Shown: piece after piece, positions 1-64,000 of the stretch | How the letters are laid out: every line of letters starts with the position of its first letter | Numbering within the stretch: position 1 is the stretch's first letter | Notes under the pieces: model-generated | Seen by the model: the letters and a program-made list of their open reading frames with translations, nothing else | Told to the model about the DNA's origin: nothing | The model's database searches: none | Made by a program: the position numbers and the translations under genes | Assembly (NCBI GenBank): GCA_028714455.1 | Contig: JAQTMG010000001.1 | Span: 64,568-128,567, forward strand | Source: Patescibacteria group bacterium | Lineage (GTDB): Bacteria > Patescibacteriota > Patescibacteriia > CAIXNZ01 | Length of the DNA: 64,000 nucleotides | Reading direction: 5' to 3'

Positions 1-58
1 CGCTTGTAGTGTCGATTGTGGCAGTTATTATTGCCGGATTAAATAAATTTAGCATAAC

Positions 59-87
59 TTGACTAAAATATTAACTCTTGCTAAGAT
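59..87 (+). promoter_or_regulatory. sigma70-like promoter TTGACT-17-TAAGAT
   Basis: TTGACT at 59-64, 17-nt spacer, TAAGAT at 82-87; would drive the structured RNA that follows. Confidence 0.4.
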
Positions 88-240
88 GCTTACACAACAT
101 TAAAACACTATTCCACCCCGCCTCGCGGGGACAATCCGGCTAAAGCCGAGATAAATGAAACCCTCGAGGTTTCAATGGTGTGATTTCTAGCTCAAGGCCC
201 AAAGCTCCAAGCTAATATAATCCCGCCATGGGATTTTTTT
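88..240 (+). ncRNA. candidate small structured RNA / rpsF leader ending in an intrinsic terminator
   Basis: Several perfect hairpins: CCCCGC-ctc-GCGGGG, GAAACC-ctcga-GGTTTC. It ends with AATCCC-gccat-GGGATT followed by T7 (219-240). No ORF. Confidence 0.35.
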
Positions 241-293
241 AATGCCTACAAAAAAATTCATAATTCTTAATTCATCATTCATAATTAATATCT

Positions 294-779
294 ATGAGAA
301 TCGAACACTACGAAATCCTTTACATTCTGCCCATGTCCTACACTACTGAAGAAGTAAAGCCGATTACGCAAAAAGTCGCTGAATTAATTAAAACAAATGG
401 CGGCACCATCGCCAAGGAGCAGGATTTAGACAAGCAAAAATTTGCTTATCCAATCAAGAACCAAAGTCATGGCTATTATTTTGTTTACGAATTTGATTTG
501 CCGACTGATAAATTAGCCGCGCTAAATCGCATCTTACAACTGACAAGTGAAGTTTTGAGATTTATCGTCGTTAAAAAACAAATCAAATCAGCCGAACAGA
601 TTAAAGAGGCGGCCAGAATTCAGGAAAAGATTGCCAAGAAAAAAGAAAAAGCCATGGTTGAGGAAGCCAAGGTTGAAAAAGTGAGCAAGGAAAAAGAAAA
701 AGAAAAAACCAAAATTAGCCTCGAAGATCTGGATAAAAAACTTGACGAGATTCTCGACGACACAAAAGAAATGCTATAA
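294..779 (+). CDS. rpsF: 30S ribosomal protein S6 with a Lys/Glu-rich C-terminal extension
   Basis: N-terminal 95 aa align to the S6 family (..HYEILYIL..QKFAYPI..GYYFVYEF..). Gene order is rpsF-ssb-rpsR. Confidence 0.9.
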   Translation: MRIEHYEILYILPMSYTTEEVKPITQKVAELIKTNGGTIAKEQDLDKQKFAYPIKNQSHGYYFVYEFDLPTDKLAALNRILQLTSEVLRFIVVKKQIKSAEQIKEAARIQEKIAKKKEKAMVEEAKVEKVSKEKEKEKTKISLEDLDKKLDEILDDTKEML

Positions 780-932
780 AATATAAGAGCTAAAAGAGCT
801 ATAAGAAAAAGATGAACTAAAGGATAATAGGAAAATGCGCATCCCTTTCCTCCTTTAAACCTATAGACCTATCGCTCCTATAAATAACTTGCAAACTTAT
901 TTAATTTAATTAAACTAATTAACCAAAGTCAT

Positions 933-1391
933 ATGAATTTAAACAAAGTAATGATCATCGGCAATTTGACTCGCGACCCAGAAGTGAGATCAACGCCTGC
1001 CGGCGCTTCTGTCACGAGCTTTTCAGTCGCTACCAATCTCGTCTGGACCGATGCGAACGGACAAAAACAGGAAAGAGTCGAGTATCATAATGTAGTCGCC
1101 TGGAGACGTCTGGCTGACATCATCGGCCAATATCTAAGAAAAGGAAGCAAGGTTTACATCGAGGGCCGATTACAAACGCGCGACTGGGTGGGCCAGGACG
1201 GCGTAAAAAGATACAGAACCGAAATCATCGCCGAAAACATGATTATGCTTGACAGGCCAGGGAACCAGCCGAATCAACCAACTTCACCAGCGCCCAGCGC
1301 TGATATTCCGGTGATCGAACAAGAAGCCGCTCCAAAAAAGGAAGCCGAAACCGAGAGCGATGAAATTAAGCTTGAGGATATTCCTTTTTAA
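933..1391 (+). CDS. ssb: single-stranded DNA-binding protein
   Basis: OB-fold SSB N-terminus (MNLNKVMIIGNLTRDPE..R..V..F..) and an acidic C-terminal tail ending DIPF. Confidence 0.9.
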   Translation: MNLNKVMIIGNLTRDPEVRSTPAGASVTSFSVATNLVWTDANGQKQERVEYHNVVAWRRLADIIGQYLRKGSKVYIEGRLQTRDWVGQDGVKRYRTEIIAENMIMLDRPGNQPNQPTSPAPSADIPVIEQEAAPKKEAETESDEIKLEDIPF

Positions 1392-1432
1392 TCAATTTGA
1401 AACTGTGGATTTATATAAATAATTATCTAATT

Positions 1433-1687
1433 ATGCCAATACAAAGAAACAGAAAGCCGCAGCAAAGAAATAATCCCGAAAAAGTAGTCAGAGAATGTTA
1501 TTTTTGCCAAAATAATATCAACGACATTGATTACAAAGACGGCCAGTTTTTGAGACGCTGGCTTTCTTCATACTGCAAAATAGTGCCAAGACGCAGAAGC
1601 GGAGTTTGCACCAAGCACCAGAGAAAACTTTCTCAAGCGATCAAACGCTCCCGCTACATGTCTCTCTTGCCCTACACACAAAGATAA
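1433..1687 (+). CDS. rpsR: 30S ribosomal protein S18
   Basis: ..IDYKD...L..F....GKI.PRR.SG.C.KHQR.L..AIKR.R...LLPY. The ORF opens at 1397, but the likely start is MPIQRNR at 1433. Confidence 0.85.
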   Translation: MPIQRNRKPQQRNNPEKVVRECYFCQNNINDIDYKDGQFLRRWLSSYCKIVPRRRSGVCTKHQRKLSQAIKRSRYMSLLPYTQR

Positions 1688-1705
1688 AAAATTAAACAAT
1701 TAGTT

Positions 1706-2272
1706 ATGATTTCGAGTTTAAACGATATTAAAAAGGGTCTAAGCATTAATTTCAACGGCGAGCCATTTATCGTGTTGGAAGCGCGCTTTGTCAGAATGCA
1801 ACAGAGAAAACCCGTCATGCAGACAAAACTGCGCAACCTGATCACCGGTAAGGTGCTGGAATATTCCTTCAAACAGGGCGAGCGCGTTGAAGAAGCGGAC
1901 CTCGAAAGGGGCAAGGCGAATTTTTTATACAAGGATGACAGCTTTGCCAATTTCATGGATAACAAAAGCTACGAGCAGTTCACCATACCGCTTGATGTTT
2001 TGGGCGACAAAATTAAATTTTTAAAAGAGGGAACCGAGTGCGACGTTTTATATTATGAAGGAAATCCGGTCAGCGTCGATATCCCGATAAAAATAACTCT
2101 CAAAGTTACTTCCGCGCCGCCAGGAGTAAAAGGCGACACAGCCAGCAATGTGACTAAACAGGTTACTTTGGAAACCGGCGCCACAATTAATGCTCCGCTA
2201 TTTATCAAAGAAGGTGAAAATATAGTTGTTAACACTGATACATCCGAATATGTAGAGCGCGCCAATAATTAA
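1706..2272 (+). CDS. efp: elongation factor P
   Basis: Full-length EF-P similarity (..KKGLSINFNGEPFIVLEA.FV..Q...V..KLRNL.TG....). Confidence 0.9.
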   Translation: MISSLNDIKKGLSINFNGEPFIVLEARFVRMQQRKPVMQTKLRNLITGKVLEYSFKQGERVEEADLERGKANFLYKDDSFANFMDNKSYEQFTIPLDVLGDKIKFLKEGTECDVLYYEGNPVSVDIPIKITLKVTSAPPGVKGDTASNVTKQVTLETGATINAPLFIKEGENIVVNTDTSEYVERANN

Positions 2273-2324
2273 AATCTCCGGAACAAAAAATCGACGCTAG
2301 GCGCCGATTTTTTATTGAGAGATA

Positions 2325-2353
2325 TTGACAAAAATCATTTTTAGCGCTATCAT
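2325..2353 (+). promoter_or_regulatory. sigma70-like promoter TTGACA-17-TATCAT
   Basis: Perfect -35, 17-nt spacer, TATCAT -10. Followed by AAAAAGGAGGGAAG and an ATG at 2377. Confidence 0.5.
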
Positions 2354-2376
2354 TACATAAATAAAAAGGAGGGAAG

Positions 2377-2523
2377 ATGAAAAAAGAAAAAGTGGCGACT
2401 GGCGTTGCCAAAAAAATGACCAACTGGATGCTTCGGGGGAAAAGGCATCAGGTCATTCCCAACAAAAAACGCGACACACGCCACCCCAAGCACCGGCCAG
2501 ATTATCGCAATTGCGATGACTAG
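2377..2523 (+). CDS. 48-aa highly basic small protein of unknown function
   Basis: Not in the ORF track (shorter than 60 aa). MKKEKVATGVAKKMTNWMLRGKRHQVIPNKKRDTRHPKHRPDYRNCDD. Strong SD, its own promoter and terminator, elevated GC. Confidence 0.4.
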   Translation: MKKEKVATGVAKKMTNWMLRGKRHQVIPNKKRDTRHPKHRPDYRNCDD

Positions 2524-2577
2524 GCCGGTTTTTTTATAAAGAAAAAACCCGTTCCACTTTCCGTGAAACGGGCTTTG
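2524..2577. terminator. bidirectional intrinsic terminator
   Basis: CCCGTT..AACGGG stem flanked by T/A runs on both strands. Serves the small + gene and the minus-strand SLT gene. Confidence 0.5.
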
Positions 2578-2586
2578 TTTGGCGAG

Positions 2587-3135
2587 TTATCCTCCCCAGC
2601 AGTGCCTGGAAGCGTTCCACTTCCAAATATTGCCGGCTTTGATTTGTCCAATCGCCCACTTAGTCGCGAAAATCGGGTCGTTGGCATTCTTCTTGCTAAC
2701 CCCTGGATTGTGTTCAGGGACAATCTGGAATAAACCGTAATCACCGGTTGGTCCAGACACTTGCGGCCTCCAACCACTTTCGCATTTGATTATGCGATAC
2801 AGCAGATCCACATTTTCGAAGCTTGCTTCTTCTGCCAGATCGCGCACCAGCTGCTTTAGATTGGCTGGCTTGGCTTTGCTAGTTTTTTTCTTGGGCGAAA
2901 AATAAGCCCAAAATTTGCCCTTGCTATCTTTGCGCAAAGTAATTTTGACGTCATTATAGGCAACTCGCTTGCCGTTTGACATCTCGATCAAAACGCTTTC
3001 CATCACGTTTTCTTTTTCTGAAGAAACTTTCTGGACCTGGCGCGATTTGTCATGCGTTCTGGTAGCCAGAGTCAAAAAGGCGAGGCACAAAATTCCTGCC
3101 TCCATCAGCACTATTTTGAGATAAAATTTTTTCAA
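2587..3135 (-). CDS. secreted lytic transglycosylase (SLT-domain) like protein
   Basis: Signal/TM N-terminus. The ..CESGW.....GDYGLFQI.. motif resembles the SLT catalytic ES-GLMQ signature. Confidence 0.6.
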   Translation of the reverse strand: MKKFYLKIVLMEAGILCLAFLTLATRTHDKSRQVQKVSSEKENVMESVLIEMSNGKRVAYNDVKITLRKDSKGKFWAYFSPKKKTSKAKPANLKQLVRDLAEEASFENVDLLYRIIKCESGWRPQVSGPTGDYGLFQIVPEHNPGVSKKNANDPIFATKWAIGQIKAGNIWKWNASRHCWGG

Positions 3136-3279
3136 GGTACCCTCCTTGCCGCTTACGGCTGATATTGGTTATCAATGTTTTTTCGCCTTAACCAATTCCC
3201 CTATATTTATAATTTTATAGTTTATCACATAAAAATGATTCTGTCAATTTTAAAACCCCCTGACCGGGGGCTTTAAATT

Positions 3280-4326
3280 CTAGCTATTTGATTCTGCTTC
3301 GTTTAGTTCAACCTTATCCCACACGTCTTTTCTAATCGTCTTAACTATCTTGGGATTATCTTTCAGAAATTGTTTGGCGGTTTCGCGGCCCACGCCCAGC
3401 TTAACCTCGCCGTCTTTTTTGTCTTCAAAATTATAAGTGTTGCCTGATTTTTTGATAACTCCCATTTCAGTCGCGGTGTCCAAGACATCGCCGACAATGG
3501 AAATTCCTTCATTGTACAAAATATCAAATTCACAAGAGCGGAACGGAGGAGCGACTTTATTTTTTACAATCTTGGCCTTAACTCGGTTGCCAATAAATTT
3601 GTCTCCCTGCTTAATCTGGGCCGCTCGGCGCACCTCAATTCGAATCGAGGAATAAAATTTAAGCGCCGTGCCGCCTGTCGTTGTCTCGGGATTGCCGAAG
3701 AAGACACCGATTTTTTGGCGTGTCTGATTTATAAAAATTAAAATGGTTTTTGATTTACTAATAACACCCGCCAGTTTTCTCAAAGCCTGGCTCATCAGAC
3801 GCGCCTGCAAAGCCATGTGATGTTCGCCCATTTCTCCTTCAATTTCAGCTTTCGGCGTCAGAGCCGCCACCGAATCAACTACTATCACGTCGACACCATT
3901 GGAGCGTACTAAAGTTTCCACAATATCCAGAGCCTGCTCGCCAGTGTCTGGCTGGGAAATCAAAAGCTCGTCAATGTTCACTCCGATTTTTTTGGCATAA
4001 TCTGGATCAAGCGCATGTTCGGCATCCACAAAAGCTGCCAAACCGCCTTGCTTTTGCACTTCAGCCACAATATGTTGCGCCAAAGTAGTTTTGCCGGACG
4101 CCTCGGGACCAAAAATTTCAATAATCCGGCCGCGCGGCACGCCGCCAACTCCCAGGGCTATATCCAGCGATAAACAACCCGTTGAAACCGCTTCAACCTG
4201 CATAGCCTTGGCTTCGCCAAGCTTCATAATCGCACCATCACCAAATTTTTCTTTAATCTGCGAAATGGCTGTCTCGGCCGCTCTTTCTCTTTCACTGCTT
4301 TCCCCCTTGTCATTCCTCTTATCCAT
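3280..4326 (-). CDS. recA: recombinase RecA
   Basis: [11 protein letters not shown] Walker A and full-length RecA similarity. Confidence 0.95.
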
Positions 4327-4421
4327 AAAAATGTTTATTGAACCACCGATTTATTTACACTGATTACACAAATCCGTGTCATCCGTGATTAAAAACCCGT
4401 GTTTCAGATATCTATTAATAA

Positions 4422-5054
4422 TTATTGAACTAAAATTTCTCTGTAAATCACATTCTCGCTGCTGTGTTTTTTCGATGCTGATATTTTAATGGTATTCAAG
4501 CCTTTTTGCAAATCCAGCGTGGCTAAAAAACCTCCATTAGGGTCTATAAATATTTCCTTACCGTTAATAAAAACTCTGGCCTCTTTTTCTGTTTCACCTT
4601 TGACCTCAATGAAATTCTGGGTTGTGGTCAAGCTCTGCGGTGGCTGGTCGACTTCGAGAAATGGCGGTGTAAATATCTGATTAATCTGTATGCCTAAATA
4701 AATTAACAGGACCAGCAATATAATTCCCATGACGACGTAACGAAATAATTGGGGCGTCATGTAAACCTTGGTTTCCCCTTGAACTTTTTGTTTTTCCAGA
4801 TTTGCGCCCTTATTTATCTCCCGCCCTTTGTTAAAAAGATTTAACAATTTATTGTAATCAAGAGACAGATATTCGGCGTAGGACTTTATCAAATTTTTAG
4901 CGTACAAATCCTCCGGCAGTATCGCGTGGTCATCATTTTCCAGGGCCAGAATCATGCGCTTACTGATCTTGGTATCCTTTTCCACCTGTTCAATTTTGAG
5001 TCCTGCCTCTTCGCGATAGCGTTTTAAAACATGGCCGAGTGTCTCTTCTCTCAT
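4422..5054 (-). CDS. RodZ-like HTH/transmembrane protein
   Basis: N-terminal XRE-type HTH, a single TM helix, and a C-terminal extracytoplasmic domain. Confidence 0.55.
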   Translation of the reverse strand: MREETLGHVLKRYREEAGLKIEQVEKDTKISKRMILALENDDHAILPEDLYAKNLIKSYAEYLSLDYNKLLNLFNKGREINKGANLEKQKVQGETKVYMTPQLFRYVVMGIILLVLLIYLGIQINQIFTPPFLEVDQPPQSLTTTQNFIEVKGETEKEARVFINGKEIFIDPNGGFLATLDLQKGLNTIKISASKKHSSENVIYREILVQ

Positions 5055-5138
5055 AAATAAAATGTAATTTGAACCACGAAATTTTTATCGCTAAATACAC
5101 GAGAATTTCGTGAGTTTTTCGTGAATTATTTTCGTGGT

Positions 5139-7445
5139 TTAAAACTCATTATTCTTTTCAATTTCTTTTGCTTCCTCTTCGGCGTCAACCTCTTCTGATT
5201 CATCATCTGGTAATTCTAATTCTTCGTCTTCACTTTCTTCGTCAACTTCTTCCGAACCCTCATCGTTTGTTGGCAATTCTGCCTCGTTGTCATCAACTTC
5301 TCTTTCAGTCACTAAAATCTCTCTGGGTTTAGCGCCCTCGCCTGGCCCGACAATACCAGCCTCTTCCAGCAAGTCCATCAAACGCGCGGCTCGGGCGTAA
5401 CCGACTTTTAATCTTCTCTGCAAAAATGAAGTGGAAGCTTTGCCGGCTTGCAAAATTATTTCCTTAGCTTCTTCAAAAAGTTCATCGCCCTGATTTGGAT
5501 CAGAAAAATCAACGCTGCCGTCGCCGTTTAAAGATTGGTGTTTTTCCACAACCGCCCGGTCATAGTCGGGTTTTTCGCCGCTTTCTTTAAGGTAATCAAC
5601 CACGCGATTTATTTCTGCATCCGAGAGAAAGGCTCCTTGCAGACGTTTGGGCTTAGAAAGTTCGGCGCTGGTGTAAAGCATGTCGCCGCGGCCCAGAAGT
5701 TTTTCTGCGCCGGCGTGATCCAGGATTGTTCTGGAGTCAGTGATGGAAGCCACGGCAAAAGCGATTCTGCCGGGGATATTGGCTTTAATTAAGCCGGTGA
5801 TGACTTCAACCGATGGCCTTTGTGTCGCCAACACCAAATGGATACCAACGGCGCGAGACATTTGGGCCAAACGTATAATTAGACCCTCAACCTCATGACC
5901 CATGCTGGACATTAAGTCCGCCATTTCATCGACCACAAAAATTATATAGGGCATTTTTTCTTGAGAGATTTTATTAAAGTCATCGATATTTCTTTTGCCC
6001 ATTTTTTCCAAGACAATATAACGGCGATCCATTTCAGCTATGGTCCACTTCAAAGCGTTGACTGTTTTTTTCACGTCAGTGATAACTGGTGTCAGCAGAT
6101 GAGGTATCTCGTTATAAAGCGGCATTTCCACGCGTTTCGGGTCAACGATAATTAATTTTAAAGTGTCAGGACCATTTTGATAAAGTAAACTGGTTATGAC
6201 GGTGTGCAAGCAAACTGATTTGCCCGAACCAGTTTGGCCAGCGACTAATAAGTGCGGCATCTTGCCCAAATCAGCCACCCAGGTATTACCGGCTACATCG
6301 CGACCAAGCGGAATAGTCAGCAAGGTCTTGCGCTGTTTAAATTCCGGACTTTCCAAAAGCTCGCGTAAGCGTACGATGGCCACCGATTGATTGGGCACTT
6401 CAATGCCAACAAGCGACTTGCCGGGAATTGGCGCTTCAATTCTCAATGGGTGAGCGGCCAGGGCTAGGGCCAAATCATCTTGAAGCGCCGTGATGCGAGA
6501 AAGTTTAATGCCTTCGGCTGGTTTTAAAGTATATTGGGTAACTGTCGGGCCAACGCTAATGTCTCCCATCTCAACTGGTATGCCAAAACTCTCCAGGGTT
6601 TTTTGAATTATTTGTTTGTTGGCAGCGATGTTGCCCGAGGTCGGTTTGCTTAACTTGTCATCTAGCAAATCAAGGGGCAAATCTATTTTGTGATAAATCT
6701 TTTTTGTTTTTGGCTCATCGAGCTTGAATTCTTCTTTAGCCGATTCTTTTTCTCTAGTTTCGATTTTTTTGCTGGCAAAAGTAACCTCTTTTTCTTCTTC
6801 ATTTATAGCTTCGTTAGCTTCCTCGTCTTGTTCTTCTTCATTTTCATCGTACTCCTCCTCTCCGCGAGCAAATTTCAATTTTATGTGATAATACCAAATT
6901 GAAAGGCGATCAAAAATTTTGCCAAAAATCGAGCCTGATTCTCTGAAATTATCAATCGAATTATTAATCATTAACAAAATGGAGATGAAAAAAATCGCCA
7001 CCAGCGTGATCAGGGTCGCCCAAAAACCCATCACATTTTGTAAACTGTAGCTTAAAAATAATCCAACGTAACCGCCGCCACGCCCTTCATCAACGGCTAA
7101 GATAGCGTCACTCAATGGAATCACCAAGTGAAAAAGCGCCGTAAAACTCAAAACAAAGAAAAAGAAACCAACATAACTGATAGTGTTTATTTTTTCTTTT
7201 TTATTTAATAATACCCAGCCCCACAAAATTAAAATCACGGGAAAAGCGAATTTTGTCCAGCCCAAAAATAATGACAAAATTTTATCAATCTCTTCGCCCA
7301 CTCTACCCGCCAAATTAAATAAGCCAAGCAAAGAAATGCCGGCTATCGCGAATAAAAATATGATAAAAATCCACTTTTGCGTTTCTGGATGAATTTCTAC
7401 GCGTCTGATGCCATTTTTAGAGTTCCTATTTTTGTTTTTTGACAT
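5139..7445 (-). CDS. ftsK: DNA translocase FtsK/SpoIIIE with N-terminal TM domain, acidic linker and acidic C-terminal tail
   Basis: VAGQTGSGKSV Walker A, a full motor domain, and a gamma-like winged-helix followed by an E/D-rich extension. Confidence 0.9.
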   Translation of the reverse strand: MSKNKNRNSKNGIRRVEIHPETQKWIFIIFLFAIAGISLLGLFNLAGRVGEEIDKILSLFLGWTKFAFPVILILWGWVLLNKKEKINTISYVGFFFFVLSFTALFHLVIPLSDAILAVDEGRGGGYVGLFLSYSLQNVMGFWATLITLVAIFFISILLMINNSIDNFRESGSIFGKIFDRLSIWYYHIKLKFARGEEEYDENEEEQDEEANEAINEEEKEVTFASKKIETREKESAKEEFKLDEPKTKKIYHKIDLPLDLLDDKLSKPTSGNIAANKQIIQKTLESFGIPVEMGDISVGPTVTQYTLKPAEGIKLSRITALQDDLALALAAHPLRIEAPIPGKSLVGIEVPNQSVAIVRLRELLESPEFKQRKTLLTIPLGRDVAGNTWVADLGKMPHLLVAGQTGSGKSVCLHTVITSLLYQNGPDTLKLIIVDPKRVEMPLYNEIPHLLTPVITDVKKTVNALKWTIAEMDRRYIVLEKMGKRNIDDFNKISQEKMPYIIFVVDEMADLMSSMGHEVEGLIIRLAQMSRAVGIHLVLATQRPSVEVITGLIKANIPGRIAFAVASITDSRTILDHAGAEKLLGRGDMLYTSAELSKPKRLQGAFLSDAEINRVVDYLKESGEKPDYDRAVVEKHQSLNGDGSVDFSDPNQGDELFEEAKEIILQAGKASTSFLQRRLKVGYARAARLMDLLEEAGIVGPGEGAKPREILVTEREVDDNEAELPTNDEGSEEVDEESEDEELELPDDESEEVDAEEEAKEIEKNNEF

Positions 7446-7602
7446 AGTAATTTAAAAAATATAAGCGCTAAATTGCCCCTTTTGTATTCAAATTTTATCA
7501 TAAAAATATATATTAAGCAAAACAAAAAAACTCCGTAGGAGTTCAAATAATAAATTTTTCCAATTCCTAATATCTAATACCTAATTACTAATTTCCAAAC
7601 TT

Positions 7603-7660
7603 GAGCGGGGTGACCGGAATCGAACCCCGCACCGCAGGGGTACGGGGCAGGCCGTCACTG
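7603..7660 (-). pseudogene. 3' tRNA-like fragment (Gly-like acceptor ..ACCCCGCTCA) fused to the GC-rich motif
   Basis: rc: CTGCCCCGTAC..GTGCGGGGTTCGATTCCGGTCACCCCGCTCA. Too short for a tRNA and has no foldable T-arm. Confidence 0.35.
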
Positions 7661-7663
7661 TTG

Positions 7664-7736
7664 AGCGGGTAACGGGAATTGAACCCGTATCTCCAGCTTG
7701 GAAGGCTAGCATAATAAGCCATTATACTATACCCGC
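7664..7736 (-). tRNA. tRNA-Gly(TCC)
   Basis: rc: GCGGGTA..CTAGC-CTTCCAA-GCTGG..ACGGG-TTCAATT-CCCGT-TACCCGC-T. Weak, AT-rich D-arm. Confidence 0.6.
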
Positions 7737-7744
7737 ATGATTTA

Positions 7745-7821
7745 TGGTCGGGCTGGTGGGACTCGAACCCACGATCTCTTGGTCCCAAACCAAGCGCGAT
7801 AGCCAGCTTCGCTACAGCCCG
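7745..7821 (-). tRNA. tRNA-Pro(TGG), CCA encoded
   Basis: rc: CGGGCTG-TA-GCGA..TCGC-G-CTTGG-TTTGGGA-CCAAG..GTGGG-TTCGAGT-CCCAC-CAGCCCG-A-CCA. Confidence 0.85.
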
Positions 7822-7894
7822 TCAACAGCAAGAGTCATGAGATATGAGCAAGAGTATAAACTGTTGCTCAAAACTCTAATCTCAAAACTCACAT

Positions 7895-7950
7895 TGCCGA
7901 GGGGGAGAACCCCGTACTATATTTCGCCTTGCTCAATAAGTACGGGGCAG
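7895..7950 (-). pseudogene. truncated 3' fragment of a tRNA-Phe paralog (acceptor CCTCGGC-A) abutting the GC-rich motif
   Basis: rc: CTGCCCCGTAC-TTATTGAGCAAGGCGAAATATAGTACGGGG-TTCT-CCCC-CTCGGC-A. The acceptor 3' strand is complementary to the 5' fragment at 8141-8220. Confidence 0.4.
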
Positions 7951-8068
7951 GTCAGACTCCCGACCCCGCACCATCTCACTGCGTTCGATGTGCGGGGCAG
8001 GCTCGATTTCCTATACTGCCCTCGTCAACTATTTTTAAATTTTCAGACCGGAGTTTATCCCGCACAAA

Positions 8069-8140
8069 TGCCAAGGGGGAGAATCGGACTCCCGACGCAA
8101 GGATTTTCAGTCCTTCGCTCTACCACTGAGCTACCTTGGC
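8069..8140 (-). tRNA. tRNA-Phe(GAA)
   Basis: rc: GCCAAGG-TA-GCTC-AGTGGTA-GAGC-G-AAGGA-CTGAAAA-TCCTT-GCGTC-GGGAG-TCCGATT-CTCCC-CCTTGGC-A. Confidence 0.85.
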
Positions 8141-8220
8141 AAATAAATCCCTGGCATTTGTGCGGGGCTCTACCACTGCCTGCCCACCGAAGCACGAAGT
8201 GCGTAGGTGGGAGCTACCTC
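8141..8220 (-). pseudogene. 5' fragment of a tRNA-Phe paralog (GCCGAGG-TA-GCTC..AGTGGTAGAGC) with a 33-nt hairpin insertion in the D-loop
   Basis: rc begins GGCCGAGGTAGCTC[CCACCTACGCACTTCGTGCTTCGGTGGGCAGGC]AGTGGTAGAGC, followed by CCCCGCAC. Confidence 0.4.
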
Positions 8221-8320
8221 GGCCAGATATAAGTTTGTGTATGAATCGTACGAATCGTATTTTGCGATAAATCTAAAAATACGAATATAATCACTTCTGC
8301 ACACAGACTTATATCTGGCC
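8221..8320. repeat. 100-bp element with 20-bp terminal inverted repeats (GGCCAGATATAAGTTTGTGT ... ACACAGACTTATATCTGGCC), MITE-like
   Basis: 19/20 matching TIRs enclosing an AT-rich 60-bp core with a GAATCGTA direct repeat. Confidence 0.5.
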
Positions 8321-8336
8321 ACGGCCAATTTAATTG

Positions 8337-8376
8337 TGCGCGTGGATGGAATCGAACCATCGACCTCGTCATTACC
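8337..8376 (-). pseudogene. 3' half of a tRNA-Ile paralog (anticodon-loop to acceptor; acceptor CACGCGC-A)
   Basis: rc: GTGCGGGGCAG-GTAATGACG-AGGTC-GATGG-TTCGATT-CCATC-CACGCGC-A. Identical to the intact tRNA-Ile from position ~36 except for the acceptor. Confidence 0.45.
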
Positions 8377-8401
8377 TGCCCCGCACTAAATTTGCTAACT
8401 G

Positions 8402-8475
8402 TGGACGTGGATGGAATCGAACCATCGACCTCGTCATTATCAGTGACGCGCTCTAACCATCTGAGCTACACGTCC
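8402..8475 (-). tRNA. tRNA-Ile(GAT)
   Basis: rc: GGACGTG-TA-GCTC-AGATGGTTA-GAGC-G-CGTCA-CTGATAA-TGACG-AGGTC-GATGG-TTCGATT-CCATC-CACGTCC-A. Confidence 0.85.
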
Positions 8476-8575
8476 TTATTTAATAAAAAATTTTTAAAGC
8501 AAATTTCAGTGCGGGGTCAGTGACCGACCCCAAATCTTCAAAGCAGTGACCCCGCACCAATGCTTCGCATTGTGC

Positions 8576-8613
8576 GGGGCGCAGCGCGCTCTAACCATCT
8601 GAGCTACACGCGC
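8576..8613 (-). pseudogene. 5' fragment of a tRNA-Ile paralog (acceptor GCGCGTG, D-arm identical to the intact gene)
   Basis: rc: G-GCGCGTG-TA-GCTCAGATGGTTAGAGC-GCG, then CTGCGCCCCGCAC. The acceptor is complementary to the 3' half at 8337-8343. Confidence 0.45.
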
Positions 8614-8754
8614 CGATAAAAGTCTGTGATTATATAATTAAAACAATGCTTTCATTTTTTGATTAACAACGCGCTTTAACGCATTGCCTCATAAACTTTT
8701 ATCGGTGCACGCGCAAAAAAATTTATCAATAAGCGAATTATAACAAAAAAAATC

Positions 8755-8808
8755 GGCTTAATCAAGATCTTAACTGATATTAAATAAGCCGATTTTTTTT
8801 AAAAAGCG
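8755..8808. terminator. bidirectional intrinsic terminator downstream of 16S
   Basis: AATCGGCTTAAT...ATTAAATAAGCCGATT hairpin with T8 / A7 on either side. Confidence 0.5.
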
Positions 8809-8914
8809 TCTTTAACTGCTAAAAAGTGATAGAATCAAAATCCAGAAAATTTGTTTCGTTAGAAACAACCGACCTGATTAGAGCTGGCCCGAAAGCCGAG
8901 CTCATTACTCCTTA

Positions 8915-10406
<1,492 letters not shown>

Positions 10407-10815
10407 CAAATAAAATCTGATTGTAACCGTCAGAAGGATCTCCGCCGAAGGCGGATCCGCCTCTGGCGGAAAACTCTCAAATAAAATGATGATAAGGTTC
10501 ATCACAAAAACCTTCCCCAGTTGGGGAAATAAGGAATTGATTCTATCACTTTTTAGTTGTCAAAGAAGAAAAAACAGGGAAATCCATTGTCCATTAAAGT
10601 ATCCCGCGCGCGGGATTTTTAACAGATCGAATTTCTCTGTTTTTTCTCCTCCCCATCGGAGCTATTGCAAAGATGGGATATCTTTGAAAAATAAATTTTT
10701 TTACTTTTTTGAGAACTTTTTAAAGTTAATTTTAGATACTGGCATTATAAACTTTATTATTTAAGCTGTCAAGGGGTTAAAGCGGCCTTTTAATAAACAA
10801 CTTTTGCACAATAAA

Positions 10816-11571
10816 TTATGGATTATACCTATCCCAAACCATGTCATGAATGGAATTTACGGAATCCGCTACATCTTGATTTTTTATTAAAACAGCAAAG
10901 GGATTTTCTTCTGTAGTAAATATTATAACCATATCATCTAAAACGCCAAAAGATGCCTTGATTGGGTAAATTTTATGGGAGACAACAATAGACTCTCTTA
11001 ATTCTGCTTTGTCTTTTCTTAAAACATCCTTAAGAATGGGCGAATCAATCTGCCCAGACCCAATCATTCTACCACCTATGCCCTTAGAAACCCTTTTATT
11101 AATACATTGAGCTACTTGTTTTGTTCCATGCTGCAAAATCGTTCCTTCTACATTTTCAAATGATTTACCAAATTTTGTTTTGGCATTCTCTAGCCAAATG
11201 TCAGAAGCAATTTGCACGCCTTCTATCCCAGAATAATAGCTAATCGCCAATTTTTTTTCTGGTACACTTATTCTCTCAACTAAATCATCTGTTATCTCCT
11301 CCAGGGTTACCATTTTTCTTTCTAAAAGATAGCGCAGCTGTTTTGGACTTAGGGCCTGATATAATTTGCGTTTCTTCAATTTAAAAATTAACAAAAAACC
11401 CTTATCTACCAAATTTTGAACATGGCGATAAGCTGCCGTGCGGGGAATGCCAGCGCCTTTGGCGAGGTCGGACAATGAAGCTGATTCAAAATTTAAAGCC
11501 GCCCAATACAATTTAGCCTCATAATTATTAAGGCTAAAAACTTTTTTCAATTTTTCCATCTGATTTTCCAT
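10816..11571 (-). CDS. TrmB-family (archaeal-type sugar-regulator-like) winged-helix transcriptional regulator
   Basis: N-terminal wHTH (..LSDLAKGAGIPRTAAYRHVQNLVDKGFL..) typical of TrmB. The C-terminal domain is of unknown function. Confidence 0.6.
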   Translation of the reverse strand: MENQMEKLKKVFSLNNYEAKLYWAALNFESASLSDLAKGAGIPRTAAYRHVQNLVDKGFLLIFKLKKRKLYQALSPKQLRYLLERKMVTLEEITDDLVERISVPEKKLAISYYSGIEGVQIASDIWLENAKTKFGKSFENVEGTILQHGTKQVAQCINKRVSKGIGGRMIGSGQIDSPILKDVLRKDKAELRESIVVSHKIYPIKASFGVLDDMVIIFTTEENPFAVLIKNQDVADSVNSIHDMVWDRYNP

Positions 11572-11588
11572 GGCTATACCATATCAAA

Positions 11589-11660
11589 TGACGCAAATTA
11601 CGTCAAATTTTCAAAGAAGTAAATCGCTAATTTTAGATAAAATACCATGTCATATGACAT
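11589..11660. promoter_or_regulatory. two dyad-symmetric candidate operators in the divergent promoter region
   Basis: TGACG-caaatta-CGTCA (11589-11605) and the perfect 14-bp palindrome ATGTCATATGACAT (11647-11660). Confidence 0.3.
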
Positions 11661-11741
11661 TTATTGTCTACAAAAATTGATATTGCTTAGCGGACCTAAT
11701 ATACTACATTTAAGTGTGGTAATCTAACCGAATATAATTAT

Positions 11742-13121
11742 ATGTCAGAATATTCAAACATCAAAAAAGTTTCTCCTCCCGCCGAATTGCCCACGTACCA
11801 AGAAGAAAATGGTGATATTACTTTTTTTGGCAACACGACATTTAAAGAAGCTTACATAGAGAGGAAGGATGTATTCGGCATCTGGCGCTTTGATCGTCGC
11901 CAGCATATTTATATCATTGGTAAAACAGGAGTTGGCAAAACAAAGCTGATCGAACTCTTGACCAGAGCAGACATACTTGACGGTTTTGGCGTGTGTGTGA
12001 TAGACCCGCATGGCGACCTGATAAATTCTCTTCTCGATTATATTCCGGAAGGCCGATTAAAGGATGTTGTCCTGATTGATCCTACAGACACGAATTTCCC
12101 AGTGGCGTTTAATCCTCTTAAAAAAGTTGCGCCCGAGGCGAGACAGCTGGTGGCGAGCGGCTTACTTGAAGTTTTCCGCAAACAATTTGGCGATTTATGG
12201 ACCTCGCGCCTAGAACACGTGTGCAGATTCACAATTTTGGCGCTGCTAGAGTATGAGGAGGCGACGCTCGCCGATATATCTAAAATGCTCACCAACCCGA
12301 AATTCAGACAAGAAGTAATCCCGCGCATCTCTGATTCGGTTGTTCGCCATTTCTGGTCTCTGGAATTTAACAGCTGGAGCGAACGTTTTGACAACGAAGC
12401 CATCATCCCTCTCGTCAATCGAATGGGCCAGTTTTTGGCAAATCCGCTGGTGCGAAACACTTTCGCGCAAAAGGAAAATAAAATAAATTTTGACGAACTC
12501 ATAAATTCATCCAAAATCATACTTGTTAATCTGTCCAAGGGCATTATCGGCGAAGATAACACTGAACTTTTCGGCAGCATCTTGATTACTTCCATTTATC
12601 AGGCGGCTATGCGCAGGGCAAAGATTCCTAGTTCAGAGCGTTCTGATTTTTATCTCTATGTCGATGAGTTCCAAAACGTAGCGACGCAAACGTTTTTGAA
12701 TCTTTTTGCCGAATCAAGAAAATACGGATTGAATATTACCGTCTCCCACCAATATCTCGGCCAAGTTACCCCAAAAATGCGTGACACCATCTTCGGCAAC
12801 ACTGGGACAATTATTTCATTCCGTTTAGGAGGAGAGGATGCCGAGCGTTTGAACAAAGAATTCGCGCCCGTCTGCAAGGAAGAAGACCTGATCAATCTGG
12901 GTCAGCGTGAATTTGTAATAAAACTTTTAATCGCCGGAAACTCCTACGATCCATTTGCCGGCGAGACGCTAGAAGTGGAAGCCACAAAAACTTCGCACAA
13001 AGATCAGATAATCAACTATTCTCGATCAAAATATTCTCGCCCGATTAATGAACTAGAACAAGAAATGGCAGAGGGAGGCGCGGCAGAAAAAAAGGAGGAC
13101 TTTATAGCCCCGGTAGTTTAA
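11742..13121 (+). CDS. FtsK/HerA-superfamily P-loop NTPase (DUF87/HerA-like or TraD/VirD4/VirB4-like)
   Basis: Walker A IIGKTGVGKT, followed by VIDPHGDL, Walker B YLYVDEFQN, and ..ESRKYGLNITVSHQ.. No TM segments. Confidence 0.6.
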   Translation: MSEYSNIKKVSPPAELPTYQEENGDITFFGNTTFKEAYIERKDVFGIWRFDRRQHIYIIGKTGVGKTKLIELLTRADILDGFGVCVIDPHGDLINSLLDYIPEGRLKDVVLIDPTDTNFPVAFNPLKKVAPEARQLVASGLLEVFRKQFGDLWTSRLEHVCRFTILALLEYEEATLADISKMLTNPKFRQEVIPRISDSVVRHFWSLEFNSWSERFDNEAIIPLVNRMGQFLANPLVRNTFAQKENKINFDELINSSKIILVNLSKGIIGEDNTELFGSILITSIYQAAMRRAKIPSSERSDFYLYVDEFQNVATQTFLNLFAESRKYGLNITVSHQYLGQVTPKMRDTIFGNTGTIISFRLGGEDAERLNKEFAPVCKEEDLINLGQREFVIKLLIAGNSYDPFAGETLEVEATKTSHKDQIINYSRSKYSRPINELEQEMAEGGAAEKKEDFIAPVV

Positions 13122-13130
13122 TTTTTTGTT

Positions 13131-14849
13131 ATGGAAAATACTCCTTTGTTTAATTCTAAAATCAAAGAAATATTGAGCCAGCTCCGTCCGGGAGAGAGGA
13201 CCTGCCAAGAAACAGGGGAACGATATTTAATCCGCGAAGAAGATATCGCTTTCTATAAAAGAATGCTAGTGCCGGCGCCAGTTGTAGCGCCCTGGGTGAG
13301 ACAAAGGAATCTGCTGGCGCACGGATCTCCGCCGGATGAACTCTTTAAAATCAAATCGGCCTTATCTGGCAAAGAAATAATCACCAACATAGGACCATCG
13401 CCTGACGTGCCTGTCTACGCGGAGGATGAATGGTTTTCAGACGTCTGGGATGCGGCCGATTATGGCGTAGACTATAAACCCGGCGAAAGTTTCTTCAAAC
13501 AATTCCACGCCCTAAAGTTAAAAGTGCCTCGTCCCTGCAAACTGCCAGATGAGGGCAGTATTAATAGTCCCTGGGCCATAGGAGGCGTTCACATGAAGGA
13601 CTGTTATATGGTCTCGGCTGGTTACGAATGTGAAAACATCTTATATTCGGCCAGCGCAATTAAAAGTCGGGACTGTATGGAAATATTTTTCTCGGATTAC
13701 TGCGAGCTGGGCTACCAGCTTTTTCAATGCAAACACTGCTACAAATCTTCCTTTTTGGACGATTGCGAAAGCTGCATTAGCTGCACCTTTGGCTTTGATC
13801 TGAAAAATTGCGAAAATTGTTTTGGCTGCATTAATTTGCGCCACAAAAAATATAATTTTTTTAACCAACAGCTGACAAAAGAGGAGTACGAAAACAAAAT
13901 GAACGGCCTTAATCTGGGCTCCAGAAAAGAGTTGAACGAGTGGCAAAAAAAATTCAATGAATTTTATAAAAACAACGCCATAAGGGAAAACCTGCATTTA
14001 AAAAATACGCAAAACGTAGTCGGCGACAATCTAACTCAATGCAACGCCTGCTATAACTGCTTTGACTCCTACAACATCCAGGATTCTGCCAATGTTTTTC
14101 GCGGCATGAATGTCCGAGATAGCCATGACATCATGGGCGGCCTAAACATGGAAAAAAGTATCGGGCTGTGCGCGGTGGATTCATACAACGTAAAATATTG
14201 TACCGAAGCCATCTACAATTCAACCAATTTAGAATACTGCGAACTTTGCTACAATTTAGAGAATTGTTTTGGCTGCGTGGGTCTTAGAAACAAAAAATTT
14301 CACATACTTAACAAGCCATACTCGGCAGATGAATATTGGCAATTAGTTAATAAAATCAAGTATGAGATGCTGGCAAGCGGTGAGTACGGCCAGATTTTGC
14401 CGTTAAAATATTTAATCTACGGCTATAACTTAACCTGGGCGAACATTATCTTTCCCATAAACGAAGCGCGAGCCATGGCCATGAAGCTGCCCTGGCATGT
14501 TCACGAAAAAAACTCTGCTAATAATGGCCTCACGGCAGAATCTTTGCCCGATAATATTAAAGAGGCTGATTCAAAAATTATTGGCTCTTTATTGGTCTGC
14601 TCGGAAACCGGCCGATTATTTAAAATCGTAGAACAGGAATTCGATTTCTATAAAAAGATGAACCTGCCTTTGCCCGTCGCTCATCCCCTGGTCAGGAGAC
14701 AAAAATTATATAAAAAATTAAGAACGCCGATACTCTCCGAGAGCGTGTGCGGTAACTGCAATAAAAAAATAATGATACGCGGTTCAATAGAATCGCAAGT
14801 GGCAAAAAACGTCTGCGGTGATTGTTATTTAAAAATTATTAGCTCGTAA
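13131..14849 (+). CDS. 572-aa cysteine-rich protein with an internal duplicated CxxC module and matching N/C-terminal motifs; function unknown
   Basis: Lies 9 bp after the ATPase. The repeats are ..DCESCISCTFGFDLKNCENCFGCINLRHKKYNFFNQ.. and ..YCELCYNLENCFGCVGLRNKKFHILNK.. The N-terminus (CQETGERYLIREEDIAFYKRMLVPAPVVAPWVRQ) resembles the C-terminus (CSETGRLFKIVEQEFDFYKKMNLPLPVAHPLVRR). Confidence 0.75.
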   Translation: MENTPLFNSKIKEILSQLRPGERTCQETGERYLIREEDIAFYKRMLVPAPVVAPWVRQRNLLAHGSPPDELFKIKSALSGKEIITNIGPSPDVPVYAEDEWFSDVWDAADYGVDYKPGESFFKQFHALKLKVPRPCKLPDEGSINSPWAIGGVHMKDCYMVSAGYECENILYSASAIKSRDCMEIFFSDYCELGYQLFQCKHCYKSSFLDDCESCISCTFGFDLKNCENCFGCINLRHKKYNFFNQQLTKEEYENKMNGLNLGSRKELNEWQKKFNEFYKNNAIRENLHLKNTQNVVGDNLTQCNACYNCFDSYNIQDSANVFRGMNVRDSHDIMGGLNMEKSIGLCAVDSYNVKYCTEAIYNSTNLEYCELCYNLENCFGCVGLRNKKFHILNKPYSADEYWQLVNKIKYEMLASGEYGQILPLKYLIYGYNLTWANIIFPINEARAMAMKLPWHVHEKNSANNGLTAESLPDNIKEADSKIIGSLLVCSETGRLFKIVEQEFDFYKKMNLPLPVAHPLVRRQKLYKKLRTPILSESVCGNCNKKIMIRGSIESQVAKNVCGDCYLKIISS

Positions 14850-14875
14850 ATTTAATTTTGGATATTAAACTAAAA

Positions 14876-14910
14876 AGCCTCTTCGCGTCGCAAAGGGGTT
14901 TTTTAATATT
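14876..14910 (+). terminator. intrinsic terminator
   Basis: GCCTCTTCGCG..CGCAAAGGGG hairpin followed by TTTTTT. Confidence 0.45.
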
Positions 14911-15014
14911 TCTTCTTCTGTTTTTGAGAAAAAGAAAAACCCCGGTCCAGATTGCTTTTGACAAAATTGACCGGGTTTAAAATTCAAGTGCTTAAAAGAT
15001 CAAGAGACAAAAGG

Positions 15015-15785
15015 TCAAGAACTGAACTTCCGGGCGAGCGCAACGCGCAAACCGCCGGGGAAGCCGTAGGCCGAGTGGGTGCCGACACAGAGGCCATTGG
15101 AATTAAAGCAGCCGACAACGATGCAGACGCCAACGAAAGACGTCGAAGCACCCCAATGGTACCAACTCTCGGCAATTCGCTCGCCATCATTAACCATATA
15201 AATGGTCAGGATGGCTTCGGCAAAGACGGCCTCATGGCAGCGTTCGTAGTCGGCACCGAGTTTAGCGATTTTTGCGTCTTGCTTACCACAGTTCAAATTG
15301 GTAAACTGGCCGCGAAAGTTGATGAGGTAATAGCCGGTTTGGGGCATGAAAGTCGCCCACTTGTCCTCGTCGCTCTCGAGCCACCAGTCGTCGTCGTTAA
15401 AACAGGGCAGCTTGGTTTTGTCAACGCCGCGCTTTTCTCTTTGCTCGCGCAGGGAAAGGCCATTGATAAAGACCAGACGCCAGTCGGACTGACCGCTCTG
15501 GTTTTCATTGGCGCACTCGAGCAGGGTTTCTTCACTGTAGCGGATGGTTGCGCTTTTTGGCACTTCAATTTCCCAGGCCTTGCCAGCCTGCTCGGCAATG
15601 ATGACCTTGTTGGCGCCAAGAATGTTGATGGCGCGAACAATGGTCAGCCCCTTGGAAAACTTTTTGGGATTTTCCAGAAAAGCGCCAAGTTCCTCGCCTC
15701 CGACTGTTCCGTCCTTGATCATGCGCATCAGATCTTCCAGTTGCCCAGGTGTTACCGAGCAACCAATGACGACTTTTTTCTTCAT
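15015..15785 (-). CDS. hypothetical protein in a GC-elevated cassette-like unit
   Basis: Balanced composition, unlike the overlapping + ORF. AAAGGAGGAA SD 8 nt before the second ATG (MKKKVVIG..). Its own TTGACA-17-TATTAT promoter lies at about 15833-15862 (minus strand). A terminator hairpin lies at 14935-14985. Confidence 0.6.
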   Translation of the reverse strand: MKKKVVIGCSVTPGQLEDLMRMIKDGTVGGEELGAFLENPKKFSKGLTIVRAINILGANKVIIAEQAGKAWEIEVPKSATIRYSEETLLECANENQSGQSDWRLVFINGLSLREQREKRGVDKTKLPCFNDDDWWLESDEDKWATFMPQTGYYLINFRGQFTNLNCGKQDAKIAKLGADYERCHEAVFAEAILTIYMVNDGERIAESWYHWGASTSFVGVCIVVGCFNSNGLCVGTHSAYGFPGGLRVALARKFSS

Positions 15786-15938
15786 CGCCATTTCCTCCTT
15801 TACGTTTATAGCCCGCCGGCTTATTAATACTTAATAATATCGCAGTTTCACATCTTTGTCAACAATAAAACCACGGTTTATTCGAGGGTTATTAATTATA
15901 AAAAATATTTCCTTTTCCCAATACCCAATTCCAAATAC

Positions 15939-16580
15939 CTAATACCTTTTATTTTTTTCTCGCCAATCTTTAATTTTCCCATGATTACCTGAAAGCAAAA
16001 TTTTAGGTACTTTCCAGCCCTTAAATTTTTCCGGCTTGGTATATTGAGGATATTCTAATTCATTTTCTTTACTAAATGATTCGTCTTTTGGCGATTCTAA
16101 ATTACCAAGTACGCCCGGCAATAGGCGAGTGATTCCGTCAACCAAAACCATGGCTGGGATTTCACCGCCAGTTAGAACATAATTGCCAATGGAAATTTCT
16201 TCGTCGGCTAATTTTTCTGCCACGCGATTATCAACGCCCTCGTATCTGCCGCAAATCATAATCAGCTGATCATATTTTTTTAAGCGTCTCAAATCTTTTT
16301 GTGTCAAGGTCTTGCCGCGCGCGGAAAATAAAATTACTCGGCTTTTCTTTTTCCTCTTTATACTTTTGAGCGCCTTGTAAATCGGTTCAATTTTTAATAC
16401 CATACCAGCCCCGCCGCCGTAAGGCGTGTCGTCAACTGATTTATACTTATTCCCAGCAAAATGGCGCAAGTCAGTAATTTTAATATCAATAATTTTCTTC
16501 AACTGCGCGCGCTTAACCATGGCCTTGGAAAAATAAGAATCAAAGATACCGGGGAAGATTGTGATTATGGTGAATTGCAT
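15939..16580 (-). CDS. trmD: tRNA (guanine37-N1)-methyltransferase
   Basis: Full-length TrmD similarity (..ITIFPGIF..YGGGAGMVLK.EP...). Confidence 0.9.
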   Translation of the reverse strand: MQFTIITIFPGIFDSYFSKAMVKRAQLKKIIDIKITDLRHFAGNKYKSVDDTPYGGGAGMVLKIEPIYKALKSIKRKKKSRVILFSARGKTLTQKDLRRLKKYDQLIMICGRYEGVDNRVAEKLADEEISIGNYVLTGGEIPAMVLVDGITRLLPGVLGNLESPKDESFSKENELEYPQYTKPEKFKGWKVPKILLSGNHGKIKDWREKNKRY

Positions 16581-16596
16581 ATGGTTGGCTTTGGGC

Positions 16597-16655
16597 TAAG
16601 AGCTTGGAGCCTAGAGCTAAGTTCCCTAAGCCCAGGACCCTAAGCCCTTAGCTTA
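16597..16655. repeat. heptamer tandem repeats (GAGCTAA x4, then CCCTAAG x4)
   Basis: GGGCTAAGAGCTTGGAGCCTAGAGCTAAG followed by TTCCCTAAGCCCAGGACCCTAAGCCCTTAGC, directly downstream (minus sense) of the four-helix-bundle gene. Confidence 0.5.
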
Positions 16656-16996
16656 TTAATAAATGCGATTAATTGTTTACCAAGCTCTTCAGCTTTAATT
16701 ATTAAGTCGCGATGTTCTTGAACTGTTAAATAATTTTCATCAAGGGCAATGTCCAGACATGCCACGACTTCTTCAAGAGAAGTCAACGAAATATATAAAA
16801 ACCTTTTAAAATCTAAATCGCTATTTCTATTTGAACCTTCAGCTATATTTAAAACTACCGAATTTATAGCTCTTCTAACTTGTGAGGTAAGACAAAATGT
16901 CTCGTCCTTCGGGAATTTTTTTGATATACCATAAATTACTTTACGAAAAACCAAAGCTTCTTTATATATTCTAAATTCTCTAAATCTAAATAGCAT
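16640..16996 (-). CDS. four-helix-bundle protein (23S rRNA intervening-sequence protein family)
   Basis: ..YKEALVFRKVIYGISKKFPKDETFCLTSQVRRAINSVVLNIAEGS.R.S..DF.RFL.IS..SLEE.. The N-terminal 22 aa of the ORF are translated repeat DNA; the likely start is MLFRF at 16996. Confidence 0.7.
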   Translation of the reverse strand: MLFRFREFRIYKEALVFRKVIYGISKKFPKDETFCLTSQVRRAINSVVLNIAEGSNRNSDLDFKRFLYISLTSLEEVVACLDIALDENYLTVQEHRDLIIKAEELGKQLIAFINKLRA

Positions 16997-17003
16997 AAAT
17001 TTA

Positions 17004-17043
17004 TTAAGCCCCAAGCCCATAGCTCCGAGCTCAAAGCTAAATA
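17004..17043. repeat. heptamer repeats (AAGCCCC AAGCCCA TAGCTCC GAGCTCA AAGCTAA), inverse of the left-flank units
   Basis: Flank the upstream side of the four-helix-bundle gene. Contain AAGCCC, the complement of the GGGCTT/CCCTAAGCCC units on the other flank. Confidence 0.45.
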
Positions 17044-17106
17044 AATTATACCACATCGGCAAATAAAAAATCTCCGTAATTTTGCGGAGATTTTTTTATT
17101 TTAAAA

Positions 17107-17862
17107 TTACATCAAAGGCCTGGAGATCGGATAGCTATATATTATTGAATCATCAAAATATGCTACGCCAGCCAGATAATTTACGCCCTTGAGCTGAACT
17201 GCTTTTTCTGCGGTAATCGGCCTTAAAGACAAATTTTCATCGTTGGGATTCACATAGTAAAGTGTAGCGTCAGTCACCCCTTGAATTATAATTCCCTTAA
17301 GATCGCTGATTTCCGGCCGATCGGTAAAAACATTTTTGCCGTTTTTTAATATTACGACATGGTAAACTTTTGAAATTTCCAGATTGTCATTTGAGAGCGC
17401 TCGGTAATAATCAACGCTCGGATTTAAATTTGTATTTCCCAGCACCTCGATCTGGCGCTGCGCGCACACAGGGCTGATTCTGACTTTCGGGTCTCCGGTG
17501 TAAAAGCCGCTTGCGGAAATTTCCGCTCCCACGCAAAGCTGCTCGTCATAAATAATATTTTGAATAAGCGTGTTGGATTCATTGCCGGCCATTGAAGCGG
17601 GAGAGAGAACTGTCTGGTCCGCCTTGGCTTTGGGCATGAAAAATAAAGTCGCAAAATTAGTCGGTTTGGCTTCAACTTTTAAATAAGAAGGTGCCGAAGG
17701 AATTTCATGAAAATGATATTCGCCCATCTCTTCACCATATGATTGACAATTATTCGAACAAACATGGCCGCCATATTGATCAAGAGATCCGGGACTGGCC
17801 AGAGCAAAACTCGGACTCATGACGAGACAGAAGATGGCGAATAAAATCGTGATTTTTTTCAT
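17107..17862 (-). CDS. secreted hypothetical protein (signal peptide, Cys-rich N-terminal segment with YHFHE)
   Basis: Signal peptide MKKITILFAIFCLVMSPSFALA. No recognisable domain. Confidence 0.55.
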   Translation of the reverse strand: MKKITILFAIFCLVMSPSFALASPGSLDQYGGHVCSNNCQSYGEEMGEYHFHEIPSAPSYLKVEAKPTNFATLFFMPKAKADQTVLSPASMAGNESNTLIQNIIYDEQLCVGAEISASGFYTGDPKVRISPVCAQRQIEVLGNTNLNPSVDYYRALSNDNLEISKVYHVVILKNGKNVFTDRPEISDLKGIIIQGVTDATLYYVNPNDENLSLRPITAEKAVQLKGVNYLAGVAYFDDSIIYSYPISRPLM

Positions 17863-17985
17863 AATGTTTGGATTAATTCGTGCGCTATTAACTTAACAAA
17901 TTATTCTGTTAGACGCAAGTGGAAAAAATGTGTCTTCTAAAAACAGAAAAAGACCCCGCTTTGGAGTCTTTTTCTTATCTGATGT

Positions 17986-18306
17986 TTATATTTTTAAATC
18001 GTCGACAACGTCGGTATCAACTTCTTCAGTAGCGCGTGGGCGTCTCATGGAACCCTCGGGCTCATTAATCTTTAAGTTGACTCGGGCGTTATTTTTGGCG
18101 CCGATTATCTTCAAAAGAGTGCGAATGGCGCGGGCTGTATTGCCTCTTTTGCCGATGACATAACCGATATCGGCTGTGTTGATGTTCAGAGTCAATAAAA
18201 CTCCCATCTCATCAACTTTTCTGTCAACTTTTACATCGTTAGGATTGCCCACGATGTTCTTGACAATGTACTCAACAAATTCCACTTCTGGATGTTTTTC
18301 TGCCAT
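17986..18306 (-). CDS. KH-domain RNA-binding protein (KhpA/YlqC-like) with a C-terminal extension
   Basis: ..IVKNIVGNPNDVKVD....GVLLTLNINTADIGYVIGKRGNTARAIRTLLK.. A TTGACA-16-TATAAT promoter lies on the minus strand at about 18395-18430. Confidence 0.7.
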   Translation of the reverse strand: MAEKHPEVEFVEYIVKNIVGNPNDVKVDRKVDEMGVLLTLNINTADIGYVIGKRGNTARAIRTLLKIIGAKNNARVNLKINEPEGSMRRPRATEEVDTDVVDDLKI

Positions 18307-18454
18307 AAGGTTAGACCTTGCTTTTAGTCGGAAAAACCGAATAAAAGGCTTAATTTTTAACAAAATCCTCAAGATCAGAGGATGTCCGCTTTAAAACGGA
18401 TAGTATTATTATATCACACTCATACAAGTTGTCAATGCTAAAAATCCGAAAAAC

Positions 18455-18490
18455 AAAAGAGAGGCGCGAAAATGCCTCTTTTTTATTAAA
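18455..18490. terminator. intrinsic terminator after rpsP
   Basis: AGAGGC-gcgaaaat-GCCTCT with T-runs. Confidence 0.45.
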
Positions 18491-18508
18491 AAATCGAATT
18501 TTTAAAGT

Positions 18509-18850
18509 TTAGACCGCGGGTGTTGGAGCGGGCTGGGCCTCGGGTTTTGCCGCAGAATTAGCTTTTATCTTTTCCTGGCGCTTGCGAGATATTCTTGAGG
18601 CTTTTTTCTTTTTCCCCTCGACAATTCCTTTAGAAACTAACAAATTCCAAACCGTGCCGCTTGTCTGGGCGCCTTTAGAAAGCCAGTATTTTATTCTATC
18701 CGCGTCAAAATTAAGCTCTTTTGAGCGTGGATTATAGGTTCCCAGATTTTCAAGATATGAACCCCAGGGATCTTTGGTTTTTTCACAAACAATTAAGCGA
18801 AAAGTTGGTAATTTGGTCTTGCCCACTCTAGCTAACTTCAAACAAAGCAT
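18509..18850 (-). CDS. rpsP: 30S ribosomal protein S16 with a basic/Ala-Pro C-terminal tail
   Basis: MLCLKLARVGKTKLPTFRLIV.....R.G...E.LG.YNP matches S16. Confidence 0.9.
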   Translation of the reverse strand: MLCLKLARVGKTKLPTFRLIVCEKTKDPWGSYLENLGTYNPRSKELNFDADRIKYWLSKGAQTSGTVWNLLVSKGIVEGKKKKASRISRKRQEKIKANSAAKPEAQPAPTPAV

Positions 18851-18990
18851 AATGAAAATTACTTAATATTTTTGTTTAGTAATATTATATTATAACATCC
18901 CGGCTCATTCGTCAATAGCTTTGTGTAAGGTAAGCCAAAAAACCATTGACATTTTTACTTTTTTATGATATAGTTTGGTATACTAAAAAT

Positions 18991-21057
18991 ATGAGAAAAA
19001 AAAGAAAAATTAATAAAATATTCTTGTCATTTTTTGCCTTTTTCCTAATAATTGCGCAATTTTTTTATTTTTGCGGCGAGGCAAGCGCCAAAGACACGGG
19101 CTATCCAAAATTGGCCAATTATTTCTTGGCCTGGGACGTCTATTTAGACGCCGACATCACCAATTTGGCTAGATGGGACCTGGTGATCTTAAGTCCCCAA
19201 TCAGTCGAAAGAAATCCCCAGCTAATTTCCAAGCTGAAGCAGAAAAACCCCAGTCTGAAAATATTGGCCTATGTTCCGATACAAGAGATAACTCACTCAA
19301 GCGATCTACTCGGCCAAACAAGTTTCTGGACGGAAATTTTCCAAAACGTAGACAAAAACGGCTGGTGGCTGGAAAATGCCGACGGCAGCCACGTCAACTT
19401 CTGGCCAGGCAACTGGTTTATAAACGCCTCGTCCATGGCGCCAAAAACAAACGGCACCAGCTGGCTCGACTATCTGCCTAATCTGGTCAATAAAAAATTT
19501 CTAAAAAATAATTTGTGGGACGGAGTTTTTTACGACAACGTCTGGTACGGCATCTCGTGGCTCAACCAACCCGTTGATCTAAACGGCGATGGCATCGCCG
19601 AGGATTCGCAGACGGTTGATAAATCATGGCAGACGGGCCTTAGCCAGATTTTAACAACCACCCGAAGCTTGGCGCCGAACAAAATTATCATGGCCAACAC
19701 CAATACTAATTTTTATAATAGTCTGCTTAACGGCCGAATGCTGGAAAATTTTCCGGCGCCAAGCGAAGGCGGCTGGAGAGGCTCGATGAATGATTATCTC
19801 GCCTCAAGCTTCCCGTATTCGCCCTCTGGTTTTATCGTCAACGGCACCACCAACAACTCGGGCGATCAGACGGACTATCAGCCATTTCGTTTTGGATTAA
19901 CCTCCGCTCTGATGGGCAATGGGTATTACACTTTTGATTTCGGCGACCAGGGTCACGATAGAATCTGGTGGTACGACGAATACAATTTTTATCTGGGCGA
20001 CTCCAAGTCAAGCCTAAAAAATCTTCTCGACCCAAATTCCAAAGACACCAAACCCAGTGTCTACCAGAGAGAATTTCAAAACGCTCTTGTCCTGGTTAAT
20101 TCCACCAACACCGATCAGAAAATAAATTTTGACGTTGAATACGAAAAAATTAAAGGAGCCCAGGATCCCGCCGTCAATAACGGCAGCGTCATCAAAAATA
20201 TTGAATTGGCGGCCAACGACGGCGTTGTCTTGCTGCGCCGAATCGAGGAGATAACCAACGACGCGTTTTATAATGGCTCTTTCATCCGCGTATTTAATAC
20301 CAACGGCGATTCTCTAAGAAATGGGTTTTTCCTTTATGAAAGTCAATTTCGCGGCAATAATGAAATAGAAAACAGCGACGTCAACGAGGATGGACAAAAT
20401 GAAACGATCGTGGCGGACGAAAGCAAAATCACCATCTACGATAAGGACCAAAACGTGGTTGCTTCTTTCTACCCTTATGGTACAAAATATAATAAGGGAA
20501 TAAATTTTGTCTTATCCGACATAAACGGCGATGACGATCTGGAAGTCATAACCGGTACGCTCCGAGGTTACGCGCCGCAAGTCAAGATTTTTTCTTACAC
20601 CGGCAAAGTTATCAATTCCGGTTTTTACGCTTACTCTAAAAATTTCCAAGGCGGCGTGAACGTGGCTGTCTGTGATTTAAACGGCAATGGCCAGAAAACC
20701 ATAGTGACTGGCGCCGGCTATAACGGCGGCTCGCTCGTTAAAACTTTTAACGCTAGCGGCAACTCTACCTCAAAAGGATTCTATGCGTACGCCAAGACGT
20801 TCATCGGCGGCGCCTATGTTGCCTGCGGCGACGTTAACGGGGATAATAAAGACGAGATCGTGACTGGCGCCGGGCAGGGAGGCAGCCCCCAAGTCCGTAT
20901 CTTTAATAATAAATTCCAGGCGATCGGCAAAAGCTTTTGGCCGTTTGAAAAGTCAGCCAGAAACGGTGTCCGCGTGATTGCCAATGATCTTGACGGCAAC
21001 GGCCAAGCGGAAATTCTGGCCGCCACTCCCTACACCTTTACCACCTCTCTGAAATAA
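18991..21057 (+). CDS. secreted protein: glycoside-hydrolase-like TIM-barrel N-domain plus C-terminal FG-GAP/VCBS beta-propeller repeats
   Basis: Signal/TM at MRKKRKINKIFLSFFAFFLIIA. Repeated DxNGDGxxE/D..VTG.G motifs near the C-terminus. Promoter TTGACA-17-TATAGT at about 18940-18975. Confidence 0.65.
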   Translation: MRKKRKINKIFLSFFAFFLIIAQFFYFCGEASAKDTGYPKLANYFLAWDVYLDADITNLARWDLVILSPQSVERNPQLISKLKQKNPSLKILAYVPIQEITHSSDLLGQTSFWTEIFQNVDKNGWWLENADGSHVNFWPGNWFINASSMAPKTNGTSWLDYLPNLVNKKFLKNNLWDGVFYDNVWYGISWLNQPVDLNGDGIAEDSQTVDKSWQTGLSQILTTTRSLAPNKIIMANTNTNFYNSLLNGRMLENFPAPSEGGWRGSMNDYLASSFPYSPSGFIVNGTTNNSGDQTDYQPFRFGLTSALMGNGYYTFDFGDQGHDRIWWYDEYNFYLGDSKSSLKNLLDPNSKDTKPSVYQREFQNALVLVNSTNTDQKINFDVEYEKIKGAQDPAVNNGSVIKNIELAANDGVVLLRRIEEITNDAFYNGSFIRVFNTNGDSLRNGFFLYESQFRGNNEIENSDVNEDGQNETIVADESKITIYDKDQNVVASFYPYGTKYNKGINFVLSDINGDDDLEVITGTLRGYAPQVKIFSYTGKVINSGFYAYSKNFQGGVNVAVCDLNGNGQKTIVTGAGYNGGSLVKTFNASGNSTSKGFYAYAKTFIGGAYVACGDVNGDNKDEIVTGAGQGGSPQVRIFNNKFQAIGKSFWPFEKSARNGVRVIANDLDGNGQAEILAATPYTFTTSLK

Positions 21058-21066
21058 TTTTTTCAC

Positions 21067-22878
21067 ATGGAAAAAGAAAAAAAAGAAATCATCGCGGTGA
21101 ACCCAAAACCGATTACAGAAAAAACCGAGCAAACCAAGCCCGGGGGTGTTACCATTAAAAAAGTCGGCAATCTTACTTTCAACATATTTACTGACAAAAT
21201 CAGAAAGCGTTACCAAAAACATTACCTGTCAGACAAAACGCACCTAATCATAGATGGCATTTTTGCCTTGATCATTATCCTACTGCTCGGCTCACTGGTT
21301 AACCTCTGGCTTTTTAGCAGAACAAAACTCATTAATTTGATGGATTTTAAAGTCAGCTCCGTGCCCGAGATTCTGATCAACGGCCAGAACGCGCAATTTC
21401 AAATTAATTTTACCAACACGACCGGTGATGAACTGAAAGAGGCGGTGCTTATTTTAAAACTGCCTGATAGCCTAAAAAATCCGCAATTCGATTCTGCTAA
21501 CTTTGATTTAAAGACGCACTCGCTGAAAATCGGCGACATAAGTGGACACGGCAGCGGAGAGCTTAAAGTCAGCGGCTTGCTGCTCGGCAATCTCGGCTCG
21601 AAACAAGAATTTCTGGCGGTGATTAATTACAAAAATAAGTACGGCCAAGATCGGCAGGAATTTTTTAGCCAGACTCTTTGGCTCACGCAATCGGTTATAG
21701 AGACAAAAATCACTCTGCCCGCTAAAATCACGGCCACCTCTCCTTTTGAAGGCGATATCTTTGTGAAAAATAACGCCGATTCAAATTTTAAAGATTTCAA
21801 GCTTAAGCTAATCGGTCCGACCGGGTTCAGATTAATCAAGCCGGATCTCAACGACCAAAGCGATTTAAGCTGGGCCATTAATCCGACCACGCAAGGTGAA
21901 AATTTTAAATTCAATGGAAAAACATACGCCGAGAAACCACAACCCCTGAATCTGCGCGATGAAATCTACGCCACTTACCAGGGCCAAGAGTATTTGCTGG
22001 CCGAGGGTACGGCTTCTGCGCCGGTAGAATTTTCGAAATTTATTTTGGATTTTTCCAACCCGGAAAAAAATGCGTTTGCCAAACCCGGCGATACCATAAC
22101 CTATAACGTGCACTACAAAAACACTGAAAATTTTACGCTCAATAACGTCGTGCTTGGTCTAGAACTTAGTGGCGACTATGCTGATTCTACCAGTCTCAAA
22201 AATAAATCCGTTGGTTCCATCGCGCCCGGTCAAGAAGGTATGCTGGAAATTTCAACCGGCCTTAAGCCCACCATAAACTTCAGCACATTTAACGAGTCTG
22301 GTTACAACATAGAAGCCAGAATCGTCGCCAGTTTTGATCAGGAGGGTGCGGCCACTTCTTTAGAAAGCCTGCCCCTGGTTACAAAATTGAGTTCGAGATT
22401 AAGCCTGGACACGGACACATTATTCTTTACTTCAGAGGGAGACCAGATCGGAGTCGGCTCGGTACCGCCCAAAGTCGGCGAGTACACTTCCTACTGGGCG
22501 GTCATCAAAGTTACGAATACCAATAATAAAGTTCAAAACGTCAAGGTGTTCGCCCAGATTCCCGACGGCGTCGAATTCACGAAAATCTATAACGTGACCG
22601 CCGGCAACCAAATCATCTATAACAAAGAAACTAACCAGCTTGAGTGGCAGATTGAGGAAATACCCGCTCTGGCAGGCCTTTATAATCCAGCGCCAGAAGC
22701 GAGAATCCAACTGGCCATCACGCCCACCAGCGACCAAGTCGGCACCAGCCCGCTTTTGCTCTCCAACATCTCTGCCAGCGGCACAGATGAAGTAACCGGC
22801 TATTTGTTAACCGCGGTCGGCGCCAGCGTCAGCACAATAATTTCCAGCGATCCAACTCTAAACGAAGTGATCCAATAA
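21067..22878 (+). CDS. membrane-anchored surface protein with repeated beta-sandwich (DUF11-like) domains
   Basis: Single N-terminal TM (IIDGIFALIIILLLGSLVNLWLF) and a long Thr/Asn-rich ectodomain. Lies 10 bp after the previous gene. Confidence 0.55.
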   Translation: MEKEKKEIIAVNPKPITEKTEQTKPGGVTIKKVGNLTFNIFTDKIRKRYQKHYLSDKTHLIIDGIFALIIILLLGSLVNLWLFSRTKLINLMDFKVSSVPEILINGQNAQFQINFTNTTGDELKEAVLILKLPDSLKNPQFDSANFDLKTHSLKIGDISGHGSGELKVSGLLLGNLGSKQEFLAVINYKNKYGQDRQEFFSQTLWLTQSVIETKITLPAKITATSPFEGDIFVKNNADSNFKDFKLKLIGPTGFRLIKPDLNDQSDLSWAINPTTQGENFKFNGKTYAEKPQPLNLRDEIYATYQGQEYLLAEGTASAPVEFSKFILDFSNPEKNAFAKPGDTITYNVHYKNTENFTLNNVVLGLELSGDYADSTSLKNKSVGSIAPGQEGMLEISTGLKPTINFSTFNESGYNIEARIVASFDQEGAATSLESLPLVTKLSSRLSLDTDTLFFTSEGDQIGVGSVPPKVGEYTSYWAVIKVTNTNNKVQNVKVFAQIPDGVEFTKIYNVTAGNQIIYNKETNQLEWQIEEIPALAGLYNPAPEARIQLAITPTSDQVGTSPLLLSNISASGTDEVTGYLLTAVGASVSTIISSDPTLNEVIQ

Positions 22879-22884
22879 AATAAA

Positions 22885-22915
22885 AACTGGGCGTTCGCCT
22901 GGTTTTTTATTTGTT
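22885..22915 (+). terminator. intrinsic terminator
   Basis: CTGGGCG-ttc-GCCTGG followed by TTTTTTATTT. Confidence 0.45.
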
Positions 22916-23162
22916 CGCCATTGACTTAAAATAAAAAATCGCCTAGAATATCTATATTATTCGTATATTCGCCTGCCGGCCGGCAGGCAGGTAAAAAATT
23001 CGTAATTCGTAAATAATGAAAAATTATTCACAAAAAACTAATAAAAAAATGACGCGCTTTCGCACGCCCAGCACCTTTCGCGCCAATTTCAAACTCGTCA
23101 AAAGGCAAAAAATTCAAAATCCCTAATTCATAATTCTTAATTCATATTTCATAATTCAAATT

Positions 23163-24485
23163 ATGCAGTACAAATACGAAATCAAAAAATTGCCTAAAAG
23201 TCAGCTCGAGATCAAGGTAACAATTCCGGCCAAAGAGCTGGAACCATTTTTTAATAAAGCCGTAGAAACTCTTTCGGCCCAAACCAAAATCGACGGTTTT
23301 AGACCAGGCAAGGTGCCGCTGGAGATGTTGAAAAAAAAAGTGGGTGAGATGAAAATCTACGAAGAAGCAGCCGCGCTGGCCACGGAAAAATCATATGTTG
23401 AAATCGCTGCCAAGGAAAAATTTGAGCCGCTTGGCTCACCCAAAGTTGATTTTGAAAAGCTGGCGCCTGATAATGATTTTGTCTACAAGGCAGTCGTTGA
23501 TTTGATGCCAGAGATAAAGGTAGGCGATCTAAAATCAATTAAGGTTAAAAAAAAAGAAATTAATATCACTGATAAAGAAGTAGATAAGGTAATTAATGAT
23601 TTAAGAAAAATGCGCGCCACTGAAGTTTTGGAAAATAAAAAAGCCGAAGTCGGCGATAAAGTTGAAATCGACTTTGATATTTTACGCGACAATGTACCGA
23701 TTGAAAACGGCGCCCAGAAAAAATATCCGGTCATGATCGGCGAAAACCAATTTATCCCAGGCTTTGAAGAAAATCTAATCGGCTTGGAAGCGAACGGGGA
23801 AAAAGAATTTGAATTAAAGTTTCCAGAAAAATATCATAACAAAAATCTGGCCGGCCAAGTAGCGAAGTTCAAAGTTAAAATGCTAGCCGTCTATAAAAGA
23901 AATATCCCCGAACTTAATGATAAATTTGCCGAGACCTTGGGCATGAAAACCGTGGCTGATTTGAAAAAACAAATTGAGCATAATCTGGAGCACGAAGAGC
24001 ATCACAAAGAAGAGGAAAGAGTTGAGACAGAACTTTTAGACAAACTGATTGATAAGTCGCAAGTCGGCGATATACCCGACGTTCTAGTTGACGGGGAAGC
24101 CGCTAAGATGGTTCAAGAATTGCAAAGTAATGTGGCCACACAGGGATTAAAATTCGAAGACTACTTAAAGCACCTAAATAAAACTCCGGAGCAGTTGAAG
24201 CTCGATTTCGTGCCACAGGCCATCCGGAGAATAAAAGCGGCGCTAATCACTCGCGCCATATTCTTCAGAGAAAAACTGGAAATATCAGAAAGCGATCTTG
24301 AACGCGAGATCGAAGCTATGAGTCGTTATTACCAAAATAATCCTGAAATAATTAAGAGCTTAAAAACCCCAGAATATCGCGATTACATTAGAAACATCAT
24401 TGGCAACCGCAAGGTCATGGATTATCTCAAAGCGCTGTGTGTGGAAAGGCCAGAAAAGAACGGCAAAATTGAACATAATCACTAA
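23163..24485 (+). CDS. tig: trigger factor
   Basis: Full-length trigger-factor architecture (N-terminal ribosome-binding domain, PPIase, C-terminal domain). Confidence 0.9.
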   Translation: MQYKYEIKKLPKSQLEIKVTIPAKELEPFFNKAVETLSAQTKIDGFRPGKVPLEMLKKKVGEMKIYEEAAALATEKSYVEIAAKEKFEPLGSPKVDFEKLAPDNDFVYKAVVDLMPEIKVGDLKSIKVKKKEINITDKEVDKVINDLRKMRATEVLENKKAEVGDKVEIDFDILRDNVPIENGAQKKYPVMIGENQFIPGFEENLIGLEANGEKEFELKFPEKYHNKNLAGQVAKFKVKMLAVYKRNIPELNDKFAETLGMKTVADLKKQIEHNLEHEEHHKEEERVETELLDKLIDKSQVGDIPDVLVDGEAAKMVQELQSNVATQGLKFEDYLKHLNKTPEQLKLDFVPQAIRRIKAALITRAIFFREKLEISESDLEREIEAMSRYYQNNPEIIKSLKTPEYRDYIRNIIGNRKVMDYLKALCVERPEKNGKIEHNH

Positions 24486-24651
24486 TCTTAGCAAAAAAAA
24501 TCCCGTCAACGCGGAATTTAGTTGCCACTATCTATTGACAAAATTAAAAAAATATGCTATTATATTATTATTAGAATAACGATTCTTTAAAAATAAAGGT
24601 TCTATCGGTCGGATATATACACGCTCAAAAAACCCAAAAAGGAGGGTAAAA

Positions 24652-25056
24652 ATGTCAAAGGTGAAAGAGGTACTTAAGAAGCTTAAGGACTTCGAGAATG
24701 CGGCGGCCTGTGTGGTGATCATCTTGGCGTTAGTCTGCTTCGGGGCGATCCTGCATACCAAGCTGTCGAACCAGCCGAGCCAAGAGCTTTCCGAAATCCC
24801 CCTCGTCACGCGACCCATTTCGGAAAAAATGGGGTTAGTCGAGGGCAGACCGCAATCACTGGACAATCACACGCTACTCTATGTTGTCAGGGTCATGCTG
24901 GATGATGGCAGCATGGTACCGGCACTGGTGGTCAACCCGTACGACCCCCAAAACCCGAAAGTGTTTTCTGGACAAAAAATCAAAGTCAGGTGCAAGTCGT
25001 ATGGCTATGGAGAAAACCATCTGGCTCATGAAACGTGCTTGATCATACAATACTGA
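24652..25056 (+). CDS. membrane-anchored hypothetical protein (cassette-like unit, elevated GC)
   Basis: TTGACA-17-TATTAT promoter at 24535-24563. AAAAAGGAGGGTAAAAATG SD. Confidence 0.5.
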   Translation: MSKVKEVLKKLKDFENAAACVVIILALVCFGAILHTKLSNQPSQELSEIPLVTRPISEKMGLVEGRPQSLDNHTLLYVVRVMLDDGSMVPALVVNPYDPQNPKVFSGQKIKVRCKSYGYGENHLAHETCLIIQY

Positions 25057-25134
25057 ACCTAAATATAACAACAAACCGCCAACAGCAATGCTGGCGGTTT
25101 TTTCTTTTTCAAAAAATAAATGCTAAACTTAAGT

Positions 25135-25185
25135 TAGTTAATTAGTTAATTAGTTTATTAGTTAATTAGTTTATTGGTTATTAGT
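25135..25185. repeat. AT-rich tandem octamer repeat (TTAATTAG/TTTATTAG, about 6 units)
   Basis: gttaattagttaattagtttattagttaattagtttattggttattag. Confidence 0.5.
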
Positions 25186-25192
25186 ATTTTTT

Positions 25193-25696
25193 ATGAAAAT
25201 TGCAATCATATCCGACTCCCACGACAATTGGCCAGACATTGAAAAAGCCATCAAATATATAAATAAATTAAAAATCCGCACCATTATTCACTGCGGTGAT
25301 GTTTGCGCCCCGGCGGTTTTGGCGGCCATGGCGAAAATATTTAAGGGAGATGAATTACATTTGGTAAAAGGCAATGTCGATGGCGACATCGAAGGATTCA
25401 AAAGAAAAATTAAAGAAAACTCGAAAATTATTTATCATGGCAATACTGGCAAATTGGAAATTGATGGACTAAAAATAGTTTTTTGTCATGATCCCTTTGT
25501 GGCCAAAAAAATGGCTGACTCACAAAGATATGATTTTGTTTTTTACGGTCACACGCACAGACCTTGGCACGAAAAAATTGGCAAAACAGAAATGCTAAAC
25601 CCCGGTACGTTGGCTGGTTTGTTTTATAAAGCGACTTTCGCTATCTTTGACACTGAAACAAGAAAAGCCAAACTGATACTTTTGGAAAAAATTTAA
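25193..25696 (+). CDS. metallophosphoesterase (YfcE/MJ0936-like phosphodiesterase)
   Basis: DSHDN..GD...H.GN.D..GHTH motif series. Confidence 0.8.
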   Translation: MKIAIISDSHDNWPDIEKAIKYINKLKIRTIIHCGDVCAPAVLAAMAKIFKGDELHLVKGNVDGDIEGFKRKIKENSKIIYHGNTGKLEIDGLKIVFCHDPFVAKKMADSQRYDFVFYGHTHRPWHEKIGKTEMLNPGTLAGLFYKATFAIFDTETRKAKLILLEKI

Positions 25697-25703
25697 AAAG
25701 AAA

Positions 25704-25740
25704 AAGAGGACGCAGCGGCGTCCTCTTATAATTTTATTAC
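25704..25740 (+). terminator. intrinsic terminator
   Basis: GAGGACGC-agcg-GCGTCCTC hairpin followed by a T-rich run. Confidence 0.55.
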
Positions 25741-26104
25741 CGTGATCATCTTTCGCAGATGCTGAATCGAGATTACTCGCTTTGAGCCAGTGTGCGGCTC
25801 CGGAAATCTTCTCCTTAGGCGAATATTCGATTGCTCCGTAAAACATGACCGCAGTAATCGCGTAAGGTATTATTGCCTCGTTTCTTCAGATCTTAAAGAA
25901 GAAACTTTAATCTGGCAACGGCCCAATCTGTGGCGTTTAGATCAGGCACAACCTTACCATAATTATATTATACTAAATAAAATTTAACCGTCAAGCCATT
26001 ATCCACAAGTCTGGCCCAAACTCACGCGTGTATTTTTAGATTAAAGCTTTATTCTCTAAATCTGGTATAATATAAGTGGAAATTAAATCTTCTTAGCAAA
26101 AAAT

Positions 26105-26557
26105 ATGAATGACACACTATTAATCACTCTGCAATTACTTCTCGCCATTTTTCTGGGCGGCCTAATCGGCGTGGAAAGAGAAACCCTGGGCAAACCGGCC
26201 GGTTCCAGAACCTATGCCCTGATCGCGCTCGGTTCAGCGCTCTTTACGATTCTATCGGTCAAGGGTTTCTGCCAATACCCGAACGCCGTGCCAACCGCGC
26301 TGGTCAGCCAGATTATTATTGGCATTGGTTTTATCGGCGCCGGCTTAATAATTTTCCATCGACAGCACATCGAGGGGATAACTACGGCTTCCGGCCTCTG
26401 GGCCACGGCCGCCGTAGGTATCGCCATCGGTATCGGCTGGTACTATGTGGCCATTATCACCTCGGTCATGATTTTCCTTTTACTCTACATCGTCAGAAAG
26501 GTTGAATTCGAAAGGCACAAGAAAAAAACTCTCTGGTCGCTTTTTGAAAAAAAGTAA
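26105..26557 (+). CDS. MgtC/SapB-family membrane protein
   Basis: ..LLLAIFLGGLIGVERE...K.AG.RT..LIALGSALFT.. The MgtC signature is present, with 4-5 TM helices. Confidence 0.8.
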   Translation: MNDTLLITLQLLLAIFLGGLIGVERETLGKPAGSRTYALIALGSALFTILSVKGFCQYPNAVPTALVSQIIIGIGFIGAGLIIFHRQHIEGITTASGLWATAAVGIAIGIGWYYVAIITSVMIFLLLYIVRKVEFERHKKKTLWSLFEKK

Positions 26558-26561
26558 AAGC

Positions 26562-27179
26562 ATGGCCATTATTTTAAAAATCAATTTTGAAAAACCCGAG
26601 CGTGAAAAAATCGGAAAAGTCGTTGAGGTGTTGAAAGCCGGCGGTATTATAGTTTATCCGACTGACACGATTTACGGACTCGGCTGCGACATCTTCAAAA
26701 AGCAAGCCGTTGAAAAAATTTACCAGCTCAAGGGTCGAGCACGTAAAAAACCATTGAGTATCATCTTCGCCGATATCAAAGAAGTAGCCAAATACTGTAT
26801 CATCCAGGATTACGCCTATCGGCTGATGAACAAGGTTCTGCCCGGACCCTACACATTTATTCTCAAGGCGCGCAATGCCATGCCCAAAACGTTTTTGCCG
26901 AAAAATAGAACCGTGGGTGTGCGCATACCCAACAATCAAATCTGTCTGGAGATTGTCAAAGCCTTGGGCAACCCGATTATCACCACCAGTTTAAATATAT
27001 CAGGCGAAGATGTCATGTCCGATCCCAAACAGCTCTCCAAAGAAATGAGCAACAAGATTGAAATAATTATTGACAACGGCCCGCTGGCGCTTGAGCCATC
27101 GTCCGTGATTGATTTAAGCGGCGACAAACCAGAGGTGCTGCGCCGAGGCTTAGGCGAGCTAAATCTTTTCCAATATTAA
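26562..27179 (+). CDS. tsaC: L-threonylcarbamoyladenylate synthase (TsaC/YrdC/Sua5 family)
   Basis: ..GGIIVYPTDTIYGLGCD...KIY..KGR...PL...F.. The ORF opens upstream, but the likely start is MAIILKI at 26562. Confidence 0.85.
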   Translation: MAIILKINFEKPEREKIGKVVEVLKAGGIIVYPTDTIYGLGCDIFKKQAVEKIYQLKGRARKKPLSIIFADIKEVAKYCIIQDYAYRLMNKVLPGPYTFILKARNAMPKTFLPKNRTVGVRIPNNQICLEIVKALGNPIITTSLNISGEDVMSDPKQLSKEMSNKIEIIIDNGPLALEPSSVIDLSGDKPEVLRRGLGELNLFQY

Positions 27180-27180
27180 T

Positions 27181-27459
27181 ATGAAAAAAACCATAACCAT
27201 TATAATCATCTTTTTAATAATCGCGGCTGGCGTGGCTCTGTCGTTTTCTTATTTTTTTAATCCCCAAAAAGTTGTGACCCAGAGATTTAGTGAATGCGTC
27301 CTACTCCAGGACACAAAAAACGGCACGGTCGGCTGTTTCGGCTGCGCTAACGAGATTTGCAAAGACGCGCCCGAAGGCTGGGTTTTGTATAAAAAGCCGC
27401 AGGTGGGCATTCCTTACGCCTGCAACCCGACACCAGACGGCTGCGTACTTGTCCAATAA
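27181..27459 (+). CDS. small membrane-anchored Cys-containing hypothetical protein
   Basis: N-terminal TM, six Cys residues, 92 aa. Confidence 0.45.
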   Translation: MKKTITIIIIFLIIAAGVALSFSYFFNPQKVVTQRFSECVLLQDTKNGTVGCFGCANEICKDAPEGWVLYKKPQVGIPYACNPTPDGCVLVQ

Positions 27460-27460
27460 A

Positions 27461-27691
27461 ATGTCTGATAAAATTTTAAACATAAAAGTAATCCCCAACG
27501 CCAAGGTCAATAAAATTTCGGCCGAAGATGGCGTTTTTAAAATAAAGATTTGTGCGCCGGCTCATGAAGGCAAAGCCAACAAGGCGCTCATTAAATTTCT
27601 AAGCGAACACTTCGGCGTCCCTAAAAGCAAAATTAAGATCATCTCCGGTGAAAAAGCCAGGGATAAAAAAGTGAGACTAGCTGGATCTTGA
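27461..27691 (+). CDS. DUF167 (YggU-like) family protein
   Basis: MSDKILNIKV.PNAK.NKI...DGVFKIKI.APA.EGKANKALIKFLSEHFGVPKSKI.I.SG..R.K.V. Confidence 0.7.
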   Translation: MSDKILNIKVIPNAKVNKISAEDGVFKIKICAPAHEGKANKALIKFLSEHFGVPKSKIKIISGEKARDKKVRLAGS

Positions 27692-27813
27692 CAAAAAAAT
27701 AAAATAATAATAATCTAAGTGTATCTTTTGGGAAAAGGTATTTTATGGTGAGCCGGGGATACTAAACATGGATCTTTCAAAAAAGTCCTCAAAATGAGGC
27801 GGGGAGGAGCAAG

Positions 27814-28218
27814 ATGAAGAGATTGTTTGTGTTTTTGATCATGATCCTGGCGCTGACGATGCTAATGCCCACGAAGAGCAAGGCGTTCAATGACGAGAAC
27901 ACGGGCCAGCAGACCATCGCGATGACGACTTCCGGCGACCTGTCCAGCTCCCTCGCAGTGGCGGGCATGGACCAAGCCAACTTCCAGAACACGGATATTA
28001 TCCTGGGAGATCCCACGGATATCGCGAACTTGCCGGACGCGAAGATTCTGATGACGAAGACGGAGAAAAGCGTGTTCGAGCAAACGGTCGAGACGACCAG
28101 TTACAAGACCTTCGGTCTCAACACCGGCCAAATGATTATCGTGGCCCAAAATCATGACCAGCAGACCCGCCAATACGCGGAAGAAACCTGGACAAGCTGC
28201 GGCAACCACTCGCCCTAA
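27814..28218 (+). CDS. secreted hypothetical protein (cassette-like unit, elevated GC)
   Basis: Signal peptide. Promoter TTGACA-17-TAATCT at 27688-27716. GGGGAGGAGC SD. Terminator at 28240-28272. Confidence 0.55.
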   Translation: MKRLFVFLIMILALTMLMPTKSKAFNDENTGQQTIAMTTSGDLSSSLAVAGMDQANFQNTDIILGDPTDIANLPDAKILMTKTEKSVFEQTVETTSYKTFGLNTGQMIIVAQNHDQQTRQYAEETWTSCGNHSP

Positions 28219-28239
28219 TCTTACTACCAACAAAAACAT

Positions 28240-28272
28240 CGAGGCGGCTCGCCAAGAGCCGCCTCTTTTTTA
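28240..28272 (+). terminator. intrinsic terminator
   Basis: GAGGCGGCTC-gccaa-GAGCCGCCTC followed by TTTTTTATT. Confidence 0.6.
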
Positions 28273-28378
28273 TTGACAAATTCCTTATTAAATAATAAGA
28301 TGCCGAGTACTTGATGTTTAAAAAAATAAAAAACGTTAAATTTCGAGCGTCTCGAAAAAACGAGACAAGGGAGGTAAC

Positions 28379-28909
28379 GTGAAAAAACTGGTTTTGTTGG
28401 CGGCACTTTTGGTCATCTCAACCTGCCTGCTGGAGGCAAAAAACTCCGACCGTCATTCATTCACCAACAAAAAAAGCGGCTATGCTCTTTCGTGTCCCGA
28501 CGGCTGGACCATGGCTTATGAGGAACAAATCAATCTCCTAAGTCTGTACTCGCCTGACGCGAAAAAGCACCCGAACGACACGCTGGATCTGGAACGCGGG
28601 TTAAAGATCGAGCTGACACCGATGAAAAACGCGGCTGACTTTGACGAAATTATCAAGCCGAAAGACGACAGCGGCCAGACCTGTTCGTACAAACCCAGAA
28701 GCATCCTTATCCTGGGCAAGGAAAAAGTCCAAATCTACGCCTGCGACGACGGCGAAACTCTGTTTCTGGCCGCGCTAAGGCAGGATGGCAAAAAATTTAT
28801 CGCGGCCTTTGGCTACGTCCCTGAAAAAGACAAGTGGAATTTTTACACGGATGAATTTGCCAAGACGCTTTCTCGCCTCAAATTCATTGAAACAAGCGGC
28901 TCCAAGTGA
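28379..28909 (+). CDS. secreted/lipoprotein-like hypothetical protein (GTG start; cassette-like unit)
   Basis: Promoter TTGACA-17-TAAGAT at 28274-28302. GGGAGGTAAC SD. Signal peptide. Terminator at 28889-28925. Confidence 0.5.
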   Translation: MKKLVLLAALLVISTCLLEAKNSDRHSFTNKKSGYALSCPDGWTMAYEEQINLLSLYSPDAKKHPNDTLDLERGLKIELTPMKNAADFDEIIKPKDDSGQTCSYKPRSILILGKEKVQIYACDDGETLFLAALRQDGKKFIAAFGYVPEKDKWNFYTDEFAKTLSRLKFIETSGSK

Positions 28910-29001
28910 GCCGCTTTTCTTTTTTCGTGTTTGACAAACCAGAACCATAAAGAATAAAATCAATTAACTGGACCTTTAAAAATCAAAGGAGGACGAATCA
29001 A

Positions 29002-30078
29002 ATGAAATTAAAAAAATTTCAAGGCGCGCTTGCTCATTTGGCTTTTGACCCCGGAAAATCAAGGGGCCGTCTTGGCTGCTCTTGCGCCGGACCAAAACGT
29101 TTCGATGATGACGATTTTTTGTCCAAAAACGTTAACCTCTTCCAAGTTGATATCGTAAAAATTCTCAACAGCAAAGCGCTGCGCCGGGCCTCGGGCAAGA
29201 CCCAGGTTTTCCCGATTCCAAACAACCCCCATATCCGTACGAGGCAGCTGCATACGCTTGAAGTTGCAGCCGTGGCCATACCGATCGCCAGCATCTTGGG
29301 CCTGAACGTGGAGCTTTGCGAGGCCATCGCCTATGGCCACGACATCGGCCACGCGCCGTTTGGGCACTTTGGCGAACGTTATATCACGGAAAAGTCAAAC
29401 AAACCCTTCTTGCACGCGGTCAGTTCGGCCATCGTGGCCCAAAGGATTGAAAGGAAAGGAAGCGGGCTTAATCTCTGTTTTGAGACGTTGCAAGGGATAT
29501 TAACCCATTCGGGCACAAGAGACTTTGGTGTCAAATTCAATCAGGCTCTGCCCCAGGAATATCTGACCGTGAAGCTGGCCGACAAAATCGCCTTTACTTT
29601 CTCCGATTACAACGACGCCGAGCGAGTCGGCATGATCACCGAGCCAAATGATTCTGGCATCTTTTCTCTCGGCGATTATCAGCGTGTTCGGGTGGCCAAG
29701 TGCATTGAGGCGGCCGTAATTGAAAGCGCGGAAAAGGGCCATGTCTCATTCAAAGAATCTAAGGCCGCGAAAAAATTCATGAAATTACGCGAGTGGCTCT
29801 TTGAAAAGGTCTATCTGCCAATCAATTTTGATGTCCAGCGAGCCTACCTGGATCGGCTGTTAGACTTTCTCACCAAAGATTCTCATTTTGAAGGCTGCGA
29901 TCCATTTCTGCTCATCTCACTAATGACTGACCAAGAAGTTTTCAAATTTGGTGAATTTTGCAACAGCGCGACCATCCCCAAATTCGAAGCGCTCCAGAAT
30001 TTCGGCGTAATCGAAATACTGGACTGGCTCCGGGGAAAAAAGTTTGATTTCTCCAGTTTCGATCTGAAACAAGTCTAA
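29002..30078 (+). CDS. dGTP triphosphohydrolase-like HD-domain phosphohydrolase
   Basis: ..ALRRASGKTQVF.....HIRTRQLHTLEVA.....GHDIGHAPFGH. matches the dGTPase N-terminal/HD motifs. AAAGGAGGACG SD. GC-elevated. Confidence 0.75.
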   Translation: MKLKKFQGALAHLAFDPGKSRGRLGCSCAGPKRFDDDDFLSKNVNLFQVDIVKILNSKALRRASGKTQVFPIPNNPHIRTRQLHTLEVAAVAIPIASILGLNVELCEAIAYGHDIGHAPFGHFGERYITEKSNKPFLHAVSSAIVAQRIERKGSGLNLCFETLQGILTHSGTRDFGVKFNQALPQEYLTVKLADKIAFTFSDYNDAERVGMITEPNDSGIFSLGDYQRVRVAKCIEAAVIESAEKGHVSFKESKAAKKFMKLREWLFEKVYLPINFDVQRAYLDRLLDFLTKDSHFEGCDPFLLISLMTDQEVFKFGEFCNSATIPKFEALQNFGVIEILDWLRGKKFDFSSFDLKQV

Positions 30079-30085
30079 CCAAAAA

Positions 30086-30118
30086 ACGCCTGGAATAATC
30101 CGGGCGTTTTTCTTTTTA
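30086..30118. terminator. bidirectional intrinsic terminator
   Basis: ACGCCTGG-aataat-CCGGGCGT hairpin followed by TTTTTCTTTTT. Confidence 0.5.
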
Positions 30119-30123
30119 TAAAA

Positions 30124-30387
30124 TTACGGTACTGGATCGTGACCGCCTTTGGCAAGTGGATGACAGCGCATTATTCTTTTGGCGCCCAACCAAGTGCCTT
30201 TGATAACTCCATACTTTTGAATTGCCTCAAAAGTATATTCACTGCAAGTCGGATAAAAGCGGCAGCCCCAGAAAGGGAAGATGTAGCGCATTGGTCCGTG
30301 GTCAAACGATAAAGTTCTTTGATAAATCAAAATAACTAAAAGTGTGACGTTTTTTATCTGTTCTCCGATAGTTTTAATAATTTTCAT
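30124..30387 (-). CDS. yidD: membrane protein insertion efficiency factor YidD
   Basis: ..YQRTLS.....[19 protein letters not shown]...RI.RCHP....G.DPVP. Confidence 0.85.
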
Positions 30388-30737
30388 ATGAGTCTGGCTT
30401 TTCTTAAAGCTTCGCCCAGCACCCGCTCAATTTCCTTAAAATCCGCCACCCTGCCTTTCTCATAAATGATTTTAGGGGAAGTGATTACGGCAATGTCATA
30501 GCCGCTGGCAATCTGGCCCAAATTGTGGCGTAGAATCTCGCGGATTCTGCGCCTGATCAAATTGCGCTTATTTGCTCTTTTACTCACCTTGTTTGAGGTA
30601 ATTATGACAAAACGGGAGTAATTTAATCCGTTTTTCTGAAATCTTAGCACCAAAAATAAAAAATAAACCGCTTTGCCGTGCTTCATCAGCGACTCGATGT
30701 CTTTTTTAAGCTTTAAGCGGTTTATTTTTTTTAACAT
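30384..30737 (-). CDS. rnpA: ribonuclease P protein component
   Basis: Small basic protein placed between rpmH and yidD, with RnpA-like motifs. Confidence 0.8.
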
Positions 30738-30744
30738 ACTGTTT

Positions 30745-30897
30745 TCTATTTTCTCTTAGACCTCACGGTCAAGCGATGCCTGCCCTTGGCTCTTCTTCTT
30801 TTAAGTACGTGACGGCCATTTTTGGTCTTCATGCGCGCTCGAAAGCCGTGGGTTTTGGCTCTTTTTCGCTTTTTCGGCTGATAAGTTCTCTTTGGCA
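30745..30897 (-). CDS. rpmH: 50S ribosomal protein L34 (not in the ORF track; 50 aa)
   Basis: Hand-translated: [50 protein letters not shown]. Confidence 0.85.
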
Positions 30898-31103
30898 TAA
30901 AAGTGTAATAATTTATCGTGAAATTATACAGAGATAATAACAGTTGTGGAAAAATTTGTCAAAAAAAAAATTATGTATTAAGATGAATCCACAATTTGTG
31001 AACAAGCTATTAACATTTGTGACTTTTCTTAGATTTTTGTTCAATCTTTTTTATGTTATTATTTAATATAACGACTTCCTCAATCAAATAATTTCGGGGG
31101 ATT
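30898..31103. other. candidate oriC segment 1 (rpmH-dnaA spacer), AT-rich with DnaA-box-like 9-mers
   Basis: GAATCCACA and TTGTGGAAA / TTGTGAACA motifs. Classic rpmH<->dnaA position. Confidence 0.4.
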
Positions 31104-32477
31104 ATGAATACTCAACAAATTTGGCAAGCGGTTTTAGGAGAATTAGAGCTTGGCTTATCAAAAGCCAATTTTACTACCTGGTTTAAGGGCACTTTTATTT
31201 TAGATTTGAATGAGAATAAAGTCATCGTTGGCGTCCCCAACGGCTTTACCAAGAGTTGGCTGGAAAAAAAGTACACTTCGGACATCTTAAAAGCCTTGAG
31301 GAGCATTACGGAAACGAATTTGCGCGAAATTTCTTTCACTGTTTCTTCGCTCAAGAACACGCCCAAGGAAATAACCGAGATTATCGCCACCGAAGGCCAA
31401 AAGCCGGCCGTTTCAGTTGATTCTGTTTCCCGCCGCCAGACAGCTCCCAATATTATCGGCTTAAACCCCAAATATACTTTCACCACTTTTGTGGTCGGCA
31501 AAAATAACGAACTCGCTCGCGCCGCGGCCACGGCCGTAGCCTCAAACCCGGGCGTGACCTATAATCCTCTTTTTATTTATGGCGGCGCTGGATTGGGCAA
31601 GACCCATCTGCTCCAAGCTATTGGCCACGAAGTCTTGGCTAAGCACCCTGAAAAAAAAGTGCTCTATTTAACCTGCGAAAAATTCACCAATGACTTTGTC
31701 AACGCCGTGGGAAGCGGCCGCGCCAATGGCTTTAAAGACCTTTACCGCAACGTTGACGTTTTATTAATTGACGACATCCAATTCATCGCCGGCAAAGAGG
31801 GCACCCAGGAAGAATTTTTTCATACCTTCAACGCCCTGCACCAAAATAACAAACAACTGATTCTGTCTTCTGACCGACCGCCCAAATCGATCCCGGCCTT
31901 GGAAAATCGCTTGCTGACAAGATTTGAATGGGGCATGATCGCTGACATCTCTTGCCCAGATTATGAAACACGTCTGGCCATTTTAAAATCAAAATCACAA
32001 GAAAAAAATTATACGCTCGAACACGGGGTCTTAAATTTTTTAGCCAACACCATCTCCAGCAACATCAGGGAGCTCGAAGGCGCCTTGAACCGCATTATCG
32101 CTTACCACCAGCTCAATGGCCTGCCGCCCACCCTAGAAAGCGTGAAGAAAATATTGGCTAATATTACTACAAATTTACAGAAAAAGTCTTTAAACCCAAA
32201 AGATATTATGCAGACCGTCGCCAACTTTTATGATATTGCCATTGATGATGTGACTGGTAAATCTAGAGAGAAAAAGCTGGTCGTGCCCAGGCAAATAATT
32301 ATGTTTTTGATGCGCACGGAAATAAAAAGCTCTTTTCCGGCCATTGGCAATGAGCTGGGCGGCCGAGATCACACCACGGCCATGCATGCCGTCGGCAAAA
32401 TTCAGACAGATTATGATAATGATGAAAAAACCAGACGCGAGATAGAGCAAATCAAACAGCGACTTTATAATCTGTAA
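31104..32477 (+). CDS. dnaA: chromosomal replication initiator DnaA
   Basis: Full-length DnaA similarity (AAA+ GGAGLGKTHLLQAIG, C-terminal DNA-binding domain). Confidence 0.95.
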   Translation: MNTQQIWQAVLGELELGLSKANFTTWFKGTFILDLNENKVIVGVPNGFTKSWLEKKYTSDILKALRSITETNLREISFTVSSLKNTPKEITEIIATEGQKPAVSVDSVSRRQTAPNIIGLNPKYTFTTFVVGKNNELARAAATAVASNPGVTYNPLFIYGGAGLGKTHLLQAIGHEVLAKHPEKKVLYLTCEKFTNDFVNAVGSGRANGFKDLYRNVDVLLIDDIQFIAGKEGTQEEFFHTFNALHQNNKQLILSSDRPPKSIPALENRLLTRFEWGMIADISCPDYETRLAILKSKSQEKNYTLEHGVLNFLANTISSNIRELEGALNRIIAYHQLNGLPPTLESVKKILANITTNLQKKSLNPKDIMQTVANFYDIAIDDVTGKSREKKLVVPRQIIMFLMRTEIKSSFPAIGNELGGRDHTTAMHAVGKIQTDYDNDEKTRREIEQIKQRLYNL

Positions 32478-32762
32478 TTTTTGTTCACAGCGTGTGGATT
32501 AATATAATTTTTTCTGCGCAAAAGTTCTGCACATTAACTTTAAAAAGAATTGATAACTTCGGTAAAATTTTCACACCAAAATCTTTTGACTTTTTCACCC
32601 ACTTTTTATCAACCCACATACTACTATCTTTTACATAACTTTTAAACAACCATTTTGGGGTGATTTAATAAAATTTTCTGAAGAAAAATAAAAAATTATT
32701 AAAAAAATATTTTTCATCCACATCCTTATTATAATTACTATTAATTAAAACTATAAAAAACT
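32478..32762. other. candidate oriC segment 2 (dnaA-dnaN spacer) with DnaA boxes and an AT-rich unwinding region
   Basis: TGTGGATTA (32494-32502), TTGTTCACA, TCATCCACA (about 32716-32724), TTATCAACC. Also long A/T runs. Confidence 0.45.
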
Positions 32763-33917
32763 ATGAAAGCAACTTGTACACAAGAAAATTTAAAACGCGG
32801 GCTAAATATTGTTTCGCACATTTCCAGTAAAAACACTTCTTTACAAATTTTGGGAAATGTTTTAATTAAAGCCGATAAAAATGTGGTGAGTTTAATTACC
32901 ACCAACTTAGAAATGGGCGTCAGATGCCAGGTCCGCGCCAAAGTTTACAAAGAAGGCAGTTACACTGTCAATTCCCGGCTGCTCAATGACTTCGTGGGTT
33001 TATTAAAAAATGAAAAAGTTGATCTGGAATTAAAAGATGACGCGCTTGAGGTTTGGACTGATAATCAGGAAACAAAAATTAAGGGTGAAAGCGCTGAAGA
33101 ATTTCCCTTAATTCCTCAAATCAGTAAAAAGTCAGCCTATGTTTGTGGTATTGATGAACTCGTGCGCGCGCTCACCCAAGTTTTATTCGCTGTTTCTGTT
33201 TCAGAAACCAGGCCGGAGATCTCGGGTGTGTATTTTAACTTTAGCGATGGCAATTTAACCATCGCGGCTACTGATAGTTATCGTTTGGCCGAGAAAAAGA
33301 TTAAATTAAACGAGAAAAATGAGGTTGAAAAAGAAGCCATTATCCCGGCCAAGACCGTGCAAGAGCTTTTCCGCATGCTTTCTTCTGTTTCTGGCTCTGC
33401 CAGCGAAGAGGGCGGCGCTAGTAAACTAGAGATTTACTTTGAAGAAAACCAGGTCATGTTCGTTTTTGACGATATTGAACTGGTTTCCCGCGTGATTGAG
33501 GGCCAATATCCAAATTACAAGCAAATAATTCCAGCCAGCCATAAAACAAGAGCCGTAGCCAATATCTCTGATCTGGTTAGCGCGGTCAAGGCGGCCTCTT
33601 TATTCTCACGCACTGGTATTTATGATATTAACTTTGAACTCAAAGAGGGCAAATTGGTTATCTCTTCAACCAATAGCCAATTGGGTGAAAGCAAATCAAG
33701 GGTAGCGGGTAAAATAGAGGGTGATGATAATAAGGTGGTTATCAATTACCGCTATTTATTAGATGGTTTGCAAAACATTGATTCAACTGATGTAGTCTTT
33801 GAAATGATTGACTCTTCAAACCCCTGCATCTTAAGGCCAGCCGAGAGCTTGAATGATAAAAATGAAGCCATTGCCGCCCAGGATTATTTGTATATCATAA
33901 TGCCGATTAAACAATAA
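32763..33917 (+). CDS. dnaN: DNA polymerase III beta sliding clamp
   Basis: Full-length beta-clamp similarity; gene order is dnaA-dnaN. Confidence 0.95.
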   Translation: MKATCTQENLKRGLNIVSHISSKNTSLQILGNVLIKADKNVVSLITTNLEMGVRCQVRAKVYKEGSYTVNSRLLNDFVGLLKNEKVDLELKDDALEVWTDNQETKIKGESAEEFPLIPQISKKSAYVCGIDELVRALTQVLFAVSVSETRPEISGVYFNFSDGNLTIAATDSYRLAEKKIKLNEKNEVEKEAIIPAKTVQELFRMLSSVSGSASEEGGASKLEIYFEENQVMFVFDDIELVSRVIEGQYPNYKQIIPASHKTRAVANISDLVSAVKAASLFSRTGIYDINFELKEGKLVISSTNSQLGESKSRVAGKIEGDDNKVVINYRYLLDGLQNIDSTDVVFEMIDSSNPCILRPAESLNDKNEAIAAQDYLYIIMPIKQ

Positions 33918-33968
33918 GTAGCGGCGTATTTTTTCGAAATAAATTTTAAAAAATATTTTATTAAACTC

Positions 33969-34292
33969 ATGTTGATTATTAGTTTTCTTATTTTATTCTT
34001 GGGTCTAATATTAAATTCAGTAGTTTTTTATTGGAACGAGATGTTAAAAAATGGATTTAGAACCGGTGCGCCGTACTATTTTATTAAGCATGGTGGCACC
34101 TATGCATTTGTAGATATAATTTTATTTTTTATAATCTTGTTTTTCGGGGGGTTACCATGGTATTTAGTAATCATTTGTTATTTATTGTCAATGATAGTCG
34201 CAGTTACAATATCGGAGAAAAAATATAAGCAGAGGCTAGGGGAAATAATAAAAGATGAAGAAAAAGAAGGGGGTAACCCATTTACAAAATAA
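33969..34292 (+). CDS. small integral membrane protein
   Basis: Three predicted TM helices. No domain recognised. Confidence 0.4.
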   Translation: MLIISFLILFLGLILNSVVFYWNEMLKNGFRTGAPYYFIKHGGTYAFVDIILFFIILFFGGLPWYLVIICYLLSMIVAVTISEKKYKQRLGEIIKDEEKEGGNPFTK

Positions 34293-34402
34293 GAATATAC
34301 CCAAGAATTAAAAAATTTTGATAAGGCACGAAAAATACAGGGAAAATGGAGAAATATTAAATAATAGTATTTTTAAAGCTTAATATGAATTTTTAAAACA
34401 GT

Positions 34403-34867
34403 ATGATTATAGAAACTTCCTCGATCGTTATAGCCGGGCTCTCATTTACATTATCAATATATGTTATATTAAGGGATAGGAAAAATAAAAAGCATGATAA
34501 CCTTGTTGACGCTCGCGAAAGAATTTTGAACATATTTGATGAAGAAGAAGTGCTCACACCAGATGAAATGCAGGAGCACTTTGAAGACAACCCCGAATCT
34601 TATGAAGCACAAAAACTCAGGGCGGAATTGCGCGATAAATCTTTCAAGGTAGATCGGGAGTTCGAATATCTTTGTTTCTTAGTTATAAAAAAGCAGGTTG
34701 ATTTTCAGGAATTTTTCAATCTATTTCATAAGTGGCTTGCCATGAGAGATTTAATGTGGACGGATTACCAACAGTATAAACAAGAAAATTTACCTTTTAC
34801 TTGGAGGGTTATAAAACTGTCGAAAGATAAAAAATTATTACCGCTAAAGAAAGTCGATAATAAATAA
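34403..34867 (+). CDS. hypothetical protein with an N-terminal TM anchor
   Basis: ORF only. Confidence 0.45.
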   Translation: MIIETSSIVIAGLSFTLSIYVILRDRKNKKHDNLVDARERILNIFDEEEVLTPDEMQEHFEDNPESYEAQKLRAELRDKSFKVDREFEYLCFLVIKKQVDFQEFFNLFHKWLAMRDLMWTDYQQYKQENLPFTWRVIKLSKDKKLLPLKKVDNK

Positions 34868-34958
34868 AAGGGAGCATATCAAAGTGCTTCTTTTTATTTT
34901 TAACCTTTGAAAAATAAAAGCCGCCTCAACTTTTCAGTATCGGCGGCTGTAGCGCTAG

Positions 34959-35147
34959 TTATACAGGCTTTCTTTTCAGCACGATCACATACTCTGCGGG
35001 CTTTATGCCCGTGAGCACAGGGATTATTCCGAGCTGCGAAAGGTCAACAGAGTTGGCCTTGATTTCCAGCGTCGGGTCTTCCTTGTACTTTGCCGTGGCC
35101 TCTTCAAGATCTCCCTCTTCAACAATGATAACAATCGCACTCGCCAT
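34959..35147 (-). CDS. 62-aa acidic small protein (cassette-like unit)
   Basis: MASAIVIIVEEGDLEEATAKYKEDPTLEIKANSVDLSQLGIIPVLTGIKPAEYVIVLKRKPV. AAGGAGGTAAAAATG SD. TTGACA-17-TACATT promoter (minus strand). Terminator hairpin at 34911-34950. Confidence 0.5.
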   Translation of the reverse strand: MASAIVIIVEEGDLEEATAKYKEDPTLEIKANSVDLSQLGIIPVLTGIKPAEYVIVLKRKPV

Positions 35148-35330
35148 TTTTACCTCCTTGGGTAGATTTGGTTGTATTTTACAACACGATTTCTTTACCA
35201 AAATGTATCTCAAATAATAAATTATGTCAATAGTGTAATTACTGGTTTTATTTAACTCATTTTCATGATAAAATTATAAGAGTTTAGTATTAATTAATAC
35301 ACCCGCTGGAGTGGGAATAAAATAAAATTT

Positions 35331-36044
35331 GTGCCTAAATTAATTTTTGACATTGAGACAATTGGCGAAGATTTTGATTCTTTAGACAAGACCACGCAGG
35401 AAAATCTGACGCACTGGCTGAAAAATGAAGCGCTGACTGACGAAGAATACAAATCCAAAATGGAATATATTAAAAACCGAATGGGTTTTAATCCATTGAC
35501 TGGCGAGATCGTGGCCATTGGTGTTTTGGAATACGAAACCAATCGGGGTGCGGTTTATTATCAGGCGCCGAATCAGAAAGTTGAGGAGTTAGAAGAAGAT
35601 GGCATTAAATACAAGGCCATGTCAGAAAAAGAAATGCTGGGAAAATTCTGGCAAGGCATGATTAATTATACGGAGTTTGTTAGTTTTAATGGCCGCGCCT
35701 TTGATGTGCCATTTTTGATGATTCGCTCGGCTATCAATGGCGTTAAACCAACCAAGGATTTAATGTCTAATCGCTATTTGAACAGTCAGAAGTTTAATGC
35801 CTTGCACATTGATTTAAAAGACCAGCTTTCTTTTTACGGCGCTGTTTATCGCCACGACAGTTTACATTTGTTTTGCCGGGCTTTTGGCATTAAGAGTCCT
35901 AAAGCCGAGGGGATAACCGGTGATGATGTGGCGCGGCTTTTTAAAGAAAAAGAATTTAAAAAAATCGCGGAGTATAATTCCTGGGATTTGCGCGCGACTC
36001 GGCGACTTTATGATTATTGGGATAAATATCTGAATATAAAATAA
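35331..36044 (+). CDS. RNase-H-fold 3'-5' exonuclease (PolB-exonuclease-domain-like), GTG start
   Basis: ExoI motif LIFDIETIG, plus later Asp/Tyr motifs. Confidence 0.7.
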   Translation: MPKLIFDIETIGEDFDSLDKTTQENLTHWLKNEALTDEEYKSKMEYIKNRMGFNPLTGEIVAIGVLEYETNRGAVYYQAPNQKVEELEEDGIKYKAMSEKEMLGKFWQGMINYTEFVSFNGRAFDVPFLMIRSAINGVKPTKDLMSNRYLNSQKFNALHIDLKDQLSFYGAVYRHDSLHLFCRAFGIKSPKAEGITGDDVARLFKEKEFKKIAEYNSWDLRATRRLYDYWDKYLNIK

Positions 36045-36946
36045 TGTTTTGGCTTTACATCACAATTTTTTCTTATTTGCTTTTTGCCTTAGCCAACTTA
36101 GGCGATAAACTGATGGTTAGCAAATATCAAACCAAACCAGTGGTTTATGCTTTTTATGTTGGCTTTTTGGGAATCGTGGGTTTGGTTTTAATTCCTTTTG
36201 GCGTTATTAATCCTGGCGCGAGCCAGATTATTTGGTCACTTTTGGCTGGCCTGGCTTTTGTAGGCGCTCTTTATTTTATGTACCAGGCGCTGCACATCGG
36301 TGAGACAACCAGAGCCATCACAATTTTGGGCGGCACCAGCCCGATTTTTACTTTTATTTTTTCATTATTTTTTATTCCTGAAAATCTAAGATTAACCGAG
36401 TTGGTTGCTTTTTTTGTTCTAATCATGGCCATTGTTATTCTCTCTTGGCCGCCCAAGGATCATATAAGTAAAAAAATTCAGCACCAGCAGACAAAGTTTG
36501 CGCTGATCGCGGGAATTTTTTATGCGGCCAATTATGTGCTTTCCAAATTTGTTTACGCGCACCAGCCGTTTGTTTCTGGATTTTTTTGGATCAGAATCGG
36601 TTGTGTTATCACGGCCTTGCTTATTTTGCTCTGGCCCAGAAACAGAAAAGCTATCTCGCTGGATTTGCGCAAACCCAAGAAGCAAAAAAAAGCGGGTTTA
36701 CTTTTGGGCGTACAGATTCTGGGGGGACTGGGCGTGATTGGTCAAAATATCGCGCTTTCGCTGACCAGTGCCAGCTTAGTTAATGCCTTGCAGGCTATTC
36801 AATACGCTTTTATTTTTGTACTCACGGCGCTTTTGGGCAAAAAGATTCCAGTACTTTTGGAAAAACTTCACCCAAAAGAGATTATCAGGAAAATTATTGC
36901 TATAATATTAATAAGCATCGGTCTCTACCTGATAACCATTTCTTAA
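36044..36946 (+). CDS. EamA/DMT-superfamily transporter
   Basis: Ten TM helices in a duplicated 5+5 arrangement. Confidence 0.75.
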   Translation: MFWLYITIFSYLLFALANLGDKLMVSKYQTKPVVYAFYVGFLGIVGLVLIPFGVINPGASQIIWSLLAGLAFVGALYFMYQALHIGETTRAITILGGTSPIFTFIFSLFFIPENLRLTELVAFFVLIMAIVILSWPPKDHISKKIQHQQTKFALIAGIFYAANYVLSKFVYAHQPFVSGFFWIRIGCVITALLILLWPRNRKAISLDLRKPKKQKKAGLLLGVQILGGLGVIGQNIALSLTSASLVNALQAIQYAFIFVLTALLGKKIPVLLEKLHPKEIIRKIIAIILISIGLYLITIS

Positions 36947-36947
36947 C

Positions 36948-37946
36948 ATGAAAAAGAGAAAAAAACTTATACTCAAGATAGTTATTTTTGTCATTGTCAT
37001 CTTGGCTTTAGCGCTTTATGTTTTGTCGCTTTATACATTTAACCCCAATAAAAAAATTGTCTACGGTGTTACCTTTTCCGAGGAATACGCCTCGCAAATT
37101 GGTCTTGATTGGAAGCAAACCTTTACCGCGCTTTTAGATGATTTAAAAATTAGATACATTAGAATCCCTACTTATTGGGATAATATTCATCCCGAAGAAA
37201 ATATTTATAATTTTAATGATGTTGATTGGCAGGTAAACGAGGCAGCCAAGCGTGATGCTCATATTGTTTTGATAGTTGGTCGCAGGCAACCGCGCTGGCC
37301 AGAATGCCATGATCCGGCCTGGGTCAGCGGCCTGAATGATGCGACAGCTCATGATAAAGTTATGACCGACATCAAGGCCGTGGTTAATCGTTATAAAAAT
37401 AATAAAGCCATTGAAATTTGGCAGGTGGAAAATGAACCGTTTCTGGATTTTTTTGGTGAGTGCCCCAAGATGTCAAAAAAAGAAGTAGCCGAAGAAGTTG
37501 CTTTAGTCAAAAGTCTTGATACTCGCCGAATTTTGCTGACTGATTCTGGTGAGTTAAGTTCCTGGTATCCCTTAATTAAAATGTCAGATCTATTTGGCAC
37601 CACTTTATATCGCACCACCTGGAACAAACTAATTGGTTATTGGCATTATTTTTTCATTACGCCTTCATTTTATCGAGTCAAAGCCTTTCTGTGGGGTAAA
37701 CCCCAGGAGGCGGTGTATGTGGCGGAACTGCAAGCCGAGCCTTGGATCGTTAACGATCTAGTCACCACTCCGTTAACTGAACAGTTTAAAACAATGAACG
37801 CCAAGATACTCGTCCAGAATGCCGACTTTGCCAACAAGACAAATTTTTATCGCGCTTATTTTTGGGGAGCGGAATGGTGGTATTGGTTAAAGACGGCCAA
37901 AAACGATAATTCGGTCTGGGAAGCGGCCAGAAAATACTTTAAATAG
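36948..37946 (+). CDS. membrane-anchored glycoside hydrolase (GH5-like TIM barrel)
   Basis: An N-terminal TM helix and the WQVENEP motif (GH5 NEP catalytic-acid signature). Confidence 0.6.
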   Translation: MKKRKKLILKIVIFVIVILALALYVLSLYTFNPNKKIVYGVTFSEEYASQIGLDWKQTFTALLDDLKIRYIRIPTYWDNIHPEENIYNFNDVDWQVNEAAKRDAHIVLIVGRRQPRWPECHDPAWVSGLNDATAHDKVMTDIKAVVNRYKNNKAIEIWQVENEPFLDFFGECPKMSKKEVAEEVALVKSLDTRRILLTDSGELSSWYPLIKMSDLFGTTLYRTTWNKLIGYWHYFFITPSFYRVKAFLWGKPQEAVYVAELQAEPWIVNDLVTTPLTEQFKTMNAKILVQNADFANKTNFYRAYFWGAEWWYWLKTAKNDNSVWEAARKYFK

Positions 37947-37962
37947 ACCTTTTATTTTTAGT

Positions 37963-39114
37963 ATGAAAAAGAAACTAAGAATCGGTTTTTTTACCGACAC
38001 TTATAAACCCCAGGTCAATGGGGTTGTTTCTTCTATTGATAATTTCCGGAAGGAGCTTGAAGGGCAGGGTCACGAGGTTATTGTTTTTTGCCCCAGAGTT
38101 AAGGGCGAAAAAGACACGACCGAGGTGAAGCGCTTCCCTTCTTTTAAATTTATTTTTCAGCCTGAATACAGAGTCTCTCTGCCAGTGACCATGGATCTAG
38201 AAAAGACAATCGGCCAAGAACTGGATATTATTCATGCCCACACGCCTTTCGGCCTTGGCCTCTTGGGTTATTATTACGCCGTTAAAAAACACAAACCCTT
38301 TATTTATACTTTTCATACTCTATATCCGGAATACGTAAAAACCTATTTTTTAAAAGGCAGAGTGGTAACGCCCAAGATGGTGGAAAAGCTTTCTTCATTT
38401 TTTTCCAATCACTGTGATTTAACTCTGGCGCCCTCAAGCAAGATAAAAAAGTTGCTTCTTTCATACGGTGTGATAAAGCCGGTAGCGATTTTACCAACAG
38501 GCGTAGCCATAGACGAATTTGAAGAGCCTGACGGGCTAAAAGAATTTAGCGGTAAATATAATTTAGGCAAAGATGAGAAGATATTGGTTTATGTCGGAAG
38601 ATTAGGCAAGGAAAAAAATATAGAATTTTTGATAAGAACTGCGGCAGAACTGAAAAAGAAAATAAATAACGTCAAGCTGCTTTTAGTGGGTGACGGGCCG
38701 GGGAAAGAATCTCTGAAAAACTTGGTAAAAAAATTAGGGCTCGGCAACACGGTTATTTTCACCGGCTATCTACCCAGAGCTGAAGTAAATAAGGCTTATC
38801 ACGCCAGCGATATTTTTGTTTTTGCTTCTCAAACGGAAACGCAGGGCATGGTTTTGTTGGAAGCCGCCGCCTGCGGCTTGCCCATAGTCGCTGTTAAGGA
38901 TTTGGCGTTTGGTGAAGTTTTAAAAAATGGCGTAAATGGTTTTGCCTGCGAAAAAAATTCAGCTGTTTTTGCCGGCAAAATACTTTTGTTGTTAAAAAAT
39001 AAAAAACTTTACCGCGCGATGTCCGTCAGCGCTCTAAAAAGGGCCAGGCTCTTGAGCAGTAAAAATCAGACAAAAAGACTCTTGCGCTTATATAAAAGCA
39101 CATCTGAAAAATAA
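37963..39114 (+). CDS. GT4-family glycosyltransferase
   Basis: GT-B fold with the conserved ..ETQGMVLLEAAACGLPIVA.. motif. Confidence 0.85.
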   Translation: MKKKLRIGFFTDTYKPQVNGVVSSIDNFRKELEGQGHEVIVFCPRVKGEKDTTEVKRFPSFKFIFQPEYRVSLPVTMDLEKTIGQELDIIHAHTPFGLGLLGYYYAVKKHKPFIYTFHTLYPEYVKTYFLKGRVVTPKMVEKLSSFFSNHCDLTLAPSSKIKKLLLSYGVIKPVAILPTGVAIDEFEEPDGLKEFSGKYNLGKDEKILVYVGRLGKEKNIEFLIRTAAELKKKINNVKLLLVGDGPGKESLKNLVKKLGLGNTVIFTGYLPRAEVNKAYHASDIFVFASQTETQGMVLLEAAACGLPIVAVKDLAFGEVLKNGVNGFACEKNSAVFAGKILLLLKNKKLYRAMSVSALKRARLLSSKNQTKRLLRLYKSTSEK

Positions 39115-39117
39115 AAA

Positions 39118-39150
39118 CCCCCGTAGTGCGGGGGCTTTTTTATCTTTGGT
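39118..39150. terminator. bidirectional intrinsic terminator
   Basis: CCCCCG-tagtg-CGGGGG with T-runs on either strand. Confidence 0.6.
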
Positions 39151-39153
39151 AAA

Positions 39154-41724
39154 TTAAACGCCTGGCAATTTGAGATTCAGATCCACTTCAACCGACGAGG
39201 AATTATCAATATCGTCATAGGCAGTTACTTTTAATTTGTGGTAGCCGTTGGGTAAGCCGCTGATGTTGGTGGTCAGACTAAATGGTGAGCTGGTGGTCGT
39301 GCCCAAAGAGTTTCCATCCAGTTCATAAGTCACCCGACTGATGCCGCGTGGAGCGCTGGCATTTACGGTAAATGTAACTGGGTTTGATTCAATGGCCTGG
39401 CCGTTTTGCGGGCTAATCAGAGTGAGAGTCGGGAAGTTGGCCGGCACATGCAGATCGTCATTTTCAGTCGGTGGATTTTGGAAAACAAATTGAACGCCGC
39501 TTTCTTTGGCCTGGTTTTCATACCACTGTTTGACGCCGTCTTCCCATGGTTGGAACATCGGATCAGAGGCGGGGTTGGCGGGCGGCGGCCCAGTCGGGTT
39601 ATCCTTGTCAATATAATATAAAATATCGTGAGCGACTGTAAATTTCTTTTTTTCTATAAACGAAGCGGGCGTGTATTGTGTCGCTAATTTACCCGAGGCG
39701 CGGTCAATATTTACTTCAACCTCGCTGGGCAGTTGGCCTCGCAAAATCGGCGGTAGATTGGGATCAAGCGGATCCGGCACTTTAAAATATTCAACCGGCG
39801 AATCCTTTAAGATGCTGGCCATGTACTCGTGCCAAATCGGCGCGGCCACCACCACACCATCAGCACCAGCCGTCATGTTCTTGCCATCACTGTTGCCCAC
39901 CCAGACGCCAGTCACGTAAGAAGGGGTGTAGCCGATGGCCCAGGCGTCTTTGTTATCGTTGGTGGTGCCCGTTTTAGCACAAATCGGCCGATCTCCCATG
40001 GTTAGCGGCGAATTAGCGCCGAAGATAAAGGAGCGAGCGCCGTTATCTGAAAGTATGCTGTTAACTTGACGAACCGTATTTTCAGACAACACCTTGTGCG
40101 CTTTGGGTTGAAATTCTTGTAGCACCTTGCCGGATTTATCTTCAACTTTTAAGACAGCGGCCAGCTCGGCTCTGTCACCGTCGCGAGCAAAGGCGGTAAA
40201 AGCGCCGACGTGATCAATCAGCTTGACCTCGCAACCGCCCAAAACCAGGGAGAGGCCGCACTGACTTTTATCCGTAATGGTGCTGTAACCCATATTTTCC
40301 ATCTGGGTTTTGACATTTTCATAACCGGCCAGGTAAAGAGTTTTTACGGCTGGAATATTGAGCGAGCCGGCCAGGGCTTTACGCATAGTAATCGGCCCAT
40401 ACTCTTTTTTCGTATAATTTCTCGGGGCGTATACTTGAGGCGTGGTAGCAAAAATTGTGTAGGTATCATAAAGCACGGTCTCGGTGGTAAAACCTTTTTC
40501 AAAAGCGGTAGCGTAGACTATCGGTTTGATTGAGGAGCCGGGCTGGCGTGGCCAGGTCGTAACGTTAACTTGGCCGTCAATAGCATCATCATTAAAATTC
40601 TGGGAGCCGACCATGGCCAGAATCTCGCCCGTCTTGGCGTCAACCGAGAGCAGGGCGGCATTGGCGGCTTTGTATTTTAGATTTGTCTCATTGGCGTCAT
40701 GAACGGCTTTTTCAGCCAGCCTCTGCTTATCCAGATCTAAAGTGGTGATTACCTTGAGACCGCCCTCTTGTAACATTTGGTCGCCAAATTGTTCAGACAA
40801 AAGTCCCTGCACATAAAAAACAAAATGAGGCGCTAAAATTCCGCCGGCATTTTCGCCGATAAAAGTAATTTTTTCTTGCTTGGCTTTTTCAGCCTCATCC
40901 TTTTTGATATAGCCATTTTGCACCATTGCGTCTAAAACTCTTTTTTGTCTGGCAAATAATTCATCGGTGTGCGTGCCGTAAGGCGAGAGTCGTGTCGGTG
41001 CCTGGGGCAACGCGGCCAATAAAGCGGCTTCGGCCAGGTCTAAATCCTTGGCGCGCTTGCCAAAATAATAATTGGCAGCCGCTTCAATGCCGAAATTTAC
41101 AGAGCCGTAAGAAATTTGGTTAAAATATAATTTAAGGATTTGGTCCTTGGTAAATGTTTTTTCTATCTCATAAGATAAGATAAGCTCCTTGATTTTTCTG
41201 GGAATGGTTTTTTCGCTGGATAGGATGACCGTTTTAACTAGCTGCTGCGTGATTGTCGAGCCGCCCTGCGCTCTGCTGCCGGAGAGAATATCGGCGATGA
41301 CTGAACGGATAATACTGGTTATCTTAAAGCCTTTGTGTTTGTAAAAATCTTTATCTTCGATTGAAATAGTTGCCCACTTGGAGTAATCAGAGATCTGGTC
41401 AAGCTCAACCACCGTTCTTCTTTCGCCGCCATTCATCTCCCACAAAACCGTGTTGCCGGTGCGATCGTAAATTTTAGTTGATTCAGAGACTACCCGATTC
41501 ATCATGTCATTGGGGTTGGGCAGACCTCGCGAGTAGACGGCGATAACCCCGACAAACAAAATACCGCCGGCCAGCACCAAAATGACGCCCCAGACCGCGA
41601 GCTTGGCCAAAAGAGCTTTTGAGGAGAGACCTTTCAAGTCTAGATGCAGGCCCTTTGGGAATAATTTACGTTTTCTATATTTTTGCCAGCTCTTGGGTGA
41701 GCGGGCTAGTTGTGGAATGGGCAT
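39154..41724 (-). CDS. mrcA: class A penicillin-binding protein (PBP1A: transglycosylase+transpeptidase) with C-terminal Ig-like domains
   Basis: Glycosyltransferase-51 motifs (..EDKDFYKHKGF..RAQGGSTITQQL..) and a transpeptidase SxxK region. Confidence 0.9.
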   Translation of the reverse strand: MPIPQLARSPKSWQKYRKRKLFPKGLHLDLKGLSSKALLAKLAVWGVILVLAGGILFVGVIAVYSRGLPNPNDMMNRVVSESTKIYDRTGNTVLWEMNGGERRTVVELDQISDYSKWATISIEDKDFYKHKGFKITSIIRSVIADILSGSRAQGGSTITQQLVKTVILSSEKTIPRKIKELILSYEIEKTFTKDQILKLYFNQISYGSVNFGIEAAANYYFGKRAKDLDLAEAALLAALPQAPTRLSPYGTHTDELFARQKRVLDAMVQNGYIKKDEAEKAKQEKITFIGENAGGILAPHFVFYVQGLLSEQFGDQMLQEGGLKVITTLDLDKQRLAEKAVHDANETNLKYKAANAALLSVDAKTGEILAMVGSQNFNDDAIDGQVNVTTWPRQPGSSIKPIVYATAFEKGFTTETVLYDTYTIFATTPQVYAPRNYTKKEYGPITMRKALAGSLNIPAVKTLYLAGYENVKTQMENMGYSTITDKSQCGLSLVLGGCEVKLIDHVGAFTAFARDGDRAELAAVLKVEDKSGKVLQEFQPKAHKVLSENTVRQVNSILSDNGARSFIFGANSPLTMGDRPICAKTGTTNDNKDAWAIGYTPSYVTGVWVGNSDGKNMTAGADGVVVAAPIWHEYMASILKDSPVEYFKVPDPLDPNLPPILRGQLPSEVEVNIDRASGKLATQYTPASFIEKKKFTVAHDILYYIDKDNPTGPPPANPASDPMFQPWEDGVKQWYENQAKESGVQFVFQNPPTENDDLHVPANFPTLTLISPQNGQAIESNPVTFTVNASAPRGISRVTYELDGNSLGTTTSSPFSLTTNISGLPNGYHKLKVTAYDDIDNSSSVEVDLNLKLPGV

Positions 41725-41785
41725 TAGGTGAAGTTTTAAAATTTAACAGTATTATAGTATAATCCTCTTTTTTTATCAAGGCAAC

Positions 41786-42286
41786 CTAGCGAATTCGATC
41801 AAAGAATTTTTTTGAGTTTTGGCAGGTTAAAGCAATGGCCAGGGCATCGGCCGCATCATCTGGCTTGGGTATTTTGTTCAATTTAAGCAGCGCTTTGACC
41901 ATCTCTTGGACTTGTCTCTTATCGGCTTTGCCATAACCGCAGACCGCTTGCTTTACTTGTAAAGGAGTGAATTCATAAAGCGGCAGTTTATTTAATCTGG
42001 CCGTTAGTAAGATTACGCCGCGGGCCTGGCCGACTAAAAGAGCGGTTTTGACGTTTTTACAAAAAAATAATTGTTCCACGGCCATGCTACTCGGATGGTA
42101 TTTTTTTATCAAATCGTTTAGCGCATTAAAAATATATTCTAGGCGCAAGGAAAATTCCTGTTTGCTAGAAGTTGAGATAATGCCATAATCAAGAATTTTT
42201 GAATCACTCTCTTTAATAAAGGCATAACCCGTGGTGGCTAAACCAGGGTCGATGCCTAAAATTATGTTGTTTTGTTTGTTTTTCAT
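41786..42286 (-). CDS. ruvC: Holliday junction resolvase RuvC
   Basis: ILGIDPGLATTGYA...E.LF...N..TAL..GQARG. Confidence 0.9.
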   Translation of the reverse strand: MKNKQNNIILGIDPGLATTGYAFIKESDSKILDYGIISTSSKQEFSLRLEYIFNALNDLIKKYHPSSMAVEQLFFCKNVKTALLVGQARGVILLTARLNKLPLYEFTPLQVKQAVCGYGKADKRQVQEMVKALLKLNKIPKPDDAADALAIALTCQNSKKFFDRIR

Positions 42287-42367
42287 TCTTTCTTAATGAT
42301 AGCAAGAATTCCGCTTGAAATACAAAAACGGTTGAGCGGGAGAAGGTTTGGAAGAGAATAAAAAAAC

Positions 42368-42474
42368 AGCGAAAACGGTTTTATTTTTATGTAGAGACAC
42401 GGCGCGCCATGTCTCTACAATGTCGTTGTAGAGACGCATTGCTATGTGTCTCTATGTTTTTTAAGCCGTTTTCG
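42368..42474. repeat. structured element: 10-bp inverted repeat (GCGAAAACGG/CCGTTTTCGC) enclosing two GTAGAGAC..GTCTCTAC hairpins
   Basis: Hairpin 1 (42390-42417) is a near-perfect 28-bp palindrome around GGCGCGCC. Hairpin 2 (42427-42454) is followed by T6. Confidence 0.55.
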
Positions 42475-42517
42475 CCCAAACTTGGAGGAAAAAATATGAT
42501 CATGCTAATAAAATTTA

Positions 42518-42550
42518 AAACCGCCGGCGATGCCAGCGGTTTTTTCTTAT
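42518..42550. terminator. bidirectional intrinsic terminator after yebC
   Basis: CCGCCGGC-gat-GCCAGCGG with T6 / A-runs. Confidence 0.55.
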
Positions 42551-43275
42551 TTAAGGTTGGAGTAATAATTATCAACATCTTCCATTTCATCCAGCGCTTC
42601 GAAAAGGGCTTCATTCTTTTTTGTTTTTTCTTCATCTAACGAAATCCACTCTTTGGGTACATATTCTATTTCTGCGTAGTCGGCTGAAAAGCCCAGGCCC
42701 TCAATTCCTTTACTGACTTTCTGCAGATCTTCCATTTTAGTATAGACAACAAGAGAATCTTCTTCCTTGGCCATTTCCTGGGCGCCCAGGTCTATTAATT
42801 GAAGTTCAAGTTCATCAAGATTTTTGTCGACAATTTTTTCATTGGCTATCCTGATCACACCCTTGAGCTCGAATTGCCAGGCCACGGCATTTTTTCCCGC
42901 GAGTTGGCCGCCGTGGGCATTTAAAACGTGCTTAATATCAGAAGCGGTCCTATTTTTATTATCGCTTAAGCACTTAATGATTATGGCTGTGCCGCCTGGG
43001 CCAAAGCCCTCATAAATTAATTCCTCAATTTCCGCGCCTTCTTTAATTTCGCCGGTGCCTCGTTTAACCGCTCGTTCTATATTTTCCTTGGGCATATTGG
43101 CGGCTCGCGCCCTGTCAATGGCCAGGCGCAAAGTGAAGTTGCTGTCTGGATTGCCGCCCTTTTCTCGCGCGGCCACGGTTATGGCTCGGCCGAGTTTTGT
43201 AAACACATTTGCTCTTTTTGAATCGGTTACGGCTTTTTGTCTTTTGGTTGTCGCCCATTTGGAGTGCCCGCTCAT
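42547..43275 (-). CDS. yebC: YebC/PmpR-family transcriptional regulator
   Basis: MSGHSKWATTKRQKA.D..R...F.KL.R.I..A.. is a canonical YebC N-terminus. Confidence 0.9.
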   Translation of the reverse strand: MSGHSKWATTKRQKAVTDSKRANVFTKLGRAITVAAREKGGNPDSNFTLRLAIDRARAANMPKENIERAVKRGTGEIKEGAEIEELIYEGFGPGGTAIIIKCLSDNKNRTASDIKHVLNAHGGQLAGKNAVAWQFELKGVIRIANEKIVDKNLDELELQLIDLGAQEMAKEEDSLVVYTKMEDLQKVSKGIEGLGFSADYAEIEYVPKEWISLDEEKTKKNEALFEALDEMEDVDNYYSNLK

Positions 43276-43500
43276 ATTTTTTGGTTAATAATGTTATTAA
43301 GATTTTATCAATTTTTGAAAAAAAATCAAGGTATCCACATGTTTGGATTTTTTTACTTGCCATTATTATATAGAGTGCTATACTTTAATTAAGTTTTTGG
43401 TCTTTCATCTAAATTACCTAATCTCTCCCAATTAATATATGCCCTGCTTTGTTTATTTTGCCACCATGCTTAGCAAAATGACCGCGCAGGGTTTTTTAAT

Positions 43501-44121
43501 ATGTTGATTCCCATCGCGATATTATTTTTGGCTGTCATCTGCCTGGTTCTACTGGCTTTTTTGGGCTATTACATTATTTCTTTGTACGGACTGATTATTT
43601 TGCTTTTGGTGACCATAGCTTACGGGCTGCTTTCTTTGCTGGAGGGTTATAGAGTAATTATCTTGGGCCGAGCACCATTTATCAGAAGCAGCAAGAAGAT
43701 AATACGTCTGATTCTCCAGGGAGTAGACTTCAAAAAGGGCGCGACGGTTTGCGAGCTTGGTTGCGGTGACGGCCGATTTCTTAGAGAGCTGGCCAGAAAT
43801 CGTGACGTAAGCTGTTTCGGTTACGAATATTCGCTGCCGCCCTATCTGCTTGGCAGACTGTATAATTATTTTAGCAGAAAAAAGGTAAAGATATATTTTA
43901 AGGATTTTTTTAAGGCGGATCTCTCTGGCGTCGATTACATTTTTTGTTATTTAATGCCCAAAGAGATGATTGAGCTGGAGAAAAAAATACGGCGGGAATT
44001 GAAGCCGGGTAGTCTTATTATTTCTAACACCTTTATTTTTCGCGGCTGGCAACCCATTAAAGTAATCAAGGGTTCTTCGCCAGCCGCTTTGAACAGTAAT
44101 GTTTACATTTATCGAACCTAG
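43501..44121 (+). CDS. membrane-anchored class I SAM-dependent methyltransferase
   Basis: Two N-terminal TM helices, then motif I VCELGCGDGRF. Confidence 0.7.
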   Translation: MLIPIAILFLAVICLVLLAFLGYYIISLYGLIILLLVTIAYGLLSLLEGYRVIILGRAPFIRSSKKIIRLILQGVDFKKGATVCELGCGDGRFLRELARNRDVSCFGYEYSLPPYLLGRLYNYFSRKKVKIYFKDFFKADLSGVDYIFCYLMPKEMIELEKKIRRELKPGSLIISNTFIFRGWQPIKVIKGSSPAALNSNVYIYRT

Positions 44122-44163
44122 GCTAGAATTGCCTAAAAACAGAAAAAGTAATACAATTTAAGC

Positions 44164-45759
44164 ATGGTCATCAAAAAAATTATTCAAAAAACCAAGGAAC
44201 TGATTGAAAAAAATCAGTTTATTTTATATTTAGCGATTTTTGCCGCGGCTTTGTTTGTCGGCTTGTGGCTGCAGTCAAGCCCGACTTTTTTGGATCCCGA
44301 TTCTTTCTACCACTTAAAAATGGCCAAGTTAATAGCGGCTAATTTTGGTCCGATAATAAATTTTCCCTGGTTAAAATTTACGCTGCTGGCCAACGATTAT
44401 GTTGACCACCATTTTCTTTATCACGTGTTGGCGATACCCTTTATTAAAATATTGGGCGATTTGGCCGGTCTGAAATTTTATACCGTGATTTTATCTGCCG
44501 CGCTAGTCTTGTTGAGCTATTGGTTTTTTAAAAAATATAAAGTCGTTTACGCGGGAATTTTCGCTCTGGTTCTGCTTTTTTCGCCGGCCTTTTTATTTCG
44601 CGTCTCGCTGGTCAAGGGGAATTCATTTTCGTTAATCCTGCTTTTCCTGGGGATTTATTGCGTCTTTAAAAAAAGATATTGGCTTTTATTTTTGCTCTCT
44701 TTTATTTACGTTTGGTCATATGGAGGATTTTTATTAATTTTACTGATGTCGGGTGTCTACTCATTCTCGGTTGCTCTTTGGGCAACATTTAATGATAGTT
44801 ATTCGCAAAATTCCGTAAAATATTTTTTTAAAGTTTTATTTTCTCCGGAGAATCTAAAACCGATTATTTTTTCAGCGCTTGGCATTATTCTGGGAATTTG
44901 CGCAAATCCATATTTTCCCGGAAACATTAGTTTTTATTGGCAGCAGCTGGTGCAGATCGGTCTGATTAACTATCGGGGGGTAGTTAATGTAGGCGGCGAG
45001 TGGTATCCTTATCCGCCACTGCAGCTAATTGGCGATGCCGGCTTGGTTTTAATGTTTTTTTCGCTGGCCGTGATGTTATTTTTCGTCTTTATTAAGAAAC
45101 AAAAGCCCGAAACTATTTTTTTCTTTATCGCTTCACTGATTTTTTTGGCGTTAACGCTGAAATCAAAACGTTACGTTGAATATTTTATTCCATTTGTGGT
45201 ATATTTTTCGGCCCTGGCCACGACCTTGGCCTTGGGCGATATAAAAATCAAAGATTTAATTTCTAAAATAGAAAATATTGATAAGCGCCTCGGCAGATTG
45301 TTAATTCTAATATTCATTTATCTTTTGGTAATCATTCCTCTGGTGATGGTTAAAGACGCCTATATTACTTTTTCGAGCTTCAGAGGCGGCATTAGTTTCA
45401 CGCGTTTTAGCGGCGTCTCCGCTTATTTGGAGAAAAATACGAATCAGGGTGATGTGATCATGCACACCAGCTGGGATGATTTCCCCATGCTTTTTTATTA
45501 CAACTCCAAAGATTATTACATCGTCGGCTTGGATCCGACCTTCATGTACAATTACAGCCCATCATTGTACAATCTCTATGCCGATATTACCATGGCCAAG
45601 ATAAACACTAATTTATACCAACAGATTAAAGATAATTTTGGCGCTAAATATTTTGTCGTAAATAGCGGCCGAGACGCGCTGGAGAAGAATTTGCAAAATG
45701 ACGGCAATTTTACCAAGGTTTATGAAGACAGCGACGGCAAGATTTATAAATTGAAATAA
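44164..45759 (+). CDS. polytopic membrane protein, putative GT-C-fold glycosyltransferase (ArnT/PMT-like)
   Basis: More than 10 TM helices. DPDSFYH in the first periplasmic loop resembles the GT-C DExxY/R motif. Confidence 0.5.
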   Translation: MVIKKIIQKTKELIEKNQFILYLAIFAAALFVGLWLQSSPTFLDPDSFYHLKMAKLIAANFGPIINFPWLKFTLLANDYVDHHFLYHVLAIPFIKILGDLAGLKFYTVILSAALVLLSYWFFKKYKVVYAGIFALVLLFSPAFLFRVSLVKGNSFSLILLFLGIYCVFKKRYWLLFLLSFIYVWSYGGFLLILLMSGVYSFSVALWATFNDSYSQNSVKYFFKVLFSPENLKPIIFSALGIILGICANPYFPGNISFYWQQLVQIGLINYRGVVNVGGEWYPYPPLQLIGDAGLVLMFFSLAVMLFFVFIKKQKPETIFFFIASLIFLALTLKSKRYVEYFIPFVVYFSALATTLALGDIKIKDLISKIENIDKRLGRLLILIFIYLLVIIPLVMVKDAYITFSSFRGGISFTRFSGVSAYLEKNTNQGDVIMHTSWDDFPMLFYYNSKDYYIVGLDPTFMYNYSPSLYNLYADITMAKINTNLYQQIKDNFGAKYFVVNSGRDALEKNLQNDGNFTKVYEDSDGKIYKLK

Positions 45760-45760
45760 T

Positions 45761-48112
45761 ATGAAGCGTATTTTAATAGTAATTCCTGCCTACAATGAAG
45801 AAAAAATAATCGCTCAAAATCTCGAGCGTTTGGCTGATTTTTGCTCAAAAAATTTGATCGGAGATGAATTTAAAATTATTTTGGCTGATAATAATTCAAT
45901 TGATAAAACCTCCGAGATAGTCAAAAACTTGGCCGAAAAAGACAACATGATTATTTATCGTTACTATGATAAAAAGGGCAAGGGTCTGGCGGTTTTAAAC
46001 ACCTGGAGAAATGAAGCAAATAATTTTGATATTTTTGTCTTTATGGACGCTGACCTATCAACTGATTTATCAGCGTTGACTCCGCTCTTATTGGCTATTG
46101 TCCAGGGGAGCGATATAGCAGTTGGCTCACGCTATTTAAAAGATTCGGTTGTTAGGAGGCAATTTTCAAGAAGATTTTTTTCTCGCGGTTATAATACATT
46201 TTTTAGGTTCTTGCTTGGTGCTAAAATAAGTGATTATGCTTGCGGTTTTAAGGCGGTCAGCAAAAAAGTGGTGGCAGAGCTGGTTCCGAAAATAAAAAAC
46301 GATCAGTTCTTCTTTGATTCAGAGCTGCTTTTCCGAGCGGAAAAAGCACAATCTAAAATAAAAGAAATTCCAGTGAAATGGGCGGAGCCTCGCCAGAGTA
46401 ATGAAAGTAAAGTTAGCGTGTTAAAAGTTGCCTGGCGATATTTCAGAGAAATTTTGCGTCTGAAAAGAGAAAGCAACCCAAATAAATTAAGCCGCAATGA
46501 AATTAAATTTATCTGGTTAGTCGGTCTTATTTTGATTGCGGTTACGGCGCTGCCTTATCTGTATGGTTATCTTTCGAGAGGCGACCTTTATTACACGGGC
46601 GCTCATATATTTTCACCCGTAGATACACCAGTTTATTATTCTTATATTGAACAGGCAAAAGACGGACATTTTTTATTCGGCGATTTATTTTCCAATGAAC
46701 TTAACGAGCCGAGACTATTTAACCCGTTTTGGCTGTTAGTCGGGTTCGTGGCAAAAATTTTTAATCTGTCAGCTCCAATCGCGGTCCAAGTTTTTAGAAT
46801 AATTTTAATCCCCATATTTTTATTTGTTCTTTATAAATTTATTAGTTTTTTTATCGGCGAAAAGTATACCGTGACAAGAAAAAAAATGTGTTTTTTGTAT
46901 TCAATTTTTGCGACAGGTCTGGGCGGATTTTTTTATTACTGGCTGCACGCCGACATGAATAACGGCAACAGCTTTAATCTGGCCATGGATATGTGGGTAC
47001 CCGAAGCAAGTAATTTTTTAATAATATTTACATCGCCACATTTTATCGCTTCAATCACTTTAATAATCTCAATTTTCTATTTATTTTGGCTCTCGCTGGA
47101 CACTTTAAAATTTAGATATTCTATTGCCGCTGGTTTAGCCGCCCTTTTTTTGTTCGGTTTTCATCCATTTTTTATTCCCACAATTTATTTTATATCTTTT
47201 GTTTATTTAATTTTTCTTTTTTTAAAAAACAAAAAAATTGACCTTAAGCCAATTTTAAATTATTTTTTGCTGGTAATTATTTCGTTGCCGTCAGCACTTT
47301 ATTATTTGTATCTGCTCTTAACTGATTCAAGTCTAGGGGTTAAAGCAGCGCAGAATATTTGTCTGACGCCAGGAGGAATTAATTTTTTTATAAGCTATGG
47401 GCTTGGTTTATTTTTTGCGATTTTCGCCGTGGTGTACTTAGTTGAGAGCAAGCGAGCCAATAACAAATTATTCTTTCTTATTATTTGGTTTTGGTCGTCG
47501 ATTTTGCTGATTTACGGCCCTTTTAATTTTCAGCGACGCTTAACCGAAGGGTTTCAAGTTCCTTTAACTATTTTGGCTTTCATCGGTTTCGTAATAATTT
47601 GGGATTTATTGAAAACAAAATGGAAAATTTTTAGAGAAGCAAAACTTTGGCAAATACTCCCGTTTTTTATTTTTTTCTTTTGTTTCACCAATATCTTGGT
47701 TTATTACGGAGATTTTAGATTCCTCGCTTCCAAACCCGAGATTGTTTATATCGAGAAGGGAACAAAGACAGCCATGGATTGGTACAGAGTCAATTCTGGT
47801 TATGAAGACACGATTTTAGCTTCTCGAATCGATGGTAATTTAATTCCAGGCGTAATCGGCAGGAGAGTGTTCCTGGGCCATGATGTTGAAACGATAAATT
47901 ATAAACAGAAACTGGCCGAGATTATGAATTTTTTTGGCGGTAATAATGATGACCAGAAAAAGATAAATTTTTTGAAAGAAAACCGTATTGATTATTTATT
48001 TTACTCTGTTTCAGAAAAACGGCTCGGAAATTTTAACCCGTCAGTTAAGAATTATTTGGCTAAGATTTACGAAAAAAATGGCGTAGAGATTTTTAAAGTT
48101 ATTGGAGATTAA
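45761..48112 (+). CDS. GT2 glycosyltransferase (polyprenol-phosphate sugar synthase-like) fused to a large polytopic GT-C-like membrane domain
   Basis: N-terminus: ..VIPAYNEE..ADNNS.D.T......DADLS.. (GT2 DxD). C-terminus: about 12 TM helices. Confidence 0.75.
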   Translation: MKRILIVIPAYNEEKIIAQNLERLADFCSKNLIGDEFKIILADNNSIDKTSEIVKNLAEKDNMIIYRYYDKKGKGLAVLNTWRNEANNFDIFVFMDADLSTDLSALTPLLLAIVQGSDIAVGSRYLKDSVVRRQFSRRFFSRGYNTFFRFLLGAKISDYACGFKAVSKKVVAELVPKIKNDQFFFDSELLFRAEKAQSKIKEIPVKWAEPRQSNESKVSVLKVAWRYFREILRLKRESNPNKLSRNEIKFIWLVGLILIAVTALPYLYGYLSRGDLYYTGAHIFSPVDTPVYYSYIEQAKDGHFLFGDLFSNELNEPRLFNPFWLLVGFVAKIFNLSAPIAVQVFRIILIPIFLFVLYKFISFFIGEKYTVTRKKMCFLYSIFATGLGGFFYYWLHADMNNGNSFNLAMDMWVPEASNFLIIFTSPHFIASITLIISIFYLFWLSLDTLKFRYSIAAGLAALFLFGFHPFFIPTIYFISFVYLIFLFLKNKKIDLKPILNYFLLVIISLPSALYYLYLLLTDSSLGVKAAQNICLTPGGINFFISYGLGLFFAIFAVVYLVESKRANNKLFFLIIWFWSSILLIYGPFNFQRRLTEGFQVPLTILAFIGFVIIWDLLKTKWKIFREAKLWQILPFFIFFFCFTNILVYYGDFRFLASKPEIVYIEKGTKTAMDWYRVNSGYEDTILASRIDGNLIPGVIGRRVFLGHDVETINYKQKLAEIMNFFGGNNDDQKKINFLKENRIDYLFYSVSEKRLGNFNPSVKNYLAKIYEKNGVEIFKVIGD

Positions 48113-49976
48113 ATTTACCGAGCGATTTTTCACTGTCAATTACCGAAGAAATACTACCAATGCCGTTCAATTCATAACCGCCGCTCATACTTAAAATTTC
48201 AACATTATTTACTTTTGGCAGGTCATAAAAATTAATCTGGACTATCTGGCCAGTTTGCCAGCTGCTGGTCGGGTAAAAGCCATAGCCGAGAGCATAAATT
48301 TGGCCGTCAAGCTTGATTAAATAGTTTTCGCTGATTTGCTTCAGCGGTCGGAAATAAAGCGAGATAATATTGCCAGTTTGATTTGAGCCAAGAAATTCTA
48401 TCTGATCAGCCAGTTTTATATTCTGGCTGTTTTTTATTTCAGGCATTTTTTGGAAGATAGTATAAAGAGTTGGTTCCGCACCTTGGTAATTTCGTTGCCA
48501 GAGCGCCAGATTCCCGCTGACCATTTTCAAGTGATAATTTTTGTCTAGCAGCAGCTTTCTCATATTGGCCGCGCCCTGATAATAATATTCTTTGGCCGCT
48601 GTTTCATATTGCAAATGGAAACCGACAAAGTCATTAAAATTTAAAAGCAGATATTCAGTCTCGTTAGGCACAATGTAATCGCCGGCATTGTACTGCTGTT
48701 TTCCCAGAAAAACATAATTGAGTGAATATAATTTTTCTCTGGAGGAAAGATTGGAAATAAAATCATAATCAGTAATCAGCGAGGCTCCCGCCGGAATTTG
48801 TCTGACAAAATAATTTTTTTGCGCCACATCCTTGTAATTTATAGTGGCAATATCTGTAACTAAGGGAATAAGCGGGCCTAAAATCAAGAAATTATAAATA
48901 AGCGTTATGGCCAAGGCGATAAGAATTAGATCTTTGAATTTGTTATAGAAAATTAATGCCTTTTGGTTTTTTGACAATGATTCAAGTGAAAAAATCGTGG
49001 CGATTGAGAGAGCGAAAATAAAAGGCGTGGCGTAGTGCGTTCTCAAGATTGATTCGCCTGAAGCAAAGCCAAGAACTATTTCCATGAATTGGCCCAAGCA
49101 GAGGAGTAAGTATTTTGGGCGGTAAATCGGCAAAAAAATAAAAACCAGCAAAAAACCCAAAACCAATTCGACGTTGGCTAAGTTGACGACGTGCTGAAGC
49201 ACGAGCGGAAACTGGAGAAAAAAATTTTTGGCTATCTCCGGCAACGAAGTGCCCAGCCATTTGTAGTAGATTAAAAATTTATATTGAGATGAGGCGGAAA
49301 AAAACGAGACCATTTTTAGGGCGCCCAAAAAATATAAAGCTGAACCTATGGTCGCGGTTAAAATCCACTTCGGCTTTTTCTTATCAATGATGGCCACGAT
49401 GCCAAACATAAAAATCACAAAAGCCAGGTCTTCTCTGATCATCAGCGTTAAGATAGAAAGGATGATAAATGGCCAAAATTTATTTTCATCGTAAAAATAA
49501 AAGACCCAGAAAAGAAAAAACATGGCCAGGGCGAGCATGTGAAATTCAAAAAAATTAATATTCAGAGTCACCGGATTGAAGAGATATAAAATAATGGCCA
49601 GGAGCGCTGTCTGGGGCCGAAGATGCTTTTTACAAATTAAATAAAGCGGAATTGCTGAAAGCGCCAGGAATAATGATTGCATCAGTAACAAACTGATTGG
49701 CGATTTGTACAGAGAATATAGCGGCGCCAAAAATAAAATCATTATTTCAAAATGATCACCTAGATACAGAGTGGGATGAATCGTGAATTGAAATAATTTA
49801 CCGATTGAGGTATTGTAGAAAACCTGGTTGAAAATCGCCAAATCAAGGGCGTTATATTGATAGGTAAAGTATTTAAAGAGACAGGCGGAAAAGGTGAAAA
49901 TAAAATAAATAAAGACCAAAATCCAGGTAATTTTAGCCAATTTTTGCCAATTCAGAGTTTTAAAGTAATTAACCAT
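48099..49976 (-). CDS. DUF2079-family polytopic membrane protein with an extracytoplasmic C-terminal domain
   Basis: ..YNALDLAIFNQ...HFE.. motif typical of DUF2079. Confidence 0.6.
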   Translation of the reverse strand: MVNYFKTLNWQKLAKITWILVFIYFIFTFSACLFKYFTYQYNALDLAIFNQVFYNTSIGKLFQFTIHPTLYLGDHFEIMILFLAPLYSLYKSPISLLLMQSLFLALSAIPLYLICKKHLRPQTALLAIILYLFNPVTLNINFFEFHMLALAMFFLFWVFYFYDENKFWPFIILSILTLMIREDLAFVIFMFGIVAIIDKKKPKWILTATIGSALYFLGALKMVSFFSASSQYKFLIYYKWLGTSLPEIAKNFFLQFPLVLQHVVNLANVELVLGFLLVFIFLPIYRPKYLLLCLGQFMEIVLGFASGESILRTHYATPFIFALSIATIFSLESLSKNQKALIFYNKFKDLILIALAITLIYNFLILGPLIPLVTDIATINYKDVAQKNYFVRQIPAGASLITDYDFISNLSSREKLYSLNYVFLGKQQYNAGDYIVPNETEYLLLNFNDFVGFHLQYETAAKEYYYQGAANMRKLLLDKNYHLKMVSGNLALWQRNYQGAEPTLYTIFQKMPEIKNSQNIKLADQIEFLGSNQTGNIISLYFRPLKQISENYLIKLDGQIYALGYGFYPTSSWQTGQIVQINFYDLPKVNNVEILSMSGGYELNGIGSISSVIDSEKSLGKFNLQ

Positions 49977-50029
49977 ATGCTTTCAGTTTAAGCCAAAAGC
50001 GGCGGAAAATAAAGATGACCATTGACAGA

Positions 50030-50058
50030 ATTCATTAAATATGTTAGAATACTAGAAT
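50030..50058 (+). promoter_or_regulatory. sigma70-like promoter TTGACA-17-TAGAAT
   Basis: Precedes CTAAAGGAGGGAAGAAATG of the lipoprotein gene. Confidence 0.45.
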
Positions 50059-50117
50059 AGTTTGGTTCGTTTTATTGAAAAAATAATAACTCCAAAAAAC
50101 CCTAAAGGAGGGAAGAA

Positions 50118-50651
50118 ATGAAAAAGATTAGCGTGTTAATCGTCTTTGCGATGGTCACATTTTTTGTGGCCTCGTGCATGGAAGTCAAGCGACCCGGCCT
50201 CACGGCTCGAGTGATTGACCCCAGGGTCACCAAAACCCTGGCCGATCCCAAGGCCGATTACACCAACGGCGTGGCGCCGGCCATCGCCCAGATCTTGCCG
50301 AAGAACCCCAACGCGACAGTGATCATCTCTAAAAATGGAGACGTCACCTACATCGGGGACAACGGCAACGGCGGACAGCAGATGGGCATTTTCGAGAACC
50401 ACGCCAAACACGGCATCTTGGTGCGTGTCTACCGCGATGGGGAAGAAAAGCTTAGCTTTGAGGTCACACCTCGCGGCTACAAGCGGCTTTTTCTCCTGCC
50501 CGGGGAGTATGGCCTTAAGGTCATGGCGCCGGATCTGGTCACTATCTTGGCTGAAGGGGATTTCAGCGTCGACGCGATCGGAGCTGACAACTTCAGCGAG
50601 TACGCCAACATGCGGGTGGGTTTCATCCGCCAATATTATCCGGTCAGATAA
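50118..50651 (+). CDS. lipoprotein of unknown function (GC-rich cassette-like unit)
   Basis: Signal peptide with ..FFVASC lipobox-like Cys; about 58% GC. The overlapping minus/plus ORFs are antisense artefacts. Confidence 0.55.
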   Translation: MKKISVLIVFAMVTFFVASCMEVKRPGLTARVIDPRVTKTLADPKADYTNGVAPAIAQILPKNPNATVIISKNGDVTYIGDNGNGGQQMGIFENHAKHGILVRVYRDGEEKLSFEVTPRGYKRLFLLPGEYGLKVMAPDLVTILAEGDFSVDAIGADNFSEYANMRVGFIRQYYPVR

Positions 50652-50669
50652 AACTTCGTCGGATTCAAA

Positions 50670-50706
50670 AGAGAGGCAGCAGCCGTTGCCTCTCTCTTTT
50701 TTTATA
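50670..50706. terminator. bidirectional intrinsic terminator closing the pilin-like array
   Basis: AGAGAGGCA-gcagccg-TTGCCTCTCTCT with T7 / A-runs. Confidence 0.6.
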
Positions 50707-50709
50707 ATT

Positions 50710-51135
50710 TTAACTTCCACCCGTAACTGTTCCTGGCGGTGTTCCCCCGCCACCTCCGCCGCCGACCGATTCCGTTATCGAATTCAAAACAAATGAGGCT
50801 ATCGAATAAGCGGCAATCACGATGATTAATCCGATCACGGCGTACATGATAGTACTTTTTGCCTTTTTAGTTTTGTCTGCTTCTCCCTGGGAAGTCATGT
50901 AAATAAAGCCTCCATATAAAATCAGACCAACAAAAATGATGCCGAGAAGGGTTAGAATTGATTTAATTATCAGCGACGCAACCTGTTGAGGCGGCATATA
51001 TGTGCCACCATAAATTTTTTGGCCAAAGCTGTTGACGTTTTCGCTGATGTTTAGGGCTAGTGACGGTTGAGTTAACAGCAGACAAAAGCCGGTTAAGATA
51101 ATGGGGATGAGTAAGAATTTTAAATTTTTTTTCAT
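50710..51135 (-). CDS. VirB2/TrbC-like pilin paralog P1 (Gly/Pro-rich tail ..GGGGGGTPPGTVTGGS)
   Basis: Signal peptide - helix (IIKSILTLLGIIFVGLILYGG) - MTSQGEADKTKKAK loop - helix - tail. Confidence 0.6.
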   Translation of the reverse strand: MKKNLKFLLIPIILTGFCLLLTQPSLALNISENVNSFGQKIYGGTYMPPQQVASLIIKSILTLLGIIFVGLILYGGFIYMTSQGEADKTKKAKSTIMYAVIGLIIVIAAYSIASFVLNSITESVGGGGGGGTPPGTVTGGS

Positions 51136-51143
51136 AATAAATT

Positions 51144-51647
51144 TTATTTACAGCCGCAAAGATCGCCGGAACAGCAACTCTGCGAGCAACAGCTTGCGCT
51201 GCCCGATTTTCTGTATTGGCAGCACTCGCAGGAATTATAATCAAGCGAACCCGCGTTTTCACATTTCGGATTAAAAGCCGGTTTTCCGCCGGGCGTTTCA
51301 ACCTGGGTTACTATAAAATAAGTTATTGAATAACCGGAGACGATAATTATGATGCCGATGACAGCCGCGATTATCGCGTTTTTGCCTTTCTTTACCTTGT
51401 CTGGTTCACCTTGAGAAGTCATGTACAAAAATCCGCCGTAAATTAACAGCGCCACAAAGATGATGCCGACCAGTCCCAACACGGCCTGTATTATAATCGC
51501 CGCATACTGCTCAACCGAAACATCGGTGAATCCAGATTCTTGCGCCGTGTTGGCTAATCCTTGTCCGAATTGCGAGGCAAAAACCTGATTGACGAGCGGC
51601 AGGGAAAGGGCTAAGGAAATTAAGATAAAGTAAAATGTTTTTTTCAT
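51144..51647 (-). CDS. VirB2/TrbC-like pilin paralog P2 (Cys-rich tail, 11 Cys)
   Basis: ..IIQAVLGLVGIIFVALLIYGGFLYMTSQGEPDKVKKGKNAIIAAVIGIIIIVSGYSITYFIV.. followed by a C-rich tail. Confidence 0.6.
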   Translation of the reverse strand: MKKTFYFILISLALSLPLVNQVFASQFGQGLANTAQESGFTDVSVEQYAAIIIQAVLGLVGIIFVALLIYGGFLYMTSQGEPDKVKKGKNAIIAAVIGIIIIVSGYSITYFIVTQVETPGGKPAFNPKCENAGSLDYNSCECCQYRKSGSASCCSQSCCSGDLCGCK

Positions 51648-51650
51648 AGG

Positions 51651-52034
51651 TTATGGCTTTACCTCGAGGGCGGCCGCGATGAAATATGTTATAGAATAGG
51701 CCGCGACTATTATCAAAAGGCCGATTATGGCGCCGGAAATTATTTTCTTGGCCCCCTCGACCTGTTTTTCATTGCCGGCTGACGTCATCCATCTTATGCC
51801 GCTATAGATTATTAATACCAAAAATATTATGCCGACCAATCCCAACACGGCCTGAATAATGGTGGCGATAAATGAAACTAGATCCGATTGTTGCAATCCT
51901 GCCTGATTAGCCGTGGAATTAATAAATTCCGTGGAATTTCCTAATTGCAAAGTGGCAGATGCGGCTTGAGCAAAAAATAATATAGTCAGGCAAAGCGCCA
52001 ACGATATTATTAAAGGTTTAAAATTTTTAAACAT
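51651..52034 (-). CDS. VirB2/TrbC-like pilin paralog P3 (no tail)
   Basis: Same two-helix core as P2. Its IIQAVLGLVGIIF segment is identical to that of P2. Confidence 0.6.
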   Translation of the reverse strand: MFKNFKPLIISLALCLTILFFAQAASATLQLGNSTEFINSTANQAGLQQSDLVSFIATIIQAVLGLVGIIFLVLIIYSGIRWMTSAGNEKQVEGAKKIISGAIIGLLIIVAAYSITYFIAAALEVKP

Positions 52035-52057
52035 ATAATTTTTTGTATCAACTAATT

Positions 52058-52483
52058 TTAACTTCCGCCGACTACTGTTCCTGGCGGAATGCCACCCGTA
52101 GGACCAGTTGATTGTTCTATGGCCGAGGTGACAAAAAAAGTAATCGCATAGGCACCGACTACGATGACTAACCCTATAACGGCATATTCTAGAATTTTTT
52201 TGGCTTGGCTAATCTTTTTTTCTTCGCCGCCACTTGTCATCCAGAGTACACCCCCATAAATAAATAAAACGACAAAAGCAACGCCCACTATTCCGAGAGC
52301 AACATTGATAATGCCCGCGACAATGGCGGCGGGATCACTTTGTTTAAGGCCGGTCTCTCCGGCTGTTTGCTGAAAAAATCCAGTTACATCCTTAAATGAA
52401 TAAGCAAGACAACTTTGAGAAAAAATTAAAAAACAAAAAACAGCAAGTGAAAAAATTACTATTGTGGTTGTTTTTTTGGACAT
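52058..52483 (-). CDS. VirB2/TrbC-like pilin paralog P4 (Gly/Pro-rich tail ..TGGIPPGTVVGGS)
   Basis: Core ..ALGIVGVAFVVLFIYGGVLWMTSGGEEKKISQAKK.. The tail matches P1. Confidence 0.6.
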   Translation of the reverse strand: MSKKTTTIVIFSLAVFCFLIFSQSCLAYSFKDVTGFFQQTAGETGLKQSDPAAIVAGIINVALGIVGVAFVVLFIYGGVLWMTSGGEEKKISQAKKILEYAVIGLVIVVGAYAITFFVTSAIEQSTGPTGGIPPGTVVGGS

Positions 52484-52485
52484 AT

Positions 52486-52869
52486 TTATTTACCGGCACC
52501 CGAGATGGCCTGGAAAACCAAACTGGTAATCGCATAGGCGGCGCCTAACACTATCGCTCCAATGATGGCCCAGGTAATTATTTCCTTGCCTTTTTTCACC
52601 TGTTCTTCTTTACCGGCTGCGGTCATTATTCTGATTCCGCCGTAGATTATTAGAAATAGAAATAATGAACCGGCAATGGCCAGGGCTGCGCCAGCGATTT
52701 GCCCAAGAAATTGGGCGGCCGTGATATTAATATTCAAACCGGCCTGACCAGCCGTTTCATTTAGGCCGTAACTGTTATCAGCAGCAATCGCCGCGGTTAC
52801 TAAAATAATAGCAAATAATGAAAGTGTTATTAAAAATGGTAATATTTTTTTTAAATATTTTTTTTTCAT
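52486..52869 (-). CDS. VirB2/TrbC-like pilin paralog P5
   Basis: Core ..LFLFLIIYGGIRIMTAAGKEEQVKKGKEII.. Confidence 0.55.
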   Translation of the reverse strand: MKKKYLKKILPFLITLSLFAIILVTAAIAADNSYGLNETAGQAGLNINITAAQFLGQIAGAALAIAGSLFLFLIIYGGIRIMTAAGKEEQVKKGKEIITWAIIGAIVLGAAYAITSLVFQAISGAGK

Positions 52870-52923
52870 AATTTTCGTATTATTTAAGGGTAGACAACCT
52901 GCCTACCCTTAAATAAATTTTAT

Positions 52924-53286
52924 TTACGTTGCGTTCAATATGCTTCCAACGACGAAGTTGGCTATGGCGTAAGCTGACAGTACAATCACTAAGCCGATAA
53001 CGCCTTGGAAAAGAAGTGATTTCGCGCTTTTTACAGCGTCCTCATTCCCCATGGCCGTCATCCATTTAAAGCCGCCGACTAAGATTATGACTATCGCGAT
53101 GATGCCCAAAAGTCCCATCATGACGTTGATAATGCTAGCGACAGTAGCTCTGATGTCTCTCGTGCCTAGGCCGATGGCGGTGGCATAAGAAATACCCACA
53201 TCAATGCTGACTGCGCCGGCGACTTGAGGCAATAAGATGAGGGCAAGCAGGCCCAAGAAGATAGCCGTTGTTATGCTCTTTTTCAT
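52924..53286 (-). CDS. VirB2/TrbC-like pilin paralog P6
   Basis: Likely start at MKKSITT (53286). Core ..LLGIIAIVIILVGGFKWMTAMGNEDAVKSAK.. Confidence 0.55.
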   Translation of the reverse strand: MKKSITTAIFLGLLALILLPQVAGAVSIDVGISYATAIGLGTRDIRATVASIINVMMGLLGIIAIVIILVGGFKWMTAMGNEDAVKSAKSLLFQGVIGLVIVLSAYAIANFVVGSILNAT

Positions 53287-53445
53287 GTTTTTAGTTCCTT
53301 TGATGCTTGGCAAGGCCAAGCAATGGATTATTAATAATTATATAATTCCGCGTTGGCGGGTAATTTTTTAAGTACAATTTATTTATTTCATTATAATATT
53401 TCTGCTAATAAAAGGCAAGATTTGTGTTTTTTACTTCAGCGTTTC

Positions 53446-54030
53446 CTAGTCGGAAGTTGAGTTTTGAATACAGCAGATTGGGGTGCCGCCAGAACAGTCA
53501 GTGAAAGATCCGTTTTGTTCTAAATAGCCCTCGTCGCAAGTAAAAGCGGCGCACTTATAGCCCTTGCCAAGGCTGGCTGCGTATAACTGGCAGGTGGTGG
53601 TATTTTGAGTTTGCGTGATTGGCGTTTCAGTGTTTGGCTTGACTCCTCCGGTGCCGCCGGTTATACCGCTGACAATAAAGCTGACAAAGACATAACTGCC
53701 AAAAATTACTATCAGCCCTATAATTGCCCAAGTTAAAACATCTTTGCCTTTTTTTACCATGTCTGGGTTGCCGTGTGAGGTTAGCATGTACATTCCCCCA
53801 TAAATAAACATTATAAAGGCGATGGAACCGACAATGCCCAGCAAAACCTTAACAGTGTTGCCGATAACTTGGGGCACTGTCAGGTTGGTGGAAACGGGAC
53901 TTATGTCGCTAATATCTATTGATTGTGAGCCAGAACTGCCTTGCGCCAGGCAATAGCTACAAGCCAATAAACAGCCTAACAATATCGTAAAAAGGAAAAA
54001 ACATTTGAGGCCTAGTTGTTTCGTTTTCAT
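53446..54030 (-). CDS. VirB2/TrbC-like pilin paralog P7 (Thr-rich linker plus a Cys-rich tail, 8 Cys)
   Basis: Core ..LLGIVGSIAFIMFIYGGMYMLTSHGNPDMVKKGKDVL.. Confidence 0.6.
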   Translation of the reverse strand: MKTKQLGLKCFFLFTILLGCLLACSYCLAQGSSGSQSIDISDISPVSTNLTVPQVIGNTVKVLLGIVGSIAFIMFIYGGMYMLTSHGNPDMVKKGKDVLTWAIIGLIVIFGSYVFVSFIVSGITGGTGGVKPNTETPITQTQNTTTCQLYAASLGKGYKCAAFTCDEGYLEQNGSFTDCSGGTPICCIQNSTSD

Positions 54031-54051
54031 ATGGTTATTTAATTATTTATG

Positions 54052-54477
54052 TTATTTAGTGGGAGCGGTACAGGTTAAATTCTTCGATATGTAGTCTCTC
54101 GCGTTTTGGATTTGCCCGCCAGTCGCGGCCAGGACCGCAAAATTTACGATCGTGTAGGCCAATATAACTATCGTTAACCCGATCACGGAGTTTACTAAAA
54201 TATTTTTTCCCTTAGAAACCATGGCTGGGTTGCCGTGAGAAGCGAGCATGTAGATACCTCCGTATACAAAATAGATGAAAATTATACTGCCGATGATGCC
54301 GATGACAAATCGGCCGATATTTATTACCGTCTGTATTATGTCGCAGAGCGAGCAATCTCCAGTGGACACGCAAGCTGGCAATAAAATCCCATTACTTTGA
54401 GCCAGTGCAAATTTAGCGCTTAATAAAAGTGCCGAGAGTGAGGCAAGCAGAACAATAATTATTTTTGTCTTTTTCAT
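54052..54477 (-). CDS. VirB2/TrbC-like pilin paralog P8 (Cys cluster before the core, short Cys tail)
   Basis: Core ..IGIIGSIIFIYFVYGGIYMLASHGNPAMVSKGKNIL.. Confidence 0.6.
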   Translation of the reverse strand: MKKTKIIIVLLASLSALLLSAKFALAQSNGILLPACVSTGDCSLCDIIQTVINIGRFVIGIIGSIIFIYFVYGGIYMLASHGNPAMVSKGKNILVNSVIGLTIVILAYTIVNFAVLAATGGQIQNARDYISKNLTCTAPTK

Positions 54478-54481
54478 AAGT

Positions 54482-55855
54482 CTAATAAGTTTGATTAATT
54501 TTTCCTACCCCCAGGTTAATTATTTGCTCGGTCGGCAGTGTTCCCGCGAGATTCTGGTTTATCATATCCTTAAAAATTTGTTCAGCCGCCTGTTCGTTTT
54601 TGCCCTTGTACCAGCTTTTGGCTGTCAGAATTTGGTTAACAAAAGGCGAGAGCTCCTGATCGTCAATTTGTGAACTTATCAAGCTTCTTAGGGCAGTGGG
54701 CAGATGAGCTCTACTTAAATATTGTTTGGTGTTATTTTCATTGGCCGCGATGTAGAGGATGAAATCCCAGGCTTCGTTTGGATGTTGGCTTTTTTTGGAA
54801 ACCGTGCTCACCCAGTAATTGGCAAAATTAAGCGGATTGCCGATTTGCGGTATGGGCGCGATCTGAAAATTTAATTTTGGCGCTTGGGTTTTTAGAGTGG
54901 GAATCTGGTAGGCGTAGCCGAAAAAGAAAGCGGTTTTGCCGTTTTCAAAACTCTGAAGCGATTCGCTCATCTTGCTGTTCCAGGTATAGGCTTGATTGGC
55001 TGGCGAAGCGAAGCTGGTATAAAAATTAAGCGCCTCGATGGCGGGCGAGCCTGATCTATTGAAGCCCGCGGGTACCTGGCTAAACGTCGCCAAACCGGCC
55101 TCGTTTATCATCGGCGCTCCGTCCTGCATCATAAGCAGGCTCAAGATGTCGGTTGAGCGTGTGACATTGTCGGCTGTGCCTATGGCGGCGCCGGCTTGGA
55201 TTATATTTCCCTTGGTGTCCTGTTTGGTCAGCTTGATCACGTCATTTCTTAATTCGTCCCAGGTTTTTGGCGGCGAGGAAATCCCAGCGTTGTTCAGCAG
55301 GTCTCGATTATAATACAGGGCCAGCGTGTCGATGCTTAGGGGTAGTCCGTAAATTTGGTCGCTAATTACCTGGTTATCATAAACAACGTCCGGATAAAGA
55401 TTTCTTATATCGAGCAGTGATAAAGTTTTTTCCGTTTTCATTTGCGTGTAGGTTTGTTTCTGGATGGTGCCGCTTTGCACTTCGGTAGGTATGGTTAGCG
55501 AAGCCGGCAAAGGGAGTATCTTAGCGGCGTAGCTGCCCATCCAGGTTGTCTGGATGGAAAAAATATCAGGGCCTCTGTCTTCTGCCAGGGCGTTTAGAAG
55601 TTCGTTTTCATATTCCTCGGCCGTAAAATTTTTGTAATTGATGGTGATGTGGGGATGTTGCTGTTGATAAGTAGCTAAAAGATCTTGCAGATTTGAACTG
55701 TCGTTAAAAACGCTCCAGTAGTTTAAAGTTATTGGCGTTGGTTTGCCTGGGGTTAAACCGGCTGGCGGTCCGCCGCACTGAAAACCACTTGTGATGATTA
55801 CCAGCGATAAAACGGCCAGGATAAATATTTTTTTGTTTTGGCAGAATTTTTTCAT
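54482..55855 (-). CDS. extracellular solute-binding lipoprotein (ABC-type sugar-binding family 1), orphan
   Basis: Signal peptide with ..ITSGFQC lipobox-like Cys. SBP_bac_1-like length and motifs. No permease/ATPase genes adjacent. Confidence 0.7.
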   Translation of the reverse strand: MKKFCQNKKIFILAVLSLVIITSGFQCGGPPAGLTPGKPTPITLNYWSVFNDSSNLQDLLATYQQQHPHITINYKNFTAEEYENELLNALAEDRGPDIFSIQTTWMGSYAAKILPLPASLTIPTEVQSGTIQKQTYTQMKTEKTLSLLDIRNLYPDVVYDNQVISDQIYGLPLSIDTLALYYNRDLLNNAGISSPPKTWDELRNDVIKLTKQDTKGNIIQAGAAIGTADNVTRSTDILSLLMMQDGAPMINEAGLATFSQVPAGFNRSGSPAIEALNFYTSFASPANQAYTWNSKMSESLQSFENGKTAFFFGYAYQIPTLKTQAPKLNFQIAPIPQIGNPLNFANYWVSTVSKKSQHPNEAWDFILYIAANENNTKQYLSRAHLPTALRSLISSQIDDQELSPFVNQILTAKSWYKGKNEQAAEQIFKDMINQNLAGTLPTEQIINLGVGKINQTY

Positions 55856-55863
55856 ATTTTGAG

Positions 55864-56733
55864 CTAAATTTTTATGTTTTTTAAATAATTTCGAATCTCT
55901 TTGACTGTGTCGGCTCTTTTCAGGCCCAAATCAATGTTGGCTTGCAGCCAGCCGATTTTTGAGCCGGTGTCGTAGTAAGTTCCTTCAACTAGAGCGGCCA
56001 AAAGTCTTCTCTTTTTAGAAAGATTGCAGATCGCGTCGACCAGCCAGAGTTCGCCACCCTTGCCGATTTTAGTTTTTTCCAGCTCTTCAAAGATGTCGGG
56101 AGTCAGGATGTAGGCGCCGAGAGTACCGATGCGGCTCGGAGCTTTTTGCGGGCCTGGTTTTTCAACAATGCTTTTTATCTGAAAGACATTTTTTTCAATT
56201 TTTTCGCCGTCTATCACGCCGTATTTTTTGGTGCCCTCGTCGTCAATCTCAATGGCCGTCAGAACCGGATCCTCATATTTATTGAAGACATCAATAAGTT
56301 GCGAGAGCCGCGGTTTTTTTTCGTTTAAGAAAAGATCGTCGCCCCAGATCACGGCAAACGGCTCATCGCCTATTATTCTTTTGGCATTCAGAACCGGCGT
56401 GCCGTTTCCATATGGACCTTTTTGCCTGATGTATATGAAATTTGCCAGATCGGCTATTTTTTTGATTTCTGCCCGCAGATCTTCCTTGCCTTGCTTTTTT
56501 AGCCAATTCTGAAGTTCGTAATTATAGTCAAAGTGATCTTCGATCGCCCTCTTTGAAGCGCCGGTCACCAATATTATATCTTCAATGCCCGAGGCCACCG
56601 CTTCCTCGACGATGTATTGGATAACTGGCTTGTCGATGATTGGTAGCATCTCCTTGGGCATGGCTTTTGTCAGCGGCAGAAAGCGCGTGCCAAAGCCCGC
56701 CACCGGTATGATGGCTTTTTTTATTTTAAGCAT
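55864..56733 (-). CDS. galU: UTP--glucose-1-phosphate uridylyltransferase
   Basis: KKAIIPVAGFGTRFLPLTKAMPKEMLPIIDKPVIQY.VEEA..SGI.. Confidence 0.9.
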   Translation of the reverse strand: MLKIKKAIIPVAGFGTRFLPLTKAMPKEMLPIIDKPVIQYIVEEAVASGIEDIILVTGASKRAIEDHFDYNYELQNWLKKQGKEDLRAEIKKIADLANFIYIRQKGPYGNGTPVLNAKRIIGDEPFAVIWGDDLFLNEKKPRLSQLIDVFNKYEDPVLTAIEIDDEGTKKYGVIDGEKIEKNVFQIKSIVEKPGPQKAPSRIGTLGAYILTPDIFEELEKTKIGKGGELWLVDAICNLSKKRRLLAALVEGTYYDTGSKIGWLQANIDLGLKRADTVKEIRNYLKNIKI

Positions 56734-56795
56734 AACAAAGACAAAAAAGGTATGAATTTCTTTAAGTCCATAATATCATAATTATGGGCAGAATA

Positions 56796-56830
56796 AAACA
56801 AAAACGTCCCGCGGCGCGGGACGTTTTTTA
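56796..56830 (-). terminator. intrinsic terminator between the amidase gene and galU
   Basis: GTCCCGCG-gc-GCGGGAC hairpin with a T-run on the minus strand. Shares the core CCCGCGGCGCGGG with the terminator at 62689-62718. Confidence 0.55.
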
Positions 56831-56832
56831 TC

Positions 56833-59115
56833 TTATTTTTTTGTCACCTTTGTCTCCAGACGCATGTCCTTGGCGTTGTTTAGCGTGATGGCCGTTTTTC
56901 CGTCTAGAAGCTGAAACACCTGCGGGTAGGTGTTAGCCTTCCAATATGACTGAATAACGAATTTGATATTTATCTCTTCGCCTGGTTTAACGCTTGTTTT
57001 CGTTTGCTTGACCGTCTTGCTGTTTAGCCAGGACCAGTCCTTGAACCACGAATTGGTGCCGTCGATATCATAGCTTTTTAGCGTCGGCATTTTCCAGGTT
57101 TTTGTACCCGTGTTTTTAAACGTCAGGATCACGGTTTTTCTGGTATTTAATTTCATTGAGCTCGGAATCGTGCTGGACGTTAATTCGGCTGAATAAGGCG
57201 CGATTATTTTTGTGGTCTTATCGAATTTATAGATTTCATTTCCTTCATAGATAACGCTGATTGTATAAATAGAGTCTCCAATATTGGCAGAGGCTTTGCC
57301 CTTAAAACTGAAAGTAACGAATGAATTTGGATCAATTACCCCCTTCTCTAGACTCGCGAGATAAACGCTCTCTTTCCCGTTTTGAATCAGAACTTGAAGC
57401 TTGTCAGTAAAAAGAGCGGCGTTGCTGATGTTTTGGAATTTAATTGTGCCCTTGATCTCTTCTTTGGTGCCAATTTTTTCAGGAAAATCAGTCTGGGTCA
57501 ATTCGACTCGAAAAATACTTTGAGAGTTAACCGTTTGGTTGCAGCTGGTGCAGGGAATCTTGTTTAAGGCAATTGTAAAATCGGTATTGGGGAAATAGCC
57601 TTTATCTGACCAGGCCAGCACAAAATTTTTGGTGGTTTTCTGTTCGGCCGGCGAGCCAAGGACTAATTTAAATTTACCAATCTGACCCGGCTCGACGTTT
57701 CCTCCGGTGAGTCTAAAAATCTGGTTGTTTGAATCAACGACGACAGCATCTTTTTCGGCTGATTCCATGGCGATTTTAACCGAATCAATTCTGGCCATTT
57801 TATTTTTGATCTGTTCGTCAGTGACATAGACATAGTTATCTTCATAGCCGCGCCAGGTCTCCAGACCGGTGTTTTTGAATTCAACGCTCACCTCGGCCGA
57901 TCTTGTCTCTTCAACGTTAATTTCTTTGGCGCTTTGTTTCACCAGTTCGGCTGAAGTCGGCTGCGGTTTTTTATAGCCGCCGATTTCCTGCAAGATGTTA
58001 TAAGATAGTTGCCTGACTTGCGGCAAAAGATCATAAATAAGATTGCCGGGGCAGGTTGTTTTGACCACGTCTCTGTGACCTAAAATATTTGGCATCATCT
58101 TGCCCTCGTATTCACTCTGACCCATCGGGTCTATGTTAAATTCTCTTGATTTTTCGGCAATCAATTTATCCAGGGCGTTTTTAGCCGCGTCCGTGAGATG
58201 ATCAGGCGTGTTACAAGCTGAATTTTTATTTTCATTTCTAGTTTCATAGCAGCCTAAAATGGCAATGCCGATCGAGCTTCTGTTATTCATGTAGGCATGG
58301 CCGCCCACGACTCCGTCGCCGCCAAAGCGGCCTTCATAAACATTGCCCTTGGAATCAATTATATAGTTGTAGCCGATGTCACCCCAGTTCTTCACTTTGG
58401 CATGCCAATAATAAATCGCCCGTATTGAGGTCATAGGGTTGAGACCATTTTCTTCGCCGGCCGTGTGATGGATTATGAATCTTTTTGGCGAGTAATATTC
58501 CTCGGGCCAGAGATCACTGCCAGTCGCGTCATATCTGTAGGTTTCATCGGCGCCCCAATTTTTTCGAGCCACGATCTGGAAGATATCATTTGAGCCAGAA
58601 CTCATCGTTACGTTTCCACTCGGCCCCCTGGTCGTATCGAGATAGGTAAAGTTTAGATTTTTCAGATTATTTTTTTCGGCTTGATTATTAAAAATCAATT
58701 TATATTGAAACGTATCGGTTAATTTTGCGGGAATCATTTGGCTATTAAGTCCTTCGCCGGTACCGTCTTTGCCGCCGATATCATCGTCGATTTCGATTTG
58801 CTGCCAATCAGACCAGATCTCATTTAAAAATCTCACATAGATGGCTGGCTGGTCTTGAGAACCGTCTTGGAGATTCCAGCTCAAAAATAAAGCGTTGAAG
58901 GGAAAGTCGGTTCTTAAAATAGGGGAATTTATCTCGCTCTTGGAAGATTCTAGGGCAATAAAAAAAGAGCCATTTTCCGCGGGTGAGTTTATCTCAAGGT
59001 GGCCCTCTCTAACGTTATTATTATTGGAATCAGCGTTAACCAAGGTTAGGGCTAAAACCGCTGACCAAAATATCACTAAAATTAGTACAAATTTTGTCTT
59101 TATTTTAAATTTCAT
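56833..59115 (-). CDS. secreted N-acetylmuramoyl-L-alanine amidase (Amidase_2/PGRP domain) with multiple Ig-like C-terminal repeats
   Basis: ..KRFIIHHTAGE..........GDIGYNYIIDSKGNVYEGR.. and ..HRDV..TTCPG.. The likely start is MKFKIKT at 59115. Confidence 0.75.
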   Translation of the reverse strand: MKFKIKTKFVLILVIFWSAVLALTLVNADSNNNNVREGHLEINSPAENGSFFIALESSKSEINSPILRTDFPFNALFLSWNLQDGSQDQPAIYVRFLNEIWSDWQQIEIDDDIGGKDGTGEGLNSQMIPAKLTDTFQYKLIFNNQAEKNNLKNLNFTYLDTTRGPSGNVTMSSGSNDIFQIVARKNWGADETYRYDATGSDLWPEEYYSPKRFIIHHTAGEENGLNPMTSIRAIYYWHAKVKNWGDIGYNYIIDSKGNVYEGRFGGDGVVGGHAYMNNRSSIGIAILGCYETRNENKNSACNTPDHLTDAAKNALDKLIAEKSREFNIDPMGQSEYEGKMMPNILGHRDVVKTTCPGNLIYDLLPQVRQLSYNILQEIGGYKKPQPTSAELVKQSAKEINVEETRSAEVSVEFKNTGLETWRGYEDNYVYVTDEQIKNKMARIDSVKIAMESAEKDAVVVDSNNQIFRLTGGNVEPGQIGKFKLVLGSPAEQKTTKNFVLAWSDKGYFPNTDFTIALNKIPCTSCNQTVNSQSIFRVELTQTDFPEKIGTKEEIKGTIKFQNISNAALFTDKLQVLIQNGKESVYLASLEKGVIDPNSFVTFSFKGKASANIGDSIYTISVIYEGNEIYKFDKTTKIIAPYSAELTSSTIPSSMKLNTRKTVILTFKNTGTKTWKMPTLKSYDIDGTNSWFKDWSWLNSKTVKQTKTSVKPGEEINIKFVIQSYWKANTYPQVFQLLDGKTAITLNNAKDMRLETKVTKK

Positions 59116-59226
59116 TTGGGTTTTTGTTTTAAAATTGGCTAATTTTAGCTCAATTATACTCTCATTATAGCATAATTTTTTTCTTTTGTAAAGAACCTGG
59201 TGCGATATTTTAGCTAATTTTAGCAA

Positions 59227-60684
59227 TTATTCTAATATTTCATCAATTAACTCTTGTTCGGGCTTAATTTTTATATTTAATAATTCGTAAATAAATTCCT
59301 TCTCAATTCCCCTAAATAGATAAATAAATACAAAGTAGATAAATATAGCTATGATTAGCTGAAAAATAACGTTTAAATTGGGCGAAAAGTACAAGAATAT
59401 GGCCATTAATATAGACGCCAGGAGGCTCTTTGAAAATATTATAAATTTTGGAGAAAATTTGGCTGTTTTTGTCACAACATAGTAGTTAAAGGCTAAAATC
59501 AGAAATTCAGAGAGTACCGTAAATATTGCCGCGCCAAAATAGCCGTATTTTGGAATCGTCAGAATATAACCAACCAAAGAGAAAATCGCCACAAAAACGT
59601 ACAACCAGACCATTTTTCTTTGTTTGTCGATGGAAACTACTGCATAGCCGAAAAGAGAATTTATAAAGATTATGCCAGTCGCCACGATTATGATCTGCAA
59701 AATCATGCCCGAAAGAGTAAATTCTGGTCCGGCTATCAAAACCATCAATTTCTCGGCGACAAAATAAGTACCTATGATCATGGGCACGGTCAAGATGACA
59801 AGGGCGTCAAAAGTTCTTTGAAAAAGGTTTTTGAACTTGTCAAAATTTTTCTGAACCCAGGCGGCGGTCAGCAACGGGAAAATTATGCCGGTAAAAAGAT
59901 AAATAAAATTTACCAGAATTTCCAGCACCCGATACGGCGCGTTGTATAAGCCGACTTCAGCCTGACTGCGGACGAGAGAGAGTATGAGCGTGTCAGCCTT
60001 GAAGTAGACGAGGTTGAAGGCGATCGAGATGGCCAGCGGCCAGGTCAGATGAAAAATTTTTTTCCAGACCTGCCAGTCAAAAGCAAATTTTATTTTTATA
60101 AATTTTAAGACTAATAAATAGTTGATGATAAAATTCACCAGGTTACCCAGGACCACTGCCCAGATCAAATTTAAAAATCCAAAATTGTTAAAGACAAAAA
60201 AAGCCACGAGGACGAGAAGTGTCAGTCTGCCGGCAACCTCGGCTATGGCGACTCCTCCCAGCTTCAGCTCATTTTGAAAAAGGCTGATTAGAATTTGGTT
60301 GAGCGCTGATAAAAAAAATGAAATCGAAGCGATGGCGATGCCGATTTTTATCAGATTATCGTAGGGAAAAAAAATAACCACGAGAGGGGCGAGTCCGAGG
60401 AATATAAGAGCAGTAAAAAATCTAAAGGTAAAAATATTATTAACCGCCTTTTCTTTCTCTGCTCCAAAATCGGCAATCAATCTAATGACGGTCAGCGACA
60501 AACCCATGTCGACAAGTATCCCAAAAAATTGAAGAAAGGCCATGATGGTGGAGTATTGGCCAAAACCCGATTGCCCCAGATATCTGGTCATTAGGGCGAT
60601 CGTAAAAACGCCTAAAATGGTTCCCAGTACTTTGCCGGAAAATTGTAACGCGGTGTTAAAAGCGATTTTTCTTGTTAGAGACAT
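59227..60684 (-). CDS. Wzx-like oligosaccharide/polysaccharide flippase (MOP superfamily)
   Basis: About 14 TM helices. Typical PST-family N-terminus ..RKIAFNTALQFSGKVLGT.. Confidence 0.7.
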   Translation of the reverse strand: MSLTRKIAFNTALQFSGKVLGTILGVFTIALMTRYLGQSGFGQYSTIMAFLQFFGILVDMGLSLTVIRLIADFGAEKEKAVNNIFTFRFFTALIFLGLAPLVVIFFPYDNLIKIGIAIASISFFLSALNQILISLFQNELKLGGVAIAEVAGRLTLLVLVAFFVFNNFGFLNLIWAVVLGNLVNFIINYLLVLKFIKIKFAFDWQVWKKIFHLTWPLAISIAFNLVYFKADTLILSLVRSQAEVGLYNAPYRVLEILVNFIYLFTGIIFPLLTAAWVQKNFDKFKNLFQRTFDALVILTVPMIIGTYFVAEKLMVLIAGPEFTLSGMILQIIIVATGIIFINSLFGYAVVSIDKQRKMVWLYVFVAIFSLVGYILTIPKYGYFGAAIFTVLSEFLILAFNYYVVTKTAKFSPKFIIFSKSLLASILMAIFLYFSPNLNVIFQLIIAIFIYFVFIYLFRGIEKEFIYELLNIKIKPEQELIDEILE

Positions 60685-60944
60685 ATTAAATATATGGTAG
60701 CAGAAAAATTGATTTTTCGCCATTGAAAAGACTCCGTGTTTTGAGACCTCCATTTTTGACAAGCTTAATCAGATTGTCTTGAATTCATTGAAAATTTATT
60801 GAACAAATAATGTATACAAAGAGCCCATTTTCATTGACTGAAACCGAAAAAAATGCTATAATGTAAATATAAAATAAAAATAAAATGAGAACCTTTAATA
60901 CAACTTATTTCGGCTGGAAATACTGCCAAAAGCAGGAACGAGCT

Positions 60945-62678
60945 ATGACCAGGAAAAGAACCAATCTGGATTTTTTCCTTAGTATTGTCATAGCTTTTTT
61001 GATTATCTTTTTCGTCTCGCAGTTTTTAGCTCACCTCGATACCATCATAAGATTTCCGGCTGGTCAAAATTTTTCTACACTTAATCCCTTCGCGATTAGC
61101 ACGGCCGAGGCGGCCACAGCCACCTCCCTGAAAGAAGGCGATTTAATTAAATATTCCGGAGCCGCTGCCGTCTATCTGGTAAAGGACGGCGGCAGATATT
61201 CTTTCCCCTTTAAAAAAGTTTACCAGTCTTATTACGGCGATGATTTTTCAAAGGTAAAATTGATTACGCTAGCCGAACTTTCCAGCCTGCCGTTAAAAGG
61301 CAACGTGAAATTGCCCGAAAATACTCTTGTAAAAATCGCCACTGACCCCAGGGTATATAAGGTAGTTAAGATTAACAGCTTGTCATATCTGAAATGGATC
61401 GAGACAGAAGCTGAAGCAAAAGCGCAGTTTGGCAGTAAATGGACAAATAAAATAATTGATATGCCCGATGTTTTTTTTACTGATTACCAGACCGCGACGG
61501 TTTTGGCGACCCAGCCGATAAATAATAATTCCCAATCAGTTGGTTTGGTGGAAATATGCATGAGCTTAAAACCAGATGAACAAAAAACAGCCGCTCAAAA
61601 GCTGCTCTTGGATGAATGTCAAAAAATAGGCGCCAATGTTACTGACGATGGAGTAGTTTTTGTTGATGCGGCGCCAAGCCCGCAAACTGCCGTCTATCCC
61701 GCTCCGACACCAGACCCCGCGCCAACGCCTGCTCCGACACCGACGCCAGTCACTCCCACTCCAACTCCCTCACCAGCACCAGGGCCTTCTCAATTAGATT
61801 CGGCGTATGGTCCTCTGATCAGAGTTGGACTTTATTACACTTCTTCCGCCGTTATTTTAACTGCCAATTATTCTTATAAAGTTAAGGATCAGAACAAATC
61901 GCTTTTGGCGAGCGTACCGGCCGGCGTGCAAAGCAACGTCACCTTTAACTTTTCCAATAAGACATACAGCCTGTCAGCCAACGGAGTGAATCTGGCGACC
62001 AGCTCATATTTAAGATTTGAAGGCGACGCCAGCAACACAGTTTTCGAGATAATTTCTTTTGACAACGTGACTGGCTGGAACGCGAATTTGAATGACAATA
62101 AATTTTTAGGAAGTCTGGAAATCAGATACGCGAGCGCGACAAGCAGATTATGGGTGATAAACGAGCTGCAACTGGAGAATTATTTAAAGGGTCTGGCCGA
62201 AACCACGAATTATTCGCCGCTTGAATATCAGAAAGCTCTGGTTACGGCGGCCAGAACGTATGCCATGTATCATTACAATCGAGGGACTAAACACGCCGCC
62301 GAGAATTTCACGGTTGATGCCACCAACGATCAGGTTTATCGCGGCTACAATTCACAGCTGCGCCTAACCGTGGTTACCCAAGCGGTTGAACAGACTAAAG
62401 GCATGGTAGTAACTTACGGCGATCAGGTCGTTGTCACTCCATATTTTTCTTACAGCGATGGCTATACGAGAGATTGGGAAGACGTTTGGGGCGGTTCGCC
62501 AGTGCCTTGGTGCCGCGCAGTTAAAGAGCCGGCCGGTTATGACAAGACAACCATGTACGGTCACGGCGTCGGGCTTTCGGCCAGAGGCGCCTTGCTCCTG
62601 GCCAATGATTACAGCTACGGCTACGAGCAGATTCTTAAATACTATTACACCGGAATCGAATTAAAAAAGATTTATTAA
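60945..62678 (+). CDS. SpoIID/LytB-domain protein (peptidoglycan lytic transglycosylase-like), membrane-anchored with an Ala/Pro/Thr-rich linker
   Basis: The C-terminal roughly 220 aa match SpoIID (..TARTYAMYHYNRGTKHAAENFTVDATNDQVYRGY..YFSYSDGYTRDWEDVWGG..). Confidence 0.7.
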   Translation: MTRKRTNLDFFLSIVIAFLIIFFVSQFLAHLDTIIRFPAGQNFSTLNPFAISTAEAATATSLKEGDLIKYSGAAAVYLVKDGGRYSFPFKKVYQSYYGDDFSKVKLITLAELSSLPLKGNVKLPENTLVKIATDPRVYKVVKINSLSYLKWIETEAEAKAQFGSKWTNKIIDMPDVFFTDYQTATVLATQPINNNSQSVGLVEICMSLKPDEQKTAAQKLLLDECQKIGANVTDDGVVFVDAAPSPQTAVYPAPTPDPAPTPAPTPTPVTPTPTPSPAPGPSQLDSAYGPLIRVGLYYTSSAVILTANYSYKVKDQNKSLLASVPAGVQSNVTFNFSNKTYSLSANGVNLATSSYLRFEGDASNTVFEIISFDNVTGWNANLNDNKFLGSLEIRYASATSRLWVINELQLENYLKGLAETTNYSPLEYQKALVTAARTYAMYHYNRGTKHAAENFTVDATNDQVYRGYNSQLRLTVVTQAVEQTKGMVVTYGDQVVVTPYFSYSDGYTRDWEDVWGGSPVPWCRAVKEPAGYDKTTMYGHGVGLSARGALLLANDYSYGYEQILKYYYTGIELKKIY

Positions 62679-62688
62679 AAATAAAAAA

Positions 62689-62718
62689 TTCCCCGCGGCG
62701 CGGGGAATTTTTTTATGT
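62689..62718. terminator. bidirectional intrinsic terminator
   Basis: CCCCGCGGCGCGGGG hairpin flanked by A/T runs. Confidence 0.6.
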
Positions 62719-62720
62719 CG

Positions 62721-63329
62721 CTATTTATTGTTTTCGTGATGGAGTATCTCGTGTATCTCATGTTCGAGATTATCTTCTTCTCTTTGCACCAGGCCATTTA
62801 TTGTTTTAACTATATCAAACGGTAAGGGCACCTGGTGAAAAGAAAAACGCTCCAACTTGCCGGCGGTTTGGACAATGACAGTGCCATAATTAAAAAATGT
62901 TTCAAAAAATCCTTTTTGCACGGCCGTAACATCCTGAACCTTGTCGATTGTTTGTTCCGAGATGACCCTGTTAAAAAGTCCCTTCTGTTCTATGTCGATG
63001 ATCCTCTTGCTGGTTACGATCCAGACATCAAGATGATAGTCGATAAAAGCATTAAAGAAAAAGAGAATCATAAATAGATAGTAGATGCTGGTCAGCAGAA
63101 GGAGAAAGGAATAATAGATTTCATTCGTTATAAGGAAGGGAAAAGCGTAGAGCAGAAAGTAATATATGGCGATAGGGATTAACCCGAGCAGTATGTACAA
63201 GATCCATTTGCCAAGTAAAATAATCCAGTGGCGTCTTAAAAAAAGAAGCAGCTTCTCATCCTCCTGGCGGTTTGGTATTGTTCCCTCGATATACATAGGA
63301 TATTTTAAATGGTAAAGGTTTGGGTCCAA
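62721..63329 (-). CDS. bacterial PH-domain (YdbS/YdbT-like) membrane protein
   Basis: Two TM helices followed by a bPH-like segment (..DVWIVTSKRIIDIEQKGLF....). Confidence 0.6.
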   Translation of the reverse strand: MDPNLYHLKYPMYIEGTIPNRQEDEKLLLFLRRHWIILLGKWILYILLGLIPIAIYYFLLYAFPFLITNEIYYSFLLLLTSIYYLFMILFFFNAFIDYHLDVWIVTSKRIIDIEQKGLFNRVISEQTIDKVQDVTAVQKGFFETFFNYGTVIVQTAGKLERFSFHQVPLPFDIVKTINGLVQREEDNLEHEIHEILHHENNK

Positions 63330-63529
63330 TCAATGGGCAGACCGAGTTTATACGTGATAAACAGCAATAAGACAGTGGCTCCCAAAAATAGAAACGTCGC
63401 CAAAAAGCTGGTGAAGCTCAAAAAGCCGAATCTGAACAGGTGGTAAAGATTTATCAGCGCATAAAGGAAAAATAAGGCGAGGCTGATTCCGTAGATGACA
63501 AGGTAGGTTGTGATGGAGACTTCGAGCAT
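63305..63529 (-). CDS. small two-TM membrane protein
   Basis: ORF only. A hydrophobic 74-aa product overlapping the bPH gene start. Confidence 0.35.
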   Translation of the reverse strand: MLEVSITTYLVIYGISLALFFLYALINLYHLFRFGFLSFTSFLATFLFLGATVLLLFITYKLGLPIDWTQTFTI

Positions 63530-63533
63530 ATAT

Positions 63534-64000
63534 TTATAATAAGCTATTTTGCTCTTTATCCAAAATCGGCTTTAAACCGAGATGTTCAAAGGCGCGCTTG
63601 GTGGCGGTTCTGCCTCTGGGCGTGCGCTGCAAAAATCCTAACTGCATCAAAAATGGTTCATAGATATCTTCGAGCGTATCCATTTCCTCGTTGGTGGCTG
63701 CTGCCAATGTATTTAAGCCGACAGGACCGCCCGAGAATTTTTCAATAATGGCCATTAAAATCTTGCGGTCTACTTCATCTAGGCCTAGTTCATCAATTTC
63801 CAAAAGTTTAAGGGCGTCCAGCGCCAGATTTCCAGTAACATCGCCGTCAGCTTTGACCTGGGCAAAATCACGCACGCGCTTGAGTAAGCGATTGGCCACG
63901 CGCGGCGTTCTCCTGGCACGCTCGGCAATTAATTTGGAAGCATCACTGTCAATCTCAATATCTAAAATTTTTGCTGAACGGTTAATAATCTTCTGGATAT
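63534..64000 (-). CDS. ruvB: Holliday junction helicase RuvB, C-terminal part (gene continues past the window edge)
   Basis: ..[19 protein letters not shown]... is the C-terminal winged helix of RuvB. The reading frame stays open to position 64000. Confidence 0.85.

Follow-up and report, generated by a model that had tools for sequence, protein, structure and literature searches.

The window, by which we mean the whole 64,000-nucleotide stretch of DNA that was analysed, carries on its minus strand, at 50710-54477, one tandem array of eight paralogous open reading frames (P1-P8), all of which were found exactly where the original prediction had placed them. The array, its flanks and one ATPase gene elsewhere in the window are as follows:

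11742..13121, plus strand: soluble coupling-protein-like (T4CP/VirD4/TraD-like) ATPase; TrwB_AAD_bind 31.6 bits (cut-off 20.5); DUF87
50670..50695, unstranded: hairpin between convergent genes at the end of the pilin block; 11-bp stem, 6 G-C pairs
50710..51135, minus strand: P1, 141 aa; Gly-rich tail ending in PPGTVTGGS; PF18895 38.9 bits
51144..51647, minus strand: P2, 167 aa; 10 Cys in the last 39 residues; PF18895 38.5 bits
51651..52034, minus strand: P3, 127 aa, tail-less; PF18895 40.9 bits
52058..52483, minus strand: P4, 141 aa; Gly/Pro-rich tail ending in PPGTVVGGS; PF18895 36.9 bits
52486..52869, minus strand: P5, 127 aa, tail-less; PF18895 41.2 bits
52924..53319, minus strand: P6, 131 aa from TTG, tail-less; PF18895 35.0 bits; TrbC 22.6 bits (below cut-off)
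53390..53418, minus strand: promoter-like element in the P7-P6 gap; TTGCCT-17-TATAAT, 10/12 positions
53446..54030, minus strand: P7, 194 aa; Thr-rich linker and C-terminal Cys-rich mini-domain with 6 Cys; PF18895 44.3 bits
54052..54477, minus strand: P8, 141 aa; 3 Cys before the hairpin and 1 Cys in the tail; PF18895 39.0 bits (cut-off 26.6)
54482..55855, minus strand: membrane-tethered solute-binding protein (SBP, SBP_bac_1); SBP_bac_1 E = 7.8e-34, SBP_bac_8 E = 1.2e-30
55864..56733, minus strand: galU-like nucleotidyltransferase, first gene of the block; Pfam NTP_transferase E = 1.1e-28
56800..56828, unstranded: bidirectional hairpin terminator; 13-bp stem, 7 G-C pairs, T-run on either strand

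The genes are closely packed, with gaps of 8, 3, 23, 2, 54, 126 and 21 nt in the order P1 to P8, and the proteins do share the common blueprint claimed for them: signal peptide, variable segment, hydrophobic helix, short basic loop, second helix and variable tail. Their alignment has seven invariant columns (in P1 numbering G65, G76, G84, K93, I101, G102 and Y110), and the mean pairwise identity is 32% over the full length (range 22-43%) and 39% over the core. Three hydrophobic segments are present in all eight proteins, namely a signal peptide with an AxA-like end and two segments of about 30 residues, joined by a loop with 2-4 Lys/Arg. An AlphaFold2 model of P2 is a helical hairpin, as had been anticipated, with helices at residues 45-76 and 82-117 (pLDDT 82-89); in its tail the pLDDT is under 50.

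The cysteine counts of the original prediction needed correction. P2 had been credited with 11 Cys in its last 35 or so residues, one more than the ten counted in the last 39, and P7 with eight in its tail, where there are six, a further four lying in the signal-peptide region. The Cys clusters described on both sides of the P8 core hold for the three residues before it, but only a single Cys follows. The P7 tail can be aligned with Cys-rich pilin tails of other genomes, in which such domains recur, with the common pattern C...C...C...(I/V)CC; these mini-domains are probably disulfide-bonded. The DNA coding for the P4 and P1 tails is 80% identical over 44 nt (repeat D6), a sequence identical to P3 is present in a public protein library (P0054), and P6 probably starts at an internal ATG (MKKSITT...), 11 codons 3' of the listed TTG, which gives 120 aa.

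The pilin assignment was borne out by profile searches. All eight proteins exceed the gathering score of PF18895 (T4SS_pilin) with E = 1.9e-11 to 1.5e-8, and because of these values the family resemblance is not due to chance. TrbC/VirB2 PF04956 is passed by P1 only (30.0 bits, cut-off 27.9), with sub-threshold matches for six other paralogs, while NF045849 (Mbov_0395 pilin-like) is passed by P1 and P2 (42.1 and 41.8 bits, cut-off 40), the remaining six being below the cut-off. By sequence comparison, membership of P1-P8 in the VirB2/TrbC superfamily, and within it in the CPR-enriched T4SS_pilin family, is supported. The sole plasmid match to P1 in tblastn is a Firmicute gene (Pontibacillus megaplasmid) that is annotated as pilin-like and for conjugal transfer and is 44% identical over the hairpin; four genes downstream of it come a VirB4-like ATPase and a peptidoglycan endopeptidase.

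Regarding the flanks, Pfam confirmed the amidase, Wzx-like, SBP and galU-like assignments, and the predicted hairpin terminator was found, separating the amidase and Wzx genes from the galU-SBP-pilin block. The array had been said to run on into the SBP and galU genes, but in the direction of transcription both are upstream of it: 8 nt separate the end of the galU-like gene from the SBP start, and the P8 start codon is 4 nt from the SBP stop codon. The SBP has a Cys after its N-terminal hydrophobic stretch, where its orthologs have a G-F/L-G-C motif in common, and its NCBIfam matches to sugar SBPs are only weak. The 126-nt P7-P6 gap may hold an internal promoter, judging from its match to the consensus, and 15 nt past the P1 stop lies the second hairpin, called on the plus strand with a T-run.

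The window includes the chromosomal origin (dnaA/dnaN) and also carries 16S rRNA, rnpA, recA, ftsK and a GC-skew minimum. The original prediction had allowed for the block lying in a prophage; because of 16S rRNA, dnaA, dnaN, recA and ftsK in the window, and PHROGs without a meaningful match, a chromosomal, non-prophage block is supported. Secretion machinery had been declared missing within 64 kb. For VirB4 this stands, as neither Pfam on all ORFs of at least 440 aa nor tblastn with a VirB4 query found it in the window, where no VirB6, VirB3 or TrsD was recognised and no relaxase was present. For VirD4 it stands only in part, given the ATPase at 11742..13121, the sole further T4SS-related candidate in the window; its TrwB/TraD/VirD4-like matches are weak, with NCBIfam TraD and VirD4-like CD1115 far under their cut-offs. 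Coupling-protein-like ATPase genes are reported to number about two per Patescibacteria genome, most of them far from virB4 (PMC12102498).

Comparison with 80 related loci, all from Patescibacteria-type MAGs, showed that such arrays are usual: at least two tandem pilins are present in 65/80 loci and at least four in 43/80, with a maximum of 13 genes. VirB4 was found within 10 kb of the array in one locus only (L079), where a homolog with E = 7e-124 is five ORFs away from six pilins. Of the 44 loci with at least three pilins, 32 have an SBP homolog immediately beside the array and on its strand (20/23 when only loci having 3 kb or more of sequence upstream are counted), against 0/34 loci with one or two pilins; in some loci the SBP gene is within the array, or is kept beside one pilin while the remaining array is displaced. 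The SBP had been called an orphan, which is right in that no ABC partners are nearby, but its partnership with large arrays is conserved. A galU homolog occurs in 26/80 loci, mostly immediately upstream of the SBP gene, and the same galU-SBP-pilin order is present in assembly GCA_000991205.1 (ABY1), in which TrsD and VirB4 are CDS 233-234, while the VirB2 genes, CDS 464-466 and 648, are marked as lying away from virB4 (PMC12102498). In relatives the hairpin module is also found on proteins of 500-3100 aa (ectodomains of 400-3000 aa) and in single chains of 6-17 fused hairpins, both of which sit awkwardly with a simple homopolymeric pilus.

The arrangement had been considered impossible to map to a described system. 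The array is real, yet tandem arrays in which 2-11 VirB2-like pilin genes have diverged are on record for Patescibacteria (PMC12102498, PMC10633639, PMC12857230, bioRxiv 10.1101/258137), 441 of them in one survey, and of 1,948 assemblies having both VirB4 and pilin genes, 813 have no pilin gene near virB4 (PMC12102498). As such an arrangement was known before from these ultrasmall bacteria (CPR/Patescibacteria), ours is a further case of it rather than a novel system. The idea of adhesins or host-range variation is likewise a speculation already in the literature, where pilin arrays are likened to the VirB2 paralogs of Bartonella and Anaplasma (PMC12102498).

To hypothesize from what is established (that the genes are paralogs belonging to this family, in a chromosomal setting with conserved neighbours, together with the predicted topology and the hairpin model), we think it likely that the locus is a chromosomal operon-like unit, galU-like gene, SBP lipoprotein and eight VirB2-like T4SS_pilin genes, whose pilins serve a T4SS; we propose this because of the homology and the published Saccharibacteria precedent. 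Each pilin would be made with a Sec signal peptide cleaved by SPase, and the mature protein would be a two-helix hairpin embedded in the cytoplasmic membrane, its Lys-rich loop facing the cytoplasm and its variable N-segment and variable C-terminal tail outside the cell. The pilins would then be clients of a monoderm-type T4SS (VirB4/TrsD/VirB3/VirB6) encoded elsewhere in the genome, which may build a pilus-like or conduit structure from them at the contact with the host bacterium, where the diverged exposed segments could offer alternative surfaces for binding or recognition. In favour of this we counted the family matches, the topology and fold, the VirB4 context of the Pontibacillus gene and of L079, the published arrays and their regularity in relatives, the unlinked machinery of GCA_000991205.1 and the Patescibacteria-type host genome; against it, the window without VirB4, VirB6, VirB3 or TrsD, the rarity of VirB4 near related arrays, the large and multi-hairpin proteins, and the fact that, per the accounts of these arrays consulted, a T4SS pilus is yet to be observed in a Patescibacterium.

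Some of these points suit T4SS-independent membrane anchors or scaffolds better, an explanation to which we give a minor but real chance. The proteins would stay in the cytoplasmic membrane, single or laterally oligomeric, showing variable ectodomains and acting with the tethered sugar-binding lipoprotein and envelope-glycan genes, e.g., in the capture of host or own glycans or in cell-surface organisation. The adjacency of SBP to large arrays and its absence from small ones, its gene inside an array or paired with one pilin, the flanking galU, GT2, DUF2079, weakly STT3-like, Wzx and amidase genes, the single VirB4 neighbour in 80 loci, and the ectodomain fusions and hairpin chains are all consistent with it. 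However, the homology is to VirB2/TrbC and to pilin-like proteins of monoderm conjugation clusters, the pilin series of Southlakia epibionticum is essential and inside a T4SS cluster (PMC10633639, PMC12857230), the synteny may partly stem from common descent in one Patescibacteria class, and the relative with the same synteny does encode VirB4 and TrsD, at another place in the genome.

It seems very improbable that the genes are cassettes for antigenic or phase variation, in which silent and expressed copies swap segments by recombination as in pathogen pilin variation. The presence of several diverged paralogs whose exposed ends vary, the similar P1 and P4 tail DNA and the Bartonella and Anaplasma analogy would fit, but all eight genes are intact, each with its own start, signal peptide and stop. 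The repeat scan gave repeats of at most 106 nt and at most 81% identity in the array DNA, with no long near-identical tracts. The inverted repeats that it gave were limited to two weak ones (19-26 nt, complementarity 77-84%), with no invertible-element signature; recombinase families are absent among the window's Pfam matches. Prophage holins or coat proteins, suggested by small size, two transmembrane helices and a sub-threshold Pfam match of P3 to a putative holin family (17.3 bits, cut-off 25.3), are effectively refuted, as the best PHROGs hit has E = 0.0018 with no holin or coat family matched, core chromosomal genes surround the block beside the replication origin, its GC content is inside the window's range, and it is syntenic in many genomes.

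The array can be compared with known pilins. Gram-negative TrbC/VirB2 conjugative pilins (PF04956) likewise combine a signal peptide with two hydrophobic helices joined by a short basic loop, whereas here the host is of monoderm type, no virB operon adjoins, and there are eight paralogs with long variable tails instead of one gene; head-to-tail cyclisation, co-assembly with lipid and pilus formation would be conjecture for P1-P8. The Mbov_0395 family of monoderm ICEs and plasmids, whose curated cut-off P1 and P2 exceed, has single genes within mobile conjugation clusters, whereas the eight copies here are on the chromosome, close to the replication origin. Tandem VirB2 genes of Bartonella and Anaplasma, likened to these arrays in PMC12102498, are also amplified and diverged, and are thought to vary the host-contacting surface, but belong to diderm pathogens of eukaryotes and lie within virB loci.

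The closest likeness is to the Patescibacteria arrays (the pilin series of S. epibionticum ML1, within cluster SEML1_0006-0019; N. lyticus TM7x, described as an 'array of small signal-peptide proteins'; the survey of PMC12102498), which share tandem PF18895/PF04956 genes, a signal peptide and hairpin per protein, a Patescibacterium host, frequent unlinking from virB4 and low identity between copies (32% mean here vs 25% mean and 54% maximum in the survey). Our array is outside any T4SS cluster, unlike that of S. epibionticum, and has the same orientation as the SBP lipoprotein gene, which it follows at a distance of 4 nt, and the galU-like gene. The array accounts consulted make no mention of this tight conserved link of large arrays with an SBP_bac_1 lipoprotein, usually with galU, of recurrent Cys-rich tail domains, or of the hairpin module on 500-3100 aa proteins and in chains of 6-17. 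Judging by the names of related MAGs, the lineage is ABY1-like, in contrast to the Saccharimonadia and Microgenomatia, where arrays are reported to be most abundant.

The eight minus-strand open reading frames of the original prediction were confirmed at 50710-54477, and they are listed here together with the two genes that precede them in the direction of transcription (P8 is transcribed first and P1 last).

50710-51135 (-): P1, pilin paralog, 141 aa
51144-51647 (-): P2, pilin paralog, 167 aa
51651-52034 (-): P3, pilin paralog, 127 aa
52058-52483 (-): P4, pilin paralog, 141 aa
52486-52869 (-): P5, pilin paralog, 127 aa
52924-53319 (-): P6, pilin paralog, 131 aa
53446-54030 (-): P7, pilin paralog, 194 aa
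54052-54477 (-): P8, pilin paralog, 141 aa
54482-55855 (-): SBP, SBP_bac_1 lipoprotein gene
55864-56733 (-): galU-like gene

All eight proteins belong to the CPR T4SS_pilin family PF18895, with scores of 35.0-44.3 bits (E = 1.9e-11 to 1.5e-8) at a gathering threshold of 26.6 bits, and the precomputed Pfam labels of the public contig agree with this. The array is also found on Logan contig SRR22315509_23931. The signal peptide, the two-helix hydrophobic hairpin and the short basic loop of that family are all present in the array proteins. For TrbC/VirB2 (PF04956, gathering threshold 27.9 bits), P1 passes with 30.0 bits, P2, P3, P4, P6, P7 and P8 remain sub-threshold (13.6-22.6 bits) and P5 has no match, while for NCBIfam NF045849 (Mbov_0395 pilin-like conjugal transfer, curated cut-off 40 bits) P1 (42.1 bits) and P2 (41.8 bits) pass and the other six fail (17.4-33.7 bits). 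The VirB2/TrbC-type assignment made earlier is therefore right, as PF18895 covers 8/8 proteins, PF04956 covers P1, and NF045849 covers P1 and P2. Among 72,556 plasmids, P1 had a single match, the Mbov_0395-type pilin-like gene of a Pontibacillus megaplasmid. This gene belongs to a monoderm conjugation cluster, where a VirB4-like ATPase and a large peptidoglycan endopeptidase are encoded four genes further downstream. The family has a great many members: a profile of the eight paralogs found 84,908 cluster representatives at E <=0.001 among 1.84 billion proteins. Structure searches with the hairpin returned generic hairpins alone and neither favour nor oppose a pilin fold, and a sequence-profile search of the PDB gave no matches. 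Identity with the ATP-synthase c-subunit, for which the sole hint was a Foldseek match to 1a91 (E = 2.4), was rejected because no such Pfam family appeared in the results and no acidic residue is found among the invariant columns.

The common blueprint proposed for the eight paralogs was borne out by a multiple alignment with seven invariant columns, in which pairwise identity averages 32% (range 22-43%) and reaches 39% in the hairpin core. According to a hydropathy scan, every one of the eight proteins has three hydrophobic segments, namely a signal peptide with an AxA-like end followed by two segments of about 30 residues, and the loop between the latter two has about 10 residues with 2-4 Lys/Arg in each paralog. 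The suggested AlphaFold check, carried out on the P2 monomer with AlphaFold2 and the eight paralogs as input alignment, gave a helical hairpin (helices 45-76 and 82-117, pLDDT 82-89), and the P2 tail was unpredictable in this model. Some details of the tails had to be corrected: the P2 tail has 10 Cys instead of 11, the P7 tail has 6 instead of 8, and P8 does carry Cys on both sides of the core, but as three before it and a single one after it, so that the second cluster falls away. The true start of P6 is probably an internal ATG.

It was also claimed that the array runs on into SBP and galU; the adjacency holds, but both genes are upstream by the direction of transcription. The spacing is tight (8 nt from galU to the SBP gene and 4 nt from the SBP gene to P8), and there is a promoter-like site in the P7-P6 gap. 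The hairpin expected in front of this group was confirmed as a strong one at 56800-56828, and together with another at 50670-50695 it flanks a ten-gene co-directional block. A convergent gene for a 177-aa lipoprotein-like protein (50118-50651) was rejected as part of the module, having zero family matches and zero homologs in related loci. Downstream of the array, 44164-49976 encodes a DUF2079 membrane protein, a 783-aa GT2 glycosyltransferase and a 531-aa protein with weak STT3/glycopolymer-formation matches, and several relatives keep this gene set in synteny with the array, which hints at a function in surface glycans or protein glycosylation.

The window is part of the chromosome and includes its replication origin: rnpA, dnaA (31104-32477) and dnaN (32763-33917), in the region 30384-33917, coincide with the minimum of the cumulative GC skew. 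About 19 kb separate dnaA from the pilin array, which is transcribed toward the origin. Also encoded are a 16S rRNA gene, four tRNA genes, ftsK, trigger factor, recA, ssb, ruvC and a class A PBP. Location inside a prophage, which had been named as grounds for refutation, was checked and the array was found in the chromosomal origin region instead; with this context, and with PHROGs matches that reach E = 0.0018 at best and include no holin or coat family, phage holin or coat origin is excluded. As to the rRNA genes, 7663-10413 (-) holds a complete 16S rRNA gene (8916-10413) followed by tRNA-Ile, tRNA-Phe, tRNA-Pro and tRNA-Gly, and as 23S rRNA is absent from the entire 64 kb, the rRNA genes are not linked. 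Two adjacent large proteins at 18946-22878 (+), one with a GHL15 glycosyl-hydrolase-like domain and FG-GAP repeats and the other with DUF11 repeats, look surface-exposed.

The absence of VirB4 from the 64-kb window was upheld, as family scans found none in the ORFs of at least 440 aa or in 28 smaller ORFs, and tblastn of a VirB4 query against the window gave chance-level matches alone. The TrbC/VirB2-like genes of the window are thus not encoded with T4SS machinery. The accompanying claim that VirD4 is lacking needs qualification, however, because the window does hold a weak T4CP-like ATPase, 38 kb from the array:

11742-13121 (+): soluble 459-aa ATPase, coupling-protein-like; TrwB_AAD_bind 31.6 bits, TraD and VirD4-like CD1115 far below cut-off

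It is followed after 9 nt by a 572-aa Cys-rich protein with no Pfam or NCBIfam match (the pair spans 11742-14849, +), and a TrmB-like regulator is located divergently upstream. Patescibacteria genomes have about two T4CP-like genes each, mostly far from virB4, and the T4CP-like gene of S. epibionticum is not essential (PMC12102498).

Pilin arrays of this kind are already known. VirB2-related small proteins with signal peptides, 4-6 in an array, were described in Saccharibacteria in 2018 (bioRxiv 10.1101/258137), S. epibionticum has an essential series of predicted pilins inside its T4SS cluster (PMC10633639), and a 2025 review draws attention to the arrays because they might form a pilus although the cells are monoderm (PMC12857230). 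With the Pfam models used here, a survey covering 3,035 Patescibacteria genomes detected VirB2-like genes in 1,948 VirB4-containing assemblies, in only 1,135 of which they are near virB4, and reported 441 arrays of 2-11 genes with a mean identity of 25% and a maximum of 54%, an array being defined as at least two pilin genes in tandem or one gene apart by PF18895, PF04956 or VirB2 profiles (PMC12102498). The eight consecutive genes of the window, with gaps of 2-126 nt, are tandem in this sense, and their copies are likewise diverged (mean 32%, 22-43%). In Table S3 of that survey, the ABY1 genome GCA_000991205.1 has TrsD and VirB4 at CDS 233-234 and unlinked VirB2 at CDS 464-466 and 648 (PMC12102498); it is also the source of our related locus L043, with the same galU-SBP-pilin order as the window. 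Since such unlinked arrays have been published, an array without nearby machinery is a documented situation, and the view that the arrangement maps to no described system fails: it is one more example of an already described array type.

Related loci (L numbers, one genome per species) were collected by a search seeded with a four-member alignment, as the eight-paralog alignment was too diverse. All 80 came from CPR-type MAGs (Magasanik-, Uhr-, Falkow-, Buchanan-, Komeili- and Nomurabacteria, Saccharimonadales), none closer than 50% identity, and the neighbouring proteins of the window are 47-64% identical to proteins of these loci, which places the genome in Patescibacteria. With an HMM of the eight paralogs, 362 pilin-module proteins were found among their ORFs; at least two tandem pilins occur in 65/80 loci and at least four in 43/80, the largest array having 13. 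The order galU, SBP, pilins recurs, at times with one pilin gene inserted after galU and before SBP; in some loci, as in the window, DUF2079, GT2 and a polytopic protein come next. Of the loci with at least three pilins, 32/44 have an SBP gene as immediate neighbour in the same orientation (20/23 when the upstream sequence extends for 3 kb or more), and of those with one or two pilins, 0/34. The literature on Patescibacteria pilin arrays cited here makes no mention of this link. Examples are L005, L007, L015, L027, L030, L042, L043, L047, L057 and L058, where galU usually precedes. The SBP gene has no ABC permease or ATPase partner nearby, and a G-F/L-G-C motif common to the SBP orthologs after the signal sequence suggests lipid anchoring.

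When conserved neighbours of the related arrays were screened for T4SS machinery, housekeeping and envelope genes were found instead (HisRS, signal peptidase I, YqeY, LytR, EngA, RelA/SpoT, QueA, SMC, and further Mg-chelatase-like ATPase, FtsH, PPDK, Lgt, an MFS transporter and glycosyltransferases). One of 32 representatives of large unclassified ORFs at these loci gave a TraG/VirB4 P-loop match, and phmmer with a VirB4 query placed VirB4 near the array at L079 alone among the 80 loci. In three Magasanikbacteria-type loci (L002 13021-18542, L016 12686-18561, L017 6180-11047), the genes after the array encode FtsH and a T2SSE-type ATPase of the type IV pilus or type II secretion kind.

Tails of the 362 module proteins are practically none in 105, short and unbiased in 143, short and Gly/Pro-rich in 15, short with at least 4 Cys in 30 and longer than 100 aa in 69. 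The P7 tail can be aligned with Cys-rich tails of several further genomes by the pattern C...C...C...(I/V)CC, and the tails thus represent recurring small domains instead of random sequence; other carriers of the Cys-rich C-terminal domain, often PK-ended, are L028 7546-8163, L066 9101-9823, L072 5065-5589 and L038 7969-8532. P1 and P4 end in ...TGGS and ...VGGS, respectively, which may resemble the VirB2 C-terminus. The GGS ending is not recurrent as a C-terminal motif in module proteins of other genomes, so nothing supports a conserved processing signal; the ending is private to the window and reflects local duplication. Larger architectures were also observed. The hairpin module with its signal peptide forms the N-terminus of giants of 1800-3100 aa (L023 10001-19297, L064 9836-19207, L062 9821-18919, L004 11607-19169 and others), each with another fusion protein in front of it (about 500-650 aa in these loci, about 890 aa elsewhere, e.g., L045), in a context of signal peptidase I, HisRS and YqeY/RelA; other proteins carry the hairpin at their C-terminus, behind an insert of 100-400 aa. 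Three proteins found with the eight-paralog profile, P0001 (820 aa), P0002 (552 aa) and P0004 (1775 aa), have 6-17 consecutive hairpins behind one signal peptide and look like fused "poly-pilin" versions of tandem arrays.

In the best-supported reading, P1-P8 would be hairpin subunits exported by Sec and belonging to the T4SS-associated pilins of Patescibacteria, with the N-segment and C-tail exposed outside the cell and the basic loop toward the cytoplasm. Assembly would be performed by a T4SS encoded elsewhere in the genome, and the diverged exposed parts may provide alternative host-contact surfaces. The analysis shows paralogy, family membership, topology and context, while processing, T4SS dependence, polymerisation and host binding are inferred. 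Generation of the variety by recombination among pilin copies used as cassettes is unlikely, since the repeat scan showed no long, near-identical DNA tracts. The chief alternative is display in the membrane by a module that needs no T4SS and works with SBP; it is kept in play by the linkage of SBP to the arrays, the rarity of VirB4 genes near them, the fusion of the hairpin to ectodomains of 400-3000 aa, and the natural single chains. A further reading, which we consider unlikely, is that in ABY1-like Patescibacteria large hairpin arrays and a tethered sugar-binding lipoprotein, usually with galU, are a conserved module that is independent of the T4SS ATPase or only loosely coupled to it, where the hairpin would be a general, modular scaffold, membrane or filament, displaying interchangeable ectodomains (Cys-rich mini-domains, giant adhesin-like extensions or single-chain concatenated hairpins) and SBP a glycan-recognising partner at host contact.

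In the one species tested, the Patescibacteria pilin series proved essential, and no pilus has been seen (PMC10633639, PMC11665869, PMC12857230). The window adds one array and leaves this overall picture unchanged. The side observations (SBP link, Cys-rich tails, giant ectodomains of up to about 3000 aa and chains of 6-17 hairpins) may outweigh the array in usefulness, because they suggest testable ideas on the exposed parts and on the need for a T4SS, and the SBP linkage and the modular and concatenated architectures are worth note for specialists. Additionally, L003, L006, L008, L012-L015 and others derive from MAGs titled "uncultured Gammaproteobacteria bacterium" (binchicken co-assemblies), yet they have typical CPR gene content and pilin arrays, and these titles appear to be mislabelled.
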